Source: Gammaproteobacteria bacterium (GTDB lineage Bacteria; Pseudomonadota; Gammaproteobacteria; UBA4575). Taken from it: 64,000 bases of DNA. Location of the stretch: positions 1,797,511-1,861,510 of the forward strand of contig OZ243969.1 in the NCBI GenBank assembly GCA_965214675.1. The letters run 5' to 3'. Made by a program: the position numbers and the translations under genes. Position 1 is the stretch's first letter; every line of letters begins with the position of its first letter. Positions 1 through 64,000 of the stretch are shown piece after piece. Below the pieces are notes generated by a model, which saw nothing but the letters and a program-made list of their open reading frames with translations, ran no database searches and had not been told where the DNA came from.

Positions 1-1470
1 ACTGGATGTTTACTGGGTCATGAGGTCGTTGTCGTTCTGGAGAATTTGAATGAACTCCTGCTTGTACTGAAGCAATCCGAGGAGATGGATGTTCAGCCGG
101 TTCTTGGCATGCGGGTGCGTCTGTCTGCCGTTGCAGAAGGCAAATGGCAAAACACTGGAGGTGAGCATTCAAAGTTTGGCTTGACTGCAGATCAGGTCTT
201 GCAACTTGTCAATGAGTTACAGAGAAAAAAGATGCTTGGCTGTGTGCGGATGTTGCATTTTCACATGGGATCCCAGATTCCTTCATTGCGGCATATACGT
301 GCGGGCATTGAAGAGGCCATGAGTTGTTTTGTGGAGCTGCATCGACTCGGATTACAGATCAGCCAGTTGAACGTAGGTGGCGGTCTTGCCGTAGATTATG
401 AGGGTAGCCTGTCGAATGCGTATTTTTCAAGAGAGTACAGCGTGGATGAATATGCTGACTCCGTTGTACGTACAGTTCATAGGATATGTATGGAAAACGG
501 TGTAGCGGAACCTACAGTATTTACAGAAAGCGGACGAGCCATGACAGCATATCATGCCGTATTGATTACCAATGTGATTGATTCCGAGACCCGGGTGGAG
601 GATCCTACCGATACCGTTGTGGATCATTCCATGAGTCGGGAACATGGAGGCGAAAATCTAGAGGAGCTTGTGGAGCTGTGTCGACATATTCAATCCTGTT
701 CTCAAAAGCAGGGTATTCAGATCGATTTTTCACACAGTTTTACCCGCCTGACTCAAGCTGTAAACCAGGTGAACCATGCGTTCACTCATGCAGGTCTTAC
801 ATTAGTTCAAAAGGCCTATGCAGAAAAAATTGCCAAGGCAGCTTATAGACAACTATCAAAGCACAAGGAAAGCTTGGATGTGCATCAAAGACGCGATCTT
901 GATAAAAAATTGGTTGAAAAATATATCTGCAATTTTTCTTTGTTTCAGTCGGCACCGGATATCTGGGGGCTGAATCAGATTTTTCCAGTCTTGCCATTGC
1001 ATCATTTGAATCAGGCTCCAACACGGCAGGTACGATTATATGACCTTACCTGCGATTCGGACGGTCAGATTGATCGCTATGTCGAAGCAGATTCAATTCA
1101 GCCCTACCTTTCCATGCATGAGTTCAGTCCGGGACAGGACTACCTGGTGGGCATGTTTCTGGTTGGTGCGTATCAGGAAATACTGGGCGACCTGCATAAC
1201 CTGTTTGGAGATACGACTGCGGTAAATATCAAGGTGAATTCTGACGGGAGTTACCAGGTATGTGAGTGGCGAGGAGGAGATACTACTGAGGAAGTACTGT
1301 CCCATGTTCACATCGATGCAGCAAAAATGCGCAAGACCTGGCATGCGCACCTTGCTGAAATGAATACACCGGAACCGATCACCGAACGGGTTTTATACAC
1401 GCTAGAAACTGCTTTGCAGGCCAACAACTACTTGGTATCGCCCTCGAGACAATCTTTGCATTCATCGTGA
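1..1470 (+). CDS. speA: biosynthetic arginine decarboxylase, 5'-truncated by window edge
   Basis: Frame is open from base 1. Motifs GGEHSKFGL, LHFHMGSQI, VGGGLAVDY, ESGRAMTAYH, NFSLFQS, DLTCDSDG, GAYQEILGDLHNLFG. Confidence 0.93.
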   Translation, partial: TGCLLGHEVVVVLENLNELLLVLKQSEEMDVQPVLGMRVRLSAVAEGKWQNTGGEHSKFGLTADQVLQLVNELQRKKMLGCVRMLHFHMGSQIPSLRHIRAGIEEAMSCFVELHRLGLQISQLNVGGGLAVDYEGSLSNAYFSREYSVDEYADSVVRTVHRICMENGVAEPTVFTESGRAMTAYHAVLITNVIDSETRVEDPTDTVVDHSMSREHGGENLEELVELCRHIQSCSQKQGIQIDFSHSFTRLTQAVNQVNHAFTHAGLTLVQKAYAEKIAKAAYRQLSKHKESLDVHQRRDLDKKLVEKYICNFSLFQSAPDIWGLNQIFPVLPLHHLNQAPTRQVRLYDLTCDSDGQIDRYVEADSIQPYLSMHEFSPGQDYLVGMFLVGAYQEILGDLHNLFGDTTAVNIKVNSDGSYQVCEWRGGDTTEEVLSHVHIDAAKMRKTWHAHLAEMNTPEPITERVLYTLETALQANNYLVSPSRQSLHSS

Positions 1471-1719
1471 AATGCTGTTTACAAAAGCTTGAAAAGAGCA
1501 GATACATTCCTTTACTTGAGCGAGAAAGATCGTTTCGATCTTCTTCCGGATGGACTATTGGCACATTTTGGCAAGCCCGTCTTTGTTTTGGAATTTGAGC
1601 TAAGGGAAGATCGAACACTTGCACAAGCGGACACTAGACAGGTCTTGGGTGACCTGGATGAACAAGGGTACTATTTACAAATTCCGCCACAAGCTCACAA
1701 ACCATCTTGTGCCCGGTGA
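1467..1719 (+). CDS. ycgL: YcgL domain protein; start region may be frameshifted
   Basis: (A)VYKSLKRADTFLYL...LLAHFGKP...LDEQGYYLQIPP. The ORF track starts at TTG 1489; a GTG at 1467 is out of frame. Confidence 0.75.
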
Positions 1720-1881
1720 CGGTATCTGTATTTTCAGTTTGTCCGGCCTATTCCAGGCACAAGTTCTTCCCAAACCGGAGTATGCGGATATACAGCTTTA
1801 ACAGAGGTACTGTCACCGAAGCGGGATCTTGCTTGAAGGGTCGGCATGCGGGTTCCGCATGACATGAGTTTCTATTGGATT

Positions 1882-2931
1882 TTAATGGGCAACAAAATCC
1901 AGCATTCTGTGGGTTGAACGGTATGCTTTTCTTCGAATTTCTTCAGGTACCTGAATCTCATTTTCGCCAGATTCCAGCACAGCTTCAAGATTATGCAGGC
2001 CATTCATAGCCATCCACGGACAGTGCGCACAACTTTTGCAGGTAGCCCCTTCCCCGGCAGTAGGCGCTTCGATAAATAGCTTGTCAGGTGCAGCTTTTTT
2101 CATTTTGTAAAATATGCGATTGTCAGTTGCTACGATGAATGACTGGTGTGGTAATTCCTGGGCCGCCCTGATGAGAGCGGTGGTCGAACCAACGACATCT
2201 GCTGCTTCAATAACTGCTTCCGGGGACTCTGGATGCACCAAGATGCCGGCATCCGGATGTTTAGCAATCAGGTCTCCTAGGGCACGTGCCTTAAACTCCT
2301 CATGTACGATACAGGCACCTTGCCATGAGATCATGTCTGCACCCGTGACCTTTTCAATGTAGCGTCCCAGATGTCGGTCGGGTGCCCAAAGGATCTTTTT
2401 GTCTTGGTCCATTAGATGGGACACCACTTTCAGGGCGATGCTTGAAGTGACGACCCAGTCAGCCCGTGCCTTGACCTCGGCACTTGTGTTGGCATAAACG
2501 ACGACTTCATGATCGGGGTACATATCACAAAACGTACTGAACTCTTTGGCGGGGCATCCAAGGTCGAGCGAGCAGGTGGCCTGGAGTGTCGGCATCAGCA
2601 CTCGTTTCTCGGGATTTAATATCTTTGCAGTTTCACCCATGAAGCGAACACCGGCCACGATCAAGGTAGTTGCATCATGACGGCTGCCAAACCGGGCCAT
2701 TTCCAATGAGTCAGATACGTAGCCCCCCGTATCTTCTGCGATCTTTTGCAGGGTCTCATGGGTGTAATAATGTGCAATCAGTACTGCATTTTTTTTCTGG
2801 AGCAGATGTTTAATGTGGTCAATTTTTTCTTCTCTCTGCTTGGCAGAATATACCGGCAAGCTCGATTGGATCGCTGCTGTTTCAGGAAATTCCTGCAAAG
2901 GGACGTTAGCTTCAAACGACATGTTCGGCAT
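1882..2931 (-). CDS. nadA: quinolinate synthase A
   Basis: [54 protein letters not shown]. Start is approximate. Confidence 0.95.
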
Positions 2932-3105
2932 TCTAAAAATGAGAATTCGTGTTGACCTATATATAAAGAGGTCGACAGGGTAAATCAAGCCGGAGCATTA
3001 CCAGCGAATTAGGTTTGTGGGGTGTAAGATGGTCGTCATAAGAAAAAGTAATCACATCGCTGCTTTCATGTATAGCGTAGGTACAGGTACGAGGATGACT
3101 CATCC

Positions 3106-4920
3106 ATGAACAAAACTGATTACATCTCTCCAGAAGTTGCCCAGACCCTGCCGGGATTATTTCATAAACGTGTGGTGCGTGCGCCTCACACACAGGCCTA
3201 TGGATTTTATGATGATGAGAAAAACACCTGGGAAAGTCTGACTTGGCAGCAGGTAGCCTGCCAGGCGGCAAAGGTACAAACAGGGTTACAGAACAAAGGG
3301 CTGGGCAAAGGGGATCGTGTCGCTATTCTGTTGCGCAACTGTCCAGAATGGATCGTATTCGATGTGGCTGCACTGGGTTTGGGTTTGGTTACCGTCCCTC
3401 TATACACAAATGATCGCGCTGAGAATGTAGCCTACATCATTCAAGATGCCGGCATAAAAGCGATATTGATACAGAACTTGCGCCAGTGGAGGCAACTGTC
3501 GCAAATTGAAAGTGTCCGAAATGCATTGCAGTGCGTAATCAGTGTCGCACCGGTGATGGATATGGCCCATCGCGACTCCCGTCTGGTACATATGCAGCAC
3601 TGGATCAACGATGATACACGTGACGGATATAAAGCGGTTGTCCTGGACCGTAATGCCTTAGCCACAATTATCTATACTTCCGGTACAACAGGACGTCCCA
3701 AAGGAGTGATGCTCAGTCACTGGAACATACTTTTGAATGCCTATGCCGCTTTGCAGTGTGCAGATTTATTCGAAAAGGATGTATTTCTATCTTTTCTTCC
3801 TTTATCTCATTCGATGGAGCGTACGGCAGGCTGTTTCATGCCCATGATGGCTAACTCGAAAGTATATTTCGCCCGCTCTATACAGCAACTCGGGGAAGAT
3901 CTTGAAAAGGTTCGCCCAACCATATTTATATCGGTACCACGCATTTACGAGATCATTTACGCAAAAATCTCAAGCCAAGTGGAGGAACAGCCCTGTTACA
4001 GGAAAATGATGTTTGCTTGGGCACAGCGTATTGGTTGGCGAAGTCTTCGGTTCAGGTCCGGCAAGGCAAGATGGCACTGGAGCCTGCTTCTTTGGCCATT
4101 GATGGATCGACTTGTGGCAGCAAAGATCAGACAAAAGCTGGGTGGCCGATTGCGCTATGCAATAGTTGGTGGCGCCGCACTGGATAAAATCATCACTAAG
4201 TTTTTTGTCAGTCTAGGAGTTCCTATTTACCAGGGCTACGGCATGACAGAGTGCAGTCCGGTCATCAGCGTAGCCCGACCGGGAGGCAATGACCCATTTA
4301 GTATTGGCAAGCCATTGCCGGGCATCGAGGTGAATCTAGCAGAAGGAGGCGAGCTGTGTACGCGAAGTGACTGCGTGATGCTCGGGTATTACGGCAATAA
4401 ACAGGCGACTGAGCAAATGATTGATACTGAAGGCTGGCTGCATACTGGTGATATTGCGCATATTACAGATGAGGGTTATCTGTATATCACAGGAAGGATC
4501 AAGGACATTATCGTTTTGGCAAATGCCGAGAAGGTGTCGCCCCAAGACATGGAGACTGCAATTTGTGCCGACCAGTTGTTTGACCAGGTCATGATACTTG
4601 GTGAAGGCCAGCCTTTTCTTTCTGCGCTTCTCGTGCTGAACCAGGCGGAATGGGAAGTCCTCGCTAAAGACATGAAGCTCAATGCCAAGGCGCCGGAAAC
4701 ATTGCAGGATGCCTCCCTGCATCGATATATCATGCAGCGCTTGGCAGGTTGCTTGAAAGAATTTCCAGGTTATGCACAGGTACGCAGGGTGAACGTGTAC
4801 CTGGAGCCCTGGACGATTGAGAATAATTTGCTTACCCCAACCCTGAAAATCAGAAGGACCCAGCTTGCGGAGCTGTTTGCTGAAGACATATCTGCCATGT
4901 ACAAATCCATGAAAACCTAA
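3106..4920 (+). CDS. long-chain fatty acid-CoA ligase (AMP-dependent synthetase)
   Basis: YTSGTTGRPKG, QGYGMTE, WLHTGD, LTPTLKIRR. Confidence 0.9.
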   Translation: MNKTDYISPEVAQTLPGLFHKRVVRAPHTQAYGFYDDEKNTWESLTWQQVACQAAKVQTGLQNKGLGKGDRVAILLRNCPEWIVFDVAALGLGLVTVPLYTNDRAENVAYIIQDAGIKAILIQNLRQWRQLSQIESVRNALQCVISVAPVMDMAHRDSRLVHMQHWINDDTRDGYKAVVLDRNALATIIYTSGTTGRPKGVMLSHWNILLNAYAALQCADLFEKDVFLSFLPLSHSMERTAGCFMPMMANSKVYFARSIQQLGEDLEKVRPTIFISVPRIYEIIYAKISSQVEEQPCYRKMMFAWAQRIGWRSLRFRSGKARWHWSLLLWPLMDRLVAAKIRQKLGGRLRYAIVGGAALDKIITKFFVSLGVPIYQGYGMTECSPVISVARPGGNDPFSIGKPLPGIEVNLAEGGELCTRSDCVMLGYYGNKQATEQMIDTEGWLHTGDIAHITDEGYLYITGRIKDIIVLANAEKVSPQDMETAICADQLFDQVMILGEGQPFLSALLVLNQAEWEVLAKDMKLNAKAPETLQDASLHRYIMQRLAGCLKEFPGYAQVRRVNVYLEPWTIENNLLTPTLKIRRTQLAELFAEDISAMYKSMKT

Positions 4921-4966
4921 CAGCATCGTGCAATAGTTGTCTTCATCGCCCGAATCTCACACGGTC

Positions 4967-5506
4967 CTACTGTTTAGCCTGCATCAAAATTGTATCGATC
5001 TGGTGGCTACGAAGACGTGCTCTGATTTGTTCCAGTGCCTGTCGGTCGTTTAAAGGTCCAACACGAACCCGATGCCACTTGGTGTCATTCACATCCACAG
5101 ACTGAACATTGGCCTCTATGCCCAATAATGCCAGCCGTGCCTTCAGACTGTCCGCATCACCAAAGCTGTTGAACGAACCTGCCTGCAGTAAATAGCCGCC
5201 CTTGTGTGTAGAGGGAGTAACCTTTTGGGCAGGTTGTTCGTTGGACAGACTTGTTTCCTCTTGCGGAATGACAATTTCCAATTCAGGTAGCAGTGTGTAG
5301 AAGTCAAAACTTCGTTTTGCAGGTGGTTCTGGAGTGCTTGCTGTATCCCGCTTCACAGACTGTGTTTGTTCCTTGTCCACATACCACCCATCAATGTCTA
5401 TCAGCATTGCAATGCCTATACCGGTGACAACTCCAAGTGCCAGCCAGGCCCAAGCTGGCATCAGGCTGGACGGCTGGGTTGATTTTCTATGCTTTCTGGT
5501 CGCCAC
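4967..5506 (-). CDS. SPOR-domain cell division protein (FtsN-like)
   Basis: N-terminal TM helix, FDFYTLLPE, C-terminal LQAGSF...WHRVRVGP; lies downstream of argS. Confidence 0.85.
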   Translation of the reverse strand: MATRKHRKSTQPSSLMPAWAWLALGVVTGIGIAMLIDIDGWYVDKEQTQSVKRDTASTPEPPAKRSFDFYTLLPELEIVIPQEETSLSNEQPAQKVTPSTHKGGYLLQAGSFNSFGDADSLKARLALLGIEANVQSVDVNDTKWHRVRVGPLNDRQALEQIRARLRSHQIDTILMQAKQ

Positions 5507-5514
5507 GGTTACCT

Positions 5515-7266
5515 CTACATTTGTTCAGGTGCACTTACATCAAGCAGATTCAGGCCCGTACTGAGCACAATTTGTGTGGCTCGGATTAACTTGAGACGTG
5601 CATATCGCAATTCCTTTTCAGGTACCAGCACTTGATGAGTGTTATAAAAACGATGAAAGGAACTGGCCAAATCACGCAAATAATTGACTACGATATGTGG
5701 AGCCAGATGATTTGCCGCCGCCCGCACATTTTCTGGGAATTGGGCAAGTTGCCTTAGCAAGTTTTCTTCCTGTTCTGCAGTCAACACTTCCTCATCGACC
5801 TTGAGCAACTCTTCATCCTGTAAAGGGGAATCGTTTTGTTTCAGAATGCTACAAATTCGGGCATGTGCATATTGCACATAATAGACGGGATTATCCTGGG
5901 TTTTTGCGGTTGCCAGATCCAGATCAAAATCCAGATGTTGTTCGCATTTTCGCATCACGTAGAAAAACCGTGCAGCATCTTTGCCGATCCGTTTACGCAA
6001 TTGTCGTAAAGTGACGAACTCTCCAGCACGTGTGGACATGGGAAGTTTTTTTCCATTTTCGTATAGATTGGCAAACTGTACGAGCTGGATGTGCAAACAG
6101 TTTTTATCTTTGCCAAGTGCCTGCATGGCGGCTTGCATCCGTGCCATATAACCATGGTGATCAGCGCCCCATATGTTGATCAGTTGATCGAAGCCACGAT
6201 CATACTTGTCTAGGTGGTAAGCAATGTCTGAGGCAAAGTAAGTAACCTTACCGTTTTTGCGAACCAGCACACGGTCTTTCTCGTCACCAAAGACAGTGCT
6301 GCGGAACATCAGCGCTCCGTCCTTTTGAAAAGTATGTCCATTTTCTGTCAGGGTATCGATAATGGCCTGTATTCTTGCTTGCCCCAATGAGCGCTCGGAG
6401 TACCACTGATCGAAGGTGACAGCAAATAATTCCAGATCGTCCCTGATGTCTCGCAACAGGGTATCGAGTGCGTGGCGAAGCAATGTATTGTACCCGTCTT
6501 CTGAAAGCAGATTTTCTGCCTTTTTGATTACTGCATCAATACGGGCTTCTTCATCTGCCTTTTCGTGGCTGCCTGCACCAGGCTCTAGGCCCAAGGCCTC
6601 GACGGGAGGAAGAAATTTATGCTGGTGCTGCCGGTGTATGGACGCTGCAATATCCCAAATATAGTCACCCTGATACGCATTACTGGGGAAAGGAAGGGTC
6701 TGCCCACACAGCTCCAGGTATCTAAGCCACACGGAAACCGCCAGGATATCCATCTGGCGCCCTGTATCATTTACATAGTACTCACGCTTTACTTCATGCC
6801 CTGTTGCCTCCAGAAGATGGGCAACGGATGCGCCGTGAGCAGCCCCGCGTCCATGGCCGACATGCAGGGGTCCGGTAGGATTAGCAGAGACAAATTCTAT
6901 CAGAATCTTCTTGCCCGGAGATGCATTGCTATATCCAAAAGAATTCTTGCTCTGGATGATGTGAGACAGTAGTCGGGGTGGATGGCCGGTGTGCAAATAA
7001 AAATTAATAAATCCGGGACCTGCAACTTCGATTTTTTCAATCTCAGGGTCTTCTGGCATATTTGCTACAAGCTTCTCAGCCAGCATGCGTGCAGATACTC
7101 CGGCAGTTTTGGATAACTGGAGCGCCAGGTTAGAAGCGAAATCACCATGTGCGCTATCTCGACTACGAATAACCTGAATCGGAGTATCCGTATCTGAAGG
7201 TAAATCCCCTGCGTCTTGCAAGCTGGCTACTGCAGCAGCCAGCAGTTTCGAGATGTGTGCTTGCAT
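5515..7266 (-). CDS. argS: arginine--tRNA ligase
   Basis: HGDFASNLA, AGPGFINF, EFVSANPTGPLHVGH, WGADHHGY, NPVYYVQYAHAR. Start is approximate. Confidence 0.97.
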   Translation of the reverse strand: MQAHISKLLAAAVASLQDAGDLPSDTDTPIQVIRSRDSAHGDFASNLALQLSKTAGVSARMLAEKLVANMPEDPEIEKIEVAGPGFINFYLHTGHPPRLLSHIIQSKNSFGYSNASPGKKILIEFVSANPTGPLHVGHGRGAAHGASVAHLLEATGHEVKREYYVNDTGRQMDILAVSVWLRYLELCGQTLPFPSNAYQGDYIWDIAASIHRQHQHKFLPPVEALGLEPGAGSHEKADEEARIDAVIKKAENLLSEDGYNTLLRHALDTLLRDIRDDLELFAVTFDQWYSERSLGQARIQAIIDTLTENGHTFQKDGALMFRSTVFGDEKDRVLVRKNGKVTYFASDIAYHLDKYDRGFDQLINIWGADHHGYMARMQAAMQALGKDKNCLHIQLVQFANLYENGKKLPMSTRAGEFVTLRQLRKRIGKDAARFFYVMRKCEQHLDFDLDLATAKTQDNPVYYVQYAHARICSILKQNDSPLQDEELLKVDEEVLTAEQEENLLRQLAQFPENVRAAANHLAPHIVVNYLRDLASSFHRFYNTHQVLVPEKELRYARLKLIRATQIVLSTGLNLLDVSAPEQM

Positions 7267-7533
7267 GAAGAAAGGATAATCCTGTAGGGCAGGATGCATT
7301 GTACCCAAATGTAATTATCCTGCACTAAATTTACAAAGGCTATGCCTTGGCAACAGGTTAGATTCATGACTGATCAGCCCCTGCGCTTTTTGCAGACATT
7401 CATTCAATTCGTATGCCTTGCCATACAATGAAGCCTCAGGTTCCAAGGTCCGGCCCGAGCAACAGAAAGCAGAATGGGAGTGCGGTCTGGAACATCAGCG
7501 GTGTTGCACGTGGGCTTGGTTATTGCTTGCTGA

Positions 7534-9738
7534 TCAGCTAGTTTCAAGGGGATCCACTTCGATGTTCCAGCGCACACGATTGGTGAGTGGATGTTGCTGA
7601 ATCACCTTGGCCCATTGAGGCAACAGCTCCTGTATCGTCTTTCTGTTAGGGGCAATGACAACCAGCTGACTCTGGTATAGGCCGGCCTTGCGCTCCAGGC
7701 TGGCAGGAATAGGTCCGAACAGGTTCAGCCTCGATGAGCCTGAAGCCGGCATTGAGGATTTGACTTCCTGCAAGAATTGATGGGCCAACATCTGCTGATG
7801 AGCACGGGCACGAACCAGCAGCATGAAGGAATAGGGTGGTAATGCATACAGTTCACGCTGTCGAAGGACTTCCATTGAAAAATCCTGATAGCCGTGCGTC
7901 AACAAGCGGTTAAGCAAGGGGTGTTCGGGTTGGTAGGTTTGTAGCAATACCCTTCCCCTGTTCGCAGAACGTCCTGCCCTGCCTGATACCTGCACGATCA
8001 GCTGTGCCAGGCGCTCGGTGGCGCGAAAGTCGCTGCTTAACAATCCGTGATCAACATTCAGGATGCCTACCAGGGTTACATTAGGAAAGTCATGTCCTTT
8101 GGCAAGCATCTGCGTACCGATGATGATCTGGAATTTGCCCTTGCGGATATCGCCCAGTTTATCCCGCAGTGTGTTTTTCTTGCGCGTACTGTCACGGTCA
8201 ATGCGTACCATGGCGATGTCAGGAAAAATTTCCTTGAGCCTGCCTTCGATACGTTGTGTTCCTTCTCCCAAGAATATGATGTTTTCAGACTCACATTGTG
8301 GGCAGGCGACAGGCGCTTTTTCCTGTTTCTGGCAATGGTGACACTTGATAATGTCTTGCTCTTTATAAAAAACCATGTGTGAATCGCAACGGCTACACTC
8401 GGCGGTCCAGCCACAGTCATGGCAAAGCAAGACGGGTGCAAATCCCCGCCGATTCAAAAAGAGCAGGACTTGGTGTTTCTGTTTGATTTCGGTGTCGATG
8501 GCTTGCAACAATTCGTTTGACAGGCCGTCGATGGCCCGTTTGGATCGCAGATCAATCAACTTCACTTGAGGAATTTTTGCAAGTTTTGCACGCTTGCTCA
8601 GTGTGATGCCGTGATAGTTGCCCAGCGTAACGTTATGCTGGCTTTCCAGTGATGGCGTCGCACTGCCCAAAACGACGGGTATGGAAAGCTGTTTTGCCCG
8701 ATAGATTGCGACGTCACGCGCATTGTATAGGATCCCTTCCTGTTGTTTGAATGACAGGTCATGCTCCTCATCAACCACGATTAGACCCAGGTTCCTGAAA
8801 GACAAAAAAATGGCTGACCGGGTGCCAACTACGATACTCGCCTTGCCCGTACTCGCCTGCAGCCATGTCCGGGCGCTTTCGCTTGCACTCAAATCAGAAT
8901 GCATCAGTGCAACCGGCAGGTTCAGCCTGGCTTCAATTCGCTGTACTAACTGTGGTGTCAGTCCGATCTCCGGAACCAGCATCAGTACCTGTTTGCCACA
9001 ACCAACGACATCTTTTGCCAAGGCGAGATAGACCTCGGTCTTGCCACTGCCGGTCACACCTGCAAGCAGATTGACCCTGAATTCATGGAGGTTTCTGTGA
9101 ATCTGTTCATAGGCGTGCCGTTGTTCCTGATTAAGAGCTAAAGACTCGGCAGCGGAGTGCGGCGTCATGGTAAGGGTCTTGTCATCCATCGTTTCCCGGA
9201 CAAGATTTTTTTCCATCAAGACTCGAACGAATGGGCGCCAGTGGCTGATGTGTGCAGCAATTTCATCTGCAGTGAGGCCTCCGGGATGTGCCTTTATGAG
9301 CTTGAATATCTGGTGTTGCTTAGGTGCCTTTTGTAGCAGTTGATCCACGTCCTCATTTGTACAGGCGTGATAGATTATGCTGGACATCGTGGGGAGGTGT
9401 TTATGTGTCCGCAATACTTTGGGCAGTGCAGCATTGAGTACTTCACCCAGGGGCTGTTGGTAGTATCGCGCCACCCAAAACAGCAGCTTTTGCAATGCAG
9501 GGTCAAACACAGGCTCGGTGTCCAGAATTTCCAGAACCGTTTTGAGCTTATCCTGTGTTACAGAGGGGTCAGAGGAATTCTCGACCACGATACCTGTCAG
9601 TGTTCGAGTGCCGAATGGCACACGCACACGTACACCAAGCTTGACGGCGCTGAAGGAAGCACCTTCGGGAAGGCTGTAATCAAAACATTGATACAGAGGT
9701 ACAGGCAGGGCAATTTTTAAAACGGGAGATGTTGGCAT
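7534..9738 (-). CDS. priA: primosomal protein N'
   Basis: GVTGSGKTEVY, DEEH, two Zn-ribbon Cys clusters, GTQMLAKGHDF, QVSGRAGR. Start placed at MPTSPVLKIAL. Confidence 0.97.
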   Translation of the reverse strand: MPTSPVLKIALPVPLYQCFDYSLPEGASFSAVKLGVRVRVPFGTRTLTGIVVENSSDPSVTQDKLKTVLEILDTEPVFDPALQKLLFWVARYYQQPLGEVLNAALPKVLRTHKHLPTMSSIIYHACTNEDVDQLLQKAPKQHQIFKLIKAHPGGLTADEIAAHISHWRPFVRVLMEKNLVRETMDDKTLTMTPHSAAESLALNQEQRHAYEQIHRNLHEFRVNLLAGVTGSGKTEVYLALAKDVVGCGKQVLMLVPEIGLTPQLVQRIEARLNLPVALMHSDLSASESARTWLQASTGKASIVVGTRSAIFLSFRNLGLIVVDEEHDLSFKQQEGILYNARDVAIYRAKQLSIPVVLGSATPSLESQHNVTLGNYHGITLSKRAKLAKIPQVKLIDLRSKRAIDGLSNELLQAIDTEIKQKHQVLLFLNRRGFAPVLLCHDCGWTAECSRCDSHMVFYKEQDIIKCHHCQKQEKAPVACPQCESENIIFLGEGTQRIEGRLKEIFPDIAMVRIDRDSTRKKNTLRDKLGDIRKGKFQIIIGTQMLAKGHDFPNVTLVGILNVDHGLLSSDFRATERLAQLIVQVSGRAGRSANRGRVLLQTYQPEHPLLNRLLTHGYQDFSMEVLRQRELYALPPYSFMLLVRARAHQQMLAHQFLQEVKSSMPASGSSRLNLFGPIPASLERKAGLYQSQLVVIAPNRKTIQELLPQWAKVIQQHPLTNRVRWNIEVDPLETS

Positions 9739-9812
9739 GGTGAACGTATAGTCTACCAAGGCACTCAGTCTGTAGCCCGCGTCTGGATTCGCTGAGGATG
9801 AGGCTACACCTG

Positions 9813-9848
9813 TAGCCAACAGTTTGCTGTGGATAATTCTGTGGATAA
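9813..9848. promoter_or_regulatory. DnaA-box cluster (DARS-like core)
   Basis: Two perfect TGTGGATAA at 9828-9836 and 9840-9848, 3 nt apart, preceded by a very degenerate opposite box TAGCCAACA at 9813-9821. Confidence 0.6.
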
Positions 9849-10265
9849 AATATCGAATTTGGAGTGAATTTGTCTCAAACCGTCTGTGAGGTTGGCAACC
9901 TTTTAAAATTTTAGAATAAAACCCATTGAAATGAAGGACATAGATCGACAATGGATTTAAACAAATCAGCCAGCCACAGAACAGTGCTCAGCCCCTAATG
10001 TGAATAAAGTGCATCAATATTGAGGGATATTCCTTTCATGACCCATGCATGAGGGCATTCCTTTCGTGTGTTTGGCTGGGACGGGATTTTGTTTGTCATA
10101 CAGGAAGAACCGATGCGAAAAAGCCGGGTATGGTCTGTCATTCAATTCCACAAGACATCATTTGCTGCCTCCGGCACTGTTGTAATAGTGTAGTATTCAC
10201 ATGCTCTAATCGTACATGTGCAGCAGATTATGCTTCGTCTAAGTTGGAAGTAATGCGGTGAATCA

Positions 10266-10856
10266 GTGAACAACTTCAACCTACAAATACTGCGCACGGA
10301 TGTGTCGGGCATGCCCATGGAATGGGTAAATTATCAGGATGCTGTGCGCCTGTACCACATTGAGCAGGTAGCCTATACATGTGGTGAACGACTGTATGTA
10401 GTTCGTGGTGGGGTCAATGCACGTAGTGGTCTTCGCAGTCAAATCGAGGTTCATTCGATTATTGCCACACAAGGCAGCAACCGTTCAGTACATGACAGCT
10501 ATATTCCTCCACTGAACAACCGCGCACTGTTCAAGCGTGATGCCAACATGTGCCTGTATTGCGGACAACGATTCAATCGGCGCGACTTGTCGCGGGATCA
10601 TGTGCGGCCTCTGAGTCGGGGCGGTTGTGATGACTGGAACAATGTCGTCACGGCTTGTAAACGCTGCAATAACCACAAGGCTGGACAAACTCCTGAGCAG
10701 GCGAACATGCAGTTGCTGGCCATTCCTTTTACTCCTACTCATGCTGAATATATTTATTTGCAGGGACACCGTGTACTTGCCGATCAGATGAAATTCCTAC
10801 TGGCGCATTTCCCGCGCACAAGCCCCCTGCACAAGCGTTTCAATAAGCTGGCATAA
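10266..10856 (+). CDS. HNH endonuclease family protein
   Basis: LFKRD..CLYCG...SRDHVRPLSRGG.D.WNNVVTACKRCNNHK. Confidence 0.88.
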   Translation: MNNFNLQILRTDVSGMPMEWVNYQDAVRLYHIEQVAYTCGERLYVVRGGVNARSGLRSQIEVHSIIATQGSNRSVHDSYIPPLNNRALFKRDANMCLYCGQRFNRRDLSRDHVRPLSRGGCDDWNNVVTACKRCNNHKAGQTPEQANMQLLAIPFTPTHAEYIYLQGHRVLADQMKFLLAHFPRTSPLHKRFNKLA

Positions 10857-10969
10857 TTGACAGAATCCTGTAAAGAACAGAAGGCTGTGCTGGTCCTGCG
10901 TTAAGCTTCGTGTTCTTTCTCACCGTATGGCAGGGATACTCCGCAGATAAGGTTGTACAGTTCACAACG

Positions 10970-12073
10970 ATGTTGAAATACAAAGGCCAAAAGGATTATG
11001 TGCACGGAGACGATACCTGCCTTGGCGTAATGATTGTAAATCTGGGAACACCCGATGCGCCGACAATCCGAGCAATTCGAAAATTTCTTGCAGAGTTTTT
11101 GTGGGATCCAAGGGTTGTCGAATTGCCAAGGGCCTTGTGGTGGTTGATCTTGCATTTGGCGGTACTGCAGTTGCGGCCTCGCAAAAAAGTCGAGTCTTAT
11201 GCCAAAATCTGGACCGAAGAAGGTTCGCCGCTTCTGGTAATTGGCAAAAAACAGGAATCCGCATTACAGGCCGCCTTGGAAGGGACTTGTGTGGGCAGGG
11301 TAAGGGTTGTTCTCGCGATGCGATATGGGGAGCCCTCGATAACATCTGCATTGCGGGTTCTGCAGGAAAACAATGCACGTCGAATCCTGGTGCTTCCCAT
11401 GTACCCGCAGTATTCTGCCAGTACGACAGCTTCTACATTTGATGGGTTGGCAAAGGAACTGGAAGGATTAAGATGGATTCCGGAAATACGCATGGTCAAC
11501 TGTTATGGCGCAGAACCTGAGTACATTGATGCCTGTGCTGATCGCATTCGTTCGTATTGGGAGCATCATCCGCGCAGCCAGAAGCTGTTGTTTTCTTTTC
11601 ACGGACTGCCGAAGCGGAGCCTTGTGCAGGGGGACCCATATCACTGTGAATGTCAGCAAACCGCACGGTTGATCGCAGAACAACTTGATTTAAAACCCGA
11701 AGAATGGGTACTTACCTTCCAATCACGATTCGGTATGGCCGAATGGCTGCAACCCTATACTGATAAAACCCTTAAAACGCTACCTTCTAAAGGAATCGAG
11801 TCAGTCGATGTGTTTTGCCCGGGATTTTCAGCGGACTGTATCGAGACCCTCGAAGAAATCGATATTCAGAATCATGAGATATTTTTGCAAAGTGGAGGAA
11901 AGTCATTCAATTACATCCCAGCCCTGAATGACACACCTGCTCACATCCAGGCCCTTACACAGATTATCTCCAGGCATATACAGGGATGGCCGGAATGTAC
12001 ACGGAGCCCTAGAACCCCCGAAGAGCGGGAAACCATTCGGCAACGTGCACAGCAGTTAGGCGCTAAACACTAG
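10970..12073 (+). CDS. hemH: ferrochelatase
   Basis: VNLGTP, LAMRYGEP, PMYPQYSAST, FSFHGLP, FQSRFG..EWLQPYT, ADCIETLEEI. Confidence 0.96.
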   Translation: MLKYKGQKDYVHGDDTCLGVMIVNLGTPDAPTIRAIRKFLAEFLWDPRVVELPRALWWLILHLAVLQLRPRKKVESYAKIWTEEGSPLLVIGKKQESALQAALEGTCVGRVRVVLAMRYGEPSITSALRVLQENNARRILVLPMYPQYSASTTASTFDGLAKELEGLRWIPEIRMVNCYGAEPEYIDACADRIRSYWEHHPRSQKLLFSFHGLPKRSLVQGDPYHCECQQTARLIAEQLDLKPEEWVLTFQSRFGMAEWLQPYTDKTLKTLPSKGIESVDVFCPGFSADCIETLEEIDIQNHEIFLQSGGKSFNYIPALNDTPAHIQALTQIISRHIQGWPECTRSPRTPEERETIRQRAQQLGAKH

Positions 12074-12093
12074 AGATATGCGCTGATAGATCA

Positions 12094-12975
12094 TCACTTG
12101 AGTTCACTGAGCACTTGCCGGCAAATGTTCTCAGCCTGCCGGGCATAATTGCCTCCAAACAAATTAAAGTGGTTCAGGACGTGATAAAGATTGTAGAAAT
12201 CCTTGCGCACCTGGTAGCCGTTGTCCAGCGGATAGGACTCTGCATAGGCACTATAAAATTCCCGGCTGAACCCTCCGAATAGCTCGGTCATGGCGAGATC
12301 GGTTTCCCGGTCTCCGTAGTAGCATGCCGGATCAAATACTACTGGGCGTGCATTCTTATCAAAGCTGAAATTTCCTGACCAGAGATCACCATGCAGCAAG
12401 CTGGGTCTGGGCAAGTGGCTTTCAAACAGCCTATCCATATCTCCTAAAAGACAATCACCTTGTTCAAGTAATTCGCGGGGTGCACAGTTGTGTTTTGCCA
12501 GGTTCAGTTGATAGGCAAGGCGTCCATGGCGCCAGAATGAAACCCAGTCGGTGTTCTTCGTGTTTGGCTGTGGGGTTGTACCGATCCAGTTATCCTCAAA
12601 CCAGCCATAGTAGCTTTCTGTATGCTGATGCAGCTGGGCGAGCAACCTGCCCAATGTTTCATCTGACCCAGCAGGTTGGAGTTCCAGAAATTCAAGCAGC
12701 AGATAACAGTACGTGCCGGTTTGTCCATGGGCAACGGGTAATGGGACACGCAAGGTTCTTGTCTCAGCCAGCGCCCTCAGGTTCTGCGCTTCACCTTGCA
12801 GCATGGCGTGCATGCCCGGATGATGGACTTTCAGAAAATAGGTCTTTGTTTTGCACTCAACCTTGAAGGTCTCGCAAATGTCACCGCCAGCAACCGAAGT
12901 GATACTTTCGATGTGCAGGGGTTCTGCAAGCTTGTGGTTCAGTTGATCTTCTAGTACCTGGACATTGATGCGCAT
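12094..12975 (-). CDS. fructosamine kinase family protein
   Basis: VAGGDI, YFLK, DNWIGTTPQPN, LLHGDLWSGN, FDPACYYGDRETDLAMTELFGGF. Confidence 0.9.
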   Translation of the reverse strand: MRINVQVLEDQLNHKLAEPLHIESITSVAGGDICETFKVECKTKTYFLKVHHPGMHAMLQGEAQNLRALAETRTLRVPLPVAHGQTGTYCYLLLEFLELQPAGSDETLGRLLAQLHQHTESYYGWFEDNWIGTTPQPNTKNTDWVSFWRHGRLAYQLNLAKHNCAPRELLEQGDCLLGDMDRLFESHLPRPSLLHGDLWSGNFSFDKNARPVVFDPACYYGDRETDLAMTELFGGFSREFYSAYAESYPLDNGYQVRKDFYNLYHVLNHFNLFGGNYARQAENICRQVLSELK

Positions 12976-12987
12976 GGCCGTATCGTT

Positions 12988-13890
12988 TCAGGCTTCAAGT
13001 ACACTTAACCAGCGCTCCCGTCGATATTTGCTGAACCCGAATTTATCGAACAACTTGTCGAGAGCCGGGAAATCGGGAGGGGTTCGTTCCAGGCTGATAT
13101 CTTCAGAAAAATCGATATCACAATATATGGTCGTCAACTTTTTGTATAAAAGAAGTTGTTCCTGATGACGCTCAATCAATCCCTGGATACGCTTGGCGCC
13201 ACGGATGTTCATTGAGCTGATTTTTGCGCAGTTGCTGAGGAGTTCTTCGAGGCTGGAAAACTGATTCAACAGCTTTGCTGCCGTGGCCATACCAATGCCA
13301 GGGGCGCCTTCAATGTTGTCCGTCTTATCCCCTGCGATAGCAAGCTGATCTGCGATTTGGCTGGGATAGACGCCGAACTGTTTTTTGATTTGGGGGATAG
13401 AGTTGCGCAGGCCCTTGGCAAAATTCCACAGAATATCGTTTTCAAAAATAAGCTGTGCCAAGTCCTTGTCCGAGGTCAAGATGGTAATCGGGTGTCCGCG
13501 CTCACGCATTCGCCGGGCCAGTGTGCCTATGATGTCGTCCGCTTCATATTGAGGTTGTGCAGTTTCAAACAGGCCCGATGCCTGTAATAATTCACGACAG
13601 TAGGCAAACTGCCGCTTGAGTTCTTTGGGTGCAGGTTCGCGGTTCGCCTTGTATTCAGGATACAGCCGATTGCGAAAGGAGGTGCTGAGACTCTCATCAA
13701 AAGCGAAGGCAACATGTCTGGCTTGTGTTTGTCTTAGAAACTGGTAAACGAAGTCGGCGAAGCCATATACGGCGTTGACCGGTTCATTATCCGGATTCAC
13801 GACATGGTCTGGTACGGTAAACCAGGCGCGAAACACGTAGATACTCGAGTCAATCAAGTAGACCTTGTCATGTGTCATTTGAGGTGCCAA
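12988..13890 (-). CDS. stand-alone 5'-3' exonuclease / flap endonuclease (ExoIX-like)
   Basis: LIDSS.Y.FRA, AFD, YPEYKANR, EADDIIGT, SDKDL, GDKTDNIEGAPGIG. Confidence 0.88.
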   Translation of the reverse strand: MAPQMTHDKVYLIDSSIYVFRAWFTVPDHVVNPDNEPVNAVYGFADFVYQFLRQTQARHVAFAFDESLSTSFRNRLYPEYKANREPAPKELKRQFAYCRELLQASGLFETAQPQYEADDIIGTLARRMRERGHPITILTSDKDLAQLIFENDILWNFAKGLRNSIPQIKKQFGVYPSQIADQLAIAGDKTDNIEGAPGIGMATAAKLLNQFSSLEELLSNCAKISSMNIRGAKRIQGLIERHQEQLLLYKKLTTIYCDIDFSEDISLERTPPDFPALDKLFDKFGFSKYRRERWLSVLEA

Positions 13891-13928
13891 AAAAATTCAG
13901 CCGGTGTGGACCAGTATATACAACGTAT

Positions 13929-15380
13929 TCAGCGGACTAATTTGATCCATTGGCTAGGTTCGGGTTCACCCTCTGGAAACATGCCATTCAGCAAACGCAA
14001 TTGTTCCACGGGGTGATTCGTAAGGGTTGATTGATCTGCCAGGGACGCAAATGTATCTCCTGGCTTTGCGCGAACAAGCCGGATTCGCTGAGGTTCGGCA
14101 AGCTTTCTTTCTGAACCTTTGAGGTTTCGCATGCTGTTGACAGTACGTAACACTGCACTATCGTGGCGGTCCAGGGCACTTTGGTTTTTGCCTATGGCTG
14201 CAATTGTGTAGATGCGTGTATCCTGAAAAAGAACTGCAACACGTCCTGGTCGGGCGGTGCCTTTCACGTTTAAAGAAGTACGTCCGGTATAGCCTGTAAA
14301 GTCCGCGGTCTGTATGTCTTTACCTTGCCTGAGCCGCCCCTGAGTTCGCTGCACCAGATATTCCCTTGGCGTCAGGTATCTGTTCAGGTCCTCAACTGTG
14401 ATTTGCAACTGCAGTTCCCGGTTTGCCGGTCCTGCCGCCAGGCGGTCTGGCCGGTTGTCTACTTTCCAGCCTTCGGGAAACACGATTACGAGGTCCAGGT
14501 CGCCATGATAGAACTTGTGACCACGCAACACACCATCGCTGGCTGAGGGACCTACTGGGAGCCCATCGATGAAGCCTAAGAATTCATCACGATTGACCTT
14601 GCGAGCGACCGGTGACTTGAATTTGTTTGCAGCCTGTACCACTTCCTTGAAACGCGTGTCGTTATCAGGATGTGTTGAAAATACACCATGATAGATGTTG
14701 GGCTCACGCCCCTCCTGTTTTGCCAGCTTCCTTTCAAACTCTTCTTGAGATTTCAGGATACCGACAACACTGAGCATCTCTTTGGGATCATAGCCAACTC
14801 GGGCAAGATACTCAGCGCCAAGCCGATCGGCTTCCAACTCGTGCTTGCGTCCATAGCCACGGATCAATGCCATGCTACCGATGCCTGCAGCCTGTGAGGC
14901 CACCTGACTTCCTGTCAAGACTTCAATACCTTTGCCCAGCAAATCAGCCACAGCCCCCGTACTTTGTTGCTGAACACCATGGCGTGCCGTGACATGTCCT
15001 ATCTCATGACCGAGAACGCCTGCCAATTCAGCCTCGGTATTCATGTACGCCATGATTCCACGCGTAATGTAGATATAGCCTCCGGGCAGAGCGAATGCAT
15101 TAATCTCGGGGCTGTCTAGAACGGTCACATGGAAAACCAGGTCCTTGCGGTGGCTCTGTTGCGATAAATCCCTAACGATCCCTGCGACATAGTTCTGCAA
15201 TTCAGGATCGTTGTAAGGGCGATACTGGCGCATGAGATCCTGATGCGCCCGCTTGCCCAGGCTGATCTCTTGGTCTTCCGTCATCAGGACCAAGTCCTGC
15301 TTGCCTGTAACGGGGTTGGTAGCGCACCCTGAAAGGAGTAGTCCTCCAGCAAGGATCAGGTACGTTATAAAAGCTTTCAT
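13929..15380 (-). CDS. M48 family metalloprotease lipoprotein with C-terminal LysM-like region
   Basis: Lipobox LSGC, NAFALPGG, HEIGH, E.EAD, STHP; C-terminal GDTFASLA...LRLLNG. Confidence 0.88.
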   Translation of the reverse strand: MKAFITYLILAGGLLLSGCATNPVTGKQDLVLMTEDQEISLGKRAHQDLMRQYRPYNDPELQNYVAGIVRDLSQQSHRKDLVFHVTVLDSPEINAFALPGGYIYITRGIMAYMNTEAELAGVLGHEIGHVTARHGVQQQSTGAVADLLGKGIEVLTGSQVASQAAGIGSMALIRGYGRKHELEADRLGAEYLARVGYDPKEMLSVVGILKSQEEFERKLAKQEGREPNIYHGVFSTHPDNDTRFKEVVQAANKFKSPVARKVNRDEFLGFIDGLPVGPSASDGVLRGHKFYHGDLDLVIVFPEGWKVDNRPDRLAAGPANRELQLQITVEDLNRYLTPREYLVQRTQGRLRQGKDIQTADFTGYTGRTSLNVKGTARPGRVAVLFQDTRIYTIAAIGKNQSALDRHDSAVLRTVNSMRNLKGSERKLAEPQRIRLVRAKPGDTFASLADQSTLTNHPVEQLRLLNGMFPEGEPEPSQWIKLVR

Positions 15381-15602
15381 GCACCGAATCACGGGCTCTT
15401 TGGGATGACGGTCGACCCGGAGAAGGGTTTCGCAAATTTCAGGCATCGATGTTACTTACCTGGTCCTGGGCAGGTGAGAGGAGAAGGAAGACTGTGCGCA
15501 CTCTGACGGATTTGAAGAGCAGAGGGTTGTGTGCGCTCGAATTAATTGCGAAAAATCCTTGAGATTTTCAAAAGTTGCATCGTACTGATACTTTGGGGAG
15601 CT

Positions 15603-15812
15603 TCAGCTTTTTTGACCATAACGCTTTCTGAACTTATCCACCTGGCCAGCCGTGTCAACAATTTTCTGCTTGCCTGTGAAAAAGGGATGGCATACCGAGC
15701 ATACGTCAATATGGAGGGACTCGGCACCATAGGTTGAGCGCGTAGTAAAGCGGTTTCCACAACTGCAAATTACCTCGACTTCTTGATAATCAGGATGGAT
15801 ATTGGCTTTCAT
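15603..15812 (-). CDS. rpmE: 50S ribosomal protein L31 (Zn-binding form)
   Basis: [26 protein letters not shown]. Confidence 0.97.
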
Positions 15813-15964
15813 GATCTTGACGTCTCCTGCAAAGTGGCATGGAGCATACTGAACCCCAACCTGCAACTCAAGTGCTGTATCCGGGGAATTCAAGTTAGCT
15901 GATTCCCTTAAAGTACTTTTAACCATTTTTACTTAACTGATTGTCCATATGAGGGTTTACCGCG

Positions 15965-16175
15965 TAATCCACAAATTTTGTGGATAAGACTGTGGACAAT
16001 TCTCAAACATGGCCACAAATCCCGAGGAATATGACAATTTTGTTAGACTGACTAAATAACGTACTATATTTTAACTGAATGATTTTATTGAATAATTTAT
16101 GAACTGGCTGATGAATGAAAGAAACTTTAACGTGAAAGTCGACAGAATTCAGCATTAAATTACAGTTGTGTATAA
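15965..16175. promoter_or_regulatory. DnaA-box cluster with IHF-like site (DARS2-like)
   Basis: TAATCCACA-5nt-TGTGGATAA-3nt-TGTGGACAA at 15965-15999; IHF-like TAACTGAATGATT at 16072-16084; TGTGTATAA at 16167-16175. Confidence 0.65.
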
Positions 16176-16377
16176 CTTTGTGCCTGAAGCCGCACAAATA
16201 CAGTAATTTACGACCCGCCTGCACTGCCTGGAGGATTGGCAGGTCTGATCCTGTATCTACCGATTTCAGAGGATTTTCCAAGAAAGAACCCCCAGGAACG
16301 AAATCCTTGTCCAGGGATGCCGTACCGAGTGAACCCGTCACGTTTGGGCGCAAAATTAGGCAAATTCATCGCAGGAG

Positions 16378-17559
16378 TCAGTGTCTTGCCGATGCCTCAG
16401 GAAGCAGACGTACCAGAATATTGTCCAGATACCGGTACCCCGTACTGCTGCAGTGCAGGCCATGGTCCAGCCTGACCAGCAGGCCCTCTTCGATCAGGCC
16501 CTGCAGTTTCGGCATCAGCATGGTGTAGGTGAGGCCTGTAGTATGTTCAAACTGTTGCCAAGTGAAACCGGCCTTCAGGCGCAGGGCATTCAACAAAAAC
16601 TCGAAAACCAACTCATCGTGACTCAGATGATTGCTGATGGGTCTGGCTGAGGGGCTATTGAGCATCTGTTCCATGTACTGTATCGGGTTTTTTGGTTTCT
16701 CACTGCGGAAAATGCCGGTTTTTTCAAAACTGATTTTTTGATGTGCACCGGCACCGATGCCGAGATAGTCACCAAATTCCCAGTAATTCATGTTGTGTAT
16801 GCACCTGAACCGATCTTTCGCATACGCGGAGACCTCGTATTGTTGCCAGCCATGCCGGTCAAGCAAGTCCATCCCCTGTTGCTGGATGGCCCATCCAAGT
16901 TCGCTGTCCGGTAACTCTGGAGGGTGGCGGTAAAAGCGGGTGTTCGGTTCCAGGGTAAGTTGATAATAGGAAATATGGGAAGGTTCCAGGTCAATCGCCT
17001 GCTCAACATCCGCACAGGCCTGTGTCTGGGTTTGGCCAGGCAAGGCATACATCAAGTCAATATTGATATTTTCGAAGTCTGCCAGTTTTGCAGCTAGCAC
17101 TGCCTGTTTCGCTGCGCTTGCATCGTGAATACGCCCGAGTGCATGAAGCAGGGCGTCATCAAAGCTTTGAACACCAATCGAGATACGGTTGACTCCAGCG
17201 CTTCGGAAACCGGCGAAATTTTGCTGATCTAAGGTGCCCGGGTTTGCTTCAATAGTAATTTCTGCATCATTTTCGAGGATTGTTTCACGCGCAACGCACT
17301 CGAGTAATCGTCCAATGCTGCTGGCCGAGAACAGACTCGGTGTGCCTCCGCCTATATACACACTGCTAATTTTCCGCCCGCTAACGGCATCTGCATGTTG
17401 TTTTAAGTCGGCGATCAGTGCATCGACATAGCGGATTTCAGGCAGGGAGGAACGTGTTTCATGCGAATTGAAATCACAGTATGGACACTTCCTTGTACAC
17501 CAGGGGATATGGATGTAGAGGGACAGCGGTATTTCAATTGCGGGCATGTTGATGGGCAT
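16378..17559 (-). CDS. hemW: radical SAM haem chaperone
   Basis: LYIHIPWCTRKCPYCDFN, GGGTPS, EANPG, YLGIGAGAH; follows rdgB. Start is approximate. Confidence 0.93.
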   Translation of the reverse strand: MPINMPAIEIPLSLYIHIPWCTRKCPYCDFNSHETRSSLPEIRYVDALIADLKQHADAVSGRKISSVYIGGGTPSLFSASSIGRLLECVARETILENDAEITIEANPGTLDQQNFAGFRSAGVNRISIGVQSFDDALLHALGRIHDASAAKQAVLAAKLADFENINIDLMYALPGQTQTQACADVEQAIDLEPSHISYYQLTLEPNTRFYRHPPELPDSELGWAIQQQGMDLLDRHGWQQYEVSAYAKDRFRCIHNMNYWEFGDYLGIGAGAHQKISFEKTGIFRSEKPKNPIQYMEQMLNSPSARPISNHLSHDELVFEFLLNALRLKAGFTWQQFEHTTGLTYTMLMPKLQGLIEEGLLVRLDHGLHCSSTGYRYLDNILVRLLPEASARH

Positions 17560-17575
17560 GGATACCACAGCTAAT

Positions 17576-18166
17576 TCAGCTTAGCGCACGCATCAGTTTC
17601 TGCAGGGCCTGGGCGCGATGGCTGATACGATTTTTTTCGGCAGGATCCAGTTGTGCAGAAGAGCAACCGTGGGTCGGAATATAAAACAGGGGGTCATAAC
17701 CAAACCCGTTATCTCCCGTGAGATCGTGCAAAATTCGACCTTCCCATGTGCCTTGGCACAGGATGGGCATGGGGTCTTGTGCGTGACGCATATATACAAT
17801 GACACAATGAAAGCGGGCAGTACGCTTAGGTTCTGGTACTTCTTGAAGTGCGCTTAGCAGTTTCTCGTTGTTTGCTGCAGCGCAGGCCTGTTCGCCGGCA
17901 TAACGCGCACTGTAGATACCTGGTGCACCTTGCAAAGCATCAACTTCAATGCCTGAATCATCTGCCAATGCGCTAAGCCCGCTGTGTAGCGCGGCATGGC
18001 GCGCCTTGATCAGCGCATTTTCCACAAAGGTCGTGCCGGTTTCGGCGACTTCCCCGATTTGCAGCTCAGACTGTGCGATGAGGTGGTATCGCTGCTTGTC
18101 CACAACGGCCTGAATTTCTCTCAGCTTGCCGGCATTGTTGCTGGCCAGTACAATTTTTTTAGCCAT
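17576..18166 (-). CDS. rdgB: non-canonical purine NTP pyrophosphatase
   Basis: LASNNAGK, ADDSG, PGIYSARY, GFGYDP, KNRISHR. Confidence 0.96.
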   Translation of the reverse strand: MAKKIVLASNNAGKLREIQAVVDKQRYHLIAQSELQIGEVAETGTTFVENALIKARHAALHSGLSALADDSGIEVDALQGAPGIYSARYAGEQACAAANNEKLLSALQEVPEPKRTARFHCVIVYMRHAQDPMPILCQGTWEGRILHDLTGDNGFGYDPLFYIPTHGCSSAQLDPAEKNRISHRAQALQKLMRALS

Positions 18167-18895
18167 CTACATTCCCAGGCAGTTTTTTTGGTATTGAATG
18201 ATTTCCTGGATGCCCTGGCCGGCAAGATCCAGTAGTGTTTCCAGTTCCTCCCGGGTAAAGGTATGTGCTTCAGCGGTACCCTGTATTTCTATGAATGATT
18301 GTGCATCGGTCATCACAATGTTCATGTCGGAATGTGCAGCACTGTCTTCTGCATAATCGAGATCAAGTACAGGGACATGATTGGAAATACCGACCGATAC
18401 AGCGGCCACGAAATGGCGTACCGGAATTTCAGGAATCTTGCCTGCATCGGCCAGTTGCATGAGAGCCATGAACAAGGCAACAAATCCACCCGAGATCGAG
18501 GCAGTACGTGTGCCTCCATCAGCTTGAATGACGTCACAGTCGACGGTGATGGTGTAGCCATCCAATCCGTGCAGGTCAACACCTGCTCTCAAGGAGCGCC
18601 CAATCAGCCGCTGGATTTCCAGGGTGCGCCCGCCTTGCCTGCCACGCGCAGCTTCTCTAGGCATGCGACTGGTGGTGGAGCGCGGCAACATGCCATATTC
18701 TGCTGTTATCCAGCCTTGGGCTTTGCCTTTTAGGAATTTTGGTACTTGGTCTGTAGTCGTTGCCGTGCAAATAACCCGGGTATCTCCAAATTCTGCCAAT
18801 ACGGAACCTTCAGCATGTCGGGTATAGTTGCGTGTGAACCGAATTTCACGCAGTTGAGAGGGATTACGGCCGCTGGGTCTGTTTGCTGGAGTCAT
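18167..18895 (-). CDS. rph: ribonuclease PH
   Basis: [45 protein letters not shown]. Confidence 0.97.
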
Positions 18896-18993
18896 AAGTC
18901 AACCTAGGAAGGGGAAAAAATGCGTATTATACGGGAAAAGTATGCCTGCTCAGGTGCAGGTACTGGCTGAACCAGGAGAAAAAGGATCCACCC

Positions 18994-19860
18994 ATGCTCT
19001 GCAGTATGACAGGATTTGCACGCGTAGAGGATACCTGTGAACAGGGTAATTTGTGCTGGGAAGCGCGCTCAGTCAATCACCGGTATCTTGACATCAGTTT
19101 CCGTATGCCAGAAGAGGTCCGCAGTCTGGAGGTACAACTGCGCAACCATCTCAAGAGTCGGCTTGCACGGGGGAAAATTGACTGTGCATTTCGTTACCGG
19201 ATGACAGAAACGCAAACAGCGGAACTGGAGTTGAATGAGCCTTTACTGGGTAGTCTTCTACAACAAATTCGCAGCGTGAATGAAAGGTTGCCTGTATCCG
19301 CACCTGTGGCACCCACAGATATTCTGGCCTGGCCCGGTATGATACAGGCGGTTGAGAGGGATCGGGAAAGTTTTCATGCCGCCTGTTTCAACTTGTTTGA
19401 GAAGGCGGTCGAGCAGCTTTCCGATATGCGTGCGGCTGAAGGACAACGCATTGAAAAGGTATTGCGAGATAAATGTGGTGATGTGAGAGCCATTGTCAGA
19501 AGTGTACGTACGCGGCATCCGCAGGTAGTGACTGCGATACGGGAAAAGCTTCAGCAACGCATTGAGGAGTTGATGGAGGCTGTAGACCAGACACGTTTCG
19601 AGCAGGAACTTGTCTATCTTGTACAGAAGATGGATATTATGGAGGAGCTGGATCGCCTGGACAGCCATCTGGACGAAATGGCTTCAGTTCTTGCAGGCGC
19701 AGAGGCTAGCGGACGTCGCCTGGACTTTCTAATGCAGGAATTTCATCGTGAGGCAAATACATTGGGAGCAAAATCTGCAGATGTGGAAACCTCCCAAGCT
19801 TCTATCGACCTGAAGGTCTTGATCGAGCAGATGCGTGAACAGGTTCAAAATGTGGAATAA
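18994..19860 (+). CDS. yicC: YicC/YloC family endoribonuclease
   Basis: SMTGFAR, SVNHRYLD, EELDRL.SH, GRRLDFL.QE..REANT, EQMREQVQNVE; divergent from rph. Confidence 0.95.
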   Translation: MLCSMTGFARVEDTCEQGNLCWEARSVNHRYLDISFRMPEEVRSLEVQLRNHLKSRLARGKIDCAFRYRMTETQTAELELNEPLLGSLLQQIRSVNERLPVSAPVAPTDILAWPGMIQAVERDRESFHAACFNLFEKAVEQLSDMRAAEGQRIEKVLRDKCGDVRAIVRSVRTRHPQVVTAIREKLQQRIEELMEAVDQTRFEQELVYLVQKMDIMEELDRLDSHLDEMASVLAGAEASGRRLDFLMQEFHREANTLGAKSADVETSQASIDLKVLIEQMREQVQNVE

Positions 19861-19879
19861 ACTGTGAGTATCCCAGCCG

Positions 19880-20401
19880 ATGACAAATGACGTTCACTCC
19901 AATAGGCATCAGGTAAAGATTTTCTGCACTGGCGGAACCCTGGACAAAGTGTATTTCGATGCCCTGAGCGAGTACCAGATTGGCGATCCCGTAGTATGCG
20001 ATATTCTCAAAGAAGCTCGGGCGAGATTCCCACACGAGGTACGGTCCATCCTGAGAAAGGACAGCCTGGAGATTACTGCAGAAGACCGACAGCAGATTGT
20101 AGAGCATGTCAAAGCGGAAGACTGTACACGCATCTTGATTACCCATGGTACGGATACCATGGTAGAAACCGCACAATGCCTGCAGCAAGTCCCTGGCAAA
20201 ACGATTGTACTGACTGGAGCCATGCAACCTGCGCGGTTTCGCAATACAGATGCCATTTTTAATATTGGCTACGCGATTGCCGCAGCCCAGCACCTTCCTC
20301 ACGGTGTTTATCTGGCGATGAACGGGCAGCTTTTCACCCCCGAATCAGTACAGAAGAACCGCGAGGCAGGGCAATTCGAGCAGATACAGGACTTCAAATA
20401 A
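19880..20401 (+). CDS. short asparaginase-domain protein
   Basis: TGGTLDK, ITHGTDTM, LTGAMQPA, AMNG. Confidence 0.88.
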   Translation: MTNDVHSNRHQVKIFCTGGTLDKVYFDALSEYQIGDPVVCDILKEARARFPHEVRSILRKDSLEITAEDRQQIVEHVKAEDCTRILITHGTDTMVETAQCLQQVPGKTIVLTGAMQPARFRNTDAIFNIGYAIAAAQHLPHGVYLAMNGQLFTPESVQKNREAGQFEQIQDFK

Positions 20402-20403
20402 AC

Positions 20404-20882
20404 GTCGTTTCCAGGGTTTGAAAAAATATGTTCGCTTGCAAAATGGGCGTAATCTAGATTTGAAACTTCCTCCAGGAGTCACTTCGGGGGCAACGGATAC
20501 GGCTTGCAGATCAGGGTGGGACAAGAAGCCGGGGAGGCCACAGAGGAGACCTATATTTTGAGGTCGCGATTCAACCGCACAGGCTATACAAGTTGGATGG
20601 CCGGGATATCTTGCTGGATTTGCCCATTTGCCCATGGGAGCTGCATCAGATGCGCACGTGCGGGTGTCTGCGCTTGGTGGGCGTGTACAAAGACGTATAC
20701 CCATCGGCTCCAAGTCAGGTAACAGGTTGCGGCTGCATAAACGCGGCTTGCCCGGGTCTCCTGTAGGTAATCATATTGTCACGTTGCAAATTGTCACACC
20801 TGAACCCAAATCCGAGCCGGACCGGGAATATTAGTGCGAGATGGCAAGGTATTTTAAATTCAGGCCCCGAGAATACTTTTGA
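20404..20882 (+). pseudogene. DnaJ C-terminal domain (cbpA-like) remnant
   Basis: Joining frames gives LKLPPGVTSG/QRIRL..QG...GDLYFEV..QPHRLY.LDGRD..LDLPICPWE/AAS.A.V.VSALGG.V...IP.GS.SG.RLRL..RGLP...FRPR. Two frameshifts (about 20485 and 20638), premature TAG at 20832, no J domain. Confidence 0.8.
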
Positions 20883-20942
20883 CCACGTTTGCTCGTATAA
20901 TCGTGGTCGGTCGAAATTCTAAGACAAAATAGTTCAATTATT

Positions 20943-22295
20943 ATGCTGAAAACCATGTTTCAAGCAGCTGTAATGGCAGTTCTGTTGGCATCCATCTCTT
21001 TTATTTCCGGAGCCGCAGCCCCAGGTACAGACAGCCAAATTTTGCCTACGCTAGCACCGATGCTGGAGAAGACAACTCCAGCAGTTGTCAACATTTCCAC
21101 TACGGGCAAGGTAGTAGTGCGCGACCCGTTTTTTAATGACCCTTTCTTTCGAAGATTTTTTGACGTACCGCAACAACGACGGGAGCGACGTATCGCCGGC
21201 TTAGGGTCTGGCGTTATATTCGATGCTGATGATGGCTATATAGTGACAAACTCACACGTCATTGATAAGGCCGAGGACATTGTAGTCACTCTTGAGAATG
21301 GGCAACGCTTTAATGCCACGGTAATTGGGAAGGACCCGGGTGCCGACATTGCAGTGATTCAGGTTGAAGCAGACAACCTCACTGAGATTCCTCTGGGGGA
21401 CTCGGATAGCCTGCGACAAGGGGACTTTGTGGTAGCGATAGGTAATCCCTTCGGGCTGGGACAAACGGTGACTTCTGGAATTGTCAGCGCACTCGGCCGC
21501 AGTGGGCTCGGGATAGAGTCGTATGAAGATTTTATTCAGACAGACGCATCCATCAATCCCGGGAATTCGGGCGGGCCGCTGGTTAATTTGCATGGAGAAT
21601 TGATTGGAATCAACACCGCCATCTACGGATCGGGAGGCAATATCGGGATCGGGTTTGCCATTCCTGTCAACATGGCAAGACAGATTACGGCCCAGTTGAT
21701 TGAACATGGCGAAGTCAGGCGAGGTCGACTTGGATTTGTAGTGCAGGATTTGACTCCGGAACTGGCGGAGGCGTTCGGGGTAACCCGTAAAAAGGGTGTG
21801 GTGGTTGCACGTGTGGAAGCAAAGTCTCCTGCGCATAAAGCAGGTGTCAAAGTGGGGGACGTTATTGTAAAGGTGAATAGTCGTGAAGTAGAAAGTTCTG
21901 CCCAAGTGCGAAACGAAATTGGGTTGCTGCGTGTGGGCTCACAGGTCGAGATTGAAGTATTGCGTGATGGCAAGAAACGTCAGCTCAAGGCATCGGTTGG
22001 CAAACAACTGAAACAGACGGTCAGCGGGAAATCACTAAGCAACAAACTGGCAGGAGCCAAGCTTAGTGAGGCTTCAGAAGATCCTTCACGCGGAACTGCT
22101 GCGGGAATTGAGGTGGTTGATGCTGATGGCAGAGCGGCAGCTTCCGGCATTCGGAAAGGCGATATCATCATCAGTGTGAACAAAAAGCGGGTGAAGACGA
22201 TGCGGGATATGCGAGCTGCCATCAAGAAAAACCCCAAAACACTGTTGCTGAATATTCAGCGTGAAACGCGAGGGCTGTTTATCCTCATCCGATAG
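20943..22295 (+). CDS. degQ: DegQ/DegP-family periplasmic serine protease
   Basis: Signal peptide, TNSHV, IGNPFGL, QTDASINPGNSGG, two PDZ domains. Confidence 0.92.
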   Translation: MLKTMFQAAVMAVLLASISFISGAAAPGTDSQILPTLAPMLEKTTPAVVNISTTGKVVVRDPFFNDPFFRRFFDVPQQRRERRIAGLGSGVIFDADDGYIVTNSHVIDKAEDIVVTLENGQRFNATVIGKDPGADIAVIQVEADNLTEIPLGDSDSLRQGDFVVAIGNPFGLGQTVTSGIVSALGRSGLGIESYEDFIQTDASINPGNSGGPLVNLHGELIGINTAIYGSGGNIGIGFAIPVNMARQITAQLIEHGEVRRGRLGFVVQDLTPELAEAFGVTRKKGVVVARVEAKSPAHKAGVKVGDVIVKVNSREVESSAQVRNEIGLLRVGSQVEIEVLRDGKKRQLKASVGKQLKQTVSGKSLSNKLAGAKLSEASEDPSRGTAAGIEVVDADGRAAASGIRKGDIIISVNKKRVKTMRDMRAAIKKNPKTLLLNIQRETRGLFILIR

Positions 22296-22324
22296 TCGCT
22301 TGAACATGCATGTTTTTGGACAGT

Positions 22325-22558
22325 TCATCCCCCAGTGACTGGCGGAAAGAAAGCCACCTCGTCACCGTCTTCGACGATATGTGCAAAATCTGCGTATTCC
22401 TGATTGATAGCCACTAACACCCGCTCAGGCCGCTGCATGCCGCTTGTTGTCTGATGCCAAATTTCTTCTACAGTGGCCCGTCCCGTTATCGAGATTTCAT
22501 CACTCGAACGCCCAATCGTTTCTCGCAGACTCGCAAAATACTTTACATGGACGGACAT
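22325..22558 (-). CDS. moaD: molybdopterin synthase sulfur carrier subunit
   Basis: [28 protein letters not shown]. Confidence 0.95.
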
Positions 22559-22643
22559 TGCTGTACCTCAGTATTTGATCGACAATGTGAAAGGTTTGCA
22601 TCGAATAGTACCATTACTATTTTGGAAATATGGAGTCAATGAC

Positions 22644-23126
22644 GTGACTAGATTTACGCATTTCAATCCTGCAGGAGAAGCGCACATGGTCGATATTGGC
22701 GGAAAGCCGGTTACCCGCCGTGTTGCTGTTGCAGATGGAAGAATATGCATGCATACAGAAACATTGCATAGCATACAAAAGGGCAGTCATAAAAAGGGTG
22801 ACGTGCTGGGTATTGCGCGGATTGCCGGCATAGCAGGTGCAAAAAAAACCTCGGATCTGGTTCCTTTGTGTCATTCGATACCCCTGACATCGGTGCAGGT
22901 CGAGTTTGCGTTCGAAGATACCGTGCCAGCTGTGTATTGCAAGGCTACCGTGGAAACACTCGGCCAGACAGGTGCGGAAATGGAAGCACTGACTGCCGTG
23001 CAGATCGCTTTATTGACAATCTATGATATGTGCAAGGCAAAAGATCGAGGCATGACCATGCAAGCAATTGGCTTGGTACGGAAGTCTGGCGGCAAGTCTG
23101 GTGAGTGGGAGCGTGATGGACAGTAA
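22644..23126 (+). CDS. moaC: cyclic pyranopterin monophosphate synthase
   Basis: [43 protein letters not shown]. Confidence 0.96.
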
Positions 23127-23198
23127 CTTCAGGGCAGGAAAATCCGGGCTTGTTCATCTGCAGTATATGACGCATTCAAGCAGCCTCACCATGCAGTC

Positions 23199-24239
23199 AT
23201 GAGCCCTGCATTCAGTGAGCAACTACTGGTCTGGTTTGATCGGCATGGCCGTAAAGATCTCCCATGGCAACGCGATCGTGACCCCTACCGAATCTGGATT
23301 TCGGAAATCATGCTGCAGCAGACACGCGTGGATACTGTGATTCCTTACTATGAAAGATTTATACATCGCTTTTCGGACATAGAAAAGCTGGCCGTTGCAG
23401 ACATTGATGAGGTGTTGCACTACTGGACAGGGCTGGGGTATTACGCACGTGCACGTAATATGCATAAAGCTGCGCGAGAACTTTGCAGACGGTCTCAAGG
23501 GAAGTTTCCTGAAGATATAGACGCAATGACTGCTCTGCCTGGTATAGGGCGCTCCACAGCTGCAGCTGTACTGGCACTTAGCTTTGGCCAGCGTCATGCC
23601 ATTTTGGATGGCAATGTAAAGCGTGTATTGACGAGATATTTCGAAGTAGAGGGATGGCCTGGTAAAGCCAAGGTGGAGAAGCAGCTCTGGGCAAGTGCAG
23701 AGTCTCTGCTGCCTGATTATCGCATGGCAGACTACACGCAGGCTTTGATGGATCTCGGGGCAACGCTATGCACGCGGGTACGACCGGCCTGCAGGCAGTG
23801 TCCGGTTCAGGGTAATTGCATCGCGTTCAAAAAATGTCGACAACATGAACTGCCTGCACCCCGACCTACTCGCGATTTACCCCGCCGGAATGTCCATGTA
23901 GCACTGATTCGAAACAAGGAAAATGCGGTGTGGTTGGAGAGGCGACCTTCAACTGGAATTTGGGGCGGGCTCTACAGCTTCCCTGAATTCGAGAAGGAAG
24001 CTGACTTACAGAAGTGGCTGACAGATACGTGTAAAATGGACAACCTGACAGTGAGGATGTTGCCCGTAATTACGCATACTTTCTCACATTTTCGGCTTCA
24101 CATGCACCCGAAGGTGGTGTTGATGGAAAACAACCCCATTGGTGTGATGGAAGATGATGACGGGGTTTGGTATAAAGCCATCGGTGAAAAGATTGGCCTA
24201 GCAGCCCCTGTTCGCAAGGCCTTACAGCAAGTAATTTGA
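23199..24239 (+). CDS. mutY: A/G-specific adenine glycosylase
   Basis: [34 protein letters not shown], 4Fe-4S Cys motif. Confidence 0.97.
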
Positions 24240-24258
24240 TGTACAAGGGAAAACATTC

Positions 24259-24537
24259 ATGGCACGTATGGTTCAATGTGTAAAGCTTCATAAGGAAGCG
24301 GAAGGACTTGAATACATGCCGTATCCGGGAGAACTCGGACAGAAAATTTACGATAATGTTTCCAAAGAGGGGTGGCAACAGTGGGTAGGTCATCAGACCA
24401 TGCTGATGAACGAATACAGATTGACGCCTGTTGACCCCAAAGCACGAAAGTTTCTAGAAGAGGAAATGGAGAAATTCTTTTTTGGCGAAGGGTCGGAAAA
24501 ACCCAAGGAATTTGTGGACCCCGACAGCAGGCAATAG
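24259..24537 (+). CDS. yggX: Fe(II)-trafficking / oxidative damage protection protein
   Basis: [26 protein letters not shown]; follows mutY. Confidence 0.96.
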
Positions 24538-24615
24538 TCAACTCGGAGTTCAAGTCGATCCCTTCATAATTGGAAGTCTCCGTTAAATTACAGCCTTAAC
24601 AAGACCTTCAGCTCT

Positions 24616-24691
24616 GGCCAGGTAGCTCAGTCGGTAGAGCAGTGGACTGAAAATCCTCGTGTCGGTGGTTCGATTCCGCCCCTGGCCACCA
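24616..24691 (+). tRNA. tRNA-Phe (GAA)
   Basis: 76 nt GGCCAGG...CCTGGCC-ACCA, D loop AGTCGGTA, anticodon loop CTGAAAA, T loop TTCGATT. Confidence 0.97.
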
Positions 24692-24692
24692 T
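24647..24692 (+). repeat. att direct repeat copy 1 (46 bp, tRNA-Phe 3' half)
   Basis: Identical to 34489-34534. Confidence 0.93.
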
Positions 24693-24933
24693 TAAATCAG
24701 TTAGTTATAAAAATTTTGTTTCTAATAGAGTCGATAGTTTTGATTTTCCACCATTCTTCCACCAACTAAATTTATTATTCGGGTTCAATGGTACATTGAA
24801 CCGCGGACTCACATTATTGATTGTTTATAAACTTTCCCACATGGCTACGGCCAACAAGGATGTAAAATTGCGGGCATGCGCTAACCTAAAAAACTGTGGT
24901 TGGATCTCTAACAAGACAATGTAATATTTCATT

Positions 24934-25338
24934 TTAATAAGCTCCAGATTTCATCACATCTGCCACTGTTGTGTATGTGATAGTCCATGCTTCTCTAGTT
25001 TCAGGTGTGAATTCATCTTTTAAACCCTTTTCTAGGGTCCAAAGTAATGCTTCACCAACTTTGTCATAATCTTCAGCTTTAACGCCATACGAGACATGTT
25101 TGTTACCTAATTCTTTGATTGGATCTAATAAAGGTTCTAAATCATCAAGGCTATTTACTGCAAGTGTGATCATTTGCATGAGTTTTTTCCCTTGTTCTTT
25201 CATATCGCCTTTGAAATAGGGTTTAACTTCTGGGTAAATTTCAAATAAACGGGTGTAGAACATATCAGCAGCCACTTCGCTTATAGGGGTTACTTTTGAC
25301 CAAGAATTTTTAACAAGCTCTTTTTGTTCTGGTGTCAT
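24934..25338 (-). CDS. single-domain globin
   Basis: FYTRLF (B10 Tyr), PYF (CD1), EQGKKL (E7 Gln), LGNKH (F8 His), YDKVGEALLWTL. Confidence 0.92.
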   Translation of the reverse strand: MTPEQKELVKNSWSKVTPISEVAADMFYTRLFEIYPEVKPYFKGDMKEQGKKLMQMITLAVNSLDDLEPLLDPIKELGNKHVSYGVKAEDYDKVGEALLWTLEKGLKDEFTPETREAWTITYTTVADVMKSGAY

Positions 25339-25730
25339 TATTTTTCCTTTTTTATGTTGATATAGTGTTGAGCAAGTTCAGTCATATAGTCTACAGCTGC
25401 TTTTACTTCTTCATCGGTTAATGATTCGTTACCGCCTTTCGCTGGCATCATAGAATCATCTGGACCAAAAAATCCTTCTATAGCATGCGTATAGAGTATT
25501 TCAGTTTCTTGCTCTAAACGTTTTTCCCAATCTCCTGGAATTAATGGGTTTGGGGAATCCGCTATTCCGTATGCATGGCAGTTTTCACATGTATCTAGCC
25601 AAATTGAGCGTCCATGCTCCAAGTGAGTTCCTTCAAACTTGATGTATTCAGTCTTTTCAGCATGCAATACATTGTTTAAAAGTACGCATGCTGTAAATAT
25701 AAGGATTGTTGTTGGTTTAAGCTTAGCCAC
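25338..25730 (-). CDS. cytochrome c5-type monohaem cytochrome
   Basis: Signal peptide, CENCH, HAIEGF...MMPAKGG...LTDEEVKAAVDYM. Confidence 0.9.
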   Translation of the reverse strand: MAKLKPTTILIFTACVLLNNVLHAEKTEYIKFEGTHLEHGRSIWLDTCENCHAYGIADSPNPLIPGDWEKRLEQETEILYTHAIEGFFGPDDSMMPAKGGNESLTDEEVKAAVDYMTELAQHYINIKKEK

Positions 25731-26331
25731 TAACTGGAATACGTATTACTACGCCACCCATTACGTCGCCGACTTTGAAATCATCTTTAGGTGTATCTTT
25801 ATGTCCGTTATGACAGCTTGCGCAAACAGGTGCTACTGCGGTGTCAGCATAAACAGCAGTAAAGTACGTAACTCCACCCAACTCTTCTGTGGTGTAGTAA
25901 TTTTGTCCTTTGTTTTCAGCTACAAACTTTAAACCTTCTTTTTCTGCATTGGTTTCGGGTGCATTTTGCTTATTAATTGGCCATAGCGATTGCAATGAGT
26001 AGCTGAAATTAATGTCTGGATTCTTTTCAGCTTTCTCTGCAACCATTTCCGCACCAAATCGAAACATTTGGGCAGGTAAGACTAATGCTTTATCGTCATC
26101 AAAATGTTCACTGGCTTTAATTACTTTTTCTTTCTTCACTAGCCGGTTCACAATTTTCTTTGTATAAACCGCTCGATCAGAATCCATTACCATATGTAAT
26201 GCATCGGCCATGGTTCTTGGTGTGATGGATGGAATATCACCTGCATCTGATGCCCAGACAATGCTTGCACCTAATGCAGTGACACATACAAAGGATAATA
26301 ATATCCATGACTCCCTTAGTTTACTTTTCAT
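25723..26331 (-). CDS. Tll0287-like (DUF3365-type) periplasmic haem c protein
   Basis: Signal peptide, LPAQMFR, YSLQSLWPINKQNAP, CASCH, FKVGDVMGGVVIRIP. Confidence 0.8.
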   Translation of the reverse strand: MKSKLRESWILLSFVCVTALGASIVWASDAGDIPSITPRTMADALHMVMDSDRAVYTKKIVNRLVKKEKVIKASEHFDDDKALVLPAQMFRFGAEMVAEKAEKNPDINFSYSLQSLWPINKQNAPETNAEKEGLKFVAENKGQNYYTTEELGGVTYFTAVYADTAVAPVCASCHNGHKDTPKDDFKVGDVMGGVVIRIPVSG

Positions 26332-26409
26332 AATTTCCTCTTAGTTTTTAGGTTGGGGGAAGTTAAATTAAAATAGCAATATGTTTTTTCATTTGAGAAT
26401 TTATTTCTT

Positions 26410-27810
26410 TTATTCATTATTCTTTTTATTTAAGTGCTGCTCGTTATCTTTACGCGCAAGATCTGTACTTTCTATATGCACAGTAGGTTGACCATTGAAG
26501 TTGTTGTTTATTAACTTTTGATCAGCTAATGCATTAATCGAAAAGCCCAAGCCATGACAATGCAGGCAGGATGAACGAATCATTTTGCTGTTGGGTGAAA
26601 GGTTTCCGCTTTGGTTATGATCAACCATTACGCGTGTTAACCATTCATTTACATCGTATTCCACTCTTGGCATATGACAGCTGGCGCATGAAACACCTGT
26701 AATAGAGTCATCGTTACTCTTAACTTGTTGTTGCCATAATTCATAATGGGGCGAATCTTTGTAAGCAAGAGTGTGATCATCTGCATGACAATCTAAACAG
26801 CTTTCAACTGCAGCCAAAGTTGTATCGAATCGATGTGCTCCATGGCAACTTACACATGCAAGTTCGTTATGTGCAGCACTTTTATTCATCGGCAGCTGAG
26901 CATCTTTGGGGGTCATGGGAGAAAGCCCGACTGCCAAACGCATTCCATGTTTACCTAATTTAAATCTCTCAACCTCAGTACCATGACAAGTTTGGCAGCT
27001 TTCTATACCTGGGTGGTCATTCCATGCAGAAAGTTCGTTTTGCTCGTTGCGAATTTGATGGCAGCCACTACAATTCACTCCTGCTTTGGAATGTGCGGTT
27101 TCCAACCAGTCACGATGAATGACATTGTCATTGTTAGAGGTTTCAGGTGCATCTACATCGGTTGATTGCAATGTTTGAACAGGATATAAGTCGCGTGGAT
27201 ACCCGAGAATTTCATCCAGTACATTTAAAAATTCGCTTTCAGGTAAATGTGGATTAGGCATGTGCATGGGGGCATCCATATGTTTAACAAGAAAGTCGGT
27301 ATACAAGGCGCGGTTGTTATGAAAGTTATGGCATCCGGAATCTTTACATGTGGTGAACTCCATATCGATGTGTGATGGCCTTTCTTCACCAACATCTTCA
27401 TGACAATGAAAGCAAAAATCTATGGGTTGGGTAAAACCATCTTTTTGTGTGATCTCAGGCTTATGTTCAACATGACAACTTGTACACATGAGTGCATTTA
27501 TTTTTTCTAGTCTATTTGCATTCCTTGGGTCTTTAAATTTTGAGCGAGGGTGTGAATCAAACGGTTTTACGCGTTGATCTCCATGGCAATTGATGCAGGC
27601 TTCTTGTAGCACTTCACCACCTCCAAATGCATTTGTATGGCAACTCTCGCAAGCGTTCTCCAATTGATGGTGACCCGCACTTAAATCCCCAGGCATAAAA
27701 ATAGCTTTGCTTACACCATCTCCTAATAACTGATAAACAAAAATCAGTACCAGTAAAGCACTTGCAATAAACCAAATGGTCCAAATTTTTAAAGTACTTT
27801 TTTTGGTCAT
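26410..27810 (-). CDS. membrane-anchored multihaem cytochrome c (10 CxxCH + 1 CX4CH), C-terminal half HAO-like
   Basis: N-terminal TM; CESCH, CINCH, CTSCH, CFHCH, CKDSGCH, CSGCH, CQTCH, CVSCH, CLDCH, CASCH, CLHCH. Confidence 0.88.
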   Translation of the reverse strand: MTKKSTLKIWTIWFIASALLVLIFVYQLLGDGVSKAIFMPGDLSAGHHQLENACESCHTNAFGGGEVLQEACINCHGDQRVKPFDSHPRSKFKDPRNANRLEKINALMCTSCHVEHKPEITQKDGFTQPIDFCFHCHEDVGEERPSHIDMEFTTCKDSGCHNFHNNRALYTDFLVKHMDAPMHMPNPHLPESEFLNVLDEILGYPRDLYPVQTLQSTDVDAPETSNNDNVIHRDWLETAHSKAGVNCSGCHQIRNEQNELSAWNDHPGIESCQTCHGTEVERFKLGKHGMRLAVGLSPMTPKDAQLPMNKSAAHNELACVSCHGAHRFDTTLAAVESCLDCHADDHTLAYKDSPHYELWQQQVKSNDDSITGVSCASCHMPRVEYDVNEWLTRVMVDHNQSGNLSPNSKMIRSSCLHCHGLGFSINALADQKLINNNFNGQPTVHIESTDLARKDNEQHLNKKNNE

Positions 27811-27822
27811 ATAAATTCACTT

Positions 27823-29841
27823 TTAATACCAGTAGCTTTTTAAAATATGCCAAGCCAGTAAAACTGGTACAGGCCAAAAAAGAAAAATATGCCAAAGTAC
27901 TGATAGCCGTCTCACGCGTGTACTAGATGCATTACTAATACGATGTTCAATACCAATTAAGCCAGTAGAGATAGCGCCAATAAATAACATGCCAGTAAAA
28001 CTGAGCATTAAAAGAAAACTTAACCCGTTTCCTAAGCGGAACCCCGTATGCGCAATCAAACCAAGAATAACAAGCACACCGAGTGCAATATGAAACATGC
28101 GCCAGAACTCAAACTTTCCTAGTTTGTCAAAAGCTCGAATTCGTTTGCGTAATGAAACTAACAGTCCAACCGTGAATAGACCTAAAATTGTAAAACCAGA
28201 AACTTGCTTATTAAATTGTTCTCTCCATAACATATCCCAATGCCATTCGTGTTGAACAGATGTTGCATAAGGAATTGCTGGGGCAAAGAAAAACAATAAT
28301 GTAGCCAGCAAGGCAAAGCTGGAAAATCCAATTAATGTTTTATGCATTGATGTAGGTTCGGATATGCTTTGGTTACCTAATAGGTCTTGCACAAGTGGTT
28401 TGCATGAGCCACATACTGTGCTTGCACCTGTTTTTTTAGAAACTTCTTCAAGTTTGCAAGTGCCTGCTGAGATGGCACTTTCAATGGATCCTTTTGTTAC
28501 CCCCATGCACTGACAGACCAATGCATGAGATGGCCATGCGCTTACACCTTGGCTAACTTCTTCTGACCAAACATTTCCTGTGTTTATAAATCGAATGATT
28601 TGCCAAGGGAAAATATATTCATTTTTACCTATTAGGGTTTGTAGTCGAACGGTTTCTCCCCAATTGCCAAGTCCAATTGCGCCTTTTAGGCGATAGCGGT
28701 GGACTAATATTTTTCTGTAAACGCCTTTTTTGTCATCAAAGTATTTATACGTTTTTCCATAGTGTGATATTTCATTGACCCCTATCGGGCCCATGCTAAA
28801 CACTTGTGTACCTACAATTTTTAAGCGCGATGCAGCGATTGAGCCTGCATAGTTATTTACAACTTTAAAAATATTTGCGGCTGCTACTGATGCTTGTTCT
28901 AATCCAGGTGTAACTAACCCATAAACTTTGTTTTGATGTTCTGCACATTCGCCAATTGCATATATATTTCTATTCGATGTTTGCATTGCATTGTTCACGG
29001 TTATGCCGCGAGAAAATGCAAGTCCAGCATTTTTAGCTAGACTAATATTTGGACGAATTCCTGTTGCAACAATTAGTGTATCGCACGTAAGTTCCTTTCC
29101 GGAACGAAGTCGAATCCCTTTTAATCTTTCGTTAACTAATACTTCAACAACTCCGTCACCAATAATGACGTTAATCCCTAGTGATTCAATTTCATTTTGT
29201 AATAGCTCTGATGCGTCCTCATCTAATTGTTGGCCTAATAAATGATCTGTGTTTTCTACTAGTGTGACTTTGGTGTTGCCCATTTGCATTGCGCGTGCAG
29301 ATTCAATACCTAATAAGCCACCTCCCAAAACTATGGTGTGATGGCTTCTCGCGCGTCTTGCTAATAATGCATTTGCATCTTTTAAATTTCGAAAGGTATA
29401 TACGCCTGTTGCATGAATACCTTTGATATCAGGCAGGTGTGGGTTAGATCCTGTAGCAAGAACTAACTTAAAGTATGGTTGGGTTTTCCCAGTATTGTCG
29501 GTGACTGTTTGCTTATCAGTATCGATAGATTCAATTTTGTAACCAATTTTTTCAGTTACATTGTGTAATGCATTTTTTTCAAGTGGCTGTAGTAATGTTT
29601 CCCAATTAATTTCACCCGCAAGCCAAGAAGATAATTGAACGCGATTATATGTCTCATACTGTTCTTCTCCGTAAATGACGATTGGGGTACTTGATTTGTG
29701 CTCCAACAGCTCGCGAACTACTCGCATGCCGACTGGACCGTTACCAATTATTACAATTGGCAACGGTTCAATCTCAGCATTGTCGCAGTACTGAGGGCCT
29801 ATTATATTTTCAGCTTGTTTATGAAAATTATTTTTTTTCAT
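27823..29841 (-). CDS. NirB/NasB-like FAD/NAD(P)H oxidoreductase + BFD [2Fe-2S] + C-terminal membrane domain
   Basis: IIGNGPVG, LGGGLLGIE, YAIGECAEH, CQC...CGSC; five hydrophobic helices with two Hx13H pairs; no sirohaem domain. Confidence 0.85.
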   Translation of the reverse strand: MKKNNFHKQAENIIGPQYCDNAEIEPLPIVIIGNGPVGMRVVRELLEHKSSTPIVIYGEEQYETYNRVQLSSWLAGEINWETLLQPLEKNALHNVTEKIGYKIESIDTDKQTVTDNTGKTQPYFKLVLATGSNPHLPDIKGIHATGVYTFRNLKDANALLARRARSHHTIVLGGGLLGIESARAMQMGNTKVTLVENTDHLLGQQLDEDASELLQNEIESLGINVIIGDGVVEVLVNERLKGIRLRSGKELTCDTLIVATGIRPNISLAKNAGLAFSRGITVNNAMQTSNRNIYAIGECAEHQNKVYGLVTPGLEQASVAAANIFKVVNNYAGSIAASRLKIVGTQVFSMGPIGVNEISHYGKTYKYFDDKKGVYRKILVHRYRLKGAIGLGNWGETVRLQTLIGKNEYIFPWQIIRFINTGNVWSEEVSQGVSAWPSHALVCQCMGVTKGSIESAISAGTCKLEEVSKKTGASTVCGSCKPLVQDLLGNQSISEPTSMHKTLIGFSSFALLATLLFFFAPAIPYATSVQHEWHWDMLWREQFNKQVSGFTILGLFTVGLLVSLRKRIRAFDKLGKFEFWRMFHIALGVLVILGLIAHTGFRLGNGLSFLLMLSFTGMLFIGAISTGLIGIEHRISNASSTRVRRLSVLWHIFLFWPVPVLLAWHILKSYWY

Positions 29842-29914
29842 GTAAAAAAATTCACACCTACATTTCTGTATAGGTATGACTTTGTTGTCTAAATAATTTG
29901 TTTGAATTTAATAA

Positions 29915-29931
29915 AGCAAGATCGATGCCAA
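29915..29931 (-). promoter_or_regulatory. sigma54 promoter of the oxidoreductase-cytochrome operon
   Basis: Minus strand TTGGCATCGATCTTGCT fits TGGCA-N6-TTGC; NtrC-like site TGAATCAGTTTGGTGCA at 30045-30061. Confidence 0.8.
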
Positions 29932-30189
29932 TTTTTTATTATCAAGATAAATATATGAAATTATTTATGTTAATTCCGCTTTTGCTTTATTAATTAAAAA
30001 ATTTCAAATATTAAAATGATTACGCTCTATTTGAGCACGCTGGATGAATCAGTTTGGTGCAAAAATTGCATCTCTCTTACTGAATGCCGGGTGCATTCTT
30101 TTGTAAAAATCCTGGGTTTGAAAAGCATGCGCGTGAAACTGGGCTTGCAGAACGTACACAAGCTGGCGTATTAGCAAATATTCACTAAA

Positions 30190-30615
30190 GGGCATTCGGG
30201 CGGCTGTAGGTAAAGACCCATAGACACGGAAGTTCTCCTGTCACACCCGTTGGATCTCACCCTGTAGCCACGCATATCGATGCCGATACGCATCGATATA
30301 CCGGACCATTACTTCAGTTTGCAGTCGAGCTCCGCCTGCGCGAAAAAAGCCGAAGCGGTCCCCAGAATTTCATTCGCACGACGCAACTCCCGAACCTCCT
30401 TCTCCAGGGCCTGCAAGCGACTGGATCCGTCCGGTACCACCACTCCTTGTACACCTTCTCGCCCTTGCGCACCTAGTCCGCAACGTCTTCGGACTGCAGC
30501 CCAGCGTCGCAGCTACCGACAGTATCCCTGACCACTCCGATGGATGCTCCTCGCGACCCGTGCTCACCAGGCGCACCACTCTCTCTTTGAACTCCGATAA
30601 ACCCGGTACAGTTCA
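30190..30615 (-). mobile_element. degenerate IS3-family (IS51/IS629-like) fragment
   Basis: Terminal TGAACTGTACCGGGTTTATCGGAG read from 30615; OrfA remnant VRLV...[20 protein letters not shown] and [23 protein letters not shown]; GC-rich relative to the island. Inner end is approximate. Confidence 0.8.
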
Positions 30616-30617
30616 CC

Positions 30618-30720
30618 CGCACTAAAATCGAACACGAGTGCTTATTTTGAGTGCAAATATATTTGCAAGTACCCGAAATCATTAATAAATGAACTAAAAA
30701 AAGTTGGCAAGAAAATTGCT
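30618..30720 (+). promoter_or_regulatory. NtrC-like sites and sigma54 promoter of nrt operon
   Basis: CGCACTAAAATCGAACA (30618-30634), TGCTTATTTTGAGTGCA (30639-30655), TTGGCAAGAAAATTGCT (30704-30720). Confidence 0.8.
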
Positions 30721-30776
30721 ATTAATATTTAACGATTGGAAAAAAATTAAGTTGTGAGCTGTAAGGCTTGGCAAAA

Positions 30777-30830
30777 GACAAAGGTGTCAAATTATGTTCG
30801 TGAATACGCGTCGCATAAGACACCTTTTTT
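30777..30830 (+). terminator. leader terminator overlapped by ANTAR-type hairpin (NasR/NasT antitermination element)
   Basis: GAC-AAAGGT-GTC hexaloop hairpin whose AAAGGTGTC also pairs with GACACCTTTTTT at 30819-30830. Confidence 0.7.
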
Positions 30831-30875
30831 ATCGCAGGAAACTGAACAAACTTTATATAACATCAGGAGATTAAA

Positions 30876-32258
30876 GTGCTGGATAGCAGACTAGGAAAAA
30901 TCAAACAGTTTGGTGTGGCATGTCTATTAATAGGATTTGCTCTTTTCAATAGTGTTGCCTATGCAGAACTAGGTGAGCCAGAGAAAGAAGATTTAAAGTT
31001 TGGTTTCATCAAACTGACCGACATGGCCCCCATTGCAATTGCATATGAGAATGGTTATTTCGAAGATGAAGGTTTATATGTAACGATTGAAGCTCAAGCA
31101 AATTGGAAAGTGCTTCTTGATGGTGTGATTGATGGTCAATTGGATGGCGCCCACATGCTTGCAGGTCAACCGCTTGCAGCAACAATTGGTTTTGGAACAA
31201 AAGCTCATCTCATTACTCCATTTTCAATGGATTTGAATGGTAACGGGATTACAGTATCGAATGATATTTGGGCACAAATGAAGCCTAATATTCCAAGAAT
31301 GGAAGATGGTCGACCCGTTCACCCGATCAAAGCAGATTATTTAAAACCTGTAGTAGAGAAATATAAAGAAGAAGGTAAGCCATTTAATATGGGAATGGTA
31401 TTCCCGGTGTCTACGCATAACTATGAACTACGTTATTGGTTAGCTGCTGGAGGTATACACCCAGGATACTATGCGCCACATAAAGGTGATATCACAGGTC
31501 AAATTGATGCTGATGCATTGCTTTCTGTAACTCCACCACCACAAATGCCTGCAACATTAGAGGCGGGAACAATTTATGGATATTGTGTGGGTGAACCGTG
31601 GAATCAACAAGCTGTTTTCAAAGGTATCGGTGTTCCTGTAATTACAGATTACGAAATATGGAAAAACAATCCTGAAAAGGTTTTTGGTATTACAGCAGCG
31701 TTTGCGGAAAAGTATCCTAACACTACTATTCGTTTAACACGCGCATTAATACGTGCTGCTATATGGCTAGACGAAAATGATAATGCAAATCGTCCTGCTG
31801 CAGTAAAAATTCTTTCACAGTCAAATTATGTTGGTGCAGACTACGATGTAATTGCAAACAGCATGACTGGTACATTTGAATATGAAAAGGGCGACAAAAG
31901 AGAAATTCCTGATTTCAATGTTTTCTTTCGTTATAACGCAACTTATCCTTATTACTCTGATGCAATTTGGTATTTAAGTCAGATGCGTCGTTGGGGGCAG
32001 ATTGCTGAAGATAAATCAGATGATTGGTATAAGGTAATTGCGGCAAAAGTATATCGACCTGATATTTATAGTAAAGCCGCAATGTCGCTTATCGATGAAG
32101 GTTTAGCGGATGCAGAAGGGTTCCCAGATTTTGAATCAGAGACAGGTTTTAAACCACCACAGCCAGAATTTATTGATGAGATTACTTTTGATGGTTCAAA
32201 ACCAAATGAATACTTAGAAAAGTTTTCAATTGGTTTAAAAGCAGGCGATAAAGTTTAA
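30876..32258 (+). CDS. nrtA: CmpA/NrtA-family nitrate/nitrite ABC substrate-binding protein
   Basis: [59 protein letters not shown]. Confidence 0.9.
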
Positions 32259-32311
32259 GTCGATTGGGGAAAAAGGTTTAACTTTTCACAAACTTATTGA
32301 GCTATAGAGAC

Positions 32312-33307
32312 ATGTCTAACAGTGCATTAATACATAAAATAAGTGCTAATTCTGAACTTTCGCTTGGTTTGGTGTCGTTTTTTTTAAACGCATTTCATCA
32401 AATCGTAATACCAATACTTGGGATATCAATTTTCTTATTGCTGTGGTCATTTGCTGCAAAAAATGTTGAGACATCATTAGGAAATTTTCCTGGTCCTGGA
32501 GAGGTTTGGAAGCAATTTGGCGGTCTTTATAGTGAGTATAAAACTGAACGAGGTAAGGAAGATGCGTTCTATCAAAGGTTAGAAGAGCGCAATGCAAAAA
32601 AATTGGCTAAGAACCCTGATTATGTACCTAAGAAACGTAAATATACAGGTAAAGAAACCTTTCTTGACCAGATCTTTACTAGTTTAAAAACCGTAATGTG
32701 TGGATTCTTGCTTGCAGCTATTATTGCAATTCCACTTGGCATCGCGATTGGATTAAGTAAAACGTTAAATACTTCAGTGAATCCAATCATTCAGATATTT
32801 AAACCTGTATCACCTTTAGCTTGGCTGCCGTTAGTTACCATGGTGGTTAGTGCATTATATGTTTCTGACAATCCAATTGTTCCAAAGTCGTTTATTAATT
32901 CGATGATTACTGTAACGCTTTGTTGTCTATGGCCAATGGCAATCAACACCTCAGTGGGAGTTGCGTCAATTAATAAAGATTTAGTAAATGTAAGTCGAGT
33001 ATTAAAACTACCTCCGCTTAGTCATGTAAGAAAAATCGTAATACCAGCATCGGTACCCAGCATTTTCACAGGTATGCGTTTATCTCTAGGAATCGCATGG
33101 ATGGTGCTTATCGCGGCAGAGATGTTGGCTCAGAATCCCGGATTAGGAAAATTTGTATGGGACGAATTCCAAAATGGAAGCTCCAACTCATTAGGAAGAA
33201 TAATGGCTGCAGTAGTTGTTATTGGATTTATTGGGTTTTTGTTAGATCGTGCAATGCTCCAGATTCAGCGTTTTGTATCTTGGGATAAAGCCTCTGCAAC
33301 ACGCTAA
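32312..33307 (+). CDS. nrtB: nitrate ABC transporter permease
   Basis: KPVSPLAWLP, FTGMRLSLGIAWMVLIAAEML, GLGKFVWDEF. Confidence 0.9.
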   Translation: MSNSALIHKISANSELSLGLVSFFLNAFHQIVIPILGISIFLLLWSFAAKNVETSLGNFPGPGEVWKQFGGLYSEYKTERGKEDAFYQRLEERNAKKLAKNPDYVPKKRKYTGKETFLDQIFTSLKTVMCGFLLAAIIAIPLGIAIGLSKTLNTSVNPIIQIFKPVSPLAWLPLVTMVVSALYVSDNPIVPKSFINSMITVTLCCLWPMAINTSVGVASINKDLVNVSRVLKLPPLSHVRKIVIPASVPSIFTGMRLSLGIAWMVLIAAEMLAQNPGLGKFVWDEFQNGSSNSLGRIMAAVVVIGFIGFLLDRAMLQIQRFVSWDKASATR

Positions 33308-33348
33308 TTATTTTTAAATTGTTAATTTCGGTAACTAGAGCCCTAGTT

Positions 33349-34203
33349 ATGAATAATGTAATTCTTGATATCAGCGATATCGATATGGAGTTTCCAACGC
33401 CTAAGGGGCCATTTACTGCGCTTAAAAAAATCGATTTAAAAGTTTCAAAAGGTGAGTTTGTGTCACTTATTGGGCATTCCGGTTGCGGTAAGTCCACAGT
33501 GTTAAACATTGTAGCTGGTCTTTATCAAGCAACACGTGGTGGTGTAGTGCTAAGTGGTAAAGAGGTCACATCACCGGGCCCTGAACGTGCAGTGGTATTT
33601 CAAAATCATTCATTGTTACCTTGGTTGACGGCCTATCAGAATGTTGAATTGGCAGTTAAACAAGTATTCAAGAAAACAAAATCAAAAATAGAGTTAAAAG
33701 AATGGATCGAGCATAACTTGAGTTTGGTGCATATGGACCATGCAATGCACAAACGTCCGGATGAGTTATCTGGTGGGATGAAACAAAGGGTGGGAATTGC
33801 AAGAGCGCTATCGATGCAGCCGGAAGTTCTGCTCATGGATGAGCCATTTGGCGCATTGGATGCACTTACGCGTGCATATATGCAAGAGACGTTAATGGAA
33901 ATTCAAAACGAACTTAAGAATACCGTAATTATGATAACGCATGATGTAGATGAGGCTGTATTGTTGTCAGATAGAATTGTAATGATGACTAATGGTCCAT
34001 CTGCAAAAATTGGTGAGATTCTTGAAGTTAACCTTGAACGCCCAAGAGATCGAATTTCTTTGGCAGAAACACCAGAGTATTCTAAGTTGCGTCACGCAGT
34101 ACTCAGTTTCTTATATGAAAAACAAAGAAAAGTAGAAAATATATCGGGCCAACAACGTAAGACACCAGCCCAAGCTACATTAAAAAATAGCGCAGTTGCC
34201 TAG
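33349..34203 (+). CDS. nrtD: nitrate ABC transporter ATP-binding protein (NrtC/D type)
   Basis: GHSGCGKST, VFQNHSLLPW, LSGGMKQR, MDEPFGALDALTR, MMTNGP. Confidence 0.88.
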   Translation: MNNVILDISDIDMEFPTPKGPFTALKKIDLKVSKGEFVSLIGHSGCGKSTVLNIVAGLYQATRGGVVLSGKEVTSPGPERAVVFQNHSLLPWLTAYQNVELAVKQVFKKTKSKIELKEWIEHNLSLVHMDHAMHKRPDELSGGMKQRVGIARALSMQPEVLLMDEPFGALDALTRAYMQETLMEIQNELKNTVIMITHDVDEAVLLSDRIVMMTNGPSAKIGEILEVNLERPRDRISLAETPEYSKLRHAVLSFLYEKQRKVENISGQQRKTPAQATLKNSAVA

Positions 34204-34488
34204 AAATCATTACTATTCAAGTCCAATAAGAACTTAATCGATATTAACAGGAGACAATATCTATCATTTACAAGAAGAGGATAAGGTTTCTCATATCTTT
34301 GTAATGTCGTTTTGGAAAGTAAAAGTTTTTCGTTTACGGTGCAATGGGCCGCAAACTCCTCGTCCCGCTTTCTGTCGACCGCCTGATCCACCACTTTTGC
34401 ACTCATTTTCAAACACCTTTGGCACTACGATGCCGTGTCTTCGTTTAAGGGTATTTATACGACGTTCAAAAGTAGGTAGGGCATGTTT

Positions 34489-34534
34489 CTGAAAATCCTC
34501 GTGTCGGTGGTTCGATTCCGCCCCTGGCCACCAT
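34489..34534 (+). repeat. att direct repeat copy 2 (partial tRNA-Phe)
   Basis: CTGAAAATCCTCGTGTCGGTGGTTCGATTCCGCCCCTGGCCACCAT, identical to 24647-24692. Confidence 0.93.
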
Positions 34535-34578
34535 ATTCAACTCAAGCGGTGTGAAATTTCTGGTTTCAGTCGTGTTCC

Positions 34579-35520
34579 ATGCGTTACACTTTTGCTATCT
34601 CCATGACGGGATGGCCCATGGCGACCAGTACTAACTCCTCCTCGGACACTTGTAAGGTGGTCACCTGCAAACAAAGCCGTACAGGCCAAAAAATTCCTCC
34701 GGCACGAGACCCGCATCGTTATATCAACGACCTTGACCCGGACGCCATCAACCGTTTGATAGAGCGACTTGAGAGTCGTGGCAAGGAACGGGCGTTTATC
34801 CGCTTATTTGAAAAATATCTATCCAGACTTCATTTGTCTGAAAATGCAAGGGTACTCGAAATTGGCTCGGGGACAGGTGTCATCACGCGTCTGCTAGCCC
34901 GCAAGACGGATAAGAGTATTCATGTGACGGGCATAGATCACAGTTCAGCTTTGGTAGAGACTGCAAGTCAGCTCACACTGCAGGAGAAGTTTGAAGAAAG
35001 AATTACATACAACGTTGAGGATGCCCATGCACTTCAATCTGGGTCTGAATATTTTGATGCAGTAATTGTGCATACAGTCATCAGTCATGTTGCTGATCCA
35101 GCTACTGTACTGAAGGAAGCCTACCGGGTATTAAAACCGAATGGAACCCTGGCTGTTTTTGATGGTGACTATGCTTCGCTCACTTATGCATTTGACAATG
35201 CTGAAGCAGGACGGAAAATGGATTGGGCACTGGCTCAGACAGTATTCAGTAATCCAGTAGTCATGCGGCACATGCCCCAGTTACTTGCGGGTGCTGGCTT
35301 TGAACTGACTGAAACCCTGGCCGACCTGGTTTCCGAAATTGGCCAGGGTAGCTATTTTCGCAGCATGGCCGATACCTATGCCCCTTTGATCGTTGTTGCA
35401 GGACTTGCATCAAAGGCCGATACTGATAAATGGCTCAAAGCACAGCACGAAGCGATCGATCAACAACGATTTTTTGCCTCGTGCAATTATTACAGTTTCA
35501 TTGCCCACCGACCGGGCTGA
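34579..35520 (+). CDS. class I SAM-dependent methyltransferase
   Basis: VLEIGSGTG, TGIDHS, EDAHAL, FDAV, RVLKPNG. Start is uncertain. Confidence 0.85.
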   Translation: MRYTFAISMTGWPMATSTNSSSDTCKVVTCKQSRTGQKIPPARDPHRYINDLDPDAINRLIERLESRGKERAFIRLFEKYLSRLHLSENARVLEIGSGTGVITRLLARKTDKSIHVTGIDHSSALVETASQLTLQEKFEERITYNVEDAHALQSGSEYFDAVIVHTVISHVADPATVLKEAYRVLKPNGTLAVFDGDYASLTYAFDNAEAGRKMDWALAQTVFSNPVVMRHMPQLLAGAGFELTETLADLVSEIGQGSYFRSMADTYAPLIVVAGLASKADTDKWLKAQHEAIDQQRFFASCNYYSFIAHRPG

Positions 35521-35593
35521 AAAGTTCATTGCTTGAAATCACAGAGATAACCCAGCGGACTCGTTCGCGTGCACTGCTTGTTGATACCACATT

Positions 35594-36340
35594 ATGAATA
35601 TCCACATCCTGAATGATCTGCATATCGAATTTGAAGATTTCAAGCCGCCGGAAACCAGTGCTGACGTCGTGGTATTGGCCGGTGATATTGGAGTTGGGGT
35701 GCAAGGCTTGTACTGGGCACAAAGGCTGTTCCCAGATAAACCAGTGATATACGTACTAGGTAACCACGAGTTCTACAATAACCATACAGGCTTGGTTGAT
35801 GATCTTAAAGCCGGGGCGCGGGACAACATTCATGTCCTGAATGATGATCAGGTGATTATCAATGGGGTACGTTTTCTGGGCAGTACGCTGTGGACCGATT
35901 TTGCTCTGATGGGGGAGGGGAGCAAGTTCTTTGCCATCCAGGAGGCGCAACGATGCATGACAGATTTTACAGTCATCCAGTACGATAACCGATGTTTCAC
36001 ACCCCGAGATGCAATTGAGATGCACAGGGCCAGCCGAGATTGGCTGACTTCAATGCTGGCACAACCCTTCAACGGCAAAACGGTCGTGGTCACCCACCAT
36101 GCACCCTCTTCGCGATCAATTGCACCACGTTATGCGGGTGGCCTGTTATCCTCCGCATTTGCCAGCAACCTGGAAAGCCTGATGATGGGTAACCACCGTG
36201 CAGACCTCTGGGTCCACGGTCATGTCCATGATTCCTTTGATTACGAAATTTGTGCAACGCGCGTGGTTTGTAACCCTCGGGGGTATGCGCCCAGTGCCCT
36301 GAACCCTGATTTCGTTTCAGACAAGGTAGTTGTGATCTGA
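35594..36340 (+). CDS. calcineurin-like metallophosphoesterase
   Basis: DLH, LAGD, GNHE, THHAP, HGHVH, CNPRGY. Confidence 0.9.
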   Translation: MNIHILNDLHIEFEDFKPPETSADVVVLAGDIGVGVQGLYWAQRLFPDKPVIYVLGNHEFYNNHTGLVDDLKAGARDNIHVLNDDQVIINGVRFLGSTLWTDFALMGEGSKFFAIQEAQRCMTDFTVIQYDNRCFTPRDAIEMHRASRDWLTSMLAQPFNGKTVVVTHHAPSSRSIAPRYAGGLLSSAFASNLESLMMGNHRADLWVHGHVHDSFDYEICATRVVCNPRGYAPSALNPDFVSDKVVVI

Positions 36341-36427
36341 GGTGCAACCAAGCTGAGCAATCATGATGATCGGCAAGCAAATCGCCGATGTGGATGCCAT
36401 TTGACTTATGGGTGAACACCTACCAAT

Positions 36428-36934
36428 TTACGGTCTGTGCCAATTGCAGTGCATCGCCGTGTTCACCAGCCAGTTATCTTCCAAATACTCGACTCTGTAA
36501 TCACAGGTACCGGAAACATCTAAATACTTCCCGGTTCCTCCCAAGAGCTTCCAGACACCAGAACCACCACCACCAGATTCAGTGTCACCTTTGTGCCTTC
36601 TTCCCCCCATGTGCAATTTATCATTCGAAGCATCAGTCATAGTGCAATGTGCCTCAAGGTTATAGCTATCTTCAGATTTCTTCGCATAGACCAGGCAATT
36701 CGAGAGGCTGTGATTACCTGCAACAAAGGGATCGCGGCTGCTTTCAAGAATCGTATTGACTCCTTCGAGCGTACCAATAGTGACAGCCTTCCCGGGTCGC
36801 TCGAGCACACTGTAATCGTGTTTCCATATGGTGAGCATGCTGAAGCTTCCACTTTCATCGGCAAGGATGCCCTGGGCTGTACATAACAGGCCAATTGAAA
36901 TCAGTAGCGTATTGATTTTTCTACCAAGGTGCAT
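36428..36934 (-). CDS. hypothetical exported protein, probably beta-rich
   Basis: Signal-peptide-like N-terminus, four Cys in the mature part, LLGGTGKY motif. Confidence 0.6.
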   Translation of the reverse strand: MHLGRKINTLLISIGLLCTAQGILADESGSFSMLTIWKHDYSVLERPGKAVTIGTLEGVNTILESSRDPFVAGNHSLSNCLVYAKKSEDSYNLEAHCTMTDASNDKLHMGGRRHKGDTESGGGGSGVWKLLGGTGKYLDVSGTCDYRVEYLEDNWLVNTAMHCNWHRP

Positions 36935-37147
36935 TTTTCCCTCAATTTTTTGAACATTTTCGTGATAAATAATATATGCATGCTGCAAAGTCTGTCGCAC
37001 AAATTCAATTCAGGCATGGGCATCAGGTTCTCTTAAAGTCGTTGATCATCAGGACCTGAAAGCAGGTCTGTACAACTTCCCGGTCGTCAGGAATGCGATG
37101 TGGTCAGGCGTTACAGGTTTGATGCTGATCACAAAGACTCTGTGGGT

Positions 37148-37843
37148 CTACGCAAGGGCAGGGTCTTCAGTGGTTTCTGTAAAATGTCTGTAAAACAGCG
37201 CGCAAAATACACCGAGTACAACCCAGAAAACTGCATTTGTCATCAGCGTTGCCGTAATGTACGCATGCCTCAGTTCATCAGGAGCTAAGCCCGTGTGCAC
37301 CTCTGGTTGTGGAGCACCAAATAGATGGGGTAATGCCAGCAACCCAACTCCAAATAACTTCAGATAACGTTTAGGTTGAAAGGCTATGATCCAAAAGCCT
37401 GTCGCAGTCACTACAACGGTCAATACCCACCATACCTGCCGTTGCTCAAGTCCAGCGGCCACATCTCCCGGAAGTTCTGGTGGAAGGCCCAGTGCAGGTG
37501 CTATGTTGAATGCAGCAAAACCTGCAAGTCCCCAAAGTATCCCACCCTTCCAGGTTACTTTTCCTCGCAACGCATAGCATGCGGTCAAGAGCATGCCAAA
37601 TCCTATGCCTACGAGCACGCTGTTAAGTACTGTCCAGAATGTCCTTTCAATTCCGTCTTCGGGAGCCCATTCTTCTGCCTCATGACCATGGGTAGCTTCA
37701 TGCTCTTCGCCACCGGCGGTTTCATATGTCTCAGCCTCAAGGATCATGGGGACTACTGTAAATTGCTGTACGCCCCCAAGGACTAAACCAGCCAGTCCGC
37801 CCGCCAAAAGAGCCGTCAATAAAATCGAATTAAATGCCTTCAT
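37148..37843 (-). CDS. cbtA: cobalt transporter subunit CbtA
   Basis: P.ILEAETYE, EEWAPEDGIERT, PALGLPPELPG, RQVWW, LPHLFGAP. Confidence 0.92.
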   Translation of the reverse strand: MKAFNSILLTALLAGGLAGLVLGGVQQFTVVPMILEAETYETAGGEEHEATHGHEAEEWAPEDGIERTFWTVLNSVLVGIGFGMLLTACYALRGKVTWKGGILWGLAGFAAFNIAPALGLPPELPGDVAAGLEQRQVWWVLTVVVTATGFWIIAFQPKRYLKLFGVGLLALPHLFGAPQPEVHTGLAPDELRHAYITATLMTNAVFWVVLGVFCALFYRHFTETTEDPALA

Positions 37844-37855
37844 GCATGAAATTTG

Positions 37856-38053
37856 TCAATGGCATGGGAACGCAAGGCTGTGACGCAGATCATGAGCAGC
37901 ATTGTGAACCACCTCTGGTCCTGCAAATCCAACGGCTGCAACAATCAATGTACCAATTAGAATTGCCGCTGTGACAGCCACAACCATTTCCAATGAAATG
38001 ATCCCAGCATGAGCAGATGTTGACATGTATTTGGTATTTTGACTTCTATCCAT
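37856..38053 (-). CDS. cbtB: cobalt transporter subunit CbtB
   Basis: One TM helix followed by VHNAAHDLRHSLAFPCH. Confidence 0.92.
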   Translation of the reverse strand: MDRSQNTKYMSTSAHAGIISLEMVVAVTAAILIGTLIVAAVGFAGPEVVHNAAHDLRHSLAFPCH

Positions 38054-38272
38054 TTCATTCCTCCAAGTGTTGCGCACCAATCACATCAATAGTTATATTA
38101 TAACATAACCATATTAAGGGCAACTGACACGCCGGTGCCGGTCGTTGCCTGCAGCAATGTGCTGATGCCTATATCACGGGATTTCGGGTTTCCCACAGGT
38201 TGGGCGAGTTCAGATTCGCCATCATTCTTTTAGTTATCCAGCAACAGGTTTTAATCACCAGTCAAGGCACTA

Positions 38273-38336
38273 AGTCTAAAGTAACCCGAATATCCTGCCA
38301 ACATAGACATTGCAAAATATCATAGGTAATAGTTAT
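38273..38336 (-). promoter_or_regulatory. LysR-type operator and sigma70 promoter upstream of cbtBA
   Basis: Minus strand ATAA-N7-CTAT, then 20 nt, then TTGGCA-N17-TAGACT; same layout as the scn promoter. Confidence 0.6.
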
Positions 38337-38409
38337 TAATTTTGTGGATAACATAGTTATCGAAAATACTGCCCCATAGTCTGGGAGAGTCAAGATTCTC
38401 CCTGGAGCC

Positions 38410-39156
38410 TTACTCGAGGTAATGAATTTTCGTATCAATCTGACCATGAGTCGTCATTTCAACGAACCGGTAGGCTGGTGGAAGTCGATCAGTGCGATAG
38501 GTGTGAGTATTCGGTTTGAACTGGTGACAGGTCGAAGGGGTGGATAAGAAACGTAGCTTTTCCAGTTGTTGATCTACCGTTTGATGTACGTGCCCGAACA
38601 TTACCAGCAGTTCATCAGGATAACTGCCCAGGACCTGGAGGAAGTCATTTTTGTTTTGCAGCCCAATCTCATCTAGCCACTTGCTGTTTACAGGCACCGG
38701 AGGGTGATGCAAGACAATCACATTGAACTGGTCTTCACAGGTTTGTAGGTGAGCCTGTAGTTGTCCTAGACATCGCTGGGATATTTTCCCGTAGTGTTCA
38801 TCTGCCACCCAGGTGCTGATCAGCACGAGCGAAAACTTGCCTAGTGGAATGATCCGGATCGCATCAATTGGACATTCAGGGGCAACATTTTGTAGAAGTT
38901 TCGGTGTGTCATGGTTGCCCGGCACACAGTAAACAGGCACATCATAATTGCAAATCACAGAGTCAAACTGGGAATAGCTTTCTTTTGTACCTGTCTGTGA
39001 GACATCACCTGTGAATAGCCAGAAGTCAACGTCCCGATAGTGGCTTGAACAGTGGGCAAGGACTGCCTGCAAATTTTTTTTGGTATTGATTTGGTGGAAA
39101 GTCTCATTTGCCGTGTTGAGCAAATGAGTGTCAGTGATATGGATGAATCTCAACAT
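38410..39156 (-). CDS. CpdA/Icc-like metallophosphoesterase
   Basis: ITDTH, FTGDVS, PGNHD, LHHPP, GHVHQ, STPSTC.QF. Confidence 0.85.
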   Translation of the reverse strand: MLRFIHITDTHLLNTANETFHQINTKKNLQAVLAHCSSHYRDVDFWLFTGDVSQTGTKESYSQFDSVICNYDVPVYCVPGNHDTPKLLQNVAPECPIDAIRIIPLGKFSLVLISTWVADEHYGKISQRCLGQLQAHLQTCEDQFNVIVLHHPPVPVNSKWLDEIGLQNKNDFLQVLGSYPDELLVMFGHVHQTVDQQLEKLRFLSTPSTCHQFKPNTHTYRTDRLPPAYRFVEMTTHGQIDTKIHYLE

Positions 39157-39396
39157 ATCCTGTCGATGGCTGGTTAATTCGTTGTCCATGGGCTAAGGGG
39201 AATGAAAAAAAGTGCCAGGATGCGTTGTGAGAAATTGAATTCATCACAACCTGCCGAAGATTGTTACGGCAAACAGATCGGCATACGGTTTACTTCTACG
39301 CTCGTCTTATATAGTTGCCCGCTTTGCTCGCAGCATCGTTGGATTCGAGCCCTGCTTTTATATACCCGTAGTATAGTAGAAAATGCGCAGTTACCT

Positions 39397-40398
39397 ATGA
39401 AACATGTTCGTTTCCAGCCCGGTGGACAAGAGATTACCTGCAGGGATGGAGAGACTGTTTTGTCAGCAGCGCTTCGAGAAGGCCTTGTCTTTCCTTACAG
39501 CTGCCGTAAAGGAAATTGCGGCGTATGTCAGGCCCGCCTCATATCCGGCAAAATTACCCCAAGTCCTGCACCTGATGAGGACATGGGTGCATATTCTGAC
39601 ACAGGTGAAGGGGTACTGTTGTGTCAGGCGATCCCGCTTACTGACCTGGTTATCAAGGCTCATGAACTCGAAGCACTTGCAGGTATACGAGTGCGCACAC
39701 TGTCATGCCGGGTCCAGAATCTGGAGCCGCTCACTCATAATGTCACTGCATTGACGTTAGGCCTGACGAAAGGTCGAGGTCATCTGGAATTCTGCGCAGG
39801 CCAGTATGTGGATCTCTTGCTGTGGGACAATCGTCGCCGCAGCTATTCAATTGCAAGCGCACCCCAAGAAGCTGATGTGATTGAAGTACATGTACACAGG
39901 ATCCCGGGCGGGCGATTCAGCGAGCAGGAATTTGGCACGATGAAAGCACAGGACCTGCTAGCTATCATCGGTCCTCTGGGAACTTTTTTCCTGCGCGATG
40001 ACCCACGTCCTACGATATTAATCGCTGCCGGCACGGGTTTTGCTCCCATTTCCGCTATGCTGGAAGACCTGCGAAAGCGGGGTATACAAAGGCGGATACA
40101 GTTCTACTGGGAGGTGGTCTCTCGAAAAGACCTGTACCGGCATGAGCAAATTTGCACGTGGGAACGGGAAATGGGCATCAAGTTTATACCCGTGTTGTCT
40201 GCACCTGATTCGGACTGGGAAGGGCGGTGTGGCAAGGTGCATGAAGCCGTGCTGGCTGACCATCCGGACCTGTCAGATATGCAGGTATATGCCAGTGGGT
40301 TGCCGGAAATGATTGCAGCCGTTCGCAAAACATTTCCCCAGCATGGGTTGCGCGCCGATGCACTGTACTGTGAGTCATTTGAATGCGCAGTGGATTAA
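39397..40398 (+). CDS. [2Fe-2S] ferredoxin-FAD/NAD(P)H reductase (CDP-glucoseen reductase-like)
   Basis: YSCRKGNCGVC...LLC, AGQY, RRSYSIAS, AAGTGFAP, YASG.PEMI. Confidence 0.85.
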   Translation: MKHVRFQPGGQEITCRDGETVLSAALREGLVFPYSCRKGNCGVCQARLISGKITPSPAPDEDMGAYSDTGEGVLLCQAIPLTDLVIKAHELEALAGIRVRTLSCRVQNLEPLTHNVTALTLGLTKGRGHLEFCAGQYVDLLLWDNRRRSYSIASAPQEADVIEVHVHRIPGGRFSEQEFGTMKAQDLLAIIGPLGTFFLRDDPRPTILIAAGTGFAPISAMLEDLRKRGIQRRIQFYWEVVSRKDLYRHEQICTWEREMGIKFIPVLSAPDSDWEGRCGKVHEAVLADHPDLSDMQVYASGLPEMIAAVRKTFPQHGLRADALYCESFECAVD

Positions 40399-40507
40399 CC
40401 CTGACCCGGTCTACGGTTAAAGTCGTTTTCCCATGCTGCAGTGGTATAAGAAGTCAGGCTGCTATAACCGTTCTATAATAAAAGAAATGCCAATGAGCGC
40501 GTAATAG

Positions 40508-40783
40508 ATGAACAACGTAGCACAAAAGCTGGTGGATGGATTTGTTGACGTAATCACGTCTGGCAACAGGCCATTTCGCATTTTATTGTTTGGCGGCATA
40601 TTCCTCGCGTTGCTGATCATGAATATCTTGGCGAGGCTTTTTGGAGTAAGCACAAAAATTGGCGGGGACATCGACTTGGCAAATTTTGCCCTGATTGTGA
40701 TATCGCTATTTTTGGGCTTTGGAATCTCCTACTGCATCGTACACTTTGCGCATGCCAGCAAACAAAATCGTACCGGAAGATAA
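40508..40783 (+). CDS. hypothetical two-TM membrane protein
   Basis: ORF with two hydrophobic segments; no family recognised. Confidence 0.5.
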   Translation: MNNVAQKLVDGFVDVITSGNRPFRILLFGGIFLALLIMNILARLFGVSTKIGGDIDLANFALIVISLFLGFGISYCIVHFAHASKQNRTGR

Positions 40784-40835
40784 CTGCATGAAATTGATCA
40801 GGAACCACAAAGGAAGTTCTTGGTAGATAGAAAGA

Positions 40836-41165
40836 TTAGGTAGGCAAATCCTGCCAAATCAAGGCGTACCTTGATTGGTCAACTTTGCCTCGATTGTAGT
40901 GCAAAGTGATTTCGGCTCCATGGGCCTTCAGGGTCTGGTTAATCGCACTACGGAAAATCAATTGACGAAACTGGCTATATTCGACACGGTGGAAGGCCGT
41001 GCCATGACTCTGAAGGAAGGAGTGCAATACAGGTAATGTAAAACACCAGCATTCCTGGTCCAGTTCGAAGCCAGGCTCTCTTGCCAGCTTGGGCAGCAAA
41101 TCCTGATCTTTTTGAGCGACCTGTTCAAAAAATGAAAGCAGTTCCTCTTGCAGGTCAGGCATCAA
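40836..41165 (-). CDS. hypothetical protein
   Basis: 109-aa ORF with protein-like composition filling the gap downstream of cynS. Confidence 0.55.
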   Translation of the reverse strand: MMPDLQEELLSFFEQVAQKDQDLLPKLAREPGFELDQECWCFTLPVLHSFLQSHGTAFHRVEYSQFRQLIFRSAINQTLKAHGAEITLHYNRGKVDQSRYALIWQDLPT

Positions 41166-41327
41166 GGCATACTACAGTCGATTGTCGTACCGGCACGGTC
41201 CTATCCCTTGTATCACCCCACACTCCTCATGCGCCTCCTGCATTCCCTTTGCGACGACGCATTTTCTTGTACCGGATCCGGGACACAAGGCTCGTCGGGC
41301 ATCAGGCTGTGTTTGAATACTGTACGA

Positions 41328-41768
41328 CTACCATGAACTGTATTTCAGGAATTTACCATTCATCGTGATCACGACACGATCTCCTTTCGGGTTCTCTTCC
41401 TTATCAATGTCCATGGAAAAATCGATGGCACTCATGATGCCATCGCCAAACTTCTCACCAATAATCTGTTTGATGGTGTAGCCATAGACACCGACAATTT
41501 CGTAAAACCTGTAGATGACAGGGTCTTGCGGCACAATTTTATCCCAGGCCTTGTTAGGAAATTCCTGCAAAGTGGCACACACATCATCGTCTAGTTCAAG
41601 CACCTCGCATAAGCTTTTGGCAGCATCTTCAGGCATGCTGTTCAGCCCATAACTTGCAGAAGCCACCCAGACCTCACCCATACCCATCTTGCTGGCAATT
41701 GCTTCCCAGGTGAGTCCTTTTGCCTTTTTCGAGGCCATAATTTGATCGGTCATTTCTTCTTTTGTCAT
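41328..41768 (-). CDS. cynS: cyanase
   Basis: DPVIYRFYEI, EKFGDGIMSAIDF, GDRVVITMNGKFL.Y..W. Confidence 0.96.
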   Translation of the reverse strand: MTKEEMTDQIMASKKAKGLTWEAIASKMGMGEVWVASASYGLNSMPEDAAKSLCEVLELDDDVCATLQEFPNKAWDKIVPQDPVIYRFYEIVGVYGYTIKQIIGEKFGDGIMSAIDFSMDIDKEENPKGDRVVITMNGKFLKYSSW

Positions 41769-41805
41769 TATTATTTACTCCGTATACGCTACATAGTTAT
41801 ATTTC

Positions 41806-41934
41806 AGCAAAAAACGGGCCAACTCTGCGAACCAAGAGAGTTCATTGAAATTTTGTCATATCTGGGTCATTAAAGAAGACGTCGTGACTGCATTATTGCA
41901 CTGAAATGGTGCATTTTTGCACTAAAATCTTGCG
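41806..41934 (-). promoter_or_regulatory. sigma54 promoter and NtrC sites for cynS
   Basis: Minus strand TTGGCCCGTTTTTTGCT (41806-41822); TGCAC-N7-GTGCA at 41897-41913; second site TGCACTAAAATCTTGCG at 41918-41934. Confidence 0.8.
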
Positions 41935-42003
41935 GCTGGCTGTTTATAAGGACTCGTGAATATGAAACTTACAGACACGCGTTATTTCGCACCCAATCCG
42001 GAA

Positions 42004-42936
42004 TTACTGCATGCTTTTCGTCTGAAGCATCGCTGAAGACCATTCCGAGGCAAGCTCCAGGAAGGCGAGGCATGCGGGACTTTTGTACCCGCTTTTGTGC
42101 CAGATCATGCTGACCGTGTGATGAGGAAGTTCTGGCATGACTTCAATAGGATGGAGTCCCCTTTGTGTGTTGATGATGGTACTGGGCAGGACTGTGGCCA
42201 GTGAACCCAGTTCAACCATCTCAATGATCACCGTCAGTGAATTGGTCTCAATCACATTTCGTGGTTCAATACCGTAGTCATGGCAATAGCGATCAATATG
42301 ATGTCGAAGGGCAAAGTCGGTATTCAGCTGTACCAGGGACTCCTTGCCAAAGTCCTGGGCATTGAGATGTTTTTTTCGTTTGGCGCGGGGATGCGCATCG
42401 CCGACGGCAAGATAAAGGGCCTCCTCGAACAAGGTAAAAGTTTCCGTATTACTGGAGGCTTCCTCGGAATCGGAGGGCTTGCTGAATGCGATTCCGATGT
42501 CAATTCGGGCCTCTGATATTGCAGGCTCAATATCATCTTGGGGCATATCCAGTGTGCTCAGCGTGATGCCAGGATACAGATGGTGATAGCGGGCCAGTAA
42601 GGAGCACGTCAGGTAGTCTGTTATTGGCGTCCACCCCAGTCGCAGTGAGCCACGACTGAGATCTTGAACATCCTGGATCGCCCGGGTACCGATGTTCAAT
42701 TCTCCCCATGCACGGCGTGCATGCTGCAGAAAGATTTTCCCGGCATCGGTCAGTTGTACAGAGCGGCCCGACCGGTCCAGCAGGGGTGACTGCAGGTAAT
42801 CTTCCAGTTGTTTGATTTGCTGGGATAACGTGGGCTGTGAAACATGCAAGGCCTCTGCCGCACGCGTATAGCTGCCATATTCTGCTATGGCAATCAGGTA
42901 CTGGAGAGAACGTGGGAAGATGTCCCGTCGGTCCAT
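42004..42936 (-). CDS. cynR: CynR-like LysR transcriptional regulator
   Basis: HTH TRAAEALHVSQPTLSQQIKQLE, DLSRGSLRLG.TP, DIGIAF, FALR..ID.Y. Confidence 0.85.
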   Translation of the reverse strand: MDRRDIFPRSLQYLIAIAEYGSYTRAAEALHVSQPTLSQQIKQLEDYLQSPLLDRSGRSVQLTDAGKIFLQHARRAWGELNIGTRAIQDVQDLSRGSLRLGWTPITDYLTCSLLARYHHLYPGITLSTLDMPQDDIEPAISEARIDIGIAFSKPSDSEEASSNTETFTLFEEALYLAVGDAHPRAKRKKHLNAQDFGKESLVQLNTDFALRHHIDRYCHDYGIEPRNVIETNSLTVIIEMVELGSLATVLPSTIINTQRGLHPIEVMPELPHHTVSMIWHKSGYKSPACLAFLELASEWSSAMLQTKSMQ

Positions 42937-42999
42937 AGTTAAACCCTATAAGTTTGATAAATATAAAGTCTTGGATTAATAACATAACTCCATTAGACT
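42935..42999 (+). promoter_or_regulatory. LysR operator (T-N11-A) and sigma70 promoter of scn operon
   Basis: ATAG-TTAAACC-CTAT (42935-42949) overlapping the cynR start codon, then 21 nt, then TTGGAT-N17-TAGACT. Confidence 0.72.
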
Positions 43000-43129
43000 T
43001 GTCATTACCTCACATTAAGGCCCTATAAAATTAGTATATAAGCGAATTCTAAAGTACACCGAATCACCCAACATGCAAGGCAACTTGTTTGACATCCGGA
43101 TATGCGAAAAATAAGAGGAGTTCAAAACT

Positions 43130-43561
43130 ATGCCATCTGATACCAGACAGAAAGTAATGCGGCACATTGACATAGTCGGTCAATTGCAACCAGCTTTACA
43201 TCAGCCGCAGCATGCCCCCCTTCCCACTGCTATTGATAACGCTCATTTCAGAGCCTACATGCGTACTTCACACGATGTAGGTGGAGAGCCCGATGTGTCA
43301 ATTGAGTGGCATGAAAAAGAAGAAGAACAGTGGGAATTAAACACCTACGTGACGTGCGAGTGTTTGGCATGGCGCGGTGTATGGAATGCCGAGGAAAGAC
43401 GACGTCGGCAGAATGTCGACTTGGGTCAAACACAATACCTGGGTTTGCCTTATTACGGGCGTTGGCTGCTATCTGCTGCAAGGATCATGGTGGATAAGCA
43501 GCATATTACTCTCACAGAATTAATGAATAAGATCGATGAGGTGAAAAAGCGACATGAGTAG
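43130..43561 (+). CDS. scnB: thiocyanate hydrolase beta subunit
   Basis: QPALHQ, HDVGGE, HEKEEE.WELNT..TCECLAWRGVW.AEERRR.QN.D.GQT.YLG.PYYGRWLL, as in Thiobacillus thioparus ScnB (recalled). Confidence 0.93.
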   Translation: MPSDTRQKVMRHIDIVGQLQPALHQPQHAPLPTAIDNAHFRAYMRTSHDVGGEPDVSIEWHEKEEEQWELNTYVTCECLAWRGVWNAEERRRRQNVDLGQTQYLGLPYYGRWLLSAARIMVDKQHITLTELMNKIDEVKKRHE

Positions 43562-43907
43562 AGGTCATCATGCTGAAAAAGCGACCGGCAAGGGCGATCC
43601 ACAATGCTTTGTAGGGGAAGCTCCGCCGCCAAAGTTTAAAGTCGGGGATCGCGTAAGGATCCGGGATTTGCCAGACATTTTCTATACCCGATGCCAAGTG
43701 TATACGCGGGGTGCCGAAGGGGTGGTCGCGGTTGTCACACATGAAAGTCCTGCCCCTGAGGATGAGGCCTGGGATAATGTGGATGCACCCGAGTGGTTCT
43801 ACATTGTGCGCTTCAAGCAGAAGGAGCTTTGGTCGGAATATCCTGATGTTTACGCGAATGACACTTTGCAGACAGAATTTTCAGAACGTTGGCTAGAGCC
43901 TGTTTAA
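43554..43907 (+). CDS. scnA: thiocyanate hydrolase alpha subunit
   Basis: ATG.GDPQCF, KF.VGDRVRI.DLPD.FYTR, YTRGA, ESPA.EDEA, ANDTL.TE. Confidence 0.93.
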   Translation: MSRGHHAEKATGKGDPQCFVGEAPPPKFKVGDRVRIRDLPDIFYTRCQVYTRGAEGVVAVVTHESPAPEDEAWDNVDAPEWFYIVRFKQKELWSEYPDVYANDTLQTEFSERWLEPV

Positions 43908-43954
43908 GCTTGGCTGACTGTATCGATAAAAAGAATTGAATAGAGAGGAACGAA

Positions 43955-44647
43955 ATGGCAGAGAAACATAAGCCCGCACCTATGGTGGATGAAGTAAGTG
44001 ACTTTGAGGTTCTGGAAGTTGCCGTTCGAGAGTTGGCTATTGAAAAGGGTCTTTTTAGCGCTGAAGATCATCGGCGTTTTGCAGAATTTGCACATAGCAT
44101 AGGCCCTTTACCTGCAGCGCGACTCGTGGCGAAGTCCTGGCTGGACCCTGAGTTTAAAAAACTGGCTCTGGAAGACGGGTTTACCGCTAGCAAGGAAGTT
44201 GGAATCGACTGGCTGAATCCGACAGGATTTGGGACACCCAGTGATTATTGTGACCTGCGTGTCCTTGAAAACACGCCGTCGGTGCATCATGTGGTCGTGT
44301 GCACATTATGTTCATGCTATCCCAGACCGATCCTGGGCCATTCTCCTGAGTGGTACAGGACTCCAAATTATCGTCGCAGACTGGTTCGCTGGCCACGCCA
44401 GGTGTTGTCAGAGTTTGGTTTGCAAATTCCAGCAGATGTTGAGGTCAGGGTTGAGGACTCGAATCAGAAATGCCGTTTCATGGTCATGCCTATGCGGCCT
44501 GAGGGCACTGAGGACTGGAGTGAAGATCAGCTGGCTGAAATTGTTACACGTGATTGCATGCTGGGAGTTGCATTACCACATCCGGAGCGCAAGGCTGATG
44601 ACAAGCGGCCCGTACATAAGGCAGCCAACCCGGTTCACGGGCATTGA
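43955..44647 (+). CDS. scnC: thiocyanate hydrolase gamma subunit (Co-binding)
   Basis: HKPAPMV, FGTPSDYC, VVCTLCSCYPRPILG (Co-type metal motif), NYRRRLVRWPRQVL. Confidence 0.95.
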   Translation: MAEKHKPAPMVDEVSDFEVLEVAVRELAIEKGLFSAEDHRRFAEFAHSIGPLPAARLVAKSWLDPEFKKLALEDGFTASKEVGIDWLNPTGFGTPSDYCDLRVLENTPSVHHVVVCTLCSCYPRPILGHSPEWYRTPNYRRRLVRWPRQVLSEFGLQIPADVEVRVEDSNQKCRFMVMPMRPEGTEDWSEDQLAEIVTRDCMLGVALPHPERKADDKRPVHKAANPVHGH

Positions 44648-44653
44648 TGCAGC

Positions 44654-45049
44654 GTGATGGACGACGCCACAGAAAAAAATGCCCCAGGAGCTGATCCGGC
44701 GAGCAATATGCCGGAATTTTCTTCTGTGTCTTTGCTGGAGAAGATTCGCACGCAGGGAAAAGCCTGGAAGGACCTGGCAAATCAATACGGTGTGGACAAC
44801 CCGGATCCTCCATGGAAGATAAATTTGGATTCAACCTGTGAGGCACTTTCTGCTGAGCAGTGTGCGCTCCCGGTACTGGAGCGCAGAAATGAAGAGGATA
44901 CGCTCTCCGAGAGCATGTACAAAGACGTTCCTTATCCGGAACGACAACTGCTCGCCCTGGCTCATTCCATGATTCAGCGCGGCTTGATAGATGAGGATGA
45001 ACTTGCGCTTCGCATGAAGTATGTCAGCAAGCGACTAAACAGCGTCTGA
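44654..45049 (+). CDS. thiocyanate hydrolase activator (P15K-like)
   Basis: Immediately after scnC; PPWK..LD..C, RR..ED.L...Y...PYPE.QLLALAHS...RGLIDE.EL..RM, similar to NHase beta-N-like accessory proteins. Confidence 0.75.
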   Translation: MMDDATEKNAPGADPASNMPEFSSVSLLEKIRTQGKAWKDLANQYGVDNPDPPWKINLDSTCEALSAEQCALPVLERRNEEDTLSESMYKDVPYPERQLLALAHSMIQRGLIDEDELALRMKYVSKRLNSV

Positions 45050-45125
45050 CGGGGCAATCACAGGTAGCAGGGCATCAGGTAGAGAGCATGACTGAAAGTC
45101 AACGATAACAAGGACAACATACTCT

Positions 45126-45488
45126 ATGGCAAATATATTCATGAAGTCTTCATGGGGGAGTGATGATCCCACACGGGCAGCTATGGTGTTTGGGCATGCA
45201 AATGCCTTGGCAAGTGCGGGACATGAGGTACGGATATTCCTACTCGGGGAAGCAGTCTGCCTGGCCCGGCCGGTAGTGCGGGAAAATATGATTCCCGTGG
45301 GGTGGCCGTCTGTTGCGACTCAATGGGATGAGGCAATTGGGAATGGGGTCAGGATTGAATGCTGTGGTGCATGCTCCAGAGCCAGAGGACTAAGTGAAGA
45401 CGACATGGCAAAAGCCGGTGCACAACCCGGCAATCCTGATACCTTTGTGGAAAGCGTAGAATGGTCCGATAAGATCATTGCCGAATGA
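45126..45488 (+). CDS. DsrE-family protein
   Basis: GSDDPTRA, GHEVRIFLLGEAV, CCGAC..ARG, WSDKII. Confidence 0.82.
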   Translation: MANIFMKSSWGSDDPTRAAMVFGHANALASAGHEVRIFLLGEAVCLARPVVRENMIPVGWPSVATQWDEAIGNGVRIECCGACSRARGLSEDDMAKAGAQPGNPDTFVESVEWSDKIIAE

Positions 45489-45613
45489 ACATGAGACAGG
45501 ATCGAACAAGTTTGGCTTGGTTCTTGCTTGGGACACTATGCAGGGAATGCATGTAGAGAGATGAAGCAGCTCGTAATATTAGGTATAGACCGACACAGAG
45601 GTAGGAAGCATAT

Positions 45614-46444
45614 ATGGAAAAACGCAAAGGCGTACACATTAATATCAAGGATCTTACCCACCGCTATACCTCTAAGAGCCCCATTACCTTTGAGAAAGTC
45701 AACATTGAGGCCGACCCGGGAGAGGCACTGGTCATCATTGGAAGGTCCGGTTGCGGCAAGTCAACCCTTTTGCATATTTTGGCAGGCTTGCTGGAAAAAT
45801 CGAGCGGGATTGTCCGTCTCGACGAGAAAGATGTTACGGAGCCTTCATCCCATTGGATAATGATGTTTCAGGCGCCTCATCTTTTCCCGTGGATGACGGT
45901 GGAACAGAATGTAGGTACTGGCTTGCGGTTTGCCCATTGGCCAGAAAAAAAAATGAAAAAACGCATTGCCGAGGTGATTAATCTGGTGAGTCTTGACGAG
46001 TACGCAAAAAACAATACGCAAGATCTGTCGGGTGGTCAGCAGCAGCGTGTTGCGCTCGCACGCTCCCTGGTAATGGAGCCTGACCTGCTCCTGCTTGACG
46101 AGCCTTTTTCTGCACTAGATGCTTTTACTCGCGCGACGCTGCAAAAAGATGTCAGGGCCATTTCAAAGCAACTGGGGTTCAACTTGGTAATGGTGACTCA
46201 CGATATAGATGAAGCGGTGATCATGGCTGATCGCGCTCTGGTTATGGCAGGTTCGCCTGGCAAAATTGTCCATGACTTCAAGGTGGATCTTGATGATCCG
46301 CGTGAAAGACAGGATCCAAAGGTACAGGCGATGCGTGTGAGCTTAATGGAAATTTTCCATCATGCTGCAGGCGTTTCTGTGAACGATTCCAACATGGAAG
46401 GAGATGATGCTAACCAATCGGACATAGAGTTGGTTGGTAACTAA
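45614..46444 (+). CDS. NitT/TauT-type ABC ATP-binding protein
   Basis: GRSGCGKST, LFPWMTV, LSGGQQQR, LDEPFSALD. Confidence 0.92.
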   Translation: MEKRKGVHINIKDLTHRYTSKSPITFEKVNIEADPGEALVIIGRSGCGKSTLLHILAGLLEKSSGIVRLDEKDVTEPSSHWIMMFQAPHLFPWMTVEQNVGTGLRFAHWPEKKMKKRIAEVINLVSLDEYAKNNTQDLSGGQQQRVALARSLVMEPDLLLLDEPFSALDAFTRATLQKDVRAISKQLGFNLVMVTHDIDEAVIMADRALVMAGSPGKIVHDFKVDLDDPRERQDPKVQAMRVSLMEIFHHAAGVSVNDSNMEGDDANQSDIELVGN

Positions 46445-46510
46445 AAGAATGTCTGAAAGTGCACTTCAGACCCTATTAACTACGAGAGTAACGATTTGAG
46501 GAATTCCGAC

Positions 46511-47803
46511 ATGAAGAAAATTTACGAGAAACATGGCGATGGGGTACAGATTGATGATCCCAAACTCGCCATAGAGTATGACCCGCTGTTTAAGGGGGCG
46601 TTAGGTACCGGTATCAACCGGCGCGAATTGCTGCAGGTAGGAGGACTTGCTGCATTGGGTGGCGGGGCAGGGGCCTTGCCCATGCCAAGCTTTGCCAAGA
46701 AAAAATGGGACCCGGTAATCAAGATCGGCTACATCCCCATCACGGATGCGGCAGCTCTGCTGATTGCGCATGATCAGGGCTATTTCAAGGACGAAGGCAT
46801 TGATTCTGTGAAGCCAACACTGATCCGTGGTTGGTCGCCCTTGGTAGAAGCCTTTGCAGCTCATCGCTTCAACCTGACCCATATGCTGATCCCGATTCCA
46901 GTGTGGATGCGTTATAACAACAAGTATCCGATCAAGATCACTGCTTGGGACCACACCAACGGTTCGGCGGTATTGGTAGGTAAGAAGAGCGGTATCAATG
47001 AACCCAAGGACTTTGGCGGTAAACAGTTTGCTGTGCCGTACTGGTACTCGATCCACAACATTGTTTCGCAAAGAATCATGAAAGCGGCTGGTATCAAGCC
47101 AGTGATCAGACCACAGTCTGCGAAGCTGGCAGATGATGAGTGCAACTTCCTGGTGTTGGCACCGCCGTCCATGCCGCCTGCACTGGCTGCGGGAACGATT
47201 GATGGCTACTGTGTGGCTGAGCCGTTTAACGCCCTGGGCGAGCTTAAAGCGGGTGGAAAGGTACTACGCTTTACAGGTGATGCATGGAAAGGACACCCTT
47301 GCTGCGTTGTAGTCATGCATGAAGAGGATGCTATGGACCCCGATCGTGCTGCATGGGCACAGGGAGTACATAATGCGGTAGTCAGAGCCCAGATTCATCT
47401 GGCTGAAAACAGGGAAGCCATGTCGGAACTGCTCTCGCGTGACGGTAAAGGCTATTTGCCTGTCCCGAAAGAGGTTGTGAAGCGAGCAATGATGTTTTAT
47501 GACCCTGCGTACTACAAAAATCCTCAGGCAATCAAGCATCCTGAATGGGATCAGAACCGTATTGATTTTCAGGCATGGCCATACCGGTCAGCGACAGAGC
47601 TCGTCGTTAGCGATCTGAAAGAAACGGTAGTTACGGGGGATGCGCGGTTCCTGGACACGCTCACGCCTCAGCATGTAGCCAATGACCTTGTCAATTATGA
47701 CTACGTGAAGAACGCATTGGAGTCACATCCCAAGTGGAGAAACGATGCGAGCGTGCCGCAAGAAGGTGATCCGTATATCCGTTCGGAGGTGTTTGTACTT
47801 TGA
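46511..47803 (+). CDS. CmpA/NrtA-like ABC substrate-binding protein, Tat signal
   Basis: NRRELL twin-Arg, KIGYIPITDA, HTNGSA, AVPYWYSIHN, VAEPFNA, HPCCV. Confidence 0.88.
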   Translation: MKKIYEKHGDGVQIDDPKLAIEYDPLFKGALGTGINRRELLQVGGLAALGGGAGALPMPSFAKKKWDPVIKIGYIPITDAAALLIAHDQGYFKDEGIDSVKPTLIRGWSPLVEAFAAHRFNLTHMLIPIPVWMRYNNKYPIKITAWDHTNGSAVLVGKKSGINEPKDFGGKQFAVPYWYSIHNIVSQRIMKAAGIKPVIRPQSAKLADDECNFLVLAPPSMPPALAAGTIDGYCVAEPFNALGELKAGGKVLRFTGDAWKGHPCCVVVMHEEDAMDPDRAAWAQGVHNAVVRAQIHLAENREAMSELLSRDGKGYLPVPKEVVKRAMMFYDPAYYKNPQAIKHPEWDQNRIDFQAWPYRSATELVVSDLKETVVTGDARFLDTLTPQHVANDLVNYDYVKNALESHPKWRNDASVPQEGDPYIRSEVFVL

Positions 47804-48657
47804 GTAACGGAAAAGTAGATGTAGCTGATGTAGATGCAGGCACAAGTACGGCTGCATCTTCAAAAGCTAGGTCAAATACTTCGACTGCAAAGTCGATGGG
47901 TAAGAGCCTGTTCAATTGGGCAGCTGGCTTGGGGATCCTGTTTGTATTTTGGTGGTTTGGAGGCTATCTCATTGAGATCAATCCTGACACCACGAACTTC
48001 AAGGACTTTGGGCCAATTCCAACGTTCAAGGCATTCCCGGAGCTTTTTGCGATCGGCAAGATACAGGCAGCAGTCACAACAAGTGGTTATCGCTTGGGTG
48101 CCGGTCTGCTTATAGCCATTGTCGCGGGTGTACCCATTGGGATTTTGTTGGGTCGTAGTACGATTTTCCGTGAACTCAGTAATTCGCCGTTTCAGTTGAT
48201 CCGTATGATTAGCCCGCTTTCATGGGAGCCAATCGCGGTCATCGTATTTGCCACCTGGAATGGAGCAATCGTATTTCTGATTGCTGTAGCCGCCATCTGG
48301 CCAGTCGTGTTTGCTACGGCAGCAGGCTTGGCCAAGGTGGACCCGGCCTGGTTCAAGGTTGCCCGCAACCTAGGGGCAAAGCCATGGCATATGGTGACGG
48401 AAATTATCCTGCCCGCAATTTTGTTTGATATCCTGACCGGTGTTCGACTGGCATTGGGTGTCGGATGGATTGTACTGGTGCCGGCAGAATTTCTTGGAGT
48501 CACTTCAGGGCTTGGCTACTCCATAGCAGATGCCAGGGAAACACTCTCCTATGACCAACTGACTGCGATGGTGCTCACTATTGGTGTAATGGGCTACATA
48601 CTTGACAGCTCCCTTGCGATGCTGATCAAACGCTACAGTTGGCACCATGCAAGGTGA
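47800..48657 (+). CDS. NitT/TauT-type ABC permease
   Basis: RMISPLSW.P, VARNLGA, VPAEFLGVTSGLGY. Confidence 0.9.
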   Translation: MSNGKVDVADVDAGTSTAASSKARSNTSTAKSMGKSLFNWAAGLGILFVFWWFGGYLIEINPDTTNFKDFGPIPTFKAFPELFAIGKIQAAVTTSGYRLGAGLLIAIVAGVPIGILLGRSTIFRELSNSPFQLIRMISPLSWEPIAVIVFATWNGAIVFLIAVAAIWPVVFATAAGLAKVDPAWFKVARNLGAKPWHMVTEIILPAILFDILTGVRLALGVGWIVLVPAEFLGVTSGLGYSIADARETLSYDQLTAMVLTIGVMGYILDSSLAMLIKRYSWHHAR

Positions 48658-48720
48658 GCGAATACTGGATAAATGAAAATTAATTAGTGCTTTAAACTAA
48701 ATCGAGGACAAGAGATAACT

Positions 48721-48915
48721 ATGCAAAATCAGATAGCAACCAGTTCAAAACTGCGTGATGTAACGATATCAAAGGCTACGTGGCGGCCACTACAGATTGC
48801 CGCCGCCTTTTTGTTGGGGGCCGTAATCTTGTATGGTGTGGGATTTGCAAATTCAGCTGCAGTGCACAATGCAGCCCATGATGTGCGCCACACCCAAGTA
48901 TTCCCTTGCCACTAG
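48721..48915 (+). CDS. cbtB: second CbtB-family cobalt transporter subunit
   Basis: One TM followed by VHNAAHDVRHTQVFPCH. Confidence 0.9.
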   Translation: MQNQIATSSKLRDVTISKATWRPLQIAAAFLLGAVILYGVGFANSAAVHNAAHDVRHTQVFPCH

Positions 48916-48960
48916 GCATTTGGGAAACATTACAGGAAACTACTGAGAATTCCTCTCGAT

Positions 48961-49007
48961 GGCTTGGCTAATGGTCAGGATGACCATTGGCCAAGCCTGT
49001 ATTTTTG
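48961..49007 (+). terminator. probable terminator of scn operon
   Basis: GGCTTGGCTAATGGTCA-GGA-TGACCATTGGCCAAGCC 17-bp stem followed by TGTATTTTT. Confidence 0.7.
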
Positions 49008-49220
49008 GCTGGCTTGTAATTTTGAATTCAGGCTGCCCTCTCAGGCGCTATAACTTGCCTTACCTGTAGAGCATACCTGTCTACACGGCTAAAATTTATC
49101 CTCCTCTGGAGAATTACTGACTCAATTAGGTAGAGATCATCCCGCCAATCATGAACGGTGCAGGTTAGCTTACTCGAGTTGAACTGGATTCGACGAGTAG
49201 AGAGAGTAGTAGTTGTGCCC

Positions 49221-49250
49221 AAAAAAAGAGGGGTGCAATCTGCACCCCTC
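49221..49250 (-). terminator. rho-independent terminator of porin gene
   Basis: Minus strand GAGGGGTGCA-GAT-TGCACCCCTC-TTTTTT. Confidence 0.85.
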
Positions 49251-49293
49251 GGGTTTTGTGATATGACTTGCCTTTTGGCTAAAAGAGCCCAGG

Positions 49294-50889
49294 TTATTTG
49301 AAGCGGTACTGAAGCAATGTCCAGAACTTCTTGGTATCCGAGGAAAATCCGTCCTCACTTTCGAAGTCTGTATATTTAATTGCAAACAGGAATTTACCCA
49401 TGAAGGGCTTGCCCCACAGTACGCCCCATTCATCTCCATAATCAGAAATGCGATTGCTTCCTGACATGTACGATCTGTCTGTACTGTAGTCGTGATAATT
49501 AATGACGAGTTTGTTTTTGCCAATTTTGTGACCTAAAAGGCCCAGAACTGTCAGGGTCACGCTGGTGTCTTCAATGCCACCAAGAGGGGTTGCTGAACCA
49601 CCAGGGGCGGCAACAAACTTATCAGCCCAGCCGTTGAAGGCGTGCACTGTAGCTAGAGGGGTTTGAATAGCGTTGTTACCGTTACTCTCCAAGACCTCGT
49701 AACCTACTCTTATCTGATAGGTAGGTTCACCAATGGGCATGAAGCCGAGGTTGTCGACCCGTGTGCCGCCAAACCTGATTCCGAACTCAATGTTGTAATA
49801 GTCATTATCATCCAGTTTCTGTCCAGTCTGCAGATTCATACCTGCATCGTCAGTTGGGTCTTGGTTCGCCCACTCTAATTCACTCTGAATATCCAATGAA
49901 TCACTAACCTCGTGTCTACCTTTGAAACGAACACCGTAGGTCTCCGAGTCGAAACTCACTGGGCCTATAAAAGGAGGTGCCATTCCTGTGCCTTCGGGGA
50001 AAGGCGTACGGGAATTATCATCAAAATCTAGCAAGTAACCATAAGCAACCAGTTTGCCATTGAACTGCGGGAGCTTGTAAGAGATGTTGATCAGGTGAGA
50101 GTCATCCATTTCCCATTCATCGAAAATGGAATCTTCACCAAAGAGCCGCTTCACCTTGTCAATATAGGTATAAGAGATCCCAAGTTTTCCAAGCGTCTTG
50201 TCGACTCTGATCGCATCAAACGAAACGTTGTTTCCTCGCCAGATTACATCTCCAACCCATCGATGGTTGTCATAGATAACAGTTTGACGCCCTAATTTGA
50301 ATGAAAGAGGACCATCACAAGGTCCAGGTGCACTGGGGCAGCCACCCGTTGGGGCGCGCCATCCAATATAGGCTTCATTGATTTCTTCAAAATCATTGTC
50401 AGGAATAATAGCATGGCCCTCAATATAACGATTCATTGCTGGCAGATTACCCCGTATAGGAGCCGGCAATGCCATCGGCCCACCTGGAGGGAAGTTTGGG
50501 GGTACGCTAAAATCTCCATCAAGGTTTAGCGCTCTGTCCGAGTTCAGGACTTCGTTCATCTCCCCTTCAATACGGGCATAAAAACCATGGAAGCGACCTG
50601 TGGTAAAGCCCAGCGCATTCCGTAAGACAACTGCATCAGCCTTGTCAGCATTTTCCATAGGGTGACCACTTGGAAAATCATCCTCCACATCTTCAAATCG
50701 TATGCGGGACCAGAAATCAAATCGGCCATTGACCAATGCTTCACCGAGATTCGTATGGTCCGGTGTCATTTTGTGATGAGGGGTATGATGGGTGTTGGGG
50801 ACATCAGGTAAGCCCACCGCTCCGACACCCTGCGCCAGTACCAGAATGGCTGCAGCCATAAGGCATGGCAGAGGTTTAAAGTTGACCAT
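49294..50889 (-). CDS. alginate-export (AlgE-like) outer-membrane porin
   Basis: RBS AGGAG, signal peptide, R.RFE.V, KLGRQ....DNHRWVG...WR.N..SFDA, TPLAT.HAFNGWADKF, C-terminal QYRFK. Confidence 0.8.
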   Translation of the reverse strand: MVNFKPLPCLMAAAILVLAQGVGAVGLPDVPNTHHTPHHKMTPDHTNLGEALVNGRFDFWSRIRFEDVEDDFPSGHPMENADKADAVVLRNALGFTTGRFHGFYARIEGEMNEVLNSDRALNLDGDFSVPPNFPPGGPMALPAPIRGNLPAMNRYIEGHAIIPDNDFEEINEAYIGWRAPTGGCPSAPGPCDGPLSFKLGRQTVIYDNHRWVGDVIWRGNNVSFDAIRVDKTLGKLGISYTYIDKVKRLFGEDSIFDEWEMDDSHLINISYKLPQFNGKLVAYGYLLDFDDNSRTPFPEGTGMAPPFIGPVSFDSETYGVRFKGRHEVSDSLDIQSELEWANQDPTDDAGMNLQTGQKLDDNDYYNIEFGIRFGGTRVDNLGFMPIGEPTYQIRVGYEVLESNGNNAIQTPLATVHAFNGWADKFVAAPGGSATPLGGIEDTSVTLTVLGLLGHKIGKNKLVINYHDYSTDRSYMSGSNRISDYGDEWGVLWGKPFMGKFLFAIKYTDFESEDGFSSDTKKFWTLLQYRFK

Positions 50890-51041
50890 GGTTTTCTCCT
50901 CCCTTGCAAGGGTTTTAGCCAGATTGTCCTTGAGTAACCTAGCCATAAACAGATCCAGAATTCTGTGTTAGATGCTTATTTTAGACTTACACCGGTAACA
51001 TAAGCTTAATAATCTATCTATAGTAAATAATTGCTCTCCCG

Positions 51042-51089
51042 TCCAAGACTTTCTCATTATTGAAGCCATAGACTATAACTATGGACCGA
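51042..51089 (-). promoter_or_regulatory. LysR operator/promoter of porin gene, paralogous to scn promoter
   Basis: ATAG-N7-CTAT at 51068-51082; 37/48 nt ungapped identity, counted by hand, to 42928-42975. Confidence 0.75.
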
Positions 51090-51184
51090 TTAATACTTAT
51101 TACATTATAAGGCTGTGGTCAATAAATACAATTGTCTGCCCTGTTCAGGCAGGGAGTCAATCTGAAGGATTCATGCCTGAAACC

Positions 51185-51198
51185 TTGACACTCATCAA
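51185..51198. promoter_or_regulatory. FNR/Dnr-like box
   Basis: TTGAC-ACTC-ATCAA, one mismatch from TTGAT-N4-ATCAA, in intergenic DNA. Confidence 0.4.
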
Positions 51199-51248
51199 GT
51201 GTACTACAGGTCGGGACTAGGCCTGCAGAACTTCCTTTCAGCAACAAG

Positions 51249-52541
51249 CTAGTCAGAAGGGGTTTCTGGTGCCGTGAGCCACTCCGGGCCAGCTGTAATG
51301 GGTCCTGTCAGCGTATGTAAAAAGGCTTCCACCTGTTTCTTCTCTTTTCTTCCCAGGGACAGCTCTCTCGCTTCGTTGTGCCCGACCATGGCAGCAGGTG
51401 CGCGATTGTAATGATCAATGACTTCTTCTAACGCTGCCAGTTGCCCGGCATGCATATAGGGAGCAGTTTCCGCGATATTCCTGAGTGACGGGGTTTTGTG
51501 TGCACCTACCAAATTTTCGGCGGTTCTGATAAAGCGCAACTCGGTACATTCCCTCGGATTGATGTCAGAAAAATCCCCCAGGCAGTTAAACGGGTCGCCC
51601 AATACGCTCTGCACTGCATTTATCCGGCCCTTGCTTGGAAGCGACTCTGGGCTGGACAGCACCGCAGTGTTGTGAAACTCGTGGTTGGTGAATAGTGGGC
51701 CGTTATGACAATTGATGCACTGTGCTTTCCCAATGAACAGCCTCAATCCGGCACGCTCATCCTGGCTTAGTATTACCCCGGTCTCCTGGTTCCCGGTGAC
51801 CAGTGCCTCAACATAGTGATCAAAGCGTGCGGCTGCCGGCAGGAGCATGCGTTCATAGGCGGCGAGGGCCTTGCCAATATTTGTAAAAACTTCTGTAACT
51901 GCTGCCTGATCGTCCGAGGACATGGACTGCCAGCTTTCGTTCAGGCTCTTGTTGTCGACTGGGCCTGCAGCTGCAGGAAAACGCGAAGGATCGGAAAAGC
52001 TGTCCATGGACCCAAACAGATTTTCATATTGTTCACGGTAGATTTTGTCTAGTGCCACCAGGTGGACGAGTTGCATGCGTGAGCTTCCATGCTCCAGCGG
52101 GTTTTCCAGTGGAGACAATGCCTGAGCCCAAAGACTGTCTTTTCTTCCATCCCAGAATAGCCAGGGACTGTACGCCATCCCAACTATACTCATGGTGTTG
52201 CGAGTGCCGGTACCCAGTCCTTCAGCAACTTTCAGACCGTCTGTGAAATAGTGTGAGGGTTGATGGCAACTTGCACAGGAGATTTGTCCGTTCGCACTCA
52301 GGCGCGTATCGAAAAAAAGACGGTGACCCAGTTTGGCAGCCAGGGGATTGTCGGCCACAGGATTCCCTGTGGTTGTCGGCAAAGACGGGAGGTTGGCAAT
52401 CCAGAGTGAGCGAAGCAAGGTAATTTCTGATGGAGTCCAGGCCACGCCCTTGCCGGACTGGGTATACCAAATGGCACTGGTCAGAATGATCAGAATGATC
52501 AGAATGACCATTACAAGTGTACCTTGGACAGCTTTTGACAC
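51249..52541 (-). CDS. dihaem cytochrome c peroxidase / MauG family protein
   Basis: LFFDTRLS, CASCH, RNT, FWDGR.DSLW.QA, CINCHNGP, KTPSLRNI..TAPYMH. Confidence 0.9.
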   Translation of the reverse strand: MSKAVQGTLVMVILIILIILTSAIWYTQSGKGVAWTPSEITLLRSLWIANLPSLPTTTGNPVADNPLAAKLGHRLFFDTRLSANGQISCASCHQPSHYFTDGLKVAEGLGTGTRNTMSIVGMAYSPWLFWDGRKDSLWAQALSPLENPLEHGSSRMQLVHLVALDKIYREQYENLFGSMDSFSDPSRFPAAAGPVDNKSLNESWQSMSSDDQAAVTEVFTNIGKALAAYERMLLPAAARFDHYVEALVTGNQETGVILSQDERAGLRLFIGKAQCINCHNGPLFTNHEFHNTAVLSSPESLPSKGRINAVQSVLGDPFNCLGDFSDINPRECTELRFIRTAENLVGAHKTPSLRNIAETAPYMHAGQLAALEEVIDHYNRAPAAMVGHNEARELSLGRKEKKQVEAFLHTLTGPITAGPEWLTAPETPSD

Positions 52542-52551
52542 GATGGGATGC

Positions 52552-52959
52552 TTACAGGTTGAGATCGAATGTCACGCGGTCCAAAATTTTATCCTGCTGT
52601 ATCGATAGCGTGACTTGCCACTGTCCTCCCATATGGAATTTGATCCCCTCCAGAAGGTACCCACCGTTACCAAGGTTTTGGGTAATCCTGGGTCGGGTAG
52701 GTAGTCCATGGTCATGCTCTGGCATGCCTCCCTCGATTCGGACAATGGCATCGGTGACTGGCTCACCCGAGCGGTGTTGGATGTGAAGGGTCCAGGCGTG
52801 CATGGTGTTGATCACGATTGGATCAAGATGACTGGTGAACCGGACCTCAAAGTGTTGCTTCTCTGTAAGGCGTGACTTCTCAACTCTGGACTGTACAGAA
52901 TGATCTTCAGCCCATACCAGTGTAGAAAACAGGAAAAGTGCGACAAGGACTGTTTTCAT
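52552..52959 (-). CDS. YtkA/FixH-like periplasmic protein
   Basis: Signal peptide, GGMPEHDHGLPT.P, G.Y..EG.KFHMGG.W. Alternative start at 53004. Confidence 0.75.
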   Translation of the reverse strand: MKTVLVALFLFSTLVWAEDHSVQSRVEKSRLTEKQHFEVRFTSHLDPIVINTMHAWTLHIQHRSGEPVTDAIVRIEGGMPEHDHGLPTRPRITQNLGNGGYLLEGIKFHMGGQWQVTLSIQQDKILDRVTFDLNL

Positions 52960-52972
52960 CAAGTTCAGGGAT

Positions 52973-53605
52973 TTAGTCAATGCGATGAGGTCGGTTGATG
53001 CCATTCAGAAATCTGCGCATACGGGCGTAACCACCACTCATTAGCCAGTAGTTCAGCTGCAGGAATGCGGCGAGGCCTATAAACCATGGAATCAGGCCCC
53101 AGTCTGCACCGCCGACCCGAAATGGAAAGATGGCAGTATAGGTATTTCTGCCTGTAGGACTCTTGGCGGTGACAATACCAATAAAATTTCCCTCCTCAGT
53201 AAACTCGTGCAATGCCAGGAACACACCATCTTGCTGGACCTGTGGAGGTTGGTAGAAAACGGTATTACGAGGCAGGTCTTGTTTTATATCGTTCCAGTTT
53301 ACGAACCGCCCGTAATTATTTACATCCTTGATGATACGGAATTCAACCGGAACTTCTCTAAGACTGTTATGCAGGTATTCCAGAACAAACACGCTCTCAT
53401 CCGCGTGGGGTATGTCCTCGCATAATTCCTCATGTCGGCTTATTTGGGGCTGATAGATTTTGAAATGAGCCTTGTAAAAACCTATCTGGATGACACAAAG
53501 GTCATCCTCCAGAAATACACCCCCATGGGCATGAGCGTTCTGCCATGGCCCTACAGCTAGGAATACCAGAAGAAGTGTTAAGCGTGCCGGGGAGAAAAGT
53601 ATCAA
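52973..53605 (-). CDS. PmoD/AmoD-like periplasmic copper-protein homologue
   Basis: Signal AHA|HGG, D.C.I.IG....HF..YQP.....E.CEDIP, LREVPVEFRII.D, FPF.VG, C-terminal TM. Confidence 0.7.
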   Translation of the reverse strand: MILFSPARLTLLLVFLAVGPWQNAHAHGGVFLEDDLCVIQIGFYKAHFKIYQPQISRHEELCEDIPHADESVFVLEYLHNSLREVPVEFRIIKDVNNYGRFVNWNDIKQDLPRNTVFYQPPQVQQDGVFLALHEFTEEGNFIGIVTAKSPTGRNTYTAIFPFRVGGADWGLIPWFIGLAAFLQLNYWLMSGGYARMRRFLNGINRPHRID

Positions 53606-53772
53606 AAGTCAGGCAGCGTTTTCGCGCGATGTACAGGTGCGGCCAGCATAGCAAACACGCCCGTACTTTTGTGGTCGCTGGATTAGGGTTTGACTGTACC
53701 GACGTCGACTACCCGGCTGGTCTGCATGTCAGAAGGTAATGCATGAGCCTCAGGCTGGCGATACGGGAAAAA

Positions 53773-54138
53773 CTAGTGCCCGGATGCGTGGTGATGCTCA
53801 ACAATGGGGGCTTCATCCACCCCGAAAAACTCAGCACGCGACAGATAGGTGTAGTCCCCTTCGATTGACATCATGCCAATGAGAACCAGCAATGCCAGGG
53901 GCGGCAATAAAATCGCCGTGATCAAAGCAAGCCGTTCCCAGGCCATGTGCATGAAAATCGCGACAATGAACCCTGCCTTCAGCATCATGAAGATCAGAAT
54001 CAGGTTCCATCTCAGGTACCCCTGCAACTGTAAATAATCCACGAAGTAGGAAGCCGCACTGAATACGAATAACAGCAACCAAATTCCAATGTAAATGCTG
54101 AGTGGATGTTGTTGACCTTCTTCTGTTGCAGCCGCCAT
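53773..54138 (-). CDS. cytochrome c oxidase subunit IV family protein
   Basis: QHPL..Y..IW.LLF, M.LKAG.IVA.FMHM.WER. Confidence 0.88.
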   Translation of the reverse strand: MAAATEEGQQHPLSIYIGIWLLLFVFSAASYFVDYLQLQGYLRWNLILIFMMLKAGFIVAIFMHMAWERLALITAILLPPLALLVLIGMMSIEGDYTYLSRAEFFGVDEAPIVEHHHASGH

Positions 54139-54150
54139 GATTGTTGTCTC

Positions 54151-54831
54151 CTACCAAAGATAAAAGAATGCGAAAATAAATACCCAGACCAGGTCTACGA
54201 AGTGCCAGTACAGGCCCGCGATCTCAACGATGTCGTAACCCTTTTTCTCATAGCGCCCGTTCAGGACGCCAACGGCCACGTACGTCAGATAGATCACACC
54301 GCCGCTTACGTGTAATCCGTGAAATCCGGTGATCATGAAAAATGAAGCACCGAACTGGGCAGCACCAAACGGATTCCCCCACGGGCGAACTCCTTCATCA
54401 ACAATGAGCTTGGTCCACTCGAAGGCTTGCATGCCAACAAACATCAGGCCAAAGCCGGCCGTGACAAGGAGCAGGACAGCAGCTTTCATACGATCTTTGC
54501 GGTACCCGTAGTTCACGGCCAATGCCATGGTGCCGCTGCTTGTGATCAAGACAAAGGTCATGATCGCAATCAGGATCAGCGGAATTGGATCCCCGCCAAA
54601 GCTCAGGGCAAAGATCTCGCTGGAATTCGGCCAAGGCACGGTGGAGCTGATGCGCACCTTCATATAGCCCGTCAGGAAAGACGTGAAGATAAAGGTGTCA
54701 CTCAGGAGGAAGATCCACATCATGGCCTTGCCCCAGTGGACCTTGAATACCTCTTTTTCAGCGCTCCAGTCTGATACGAGATCCGTAACGACGTCGTTTG
54801 CTGCAACTACATCCGCTGTGCTTTGTGCCAT
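54151..54831 (-). CDS. haem-copper oxidase subunit III (CoxP-like)
   Basis: GKAMMWIFLLSDTF, TGFHGLHV, GLYWHFVDLVW. Confidence 0.9.
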   Translation of the reverse strand: MAQSTADVVAANDVVTDLVSDWSAEKEVFKVHWGKAMMWIFLLSDTFIFTSFLTGYMKVRISSTVPWPNSSEIFALSFGGDPIPLILIAIMTFVLITSSGTMALAVNYGYRKDRMKAAVLLLVTAGFGLMFVGMQAFEWTKLIVDEGVRPWGNPFGAAQFGASFFMITGFHGLHVSGGVIYLTYVAVGVLNGRYEKKGYDIVEIAGLYWHFVDLVWVFIFAFFYLW

Positions 54832-54847
54832 GTTCTCCTTGTCCTCT

Positions 54848-55513
54848 TTAAGTAGATAGCAGTAACGCAAACAGGCCTAACCAAACCAGCAGCAGAAAAT
54901 GCCAGTAAATGGTACAGAGCTCAACGCTCATTCGAACCTGATAAATTTCTGTTTTGTTCTGTATCCTGAAAACTGTTTTACTCCAGACCCAAAGTCCGCC
55001 CAGTATGTGCAATGCATGTATTGCCGTTAACACATAGAAGAAGGAATTGGCAGGATTTGCAGAAAGGAAGTAACCGTGTTCTTGCAATCCTTGCCAGGCC
55101 CACAGTTGTCCTGCAATGAAGGCAAAGGTTAACAGTCCTGCAATCAGCAAATTGTTTCGTACACCATCGACCTGACTTCCCACTGCCGCATTTCGTGCGC
55201 GTTGAAAGAACAGGCTTCCCAGGATTAAAAAGGCAGTGTTAAGCCACAGGATCTCCGGCTCAGCCAGCGGGCGCCAGTCACTGAAGTCCATGCGCTGAAA
55301 ATAGGCGCTGACAAACAGCGAAAACAGTGAAGCCGCGACACAAAGGAACACGACGAGACCAATTTTTGCTGCAGGGATGGAGTGCGCTCCACCGGCATGG
55401 TGTTGGCCGATGGGGCCTTCTTCCGCCCAGGGGTGGACATTGATGGTCTGGTAGATGAGCCAGAACACTACGCCCCCCATGATCAGGGCCAATACTATCA
55501 GTGTCGCAGTCAT
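54848..55513 (-). CDS. haem-copper oxidase subunit III (CoxO-like)
   Basis: LWLNT, NPANSFFY.LT.IHALH.LGG, YWHFLLLVW. Confidence 0.9.
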   Translation of the reverse strand: MTATLIVLALIMGGVVFWLIYQTINVHPWAEEGPIGQHHAGGAHSIPAAKIGLVVFLCVAASLFSLFVSAYFQRMDFSDWRPLAEPEILWLNTAFLILGSLFFQRARNAAVGSQVDGVRNNLLIAGLLTFAFIAGQLWAWQGLQEHGYFLSANPANSFFYVLTAIHALHILGGLWVWSKTVFRIQNKTEIYQVRMSVELCTIYWHFLLLVWLGLFALLLST

Positions 55514-55516
55514 GAT

Positions 55517-57265
55517 CTAAACGTCGCCTTCACCTTTTGTGTACCGGCTGGGGATTTCGGTTTGCGGAATGAAATCTTCCTTGGCGCCAGGGACACTGTA
55601 GGAGTATGCCCAGCGATATACCACAGGCAGCTCCTTGCCCCAGTTTCCGTGCTTTGGAGGGTAATCCGCAGTTTGCCATTCAATCGTGGTCGCACGCCAT
55701 GGGTTGCGTGATGACTTTCTGCCTTTGAAAATACTCCAGAAGATATTGATCAGGAACAGGAACTGGGCTGCTGCAACAACCAATGCAGCTATGGTAATAC
55801 TGACGTTCGCTGACTGTACGCTATCCGGCAGGAATTCCGTGGTACCGTTGGCGTAATACCTGCGGGGCACACCCAGTATGCCGATGTAGTGCATGGGCAG
55901 GTAAATCGCATAGGTGCCCAGGAAGGTCAGCCAGAAATGGATTTTCCCCATCGTGTCATTGAGCATCCGCCCGGTGAGCAGGGGGAACCAGTGATAGATT
56001 CCTCCAAATACGACCAGGAAGGGGGACACACCCATCACCATGTGGAAATGGCCGACTACGAAGTAGGTGTCAGAAAGTGGTACATCCACAACTACATTTC
56101 CCAAGAACAGTCCCGTTATTCCCCCATGGATGAATGTAAAGATAAAACCGATCGAAAACAGCATGGGCACCGTAAGATGTATATTCCCACGCCATAGGGT
56201 AAGTACCCAGTTGTAAACCTTGATCGCCGTCGGAACTGCAATGATCAGTGTTGTAGTGGCAAAGAAAAAGCCGAAGTACGGGTTCATTCCACTGACGTAC
56301 ATGTGGTGCGCCCATACGATGAAGCTCAGGCCTCCGATGGCAACAATCGCCCAGACCATCATGCGGTAGCCAAAGATGTTTTTACGGGCGTGTGTACTGA
56401 TCAGGTCGGAAACGATCCCGAATGCGGGTAGCGCCACGATGTAAACCTCCGGATGGCCAAAGAACCAGAAGAGGTGCTGAAACAGTATCGGACTTCCTCC
56501 TTCATGTGACAGGTTCTCGCCCAGCGAAGAGATTGCCGGCATGAAAAAGCTGGTCTCCAGAGTCTTGTCGAGCGTCATCATGATGACGCTGACGAGCAGT
56601 GCCGGGAAGGCCAGCAAACCCAGGATTGTAGCCATGATGATGCCCCAGACAGACAAGGGCATACGCATCAGGGTCATGCCCCGTGTACGTGCCTGGAATG
56701 CAGTTGTGACATAGTTCAGCCCACCCATGGTGAACGCCACAACAAACAAGCCGAGCGATACGGTCATGCAGATGATGCCCCAGTCAGCACCCGGCGTACC
56801 TTCAGTAATTGCCTGTGGAGGGTACAAGGTCCAGCCTGCACCGGTAGGTCCTTCAGGAACAAAGAAACTCGCACATACCACGATGACTGACAACAGGTAC
56901 ACCCAGTAGCTCAGCATATTCATGTATGGAAAGGCCATATCGCGCGCTCCACACATCAGCGGCACAAGGACATTGCCGAATCCACCCAGGAAAAATGCGG
57001 TCAGCATGAAGACAATCATGATCATGCCGTGCATGGTCACCGCCTGGTAGTATTCGTCAGGCTGTATAAAGTCAAATACGCCCGGATAACCCAGTTGTAA
57101 TCGCATCAGGCCAGACAGGATCAGGGCAATCACTCCGACAGCAGTAGCAGTTATGATGTACTGGATACCAATGATCTTGTGATCTTGGCTCCAGACATAC
57201 ATACCAATCCATGTCTTCGGATGGGCAAGTTCTTGCTCTTTATCAGCTAATGCAACGTGTGCCAT
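55517..57265 (-). CDS. haem-copper oxidase subunit I, A1 type (CoxN-like)
   Basis: SQDHK, HGMIM, GWTLYPP, WFFGHPEVY, WAHHM, PTAIKV, GHFHMV, PRRY. Confidence 0.95.
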   Translation of the reverse strand: MAHVALADKEQELAHPKTWIGMYVWSQDHKIIGIQYIITATAVGVIALILSGLMRLQLGYPGVFDFIQPDEYYQAVTMHGMIMIVFMLTAFFLGGFGNVLVPLMCGARDMAFPYMNMLSYWVYLLSVIVVCASFFVPEGPTGAGWTLYPPQAITEGTPGADWGIICMTVSLGLFVVAFTMGGLNYVTTAFQARTRGMTLMRMPLSVWGIIMATILGLLAFPALLVSVIMMTLDKTLETSFFMPAISSLGENLSHEGGSPILFQHLFWFFGHPEVYIVALPAFGIVSDLISTHARKNIFGYRMMVWAIVAIGGLSFIVWAHHMYVSGMNPYFGFFFATTTLIIAVPTAIKVYNWVLTLWRGNIHLTVPMLFSIGFIFTFIHGGITGLFLGNVVVDVPLSDTYFVVGHFHMVMGVSPFLVVFGGIYHWFPLLTGRMLNDTMGKIHFWLTFLGTYAIYLPMHYIGILGVPRRYYANGTTEFLPDSVQSANVSITIAALVVAAAQFLFLINIFWSIFKGRKSSRNPWRATTIEWQTADYPPKHGNWGKELPVVYRWAYSYSVPGAKEDFIPQTEIPSRYTKGEGDV

Positions 57266-57352
57266 TCTGGCTTCTCCTCATCGGTATGCTACCGGGTACT
57301 GTATTCGTTTCGTGTCTTGTCTTCAAATAGGGTTGTGGAATTGGTCGCCCGG

Positions 57353-58708
57353 TTAAAACGTGTTGATATATGCAACCAGGTCATTGATTTTCTTATCATT
57401 CAGACTGAGCACCATGGACTCCATTTGTCGTCCGGTAGCATCCTGCGGGTGCTGTGCGCCACGTACCCCGTGTTTGAAATTCTTGAGCTGGGTTACCATG
57501 TACCAGTCACTCATGCCGGCAAGACGCGGTGCATTCACAGCCCAGCGGCCTTCACCCTGCTTGCCATGACACTTTCCACATGTAGTGTACAAGTCGCGAC
57601 CATTTTTCACATCGCCCTGGACAGTCTGGGCCGCCGGCTCATCGGGCAAGGTCTGAATGTATGCAGCGATATCTCGAATCAAGGTCTCATTAACCAGCCC
57701 TGCTGCCATCGGTGCCATCTGTTGACCCAGGAGGTCTTCGGGGTTTGAGCCTCGGATGCCGTCCCTGAAATAGGTCAACTGGCGTTCCAAATACCAGTCT
57801 TCCTGACCACTCAGCTTGGGTGCATTAAGTGCTTGAATACCCTCACCCTGTATGCCGTGGCACGCCGCACAAACCTGGTAATGGGCCTTGCCTGCCTCAG
57901 CATGCCCCGGCTTCTGCGCAACCAACATCGCATAGGTAGGTTGATGGGCGAGCCATTCATTAAATTGTTCCTCTTCGACTACGGTGACCTTGCCACGCAT
58001 GGTGTGATGACCGATACCACAAAGTTCTTCACAAAGAATCTCAAAGGTACCGAGACGCGTGGGGGTTAGCCATATCCAGGGAACCATGCCAGGGACCAGG
58101 TCCATCTTCACTCGAAACTGCGGTACTGTGAAATTGTGCAACACATCCTTGGAACGCAGCAGGAACTTGATCGGCAGACCTATCGGAATATGGACTTCGT
58201 TACCTTCGATGAGGACATCATCCTGTCCGTACGGATCTTCTTCGTTCATCCCGAAGGGGTTGTCAATACTGATCTTTCGGTTGTCTGAGGTGCCAAGCTG
58301 CCCGTCCTTGCCGGGGAAACGAAAGCTCCATTGCCACTGTTGCCCGACGACCTCTACAATTGCAGCGTTCTCCGGAGGGGAAACAAATTTGCCCCATACA
58401 ATAAGTCCGGGAGCAAGCATGGCCACCACTCCTACGGTGGTAATTGCAGTTAGCCAGCCTTCCAGTTTTTTGTTTTCAGGTTCGTAGCTGGCACGTTGAT
58501 TCTTGCCTTTGTTACGGTATTTGATAATGCAGTACGCCATGAACAGGTTGGCTGCGACAAAAACCACACCACACACAATGAAGGTGATCGTAACTGTCGT
58601 ATCGATGGCTCCCCAGTTCGAAGCGATTTCCGTGAAGTACCACGGGCTCATGAAATGGAATACAACGGAACCAACTACCAAAAAGATTAATATGATGGCC
58701 ATAGCCAT
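57353..58708 (-). CDS. cytochrome c oxidase subunit II (CoxM-like) fused to two cytochrome c domains
   Basis: CuA motif DVLH...CEELCGIGHHTM; CAACH and CGKCH. Confidence 0.92.
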   Translation of the reverse strand: MAMAIILIFLVVGSVVFHFMSPWYFTEIASNWGAIDTTVTITFIVCGVVFVAANLFMAYCIIKYRNKGKNQRASYEPENKKLEGWLTAITTVGVVAMLAPGLIVWGKFVSPPENAAIVEVVGQQWQWSFRFPGKDGQLGTSDNRKISIDNPFGMNEEDPYGQDDVLIEGNEVHIPIGLPIKFLLRSKDVLHNFTVPQFRVKMDLVPGMVPWIWLTPTRLGTFEILCEELCGIGHHTMRGKVTVVEEEQFNEWLAHQPTYAMLVAQKPGHAEAGKAHYQVCAACHGIQGEGIQALNAPKLSGQEDWYLERQLTYFRDGIRGSNPEDLLGQQMAPMAAGLVNETLIRDIAAYIQTLPDEPAAQTVQGDVKNGRDLYTTCGKCHGKQGEGRWAVNAPRLAGMSDWYMVTQLKNFKHGVRGAQHPQDATGRQMESMVLSLNDKKINDLVAYINTF

Positions 58709-58773
58709 GTTCAAGACTCCTTAGTCATTACAATACGGCGGCTACACTGGATTCAGCAGTGTGCGCATCCGGA

Positions 58774-59676
58774 TTACCAAATAATTCCACCACTGCATCT
58801 ACAGTCCACAAATATCAGGGTGAACAGTCCCAGCAAGTAAAAAATAGAGAAACCGAATAATCTGCGCGTGCTTTGATGCGTAATTGGTTTGCGCGCAAAG
58901 TCTATTGTCAAAAGTAAATACGCCAGTCCTAGTACAACACTGAGCACAAGATAAGTGGGGCCAACCACTTGTAGCCAGTACATGGTGGTACTTACGGGAA
59001 TTAGGACTATCGTGTACAGCAGCATTCGAATCTTCGTGGCCTGTTGCCCATTGGTCACAGGCAGCATGGGGAGCCCTGCCTGGCGGTACTCATCAGCTCG
59101 CAAGAGAGCCAGTGCCCAAAAATGTGGAGGCTGCCAAATGAACATGATCAGAAACATGGCCAATGCTGGCAAGCCCACGTCGTTTGTAACCGCTACCCAG
59201 CCAATGACGGGCGGCAGTGCACCGGCCACACCACCAATTTCAGTGCACAGGGGTGATGAGCGTTTCAGCCATACGGTGTAGATCATCACGTAAAAATAGG
59301 TCGTCGCAGCTGCAAGATATGCTGTCAGGGGGTTCACCAGATAAAAAAGAATTGCAAATGACCACAGACTGAGCATTACGCCCAGCCACAAGGCCTGCTG
59401 CGGATGCAGGCGGTAACAGGGTAATGCGCGCATGCGGGTTCTCGCCATACGCTTATCCACTTCCCTATCTACATAATTGTTGAGTGCACCACTTGCGGAG
59501 GATGCAAGACCCGTTCCCAACAAGGTGAAGATGATCAGATCCAAAGTTACAGCACCATTCCCAGCCAGCCACATCCCTGTAAATGTGGTGACCAGCACAA
59601 GTATGGTGATCCGTGGCTTGCACAACTCAACAAAGTCACTTGCCTGGTCACGTACGGCTGTAATGGTGGCATTCAC
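58774..59676 (-). CDS. cyoE: protohaem IX farnesyltransferase
   Basis: KPRI, NNYVDR.VD..M.RT..R, YT.WLKR, GALPPVIGW, WQPPHF, YRQAGLPMLP. Confidence 0.94.
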   Translation of the reverse strand: MNATITAVRDQASDFVELCKPRITILVLVTTFTGMWLAGNGAVTLDLIIFTLLGTGLASSASGALNNYVDREVDKRMARTRMRALPCYRLHPQQALWLGVMLSLWSFAILFYLVNPLTAYLAAATTYFYVMIYTVWLKRSSPLCTEIGGVAGALPPVIGWVAVTNDVGLPALAMFLIMFIWQPPHFWALALLRADEYRQAGLPMLPVTNGQQATKIRMLLYTIVLIPVSTTMYWLQVVGPTYLVLSVVLGLAYLLLTIDFARKPITHQSTRRLFGFSIFYLLGLFTLIFVDCRCSGGIIW

Positions 59677-60304
59677 TGTTTAAGACACTCCCTTGTGAAC
59701 CGTATGGCACATGAATAAATTTCTCATTGTGAGTTGGCTAGATTGAGATCGTGACTGACCCGTCAGTATGTACAAGGATATTGTGCGGCGATCGTGTTGC
59801 TACTCTGTGTGCTTACGAATTGAACCAAAAATTGTATTGCTGGGGTATTCCCCACTCTCATGTTTGAATCTCAAGGGACTGCTGCCCAATCCCATCAACA
59901 ACAACTGCAAATTGGCATCTTGATGGCCAGTAACAGCCACGGTTGCCCTGGTCGTGCTACCCAACAGAATGGGCATACTACACTATGTAAAATCCAATCG
60001 ACCGCCAAGATACCAAAGTGATCGGGAAAAGGTACCTGCCTGTTATGGATAACCTCTAATTCTACCATATCTTCAGAAAGGGAGATGAAGCGCAGTGCGG
60101 GCCAAAACAGGCAAGTTCCTGGCTCAACCATTGCCGTAGTTCTAGCCAATTTATGTTGACAGATTTCCCCGGAATGTTATTGGTAATAGGAACCATTTAC
60201 AACAATATGCTGATCCCCTGCTGGCAGCAGGGAACCTCAAGATGCATTCGCCGTCACGATCACGGTGACCGGCTATCTCAGTCTGTGCATGACTCATCCT
60301 TTGA

Positions 60305-60610
60305 ATGCCAAAAGTGAAGGAAATTGACCTGCCTCAGTACCTTTGGGAATTCTATCTTGCGTCCGGACCTTCACTGCCCTCAGGTTATGCGCCTAGTGTT
60401 TCTTCGACTGACATGGTGTTTGCCTATCAGGCGGGTGCAGGAGTCAGCTATCAGTTCCGGGACAACCTCGTGTTGTGCCTGGGGTATCGCTACCCGGTCT
60501 CCGACGACCTGAAATTCAAGGGCAGGAGTAATCCTTTTGGCACTACGGTGCACACGAAAACCGACTTCGATGTCCAGTGCATAGAAATTGGTTTCCGATA
60601 CCATTTCTGA
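60305..60610 (+). pseudogene. C-terminal fragment of an outer-membrane beta-barrel protein
   Basis: FAYQAGAGVSY...LGYRY...IEIGFRYHF with terminal Phe, but no signal peptide or N-terminal strands. Confidence 0.6.
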
Positions 60611-60654
60611 GGGCCACAGGGTCTAACAGTTTACCCAACAAGGAGCGTGCTCTT

Positions 60655-61518
60655 TTACTGGATGGCTGGTTGACTTGAGAAGGGTTGGCTGTCACTTGTC
60701 CGCGTTCTCAGTTTCAGGCGCTGCAGGATGGCCGTTGCAATTTCTTCGATCGAGATGGAGGTGCTGTCCAGGAAGGGTGTATTGGCAGCCCTGAAAATAG
60801 CTTCTGCGCGGCGTATTTCGAACTCACATTGCTCCAATGAGGAATACCGGCTGTTTGGTCTCCTTTCCTGGCGGATTTTGTGCAATTCACCGGGTGACAA
60901 GGTGAGTCCGAACAGATGGTCCTGAACGCCCGCGATTGCTCCGGGAAGTGAGCTGCTTTCAAAGTCGGCATCTGCCAGTGGATAATTCGCAGCCTTGAGG
61001 TTGAAATGCATGGCCAGATAGAGGCAGGTTGGCGTTTTCCCGCTTCTCGACACTCCGGTGAGCACGATATCTGCATTCTCCAAATCAGAAATTTTTGTTC
61101 CATCATCGTGGTTGAGCGTAAAATCCAGTGCTTCGATGCGCTGCACATATTTCAGCGGGCTGCCCACTCCGTGGGTTTCGCCCACCATATGCGAAGCATT
61201 CATGCCCAGACGCGATTCCAGTAGCGGGATGAACGTAGAAAAAATATCCAGCACCGGAATGTCATGAGATAAGAAGAGGTGGGTAAGGGACTTGTCCGCA
61301 AGGCTGGTGAACACGATGGGTGGTGTAGGTTCTGAATCCATGATGGTTTTGATATGCGCAATAACGCGCCGCGCCTCCTGTTCACTAGAGACAAATGGAT
61401 AGACCGTTTTGATGAATTCAGTGCCCGGAAACTGCGCAAACAGGGACTGGCCCAGCGATTCGATGGTGATCCCCGTGCTGTCTGAAATAAAAAACACATT
61501 TTGTTTTTTTGTGAGCAT
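60655..61518 (-). CDS. ppsR: PEP synthase regulatory protein (kinase/pyrophosphorylase)
   Basis: FFISDSTGIT, RIEALDFTL.HDDG, GVSRSGKTPT.LYLA, SIEEIA. Confidence 0.94.
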   Translation of the reverse strand: MLTKKQNVFFISDSTGITIESLGQSLFAQFPGTEFIKTVYPFVSSEQEARRVIAHIKTIMDSEPTPPIVFTSLADKSLTHLFLSHDIPVLDIFSTFIPLLESRLGMNASHMVGETHGVGSPLKYVQRIEALDFTLNHDDGTKISDLENADIVLTGVSRSGKTPTCLYLAMHFNLKAANYPLADADFESSSLPGAIAGVQDHLFGLTLSPGELHKIRQERRPNSRYSSLEQCEFEIRRAEAIFRAANTPFLDSTSISIEEIATAILQRLKLRTRTSDSQPFSSQPAIQ

Positions 61519-61536
61519 GTTGTAAATATACCTGAT

Positions 61537-63897
61537 ATGAACCGTTATACGATCAATCTTAGTGAAGTCGGTGCTGAGGATGGGCCTTTGGTGGGAGGCA
61601 AGAATGCCTCTTTGGGTGAGATGATTCAGAACCTGGACACGTTGGGTGTGCAAGTACCCGGTGGATTCGCAACGACATCGGAAGCATTTCACATGTACCT
61701 GGCTGCCAACGGCTTGACCCGGAAAATTGCAGACCAGCTAGAGGCCACGGATGTGGAAGATATTTCCGAGCTGGCCCAGGCGGGGATGAATATACGCGCA
61801 TGGATACTTGATGCTGAGATGCCTGATGAGCTGCATGCCGGGATTACCGAGGCTTATCTGGAGCTCGAGGCTAGTACCCAGCCGGATGTCGCTGTAGCAG
61901 TCCGCTCTTCTGCCACGGCCGAAGATCTGCCGGAAGCCTCTTTTGCAGGTCAGCAGGAGAGCTATCTGAATGTGCGTGGAATCTCAGATGTGCTGGCCGC
62001 GGTCAAGCAGGTGTTCGCATCCCTGTTCAGCGACCGTGCGATCGCATACCGCGAAGAAAAGGGATTCGGGCATGATGGGCTTGCACTTTCGGCCGGTATT
62101 CAGCAGATGGTCCGCAGCGATTTGGCCGCCAGCGGAGTGATGTTTACCTTGGATACAGAATCGGGTTTCAGGGAGGTGGTGTTTATTACCGCCGGTTATG
62201 GGCTTGGGGAAACCATTGTTCAAGGTCAGGTAAACCCTGACGAGTTTTATGTTGCAAAGGCTGCCCTTGCCCGTAAGCACCCTGCCATCATCCGGCGCAC
62301 CTGTGGCAGCAAGTTGCAGAAGATGATCTACAGGAATTCAGGCAGTGGTACGGAAACCGTAGACGTACCGGAATCCCAGCAAAACCTTTTTTGTATCACC
62401 GATGCAGAGATCGAGGCTCTTGCACGGACGGCAGTACTGATCGAGCAGCATTACCAGCGGCCCATGGATATCGAATGGGCCAAGGATGGAGTTAACCAGA
62501 AACTGTACATCGTGCAGGCTCGCCCTGAAACTGTACAGAGCATAGAACGAAAAGTGATCGAGAAATACCTGCTTAAAGAAACGTCACAGGTGCTGGTGAG
62601 TGGCCGAAGCATCGGACAGCGCATCGGTGCAGGCACGGCCAGAGTCATACCTTCGTTGCAGGAAATTGGGCAGTTGCAGGCAGGTGAGGTACTGGTCACG
62701 GACATGACGGACCCTCACTGGGAGCCTGTGATGAAACGCGCAGCAGCCATCGTGACCAATCGTGGCGGGCGTACTTGCCATGCAGCGATCATTGCACGTG
62801 AACTGGGTGTGCCAGCCATCGTCGGGTGCGAGGAGGCCACACGCGCCCTGCAGGCTGCACAGGAGATAACCGTATCTTGTGCACAGGGGGATACAGGCTA
62901 TGTGTATGAGGGCAGGCTTGAATTTGAGATCAGTAAAACCCGACTGGACAGCATGCCTGACATTCCATGCAGGATCATGCTCAATGTCGGCGATCCCGGG
63001 CAGGCCTTTCTTTTTTCACAGACCCCCAATGCCGGTGTCGGTCTTGCCCGCCTGGAATTCATGATCAACAAGACGATCGGTGTGCATCCACGTGCACTGA
63101 TTGATTTTGACCTGCTTCCAGGTGAACTCAAGGCGGCTATTGGTGAACGATGTACTGCTTATGAGGATCCAGAGTCTTTCTATGTGGAAAAGCTGACGGA
63201 GGGCATTGCGACCTTGGCGACTGCATTTGAAGACAAACCTGTCCTCGTCCGCTTGTCGGATTTCAAGTCCAATGAGTATGCAAATCTGCTGGGTGGAAAT
63301 CTGTATGAGCCTTCGGAAGAAAATCCAATGCTCGGGTACCGTGGGTCTTCAAGGTACCTTTCGGAGCAGTTTGCACCTTGTTTTGAACTGGAGTGCCGTG
63401 CCTTGCGCATCGTCCACAATGAGATGGGATTTTCGAACATCCAGATCATGGTGCCCTTTGTACGTACTCTCAAGGAGGCTGAGCGAGTGACTGCGTTGCT
63501 GGCTGAACATGGATTGAAGCGCTCGGAAAACGGGCTCAAGGTGGTGATGATGTGCGAGGTCCCTTCAAACGCGATACTGGCCGAAGAATTTCTGCGCCAT
63601 TTCGACGGATTTTCAATCGGTTCAAATGATCTTACGCAAATGACGCTGGGACTCGATCGGGACTCGGAGCTTGTAGCCGGGCAGTTCGACGAAAGGGATG
63701 CGGCTGTCAGGTCCTTGATTGGCAAGGTAATCCGAACATGCCGGAAAGAAGAGAAGTATGTGGGCATCTGTGGACAGGGGCCCTCGGATTACCCGGATTT
63801 TGCGTATTGGCTGGTTGAGCAGGGCATTGACAGCATCTCGTTGAACCCGGACTCTGTGATTGGTACCTGGATGCACCTTTCAAAATACAGCGGTTGA
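61537..63897 (+). CDS. ppsA: phosphoenolpyruvate synthase
   Basis: VGGKNASLGEM, AVRSSATAEDLP, GGRTCHAAI, EENPMLGYRG, GSNDLTQ, GICGQGPSD. Confidence 0.97.
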   Translation: MNRYTINLSEVGAEDGPLVGGKNASLGEMIQNLDTLGVQVPGGFATTSEAFHMYLAANGLTRKIADQLEATDVEDISELAQAGMNIRAWILDAEMPDELHAGITEAYLELEASTQPDVAVAVRSSATAEDLPEASFAGQQESYLNVRGISDVLAAVKQVFASLFSDRAIAYREEKGFGHDGLALSAGIQQMVRSDLAASGVMFTLDTESGFREVVFITAGYGLGETIVQGQVNPDEFYVAKAALARKHPAIIRRTCGSKLQKMIYRNSGSGTETVDVPESQQNLFCITDAEIEALARTAVLIEQHYQRPMDIEWAKDGVNQKLYIVQARPETVQSIERKVIEKYLLKETSQVLVSGRSIGQRIGAGTARVIPSLQEIGQLQAGEVLVTDMTDPHWEPVMKRAAAIVTNRGGRTCHAAIIARELGVPAIVGCEEATRALQAAQEITVSCAQGDTGYVYEGRLEFEISKTRLDSMPDIPCRIMLNVGDPGQAFLFSQTPNAGVGLARLEFMINKTIGVHPRALIDFDLLPGELKAAIGERCTAYEDPESFYVEKLTEGIATLATAFEDKPVLVRLSDFKSNEYANLLGGNLYEPSEENPMLGYRGSSRYLSEQFAPCFELECRALRIVHNEMGFSNIQIMVPFVRTLKEAERVTALLAEHGLKRSENGLKVVMMCEVPSNAILAEEFLRHFDGFSIGSNDLTQMTLGLDRDSELVAGQFDERDAAVRSLIGKVIRTCRKEEKYVGICGQGPSDYPDFAYWLVEQGIDSISLNPDSVIGTWMHLSKYSG

Positions 63898-64000
63898 ATC
63901 GCAGTTCCCGCAGGGACCTGGGCGTTGCAGATCAGGTCCTTCAATTGGGGGTCCGGCAGTTAACAGATGATTTTGACGCGGCCCGATCTTGAAGCATGAT

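Follow-up and report, generated by a model that had tools for sequence, protein, structure and literature searches.

The window, a 64,000-nt stretch of DNA, contains an scn operon, a gene for a LysR-type regulator divergent from it, a gene for a predicted outer-membrane channel and a cbtBA pair (Table 1). The scn genes follow an order conserved in related loci and would be transcribed as a single unit. ScnBAC is a predicted thiocyanate hydrolase: its gamma subunit ScnC scores above the TIGR03887 equivalog cut-off (396.7 versus 291.45 bits) and the split beta-type subunits are encoded upstream. CbtB and CbtA, encoded by adjacent genes, both exceed their family thresholds and form a putative cobalt importer, with cbtB most likely starting at the ATG at 38053, where a GGAGGA Shine-Dalgarno sequence and the alignment agree. 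The function of the CbtAB family is itself graded 'probable' in Pfam and 'proposed' in NCBIfam. The cluster also carries cynS, located downstream of the regulator gene on the same strand and equipped with sigma-54/NtrC-like elements.

Table 1. Genes and regulatory elements in the window (window positions)
Feature	Position	Strand	Description
cbtA	37843-37148	-	Pfam CbtA 179.7 bits vs 30.7
cbtB	38053-37856	-	Pfam CbtB 63.2 bits vs 27
cbtBA promoter	38273..38301	-	TTGGCA 38301-38296, 17-nt spacer, TAGACT 38278-38273
cbtBA IR1 dyad	38336-38322	-	ATAACTATTACCTAT; IR1-like
Regulator gene	42004..42936	-	CynR-family, LysR-type, 310 aa; Pfam, NCBIfam
scn IR1 dyad	42935-42949	+	ATAGTTAAACCCTAT; perfect ATAG-N7-CTAT, T-N11-A
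scn IR2-like block	42957..42971	+	ATAA-N7-GTCT; matrix consensus; abuts -35
scn promoter, predicted	42971..42999	+	-35 TTGGAT 42971-42976, 17-nt spacer, -10 TAGACT 42994-42999
scn operon	43130..48915	+	Pfam, NCBIfam, conserved gene order in related loci
scnB	43130-43561	+	NHase_beta_N, 143 aa
scnA	43554-43907	+	NHase_beta_C, 117 aa
scnC	43955-44647	+	NHase_alpha, 230 aa
P15K-like accessory gene	44654-45049	+	
dsrE-like gene	45126-45488	+	
ABC ATPase gene	45614-46444	+	
NMT1-type binding protein gene	46496-47803	+	
Permease gene	47800-48657	+	
Second cbtB-like ORF, in scn operon	48721-48915	+	TIGR02459 CbtB 71.4 bits vs 64.4
Outer-membrane channel gene	49294..50892	-	532 aa; 18-strand barrel, OprD/Occ/AlgE type, model-based
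Porin promoter, predicted	51017..51046	-	-35 TTGGAC 51046-51041, 18-nt spacer, -10 TATAGA 51022-51017
Porin IR2-like block	51046..51060	-	ATAATGAGAAAGTCT
Porin IR1 dyad	51082-51068	-	ATAGTTATAGTCTAT; in extended palindrome CCATAG-N7-CTATGG

The regulator matches HTH_1 (85.7 bits) and LysR_substrate (124.8 bits) in Pfam. The first-pass annotation of this DNA had called it CynR-like, and it does pass the NCBIfam CynR equivalog NF008416 (348.3 bits, where 277 is the cut-off), while the next family, CidR, stays below its own cut-off (176.5 versus 415 bits). It shares 43% identity with E. coli CynR over 292 aa, its HTH segment is near-identical to that of E. coli CynR, and, among PDB entries, it comes closest to the CynR effector domain (2hxr/3hfu, E=3.4e-40). 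The porin gene product, with its start corrected to the ATG at 50892, has zero Pfam or NCBIfam families above threshold and a sub-threshold Alginate_exp match in Pfam. Its AlphaFold2 model, built from a 15-sequence alignment, is all-beta and of medium confidence (pLDDT 63.6, pTM 0.68), and Foldseek relates it to OccK9, OpdQ, OpdL and AlgE in the PDB (E about 1e-13 to 1e-12, target TM 0.56-0.72). Together with an apparent N-terminal signal peptide, judged by eye, the model suggests a putative OprD/Occ/AlgE-type 18-strand outer-membrane channel.

Upstream of scnB, cbtBA and the porin gene, the first-pass annotation had reported an ATAR-N7-CTAT dyad followed by a TTGG -35 element, and each of the three was confirmed in the sequence. 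The gap from dyad to -35 is 21 nt at the scn and porin sites and 20 nt at cbtBA. The scnB and cbtBA sites have the same -10 hexamer, TAGACT, and the same 17-nt spacer. At cbtBA, TTGGC and TTTAGACT do not vary across those 9 sequences of the window's subclade that can be aligned. A long run, AAAGTCTTGGA, is identical between the scnB and porin sites, and AAAGTCTTGGAC is common to the porin IR2-like block, the scnB site and the porin sites of relatives. Transcription of scn would start near 43006 (+), which places the IR1 centre at about -64 and the IR2-like centre, 22 bp after it, at about -42. The scn promoter is a weak sigma-70 match, under the 9-of-12 threshold of our consensus scan, and relatives keep TTGGAy and a -10-like hexamer. 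At the porin, where the -10 had been considered less clear, the dyad and TTGGAC stand as read; the best -10 is TATAGA, conserved among relatives in the form TATAGA or TATATT when 18 porin upstream regions are aligned with the window, and the predicted start site lies near 51010 (-). The porin promoter is absent from the same scan listing. That both the scnB and porin promoters fall under the sigma-70 threshold is as expected for activator-dependent promoters.

Searching the entire genome (1,868,863 bp, both strands) for the strict pattern ATAR-N7-CTAT-N20/21-TTGG gives exactly three matches, namely the three reported places. All of them lie inside the 2.5% of 200-nt windows with a GC content below 0.42; these AT-rich windows contain 7 of the genome's 45 dyads. 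Shuffles keeping composition per 50-nt block (n=100) give a mean of 0.42 matches (sd 0.68) against the 3 observed, and one shuffle in 100 gets to 3. Since the strict pattern was set post hoc at first reading, an independent matrix combined with cross-genome conservation constitutes a stronger test.

Such a matrix was derived from scnB sites at loci L012-L080 (42 unique sites, zero of them from the window's clade). As the training sites were chosen by a pattern fixing ATAR, YTAT and TTGR, the information of the matrix is partly circular, and its independent signal is in the remaining conserved columns and the targets other than scnB. In its IR2 consensus, ATCn-N7-GTCT, the bases AT, AA and GTC are highly informative, at columns that the selection pattern left free. 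Genome-wide, the matrix ranks the scnB site first (49.7 bits) and the porin site second (29.8 bits), the best match after these reaching 9.1 bits. In 80 scnC loci of other species (1.44 Mb), the matrix yielded 166 matches of at least 12 bits, against 0-2 for 20 column-permuted matrices on the same loci. When at most two mismatches were allowed in a further five complete genomes, the matches fell in the scn neighbourhood, with two exceptions, one intragenic match and one 2-mismatch match about 118 kb away.

Of the 80 loci, 76 have a full site before scnB. A porin homologue is present in 20, and 18 of these have the site upstream of it; in the other two, the porin's upstream DNA falls past the locus end. 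In 35/80 loci a full site directly precedes a Co/Ni importer (CbiM in 24 loci, cbtBA in 8, and NicO, HupE/UreJ and a CbiN-domain ORF in 1 each), and in 18/80 cbtA ends the scn operon; the union of both arrangements covers 51/80. Further sites precede an Hdr-like CCG+Fer4 gene (10/80 loci), cynS (5/80) and porins of other families (OprD and OprB, 1 locus each). On this distribution, cobalt supply is a predicted function of the regulon across genomes, and it is strongly supported that one layout would couple the hydrolase and its ABC transporter, the channel and cobalt supply.

In the window itself, the cobalt arm is less firm, and the supposition of one layout for the three sites suits scnB and porin, which have the full operator; the cbtBA site, with its shorter gap, lacks an IR2-like block after the dyad. 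The regulon here may then comprise two units, scn and porin, the cbtBA dyad being a decayed or coincidental remnant and cbtBA being run by a good sigma-70 promoter, constitutively or in response to a different signal, for instance cobalt. We hold this to be a serious possibility, somewhat short of an even chance. It agrees with the failure of the full matrix, in either spacing, to detect the cbtBA site, and with the reduced dyad-plus-35 model, where this site (14.0 bits) comes about 8th among distinct places genome-wide and is outscored by five unrelated places (23.3 to 14.3 bits). Furthermore, the cbtBA promoter is near-consensus for sigma-70 (9 of 12 in the scan). A full site before cbtBA is missing from all 10 of the closest relatives, 3 of which also lack the strict dyad, and the cbtBA leader is about 150 nt longer in the window and in locus L005 than in relatives. 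On the other hand, the dyad is an exact ATAA-N7-CTAT at the right distance from the -35, the -10 and spacer are those of scnB, and 7/10 relatives keep the dyad while the DNA from dyad to -35 changes. More distant genomes with a stand-alone cbtBA carry the full site at 8 of the 20 loci where cbtA lies outside the operon. A search for a riboswitch or other known RNA element that could take over control of cbtBA found none, and the leader fold has z = -1.16. We favour the reading of the cbtBA site as a reduced one, consisting of the IR1 dyad and stronger -35/-10 elements without IR2; cbtBA would probably be expressed at a high basal level, and the regulator would at most modulate it.

The operator resembles that of E. 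coli CynR, for which excerpts of the published description (PMC5002191) give 15-bp ATAA-n7-TTAT repeats centred at -66, -44 and -34. The 4-N7-4 geometry, an IR1 near -65 from the predicted start and the 22-bp spacing are common to both, although the half-site is ATAG/CTAT here instead of ATAA/TTAT, one base apart, and no equivalent of the third E. coli repeat was recognised here. As in E. coli cynR-cynTSX, regulator gene and main target diverge, in a geometry that suggests autoregulation. However, IR1 here overlaps the regulator start codon (CAT at 42934-42936), whereas the E. coli repeat begins about 10 nt beyond. The targets differ as well: instead of cynTSX, they would be thiocyanate hydrolase, a NitT/TauT-type ABC transporter, an outer-membrane channel and cobalt importers, served by several operators per genome. 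No such operator site precedes cynS, the classical CynR target, in this genome and, as far as the sequence goes, cynS is uncoupled from the site in the window's clade.

This uncoupling speaks against the regulator being an ordinary cyanate-sensing CynR, with scn, porin and cobalt importers riding a cyanate/nitrogen-scavenging response and thiocyanate not being sensed. The equivalog score of the regulator fits such a reading, as do the presence of cynS in the cluster, its own full site in the five loci mentioned above, and the 24 loci where the site before CbiM is about 1-1.5 kb upstream of cynS. We nevertheless regard it as rather unlikely, since the most consistent targets are the thiocyanate hydrolase operon and its cobalt supply, and since the identity to E. 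coli CynR is low enough to leave room for a changed effector. In addition, the thiocyanate hydrolase products given in excerpts of PMC5328954 are carbonyl sulfide and ammonia, not cyanate. We infer the label 'thiocyanate' for the regulon from its target genes.

It is very improbable that the shared sequence represents a promoter cassette which duplication has spread, or that a factor other than the adjacent LysR-type regulator binds it. The long run identical between the scnB and porin sites could be read in this way, but conservation in the matrix is concentrated in the symmetric dyad and the second block at fixed helical spacing, whereas the DNA between them varies. Moreover, the occurrence of the site before non-homologous importers and other porin families argues for function rather than shared DNA ancestry, and its architecture equals the published CynR operator. 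The site also tracks the regulator gene to the nucleotide: a divergent site lies -10 to +60 nt from the start in 68/73 LysR orthologue copies, and in 58/73 IR1 starts exactly 1 nt inside the start codon.

Collectively, these data make it highly probable that the locus encodes a CynR-type regulon in which scn and porin are switched on and cbtBA is at most modulated. As a prediction from sequence, a CynR-type regulon for thiocyanate hydrolase is well supported and apparently undescribed. Phylogenetic footprinting strongly supports the enzyme, ABC transporter and channel as members of the three-unit thiocyanate regulon envisaged at first pass; its local cbtBA arm is the weak part. The operator would consist of two parts, occupied by the regulator as a dimer of dimers. 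The first, IR1, would be a perfect dyad of 15 bp, ATAG-N7-CTAT, in many cases lengthened to CCATAG-N7-CTATGG and centred about 64 nt before the predicted start site, and the second, IR2, an imperfect dyad, ATmr-N7-GTCT, centred 22 bp beyond and sharing its last base with the first T of the weak -35 TTGGAy. Bound to its inducer, thiocyanate or cyanate, the regulator could recruit RNA polymerase to the weak scn and porin promoters, switching on one unit with scnBAC, the P15K-like and dsrE-like genes, the ABC transporter and the cbtB-like ORF, and another with the gene for the 18-strand OprD/AlgE-type channel. As IR1 of the scn site extends over the start codon of the regulator gene itself, autoregulation of this divergent gene by the same complex is expected. 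Contigs from RNA libraries (4 runs in 3 studies) are scattered pieces of 151-425 nt, uninformative on starts, strand and co-induction.

Excerpts of Berben et al. 2017 (PMC5328954) describe the scn clusters of Thiobacillus thioparus and Thioalkalivibrio thiocyanodenitrificans, in which, as here, a hypothetical gene and a NitT/TauT ABC transporter come after scnABC, and genes for cyanase and cobalt uptake are close by. For these two species they report 'different cobalt uptake systems' and, in describing the gene neighbourhood, name no regulator, operator, promoter or porin member. To such clusters our analysis adds a cis-element tying the units together in 76/80 loci, which points to a single switch controlling the entry and breakdown of the substrate and the supply of the metal, in this genome as in many other bacteria. 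Clusters for Co-type nitrile hydratases likewise contain cobalt transporter genes, such as NhlF of Rhodococcus rhodochrous J1, so that non-corrin cobalt supply is genetically coupled to an enzyme of the nitrile hydratase family in both cases. Whereas that coupling operates via operon membership, here it would be achieved partly via a shared operator before separate units encoding non-homologous importers (CbtAB, CbiM, NicO, HupE).

Re-reading the sequence returned the three sites of the first-pass annotation, which had noted one operator-promoter layout upstream of the thiocyanate hydrolase (scn) operon, the porin gene and cbtBA, just as it gave them. Each site lies upstream of a cluster gene and is directed at that gene, with a dyad-to-TTGG gap of 21 nt at scnB, 20 nt at cbtBA and 21 nt at the porin. 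When the entire genome (a single 1.87-Mb contig, 54.7% G+C) was scanned by script on both strands for ATAR-N7-CTAT-N20/21-TTGG, three matches were obtained, precisely these three; composition-preserving shuffles in 50-nt blocks gave a mean of 0.42, and three matches were reached in one of 100. The promoters TTGGAT-N17-TAGACT (scnB) and TTGGCA-N17-TAGACT (cbtBA) are both exact. The porin -10, previously described as less clear, is best read as TATAGA after 18 nt, an element conserved among relatives.

Genes and sequence elements between 37 and 53 kb of the window
Feature	Position	Strand	Basis or remark
cbtA	37148-37843	-	Pfam CbtA
cbtB	37856-38053	-	Pfam CbtB
dyad at cbtBA	from 38336	-	
metallophosphoesterase	38410-39189	-	Pfam
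ferredoxin-reductase-like gene	39202-40398	+	Pfam
hyp109, conserved 109-aa ORF	40836-41165	-	no family
cynS	41328-41768	-	Pfam
TGGCCC-N5-TTGC	41807-41821	-	53 nt before cynS ATG
palindrome TGCACC-N5-AGTGCA	41897-41913	-	145 nt before cynS ATG
LysR-type regulator	42004-42936	-	NCBIfam CynR equivalog
dyad at scnB	from 42935	+	
scnB, scnA, scnC	43130-44647	+	ScnC: TIGR03887, 396.7 bits vs 291.45 cut-off
P15K-like accessory gene	44654-45049	+	weak nitrile-hydratase-beta match
dsrE-like gene	45126-45488	+	Pfam; within scn operon, between P15K-like gene and ABC transporter
NitT/TauT-type ABC transporter	45614-48657	+	Pfam
second cbtB-like ORF, 64 aa	48721-48915	+	TIGR02459, 71.4 bits vs 64.4 cut-off
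outer-membrane protein (porin)	49294-50892	-	fold
dyad at porin	from 51082	-	

Since the pattern had been picked after the sites were seen, a weight matrix was built from other species. A ScnC search for related loci gave 581 confirmed stretches, of which the best 80 (L001-L080) were used; all locus counts given here refer to these best 80 of 581. Of the 78 loci whose upstream DNA was long enough, 55 have the spacing-21 pattern before scnB, and the training set consisted of 42 unique sites from L012-L080 only, the window's own clade being excluded. The matrix consensus, cCATAGccAAntCCTATgGnnnTnATCngAAtaAAGTCTTGGACAA, combines the dyad (IR1, ATAG-N7-CTAT), a second block (IR2) and the -35, and columns outside the selection pattern are strongly conserved, namely the CC preceding TAT, the AT and AA of the second block, and the GTC and AC that flank TTGG on its left and right. 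On the window genome, the scnB site scored 49.7 bits and the porin site 29.8 bits, against a background mean of -74; these top scores indicate that both truly belong to a motif family derived from other genomes. The cbtBA site gave no matrix match in the window genome, either with the matrix as built or minus one spacer column. Further regulon members elsewhere in this genome were not found, the third-best full-matrix match reaching just 9.1 bits. In five other complete genomes, the matches with at most two mismatches were the two or three sites of the scn neighbourhood, with two exceptions, both in the same genome (G003). One of them, with one mismatch at position 830352, outside the scn region, lies inside a 464-aa ORF without the GTC block and was judged a chance match; the other, with two mismatches at 1300106-1300145, is separated from the scn sites by about 118 kb.

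Across the 80 loci (1.44 Mb), 166 matrix matches of at least 12 bits were observed, against 0-2 for each of 20 column-permuted matrices. Each match was assigned to the longest ORF beginning 15-450 nt downstream, and the ORFs were labelled by tblastn with the window's proteins and by Pfam for 47 unlabelled ORFs of at least 80 aa; two pairs of loci come from the same assembly (L039 and L044, L072 and L078). The scnB gene is preceded by 81 sites in 76 of the 80 loci, a tally that includes 45 training sites, and in at least two of the four loci without such a site (L053 and L072, the others being L071 and L077) the region itself is missing. The window's porin family has the site in 18 of the 20 loci holding a homologue, and in the other two the DNA upstream of the porin is beyond the locus end; one OprD-family and one OprB-family porin also carry it. 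For cobalt and nickel, the site precedes CbiM (24 cases), cbtBA (8), and NicO, HupE/UreJ and a CbiN-domain ORF (one each). In 35 loci an importer gene stands directly behind a full site, and in 18 the scn operon ends with cbtA; the union of the two amounts to 51 of the 80 loci, several of the remainder being short contigs. The other sites face an Hdr-like CCG+Fer4 protein (10), cynS (5), a PhzF-like gene (2), and single cases and small unknown ORFs. Since genes of four unrelated importer families and of three porin families all stand behind one operator, common descent of the DNA is hard to argue, and this recurrence constitutes the main argument for a co-regulation of entry, hydrolysis and cobalt supply.

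The divergently encoded regulator exceeds the cut-off of the NCBIfam CynR equivalog (348.3 vs 277 bits). It shares 43% identity with E. coli CynR, the HTH segments of the two being almost the same, and among solved structures the CynR effector domain (2hxr/3hfu) is its closest relative. A divergent site lies within -10 to +60 nt of the start in 68 of 73 regulator orthologue copies (72 of the best 80 loci), and in 58 of those 68 IR1 starts exactly one base inside the start codon (CAT/AG). According to excerpts of PMC5002191, CynR combines autorepression with cyanate-dependent activation, and its operator in Gammaproteobacteria comprises three 15-bp repeats ATAA-n7-TTAT at -66, -44 and -34 from the cynTSX start. 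The scn IR1 is centred about 64 nt before the inferred start (7 nt past the -10), as compared with -66 for the first CynR repeat, and the second block, ATmr-N7-GTCT, is centred 22 bp further downstream and abuts the -35, as compared with -44 for the second. Judging from this position and the 22-bp step, the geometry would be that of CynR with a half-site changed by one base. A third repeat, corresponding to IR3 of the E. coli operator, was not recognised when the consensus was inspected by eye. The E. coli 8-mer CCTATAAG beside the cynR start differs in register from the published repeat and was left out of the evidence. The scnB and porin promoters fall below the 9-of-12 sigma-70 criterion, which fits activator dependence. 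On sequence grounds, the regulator would thus be a CynR-type LTTR with a classical operator geometry but a multi-operon target set around thiocyanate hydrolase.

In the window genome, the regulon could alternatively be limited to scn and the porin, the cbtBA dyad being a remnant or a coincidence. This dyad is exact and stands 20 nt from TTGGCA, but the IR2 block is absent, and a full site upstream of cbtBA is missing from all 10 nearest relatives. With a reduced model of IR1 and -35 allowing three spacings, the cbtBA site scored 14.0 bits and five unrelated places in the genome scored higher (23.3-14.3 bits). With a 9-of-12 match to sigma-70, the promoter may work without an activator. On the other side, its TAGACT and 17-nt spacer are identical to those of scnB, and the terminator-like hairpin behind the gene upstream suggests that cbtBA is a transcription unit of its own. 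Seven of the 10 nearest relatives keep the strict dyad, and the nine alignable cbtBA sequences all share TTGGC and TTTAGACT, with variable DNA from the dyad to the -35. Moreover, cbtA lies outside the operon in 20 loci, and in eight of these a full site precedes the stand-alone cbtBA. Weighing both sides, we consider a functional cbtBA site in the window genome somewhat the more probable reading.

A riboswitch before cbtBA was also considered and rejected. No Rfam match reached the gathering score within the window, a search of 37950-38420 at E up to 10 gave a single row, a chance snoRNA match of 13.1 bits, no match was obtained in five related loci, and the fold of the 213-nt leader is no more stable than those of its shuffles (z = -1.16). 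This leader, at 38054-38266 (-), is about 150 nt longer in the window and L005 than in L001-L004, L006 and L010. The second cbtB-like ORF closes the scn operon, immediately behind the ABC permease; a permease followed by a cbtB-like ORF is found in 32 of the 80 loci, and one followed by cbtA in 18. The ancestral scn operon probably ended in cbtBA.

Upstream of cynS, TGGCCC-N5-TTGC resembles a sigma-54 -24/-12 promoter, and the palindrome resembles an NtrC site. The -24/-12 element is present in the window and nine of its 10 nearest relatives, and in one of 41 other cynS rows among the best 80 loci. The window genome encodes both RpoN (232.9 bits) and NtrC (692.6 bits, cut-off 558.6). In this clade, cyanase seems to be under nitrogen control and not behind a CynR-type operator.

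For the porin, an AlphaFold2 model built on a 15-sequence alignment is all-beta with long strands, at medium confidence (pLDDT 63.6, pTM 0.68). Foldseek against the PDB matched it to the 18-strand substrate-specific channels OccK9, OpdQ, OpdL, chitoporin and AlgE (E about 1e-13 to 1e-12), which would support the label of outer-membrane channel.

Collectively, the coordinated regulon proposed earlier is supported for the scn operon and the porin, and for cobalt supply as one of its functions across species, with only moderate support for the cbtBA site of the window genome. A broader reading, which we advance tentatively and put a little short of even, is that the regulator is a CynR paralogue sensing thiocyanate instead of cyanate and acts, in Gamma- and Betaproteobacteria, as the switch for thiocyanate hydrolase. 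Non-homologous cobalt importers (CbtAB, CbiM, NicO, HupE) and various outer-membrane channels would have come under its operator again and again; in the small-genome clade of the window, cyanase would have passed to nitrogen control by NtrC/sigma-54, and the operator of cbtBA would be undergoing simplification. If the thiocyanate-switch reading is true, apo-enzyme synthesis, import of the metal cofactor and substrate entry would be induced together. Contigs from RNA libraries (four runs, three studies) contain scattered cluster pieces of 151-425 nt with 90-99% likeness; they are uninformative on starts, strand, level and co-induction, and their uncovered parts carry no meaning.

The carbonyl-sulfide pathway of thiocyanate breakdown, applied in the treatment of mining and coking waste water, has thiocyanate hydrolase as its key enzyme. 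With a conserved operator and a named candidate regulator, induction of this enzyme becomes directly testable, and the operator is a candidate part for a thiocyanate or cyanate biosensor. Its position before four unrelated cobalt/nickel importer families would make a clean case of a regulon built on the cofactor metal for one enzyme, and functions can be predicted from it for the Hdr-like gene and an uncharacterised family of outer-membrane channels. In the searchable full-text literature (main texts), no LysR/CynR regulator or operator tied to scn genes was found. Passages of PMC5328954, PMC6382920, PMC11171427, PMC5458468 and PMC6504805 deal with gene neighbourhoods only; the first mentions cyanase and 'different cobalt uptake systems' in the scn neighbourhood, and PMC5458468 cites Kantor et al. 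2015 for a 'conserved operon'.

The Hdr-like proteins with a site (432-490 aa, with heterodisulfide-reductase-like CCG and 4Fe-4S dicluster domains) are absent from the window. Their genes carry the full operator in L020, L021, L022, L031, L056, L069, L070, L074, L075 and L076, loci whose record titles include Thiodiazotropha, Thiobacillus and Thiobacillaceae, and they could possibly represent a sulfur-handling member of the regulon. In loci labelled Thiobacillus, L070 and L076 among them, scnB and CbiM are preceded by full sites as well. The hyp109 ORF has no Pfam or NCBIfam family, and its Atlas clusters are 'hypothetical protein' from Pseudomonadota only; it adjoins the regulator or cynS in many of the 80 loci and has a 25-bit operator match upstream in one of them (L017). 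Among the same loci, tblastn matches to the dsrE-like gene are confined to the window's wider clade, and the closest ScnC relatives are uncultured Gammaproteobacteria with genomes of 1.6-2.1 Mb. Finally, window positions 24001-34000 have a G+C of 0.38-0.43, against about 0.49 in the surroundings and 0.547 genome-wide; this stretch starts close to a tRNA gene (24616-24688) and may be an acquired island.

Follow-up and report, generated by a model that had tools for sequence, protein, structure and literature searches.

A PmoD/AmoD homologue encoded after a cytochrome oxidase operon in Gammaproteobacteria, and its possible part in periplasmic copper handling

The gene at 52973..53605 of the window, as the whole 64,000-nucleotide stretch of gammaproteobacterial DNA analyzed here is called, encodes a true homologue of PmoD/AmoD, with a likeness to that family far beyond chance. 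It lies after the genes of a cytochrome oxidase and belongs to a conserved unit that also comprises genes for a YtkA/CtaK-like protein and a MauG-type dihaem enzyme. This unit probably represents a periplasmic copper-handling module that serves the aa3-type oxidase, the PmoD-like protein being its membrane-anchored and, by prediction, copper-binding member of the Cx9HxnC class. In the literature consulted, the function of PmoD/AmoD has been under discussion since 2018, with donation of electrons or supply of copper to pMMO/AMO as the possibilities considered. The family was found here to include a large clade in CuMMO-free Gammaproteobacteria, with members in 257 species genomes.

Architecture and metal-site residues of the PmoD-like protein

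The PmoD-like protein begins with a hydrophobic leader, in which an AlphaFold2 model (mean pLDDT 92.1) predicts a helix at residues 6–17. The leader ends in AHA and is followed by HGG, with His27 as the mature N-terminus as read from the sequence; in homologues it always closes with a small-x-small motif ahead of HGG. The metal-site motif consists of C37, seven residues, K45, A46, H47, fourteen residues and C62-E-D-I-P. Near the C-terminus a hydrophobic stretch at about residues 168–190 precedes basic, Arg-rich residues, and the model places helices at 172–189 and 192–202. Between the leader and the C-terminal membrane helix lies a cupredoxin-like periplasmic domain. An earlier account of the window made from its letters alone (hereafter the sequence-only reading) had listed a signal peptide, a mature His (HGG), C-x7-K-x-H-x14-C, CEDIP and a C-terminal transmembrane segment, all of which were recovered in the open reading frame and the model.

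No Pfam or NCBIfam model matched the protein. A phmmer search of the PDB aligned residues 35–165 with 6cpd_A at an E-value of 5.4e-13, the next matches having an E-value of 1.6, and a Foldseek search with the model retrieved 6cpd_B (E 9.4e-13; TM 0.85 on the target). The profile and structure comparison with PmoD that the sequence-only reading had suggested thus bore out its assignment of a PmoD/AmoD-like identity.

The same reading had proposed an altered CuA-like site in which Lys replaces Met. In the phmmer alignment K45 sits opposite the Met of the 6cpd M-x-H motif, which is Met49 in the numbering of Fisher et al. 2018 (PMC6189053). However, column 45 is variable, with K, R, Q, S, T or E in the 120 close homologues listed and K, R, S, T, Q or E in the diverse representatives, of which 135 of 149 cover the column; Met was never observed in either set. 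Lys is also found there in homologues encoded directly after pmoB (L083 and L085). The altered site is therefore not supported, and these observations place the protein in the published Cx9HxnC class. Lys45 as a new ligand was considered as well and rejected because of the variability of the column. According to Fisher et al. 2018, members of the Cx9HxnC class bind copper in vitro without CuA features, CuA being formed only in Cx7MxHxnC members, whose ligand set of Cys, Met and His the PmoD-like protein does not carry.

The two cysteines, C37 and C62, are invariant (77 of 77 sequences, and all 120 close homologues listed), and among the diverse representatives covering these columns they are kept in 130 of 131 and in 137 of 137, respectively. 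His27, directly after an A-x-A type cleavage site, is present in all 112 close homologues that cover its column, the remaining 8 of the 120 listed being gapped at that point. Of the 149 diverse representatives, 126 cover the column and 113 of these have the His. The invariant residues are His, Cys and acidic residues, that is, metal-ligand types. Taken with the copper binding published for the Cx9HxnC class, the conserved His, Cys, Glu and Asp suggest that the PmoD-like protein binds copper, with His27, H47, the C37/C62 pair and E63/D64 as candidate ligands; the conserved residues would cluster as in the published description of 6CPD, from which this arrangement is taken over by analogy.

Gene neighbourhood and partner proteins

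The features of the region are listed in Table 1. The PmoD-like gene starts 167 nt downstream of coxIV on the strand of the cox genes, so that the position right after oxidase subunit IV given in the sequence-only reading was confirmed. The gap between both genes (53606–53772) contained no terminator-like or promoter-like site, and its folding was unremarkable (z +1.56). The hairpin at 49228..49250 is the sole strong (10-pair) terminator-like site downstream of cox, other matches on the minus strand having 5 to 7 pairs. Co-transcription of the PmoD-like gene with cox appears plausible, and the 167-nt gap leaves room for a separate promoter. Small shares of the window occur in two metatranscriptome runs of one study, whose contigs, 90–99% alike, match stretches of the MauG-like gene, of coxIV and of the two coxIII genes. 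These contigs cover neither the PmoD-like nor the YtkA-like gene, such contigs being unable to show absence of a transcript, and two of them start inside the gap, 61 nt past coxIV (53712), a point not to be read as a transcript end, which contigs cannot give.

Table 1. Features at and around the PmoD-like gene (window coordinates)
Feature	Coordinates	Strand	Evidence and remarks
Terminator-like hairpin, strong	49228..49250	−	10 pairs, 7 G-C, T run
Predicted outer-membrane protein, 550 aa	49294..50946	−	Weak PF13372 match, below cut-off
MauG-type dihaem cytochrome c peroxidase-family enzyme, 430 aa	51249..52541	−	PF03150, E 3.7e-42
YtkA/CtaK-like periplasmic protein	52552..52959	−	PF13115, E 7e-15, 55.9 bits (cut-off 25.9)
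PmoD/AmoD-family protein, 210 aa	52973..53605	−	TTG start; Cx9HxnC class by motif; basis: ORF, 6cpd match, model
Cytochrome oxidase subunit IV	53773..54138	−	PF03626, E 2e-11
Subunit III-like protein b	54151..54870	−	PF00510, E 5e-18
Subunit III-like protein a	54848..55513	−	PF00510, E 1.5e-7; NF050119, E 5e-18
Haem-copper oxidase subunit I	55517..57265	−	PF00115, E 1e-139; single PF00115 match in genome
Subunit II (CuA domain) fused to two cytochrome c domains	57353..58714	−	PF00116; PF00034 (two stretches); TIGR02866 above cut-off
Haem O synthase (CtaB/UbiA family)	58774..59676	−	PF01040, E 7e-62

The likely start of the YtkA-like gene is the Met at 52959, its longest open reading frame beginning at 53004. 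In an alignment of 27 sequences the motifs H-x-W, GGM-P-x-H-x-H-G and F-H-M were invariant, as were H54, M79, H82, H84, H109 and M110 (27 of 27), and the invariant Trp adjoins His and Met residues. The leader ends in V-W-A before E-D-H and lacks the Cys of a lipoprotein anchor. The model of the protein (pLDDT 87.3) had as its closest fold the copper resistance protein CrdA of H. pylori (E ~4e-6; TMt 0.78–0.79), followed by the copper proteins P19, FetP and FtrA. Solved CrdA entries include a silver complex. Prediction of a complex between the PmoD-like domain (27–170) and the mature YtkA-like protein gave a score of 0.00, which amounts to no verdict.

The top NCBIfam match of the dihaem enzyme was TIGR04039 (MbnH family), with 164 bits where the cut-off is 362.85, and its PDB matches were 1iqc, 6e1c and MauG. 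All 52 orthologues compared keep Tyr378 and the CxxCH motifs at 89 and 275. The residues opposite Y378 are M258 in 1iqc, which we take to be the haem ligand there, and a Tyr in 6e1c. Ligation of the E haem by His and Tyr, the latter replacing Met, is the mark of MauG-type enzymes (PMC11892367), and by this alignment the dihaem enzyme appears to carry the His-Tyr signature of protein-modifying MauG-type enzymes and not that of detoxifying peroxidases. NCBIfam returned no family for either the PmoD-like or the YtkA-like protein, so an MbnP-family partner was not found by this search.

Downstream of the MauG-like gene, after 302 nt that include a promoter-like site, lies the gene for the predicted outer-membrane protein. 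It occupies the place just after the MauG-like gene in 11 related loci (L002–L012) and is found further downstream in L013 and L015; its membership of the module unit is uncertain.

Relatives, copper inventory and proposed role

The host genome (1.87 Mb in one contig, 96.6% complete) was surveyed with profile searches and holds one COX1 (PF00115), one Sco, encoded elsewhere, and one CtaA. The absence of pmo/amo genes from the window, noted in the sequence-only reading, was confirmed and extends to the whole genome, in which PF04744 (PmoB) and PF02461 (AmoA) had no match; in a positive control PF04744 recovered PmoB in two Methylococcales genomes. The genome searches also did not find PCuAC, Cox11, CopC, a multicopper oxidase or a PF00127 cupredoxin (small blue copper protein). 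According to this inventory the oxidase is the sole cuproenzyme found that the module could serve and, since PCuAC and Cox11 were not found, it needs some chaperone.

Related loci were compared in the best 80 of the 257 species genomes containing a family member. In 26 of them the PmoD-like gene comes after a cox operon and in 21 it lies beside a multicopper oxidase; in 30 the locus holds the module but not cox, and in 3 the gene stands alone. For 23 of the 30 cox-free module loci the upstream sequence extends to 6.9 kb or more, so the oxidase is not the module's universal client. PmoD-like, YtkA-like and MauG-like genes occur together in 52 of the 80 loci, with four more ending at a contig edge, and in 18 the PmoD-like and YtkA-like parts form one fused protein. 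The 15 longest of the 150 representatives listed, picked by length, include 11 PmoD-like–YtkA fusions and one PmoD-like–CopC fusion. Three cuproenzyme contexts, combined with fusion to known copper-chaperone domains, argue for a general copper-handling role.

In a tree rooted at midpoint, the root not being inferred, the window's PmoD-like protein falls in a clade of 79 rows with support 99, and the CuMMO-linked L082–L087 lie outside. The 26 loci that have the gene behind coxIV in the same orientation fall, but for one row, into a single clade of 25, nested in the YtkA/MauG-linked clade, which is itself nested among multicopper-oxidase-linked rows; CuMMO-linked rows are again outside. This topology points to a derived linkage with cox and, given the midpoint root, does not prove it. 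An ancestral linkage with cox was rejected on the same topology, with the same caveat as to the root. The sequence-only reading had envisaged a broader or ancestral role in copper delivery to haem-copper oxidases. The broader role is well supported, PmoB being found in 2 of the 80 best related genomes and absent from 78, and the ancestral one is not; of the delivery itself, attachment to the oxidase operon stands and the oxidase is a presumed client.

From homology, fold, motif class, gene order, fusions to YtkA and CopC, the copper inventory of the genome and the spread of the family outside CuMMO genomes, all observed, we infer a direction of copper transfer and the oxidase as client, as follows. 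Cleavage of the signal peptide would expose the invariant His as residue 1 of the PmoD-like protein, whose domain would then capture periplasmic copper at the cluster of His27, H47, the C37/C62 pair and E63/D64, the Cys pair possibly reducing Cu(II) to Cu(I). Copper would be handed to the YtkA-like partner, a putative His/Met copper chaperone which, together with the single Sco, would load the CuA site in subunit II and, perhaps, CuB as well. The module would, in this lineage, have become attached to the operon for the single haem-copper oxidase that the cell has. The multicopper-oxidase-linked (21 of 80) or pmoB-linked sisters fit general copper handling or detoxification as well as oxidase assembly.

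A simple chaperone relay does not explain the role of the MauG-type enzyme. A tentative extension, which we regard as unlikely though not far-fetched, makes the three genes a maturation system for a novel type of copper chaperone, by analogy with MbnH, which forms kynurenine in MbnP. The MauG-type enzyme might oxidatively modify an invariant residue of a partner, the likeliest target being a Trp of H-x-W or G-x-W beside the His/Met cluster of the YtkA-like protein, and so create a copper site. The PmoD-type protein might capture copper through a histidine-brace-like site at its free N-terminal His before passing the metal to the next carrier. In that case the function of PmoD/AmoD as a whole would be a general supply of copper to cuproenzymes of membrane and periplasm (CuMMO, multicopper oxidases and haem-copper oxidases), and not electron transfer to pMMO/AMO. 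The published PmoD constructs have extra N-terminal residues, and the native His site could therefore not have formed in them.

Alternatively, the PmoD-like and YtkA-like proteins could buffer or sequester copper and the MauG-type enzyme handle peroxide, within a general copper homeostasis or detoxification to which the cox position is incidental and which renders no service to oxidase assembly. The likeness of the YtkA-like model to CrdA, a copper resistance protein, the relatives adjoining multicopper oxidases and the 30 cox-free modules agree with such a function. However, 26 of the 80 loci have the gene behind coxIV in the same orientation, with 25 of their rows making up one clade, and it is not parted from cox by any terminator-like site. 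The searches of this small genome also found nothing in the periplasm that the module might protect or serve, neither a multicopper oxidase or CopC nor any other cuproprotein. Moreover, an oxidase in whose genome PCuAC and Cox11 were not found needs some chaperone, and the His-Tyr signature appears to be that of a protein-modifying enzyme and not of a detoxifying peroxidase. This alternative is thus regarded as distinctly improbable.

An electron-transfer role, as had been proposed for operon-encoded PmoD, would make the protein a redox-active cupredoxin whose site, CuA-like or other (the "altered CuA"), feeds the oxidase or the dihaem enzyme. Its cupredoxin-like fold is homologous to that of CuA-forming PmoD, and of the three CuA ligands published, two have counterparts in C37 and H47. 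Against this, the third ligand, Met, is absent from a position that is not conserved, the class that lacks it bound copper without CuA in Fisher et al. 2018, subunit II already possesses two cytochrome c domains for electron entry, and the fusion partners YtkA and CopC are chaperone-type domains, not redox proteins, all of which makes this role very unlikely. Least probable of all is an accessory structural subunit whose C-terminal helix docks on the oxidase and whose periplasmic domain shields or stabilizes subunit II without copper transfer: it would suit a protein that spans the membrane once and whose gene comes next after that of subunit IV, and similar docking on pMMO has been raised for PmoD, without strong evidence of association according to a 2026 review, but the same clade occurs without nearby cox (30 of 80 loci) and beside multicopper oxidases (21 of 80), and so is not tied to one complex, and its invariant residues are of metal-ligand types.

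The copper-handling module, as favoured here, would provide oxidase biogenesis with a candidate chaperone set of PmoD-like, YtkA-like, MauG-type and Sco proteins in bacteria lacking PCuAC and Cox11. A host genome in which a single cuproenzyme was found offers a simpler system for testing the role of PmoD/AmoD. Woeseiaceae are abundant in sediments. Should the ordinary part alone hold, the minimum outcome is a correction of the stated taxonomic limits of the PmoD/AmoD family.

Comparison with known systems

PmoD of Methylocystis sp. Rockwell (6CPD; PMC6189053) has the same signal peptide, cupredoxin-like domain with two invariant Cys, and C-terminal helix. By contrast, the window protein lacks the Met of the CuA set, and its gene shares a cytochrome oxidase operon with those of the YtkA-like and MauG-type proteins, in a genome without CuMMO. 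The main text of Fisher et al. 2018 and the 2026 review describe PmoD/AmoD as specific or unique to organisms that oxidise methane or ammonia, and CuMMO-encoding genomes account for 98.5% of the Fisher et al. set, a pattern from which the present host, without PF04744 or PF02461 matches, departs. Supplementary Data 2 of the same paper (PMC6189053) already lists two cox-adjacent cases, without interpretation. In the literature searched, no paper discussing PmoD outside methane and ammonia oxidisers was found, such genes being listed in that supplement.

The nearest CuMMO-linked relatives found are pmoD/amoD-like open reading frames that come after divergent CuMMO operons in uncultured Gammaproteobacteria (for example Pseudomonadales IMCC2047 and Rugosibacter MAGs; PMC11830464). 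The CuMMO-linked L082–L087, with profile E-values of 1e-43 to 1e-60, share with the window protein the HGG N-terminus, C-x9-H-F-T and C-E-D-(I/V)-P, and L083 and L085 also Lys45. Unlike the window gene, theirs lie directly after pmoB, and a multicopper oxidase then follows in 4 of 6.

In B. subtilis, an organism without PCuAC, YtkA (CtaK) is described as a CuA-assembly factor that acts with Sco, and there is functional overlap between CtaK and the YtkA domain of YcnJ, a CopC-CopD-YtkA protein. The window resembles this system in having a PF13115 protein whose His and Met residues are conserved, in a genome with Sco and in which PCuAC was not found, and YcnJ is paralleled by the PmoD-like–YtkA and PmoD-like–CopC fusions of relatives. 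Whereas CtaK is a lipoprotein, the YtkA-like protein has a plain signal peptide or, in relatives, is tethered through fusion to the PmoD-like part; the available sections on CtaK and YcnJ of Bacillus mention no PmoD-like partner.

In the MbnH–MbnP system, a dihaem enzyme of the MauG type (MbnH) forms kynurenine in its copper-binding partner (MbnP). Here, likewise, a MauG-type gene lies beside those of small periplasmic copper-protein candidates, with Tyr at the position of the E-haem ligand. The window enzyme differs in scoring far below the MbnH equivalog cut-off, and the NCBIfam search found no MbnP-family partner. With PCuAC, Sco and Cox11 the PmoD-like protein would have in common its proposed function, periplasmic copper delivery to CuA/CuB, carried out by proteins of unrelated folds and families.

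The PmoD-like protein and its operon

The sequence features ascribed to the PmoD-like protein by the sequence-only reading were all borne out by the open reading frame: a hydrophobic leader with A-H-A at its end is followed by His27-Gly-Gly at the predicted mature start, by the motif C37-x7-K45-A46-H47-x14-C62-E-D-I-P and, at the C-terminus, by a hydrophobic segment and basic residues. Pfam and NCBIfam contained no model matching the protein. When compared by phmmer with all PDB sequences, residues 35–165 matched 6cpd_A, the PmoD of Methylocystis sp. Rockwell (E 5.4e-13; next match, E 1.6), and an AlphaFold2 model built with 77 homologues as input (mean pLDDT 92.1) gave the same structure as top Foldseek match in the PDB (E 9.4e-13, TM 0.85 on the target), further matches, CrdA and AA10 LPMOs among them, having E values of 1e-4 or worse. 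Thus, assignment to the PmoD/AmoD family was right, and the protein shows the whole architecture by which PmoD was defined: it starts with a signal peptide, ends in a C-terminal helix and has between them a periplasmic domain in which two cysteines are strictly conserved (Fisher et al. 2018, PMC6189053).

Features of the oxidase operon and the adjoining genes, in window numbering
Feature	Coordinates	Strand	Remarks
CtaB	58774..59676	-	
Subunit II with two cytochrome c domains	57353..58714	-	
Subunit I	55517..57265	-	
Subunit III-like gene	54848..55513	-	221 aa
Subunit III-like gene	54151..54870	-	239 aa
Subunit IV	53773..54138	-	
PmoD-like gene	52973..53605	-	210-aa ORF, TTG start
YtkA-like gene	52552..52959	-	PF13115
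CCP/MauG-family gene	51249..52541	-	430 aa
Putative outer-membrane protein	49294..50946	-	550 aa; weak alginate-export-like match only

The PmoD-like gene follows the subunit IV gene on the same strand after 167 nt. Co-transcription with the cox genes is plausible, since a consensus scan found neither a terminator-like nor a promoter-like site in this gap and placed the sole strong terminator of the region at 49250–49228; folding of the gap RNA was not unusual. Two runs of a single study each gave an RNA-library contig that starts at 53712, 61 nt past the coxIV stop, evidence too weak to mark a transcript end. The two subunit III-like genes of this oxidase follow one another directly. The gene for the 550-aa protein, which ends at the strong terminator, comes right after the MauG-type gene in 11 loci (L002–L012) and further downstream in L013 and L015; it could encode a porin associated with the module formed by the PmoD-like, YtkA-like and MauG-type genes. 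Beyond it, window 43955..48915 holds nitrile hydratase alpha- and beta-like genes (PF02979, PF21006), a DsrE-like protein, a Walker-motif ABC ATPase-like ORF, an NMT1-type binding protein (PF13379), a membrane ORF and a CbtB cobalt transporter subunit, a gene set that points to a nitrile or thiocyanate hydrolase system of the cobalt type.

Position 45 and the conserved residues

Lys in place of Met had been taken as the sign of an altered CuA site. In the phmmer alignment to 6cpd, the CuA-ligand Met is paired with K45, and C37, H47 and C62 correspond to Cys41, His51 and Cys65 of PmoD in the published description of 6CPD. However, position 45 is not conserved, being K in 78, R in 16, Q in 10, S in 10, T in 3 and E in 3 of the 120 closest homologues, and R (30), K (30), S (15), T (12), Q (12), E (9) or other residues, never Met, in 149 diverse 50%-identity representatives. 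Because this position varies, with K or R present even in homologues encoded directly 3' of pmoB (L082–L085), the protein is, judged by its sequence, a member of the published Cx9HxnC class, and the altered-CuA reading is not supported; this class makes up 22.2% of Fisher's set, and its tested representatives bound copper without a CuA spectrum (PMC6189053).

Among sequences covering the column, His27 is kept in 112/112 close homologues and 113/126 representatives; for H47 the figures are 119/120 and 119/135. C37 and C62 are conserved in both sets, E63, D64 and P66 are conserved as well, and so is H79 inside the close subfamily. Since a small-x-small sequence always immediately precedes the conserved His in homologue leaders, His27 would be residue 1 of the mature protein. 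[quoted passage not shown]

Distribution, gene neighbourhoods and phylogeny

The main text of Fisher 2018 places every PmoD gene in a genome with a copper membrane monooxygenase (CuMMO) operon and describes the family as specific to methane and ammonia oxidisers, its methods giving 98.5% of 860 sequences for this co-occurrence (PMC6189053). PmoD is 'unique to AOB and methanotrophs' in the words of a 2026 review (PMC13058606), and a full-text literature search found no paper discussing it outside methane and ammonia oxidisers. Supplementary Data 2 of Fisher 2018 nevertheless already lists family genes from outside these groups, including three from a Woeseiaceae bin, two of which, annotated 'YtkA-like' and 326 and 306 aa long, are therefore fusions, and one from 'Gammaproteobacteria bacterium RIFCSPLOWO2_02_FULL_56_15'; each carries the labels 'other' and 'Cx9HxnC' and figures that we read as zero CuMMO operons (PMC6189053). 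Because its neighbourhood sheet shows oxidase subunits I and II adjoining the RIFCSPLOWO2 gene, and I and III near the gene of a second uncultured gammaproteobacterium, the cox-adjacent arrangement had been recorded in that supplement, without interpretation there (PMC6189053).

The host genome (G000; single contig of 1,868,863 bases, 96.6% complete) gave no match to PF04744 (PmoB) or PF02461 (AmoA), so that pmo/amo genes, noted as absent from the window, were not found in the whole genome either. As a positive control, PF04744 was run on two Methylococcales genomes with a homologue and detected PmoB in each (E 1e-170); it found nothing in one Woeseiaceae genome or two close relatives. Across the genomes behind 80 loci, PF04744 was present in 0/40 and 2/40, both positives being Methylococcales, a tally to which MAG incompleteness applies. 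Of 400 genomes sampled evenly across the class (one further genome, G253, not scored), 18 matched the PmoD-like profile and 13 held PmoB, counts resting partly on three unpublished PmoB genomes (G044, G146, G313). All 13 PmoB genomes also matched the profile, in agreement with Fisher's report; the five matches without PmoB were G000, the two remaining members of its family (G155, G322), G366 and G209. In six PmoB genomes a strong match (E 1e-43 to 1e-60) immediately adjoins a divergent pmoB, and a pmoD/amoD-like ORF in this position has been described for such MAGs (PMC11830464). The order pmoB, PmoD-like gene, multicopper-oxidase-like gene in the divergent CuMMO loci L082–L085 (G108, G235, G291, G016) indicates that this PmoD-multicopper oxidase pair occurs within CuMMO clusters too.

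A word-seeded protein search retrieved 580 homologues, several with a fused YtkA domain, and a full HMM scan, covering 1.84 billion representatives, yielded 625 clusters at E ≤1e-3 (420 at ≤1e-10, 106 at ≤1e-30). Contigs from one genome per species yielded 257 stretches encoding a relative, of which the best 80, nearly all from uncultured Gammaproteobacteria (Woeseiaceae, Pseudohongiellaceae, Pseudomonadales, Thiotrichales, Acidiferrobacterales, two Methylococcales), were sorted by context, with the window's proteins, PmoB and a multicopper oxidase as tblastn queries and, for 12 loci, Pfam in addition. A cox operon lies upstream on the same strand in 26 loci, 25 of them accompanied by YtkA-like and MauG-like genes (L022 reaches a contig end); 30 have a YtkA-like gene, usually with a MauG-like one, without cox (upstream sequence extends over at least 6.9 kb in 23, the rest being cut short); in 17 a ~555-aa multicopper oxidase follows the PmoD-like gene; four combine multicopper oxidase and nearby cox genes (L026, L027 and L031 divergent, L079 same strand); and three show none of these contexts.

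PmoD-like and YtkA-like parts form a single protein of 275–336 aa, joined via two membrane helices, in 18/80 loci (two of the ORFs run off a contig, and L032 is ambiguous). Among the 15 longest of 150 listed representatives, chosen by length, 11 are PmoD-like+YtkA fusions, one is a PmoD-like+CopC fusion (P0266, 295 aa), one has a C-terminal CCG cysteine-rich domain (P0184, 278 aa) and two lack a second domain.

The multicopper-oxidase-linked loci L034, L044, L051, L027 and L059 share a conserved gene set (~10600–14200 per locus; ~900–3400 in L027), with a ~400-aa FG-GAP/beta-propeller protein after the oxidase in the first three, missing in L027 and L059, and sometimes a small cupredoxin-like ORF between the two; L034 and L044 have a PQQ dehydrogenase and a dihaem cytochrome c divergently upstream. 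In a Methylococcales MAG (L062:13211-14827), MbnB/TglH/ChrH-family and DUF2063 genes, a pair known from clusters for copper-binding modified peptides, lie ~2.6 kb from a stand-alone PmoD-like gene.

In a quick IQ-TREE phylogeny (93 rows, 204 columns, LG+C20, SH-aLRT support; duplicates L093, L095 and L096 and the contig-end-cut L047 and L049 left out), distant copies from CuMMO genomes and pmoB-adjacent rows fall outside a 79-row clade (support 99), whose first branches are multicopper-oxidase-linked. Nested among these is a 56-row YtkA/MauG clade (support 90), and inside it a 25-row cox-operon clade (support 89) with the window's protein; cox linkage is also seen in L050 and L066, within a separate subclade. 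The nesting speaks for a late, lineage-specific docking to cox and against the ancestral role once proposed, in a tree whose root is a midpoint, not inferred, and several of whose outer rows have long branches.

Copper partners and a candidate pathway

G000 carries one PmoD-like gene, one COX1, that of the window's operon, one Sco, far from this operon, and one haem A synthase; searches for PCuAC, Cox11, CopC, multicopper oxidase and plastocyanin/azurin-type proteins found none. With a single COX1 and these families not found, the aa3-type oxidase is the only cuproenzyme found in the genome.

Invariant in 27 sequences of the YtkA-like protein are H54, W56, G77-G78-M79, H82, H84, F108-H109-M110 and W114 (135-aa form numbering). 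Its model (pLDDT 87.3) most resembles H. pylori CrdA in the apo and silver-bound forms (E ~4e-6, TM 0.78–0.79), followed by the copper proteins P19, FetP and FtrA. In Bacillus subtilis, which is without PCuAC, YtkA (CtaK) fills that place, being needed at low copper for CuA assembly and working with Sco (PMC9145763, PMC13344008).

The dihaem enzyme is nearest to the N. europaea peroxidase (1iqc), 6e1c ('Di-heme enzyme') and MauG; MbnH is its best NCBIfam family, but with a score far below cut-off. In the alignments, Tyr378 falls opposite Met258 of 1iqc, which we take to be a haem ligand, and opposite a Tyr of 6e1c; it is invariant, like both CxxCH motifs, in 52/52 orthologues. C320 and C332 are conserved in at least 95% of these, and an insertion makes the enzyme ~100 aa longer than canonical peroxidases. 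Protein-oxidising members of the MauG type differ from canonical peroxidases in having His-Tyr instead of His-Met ligation of the E-haem (PMC11892367). MbnH turns a Trp of MbnP into kynurenine, giving a His/Met/Kyn copper site (PMC11951088); by analogy, and as the most daring interpretation compatible with the data, the MauG-type enzyme may mature one of its partners.

Gene context supports the broader role in copper supply that had been proposed from the sequence, and the best-supported reading is periplasmic copper handling by the module, serving the sole oxidase in this lineage. The membrane-tethered PmoD-like protein would take up copper at its N-terminal His/His/Cys-pair cluster and pass it to the YtkA-like His/Met protein, which together with Sco would load CuA and possibly CuB. 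Rival readings, each held less probable, are that the module serves general copper homeostasis instead of oxidase supply, against which the copper-protein inventory of G000 speaks; that the PmoD-like protein acts in electron transfer, against which its motif class speaks; and that it is a structural subunit of the oxidase, against which the loci without cox speak. As for the proposed sequence of steps, the PmoD-like+CopC and PmoD-like+YtkA fusions and the analogy with YcnJ favour it without showing it. B. subtilis YcnJ (CopC-CopD-YtkA), whose YtkA domain is partly redundant with CtaK (PMC9145763, PMC13344008), has a CopC domain with an N-terminal His beside the YtkA domain, and in this it parallels the PmoD-like fusions.
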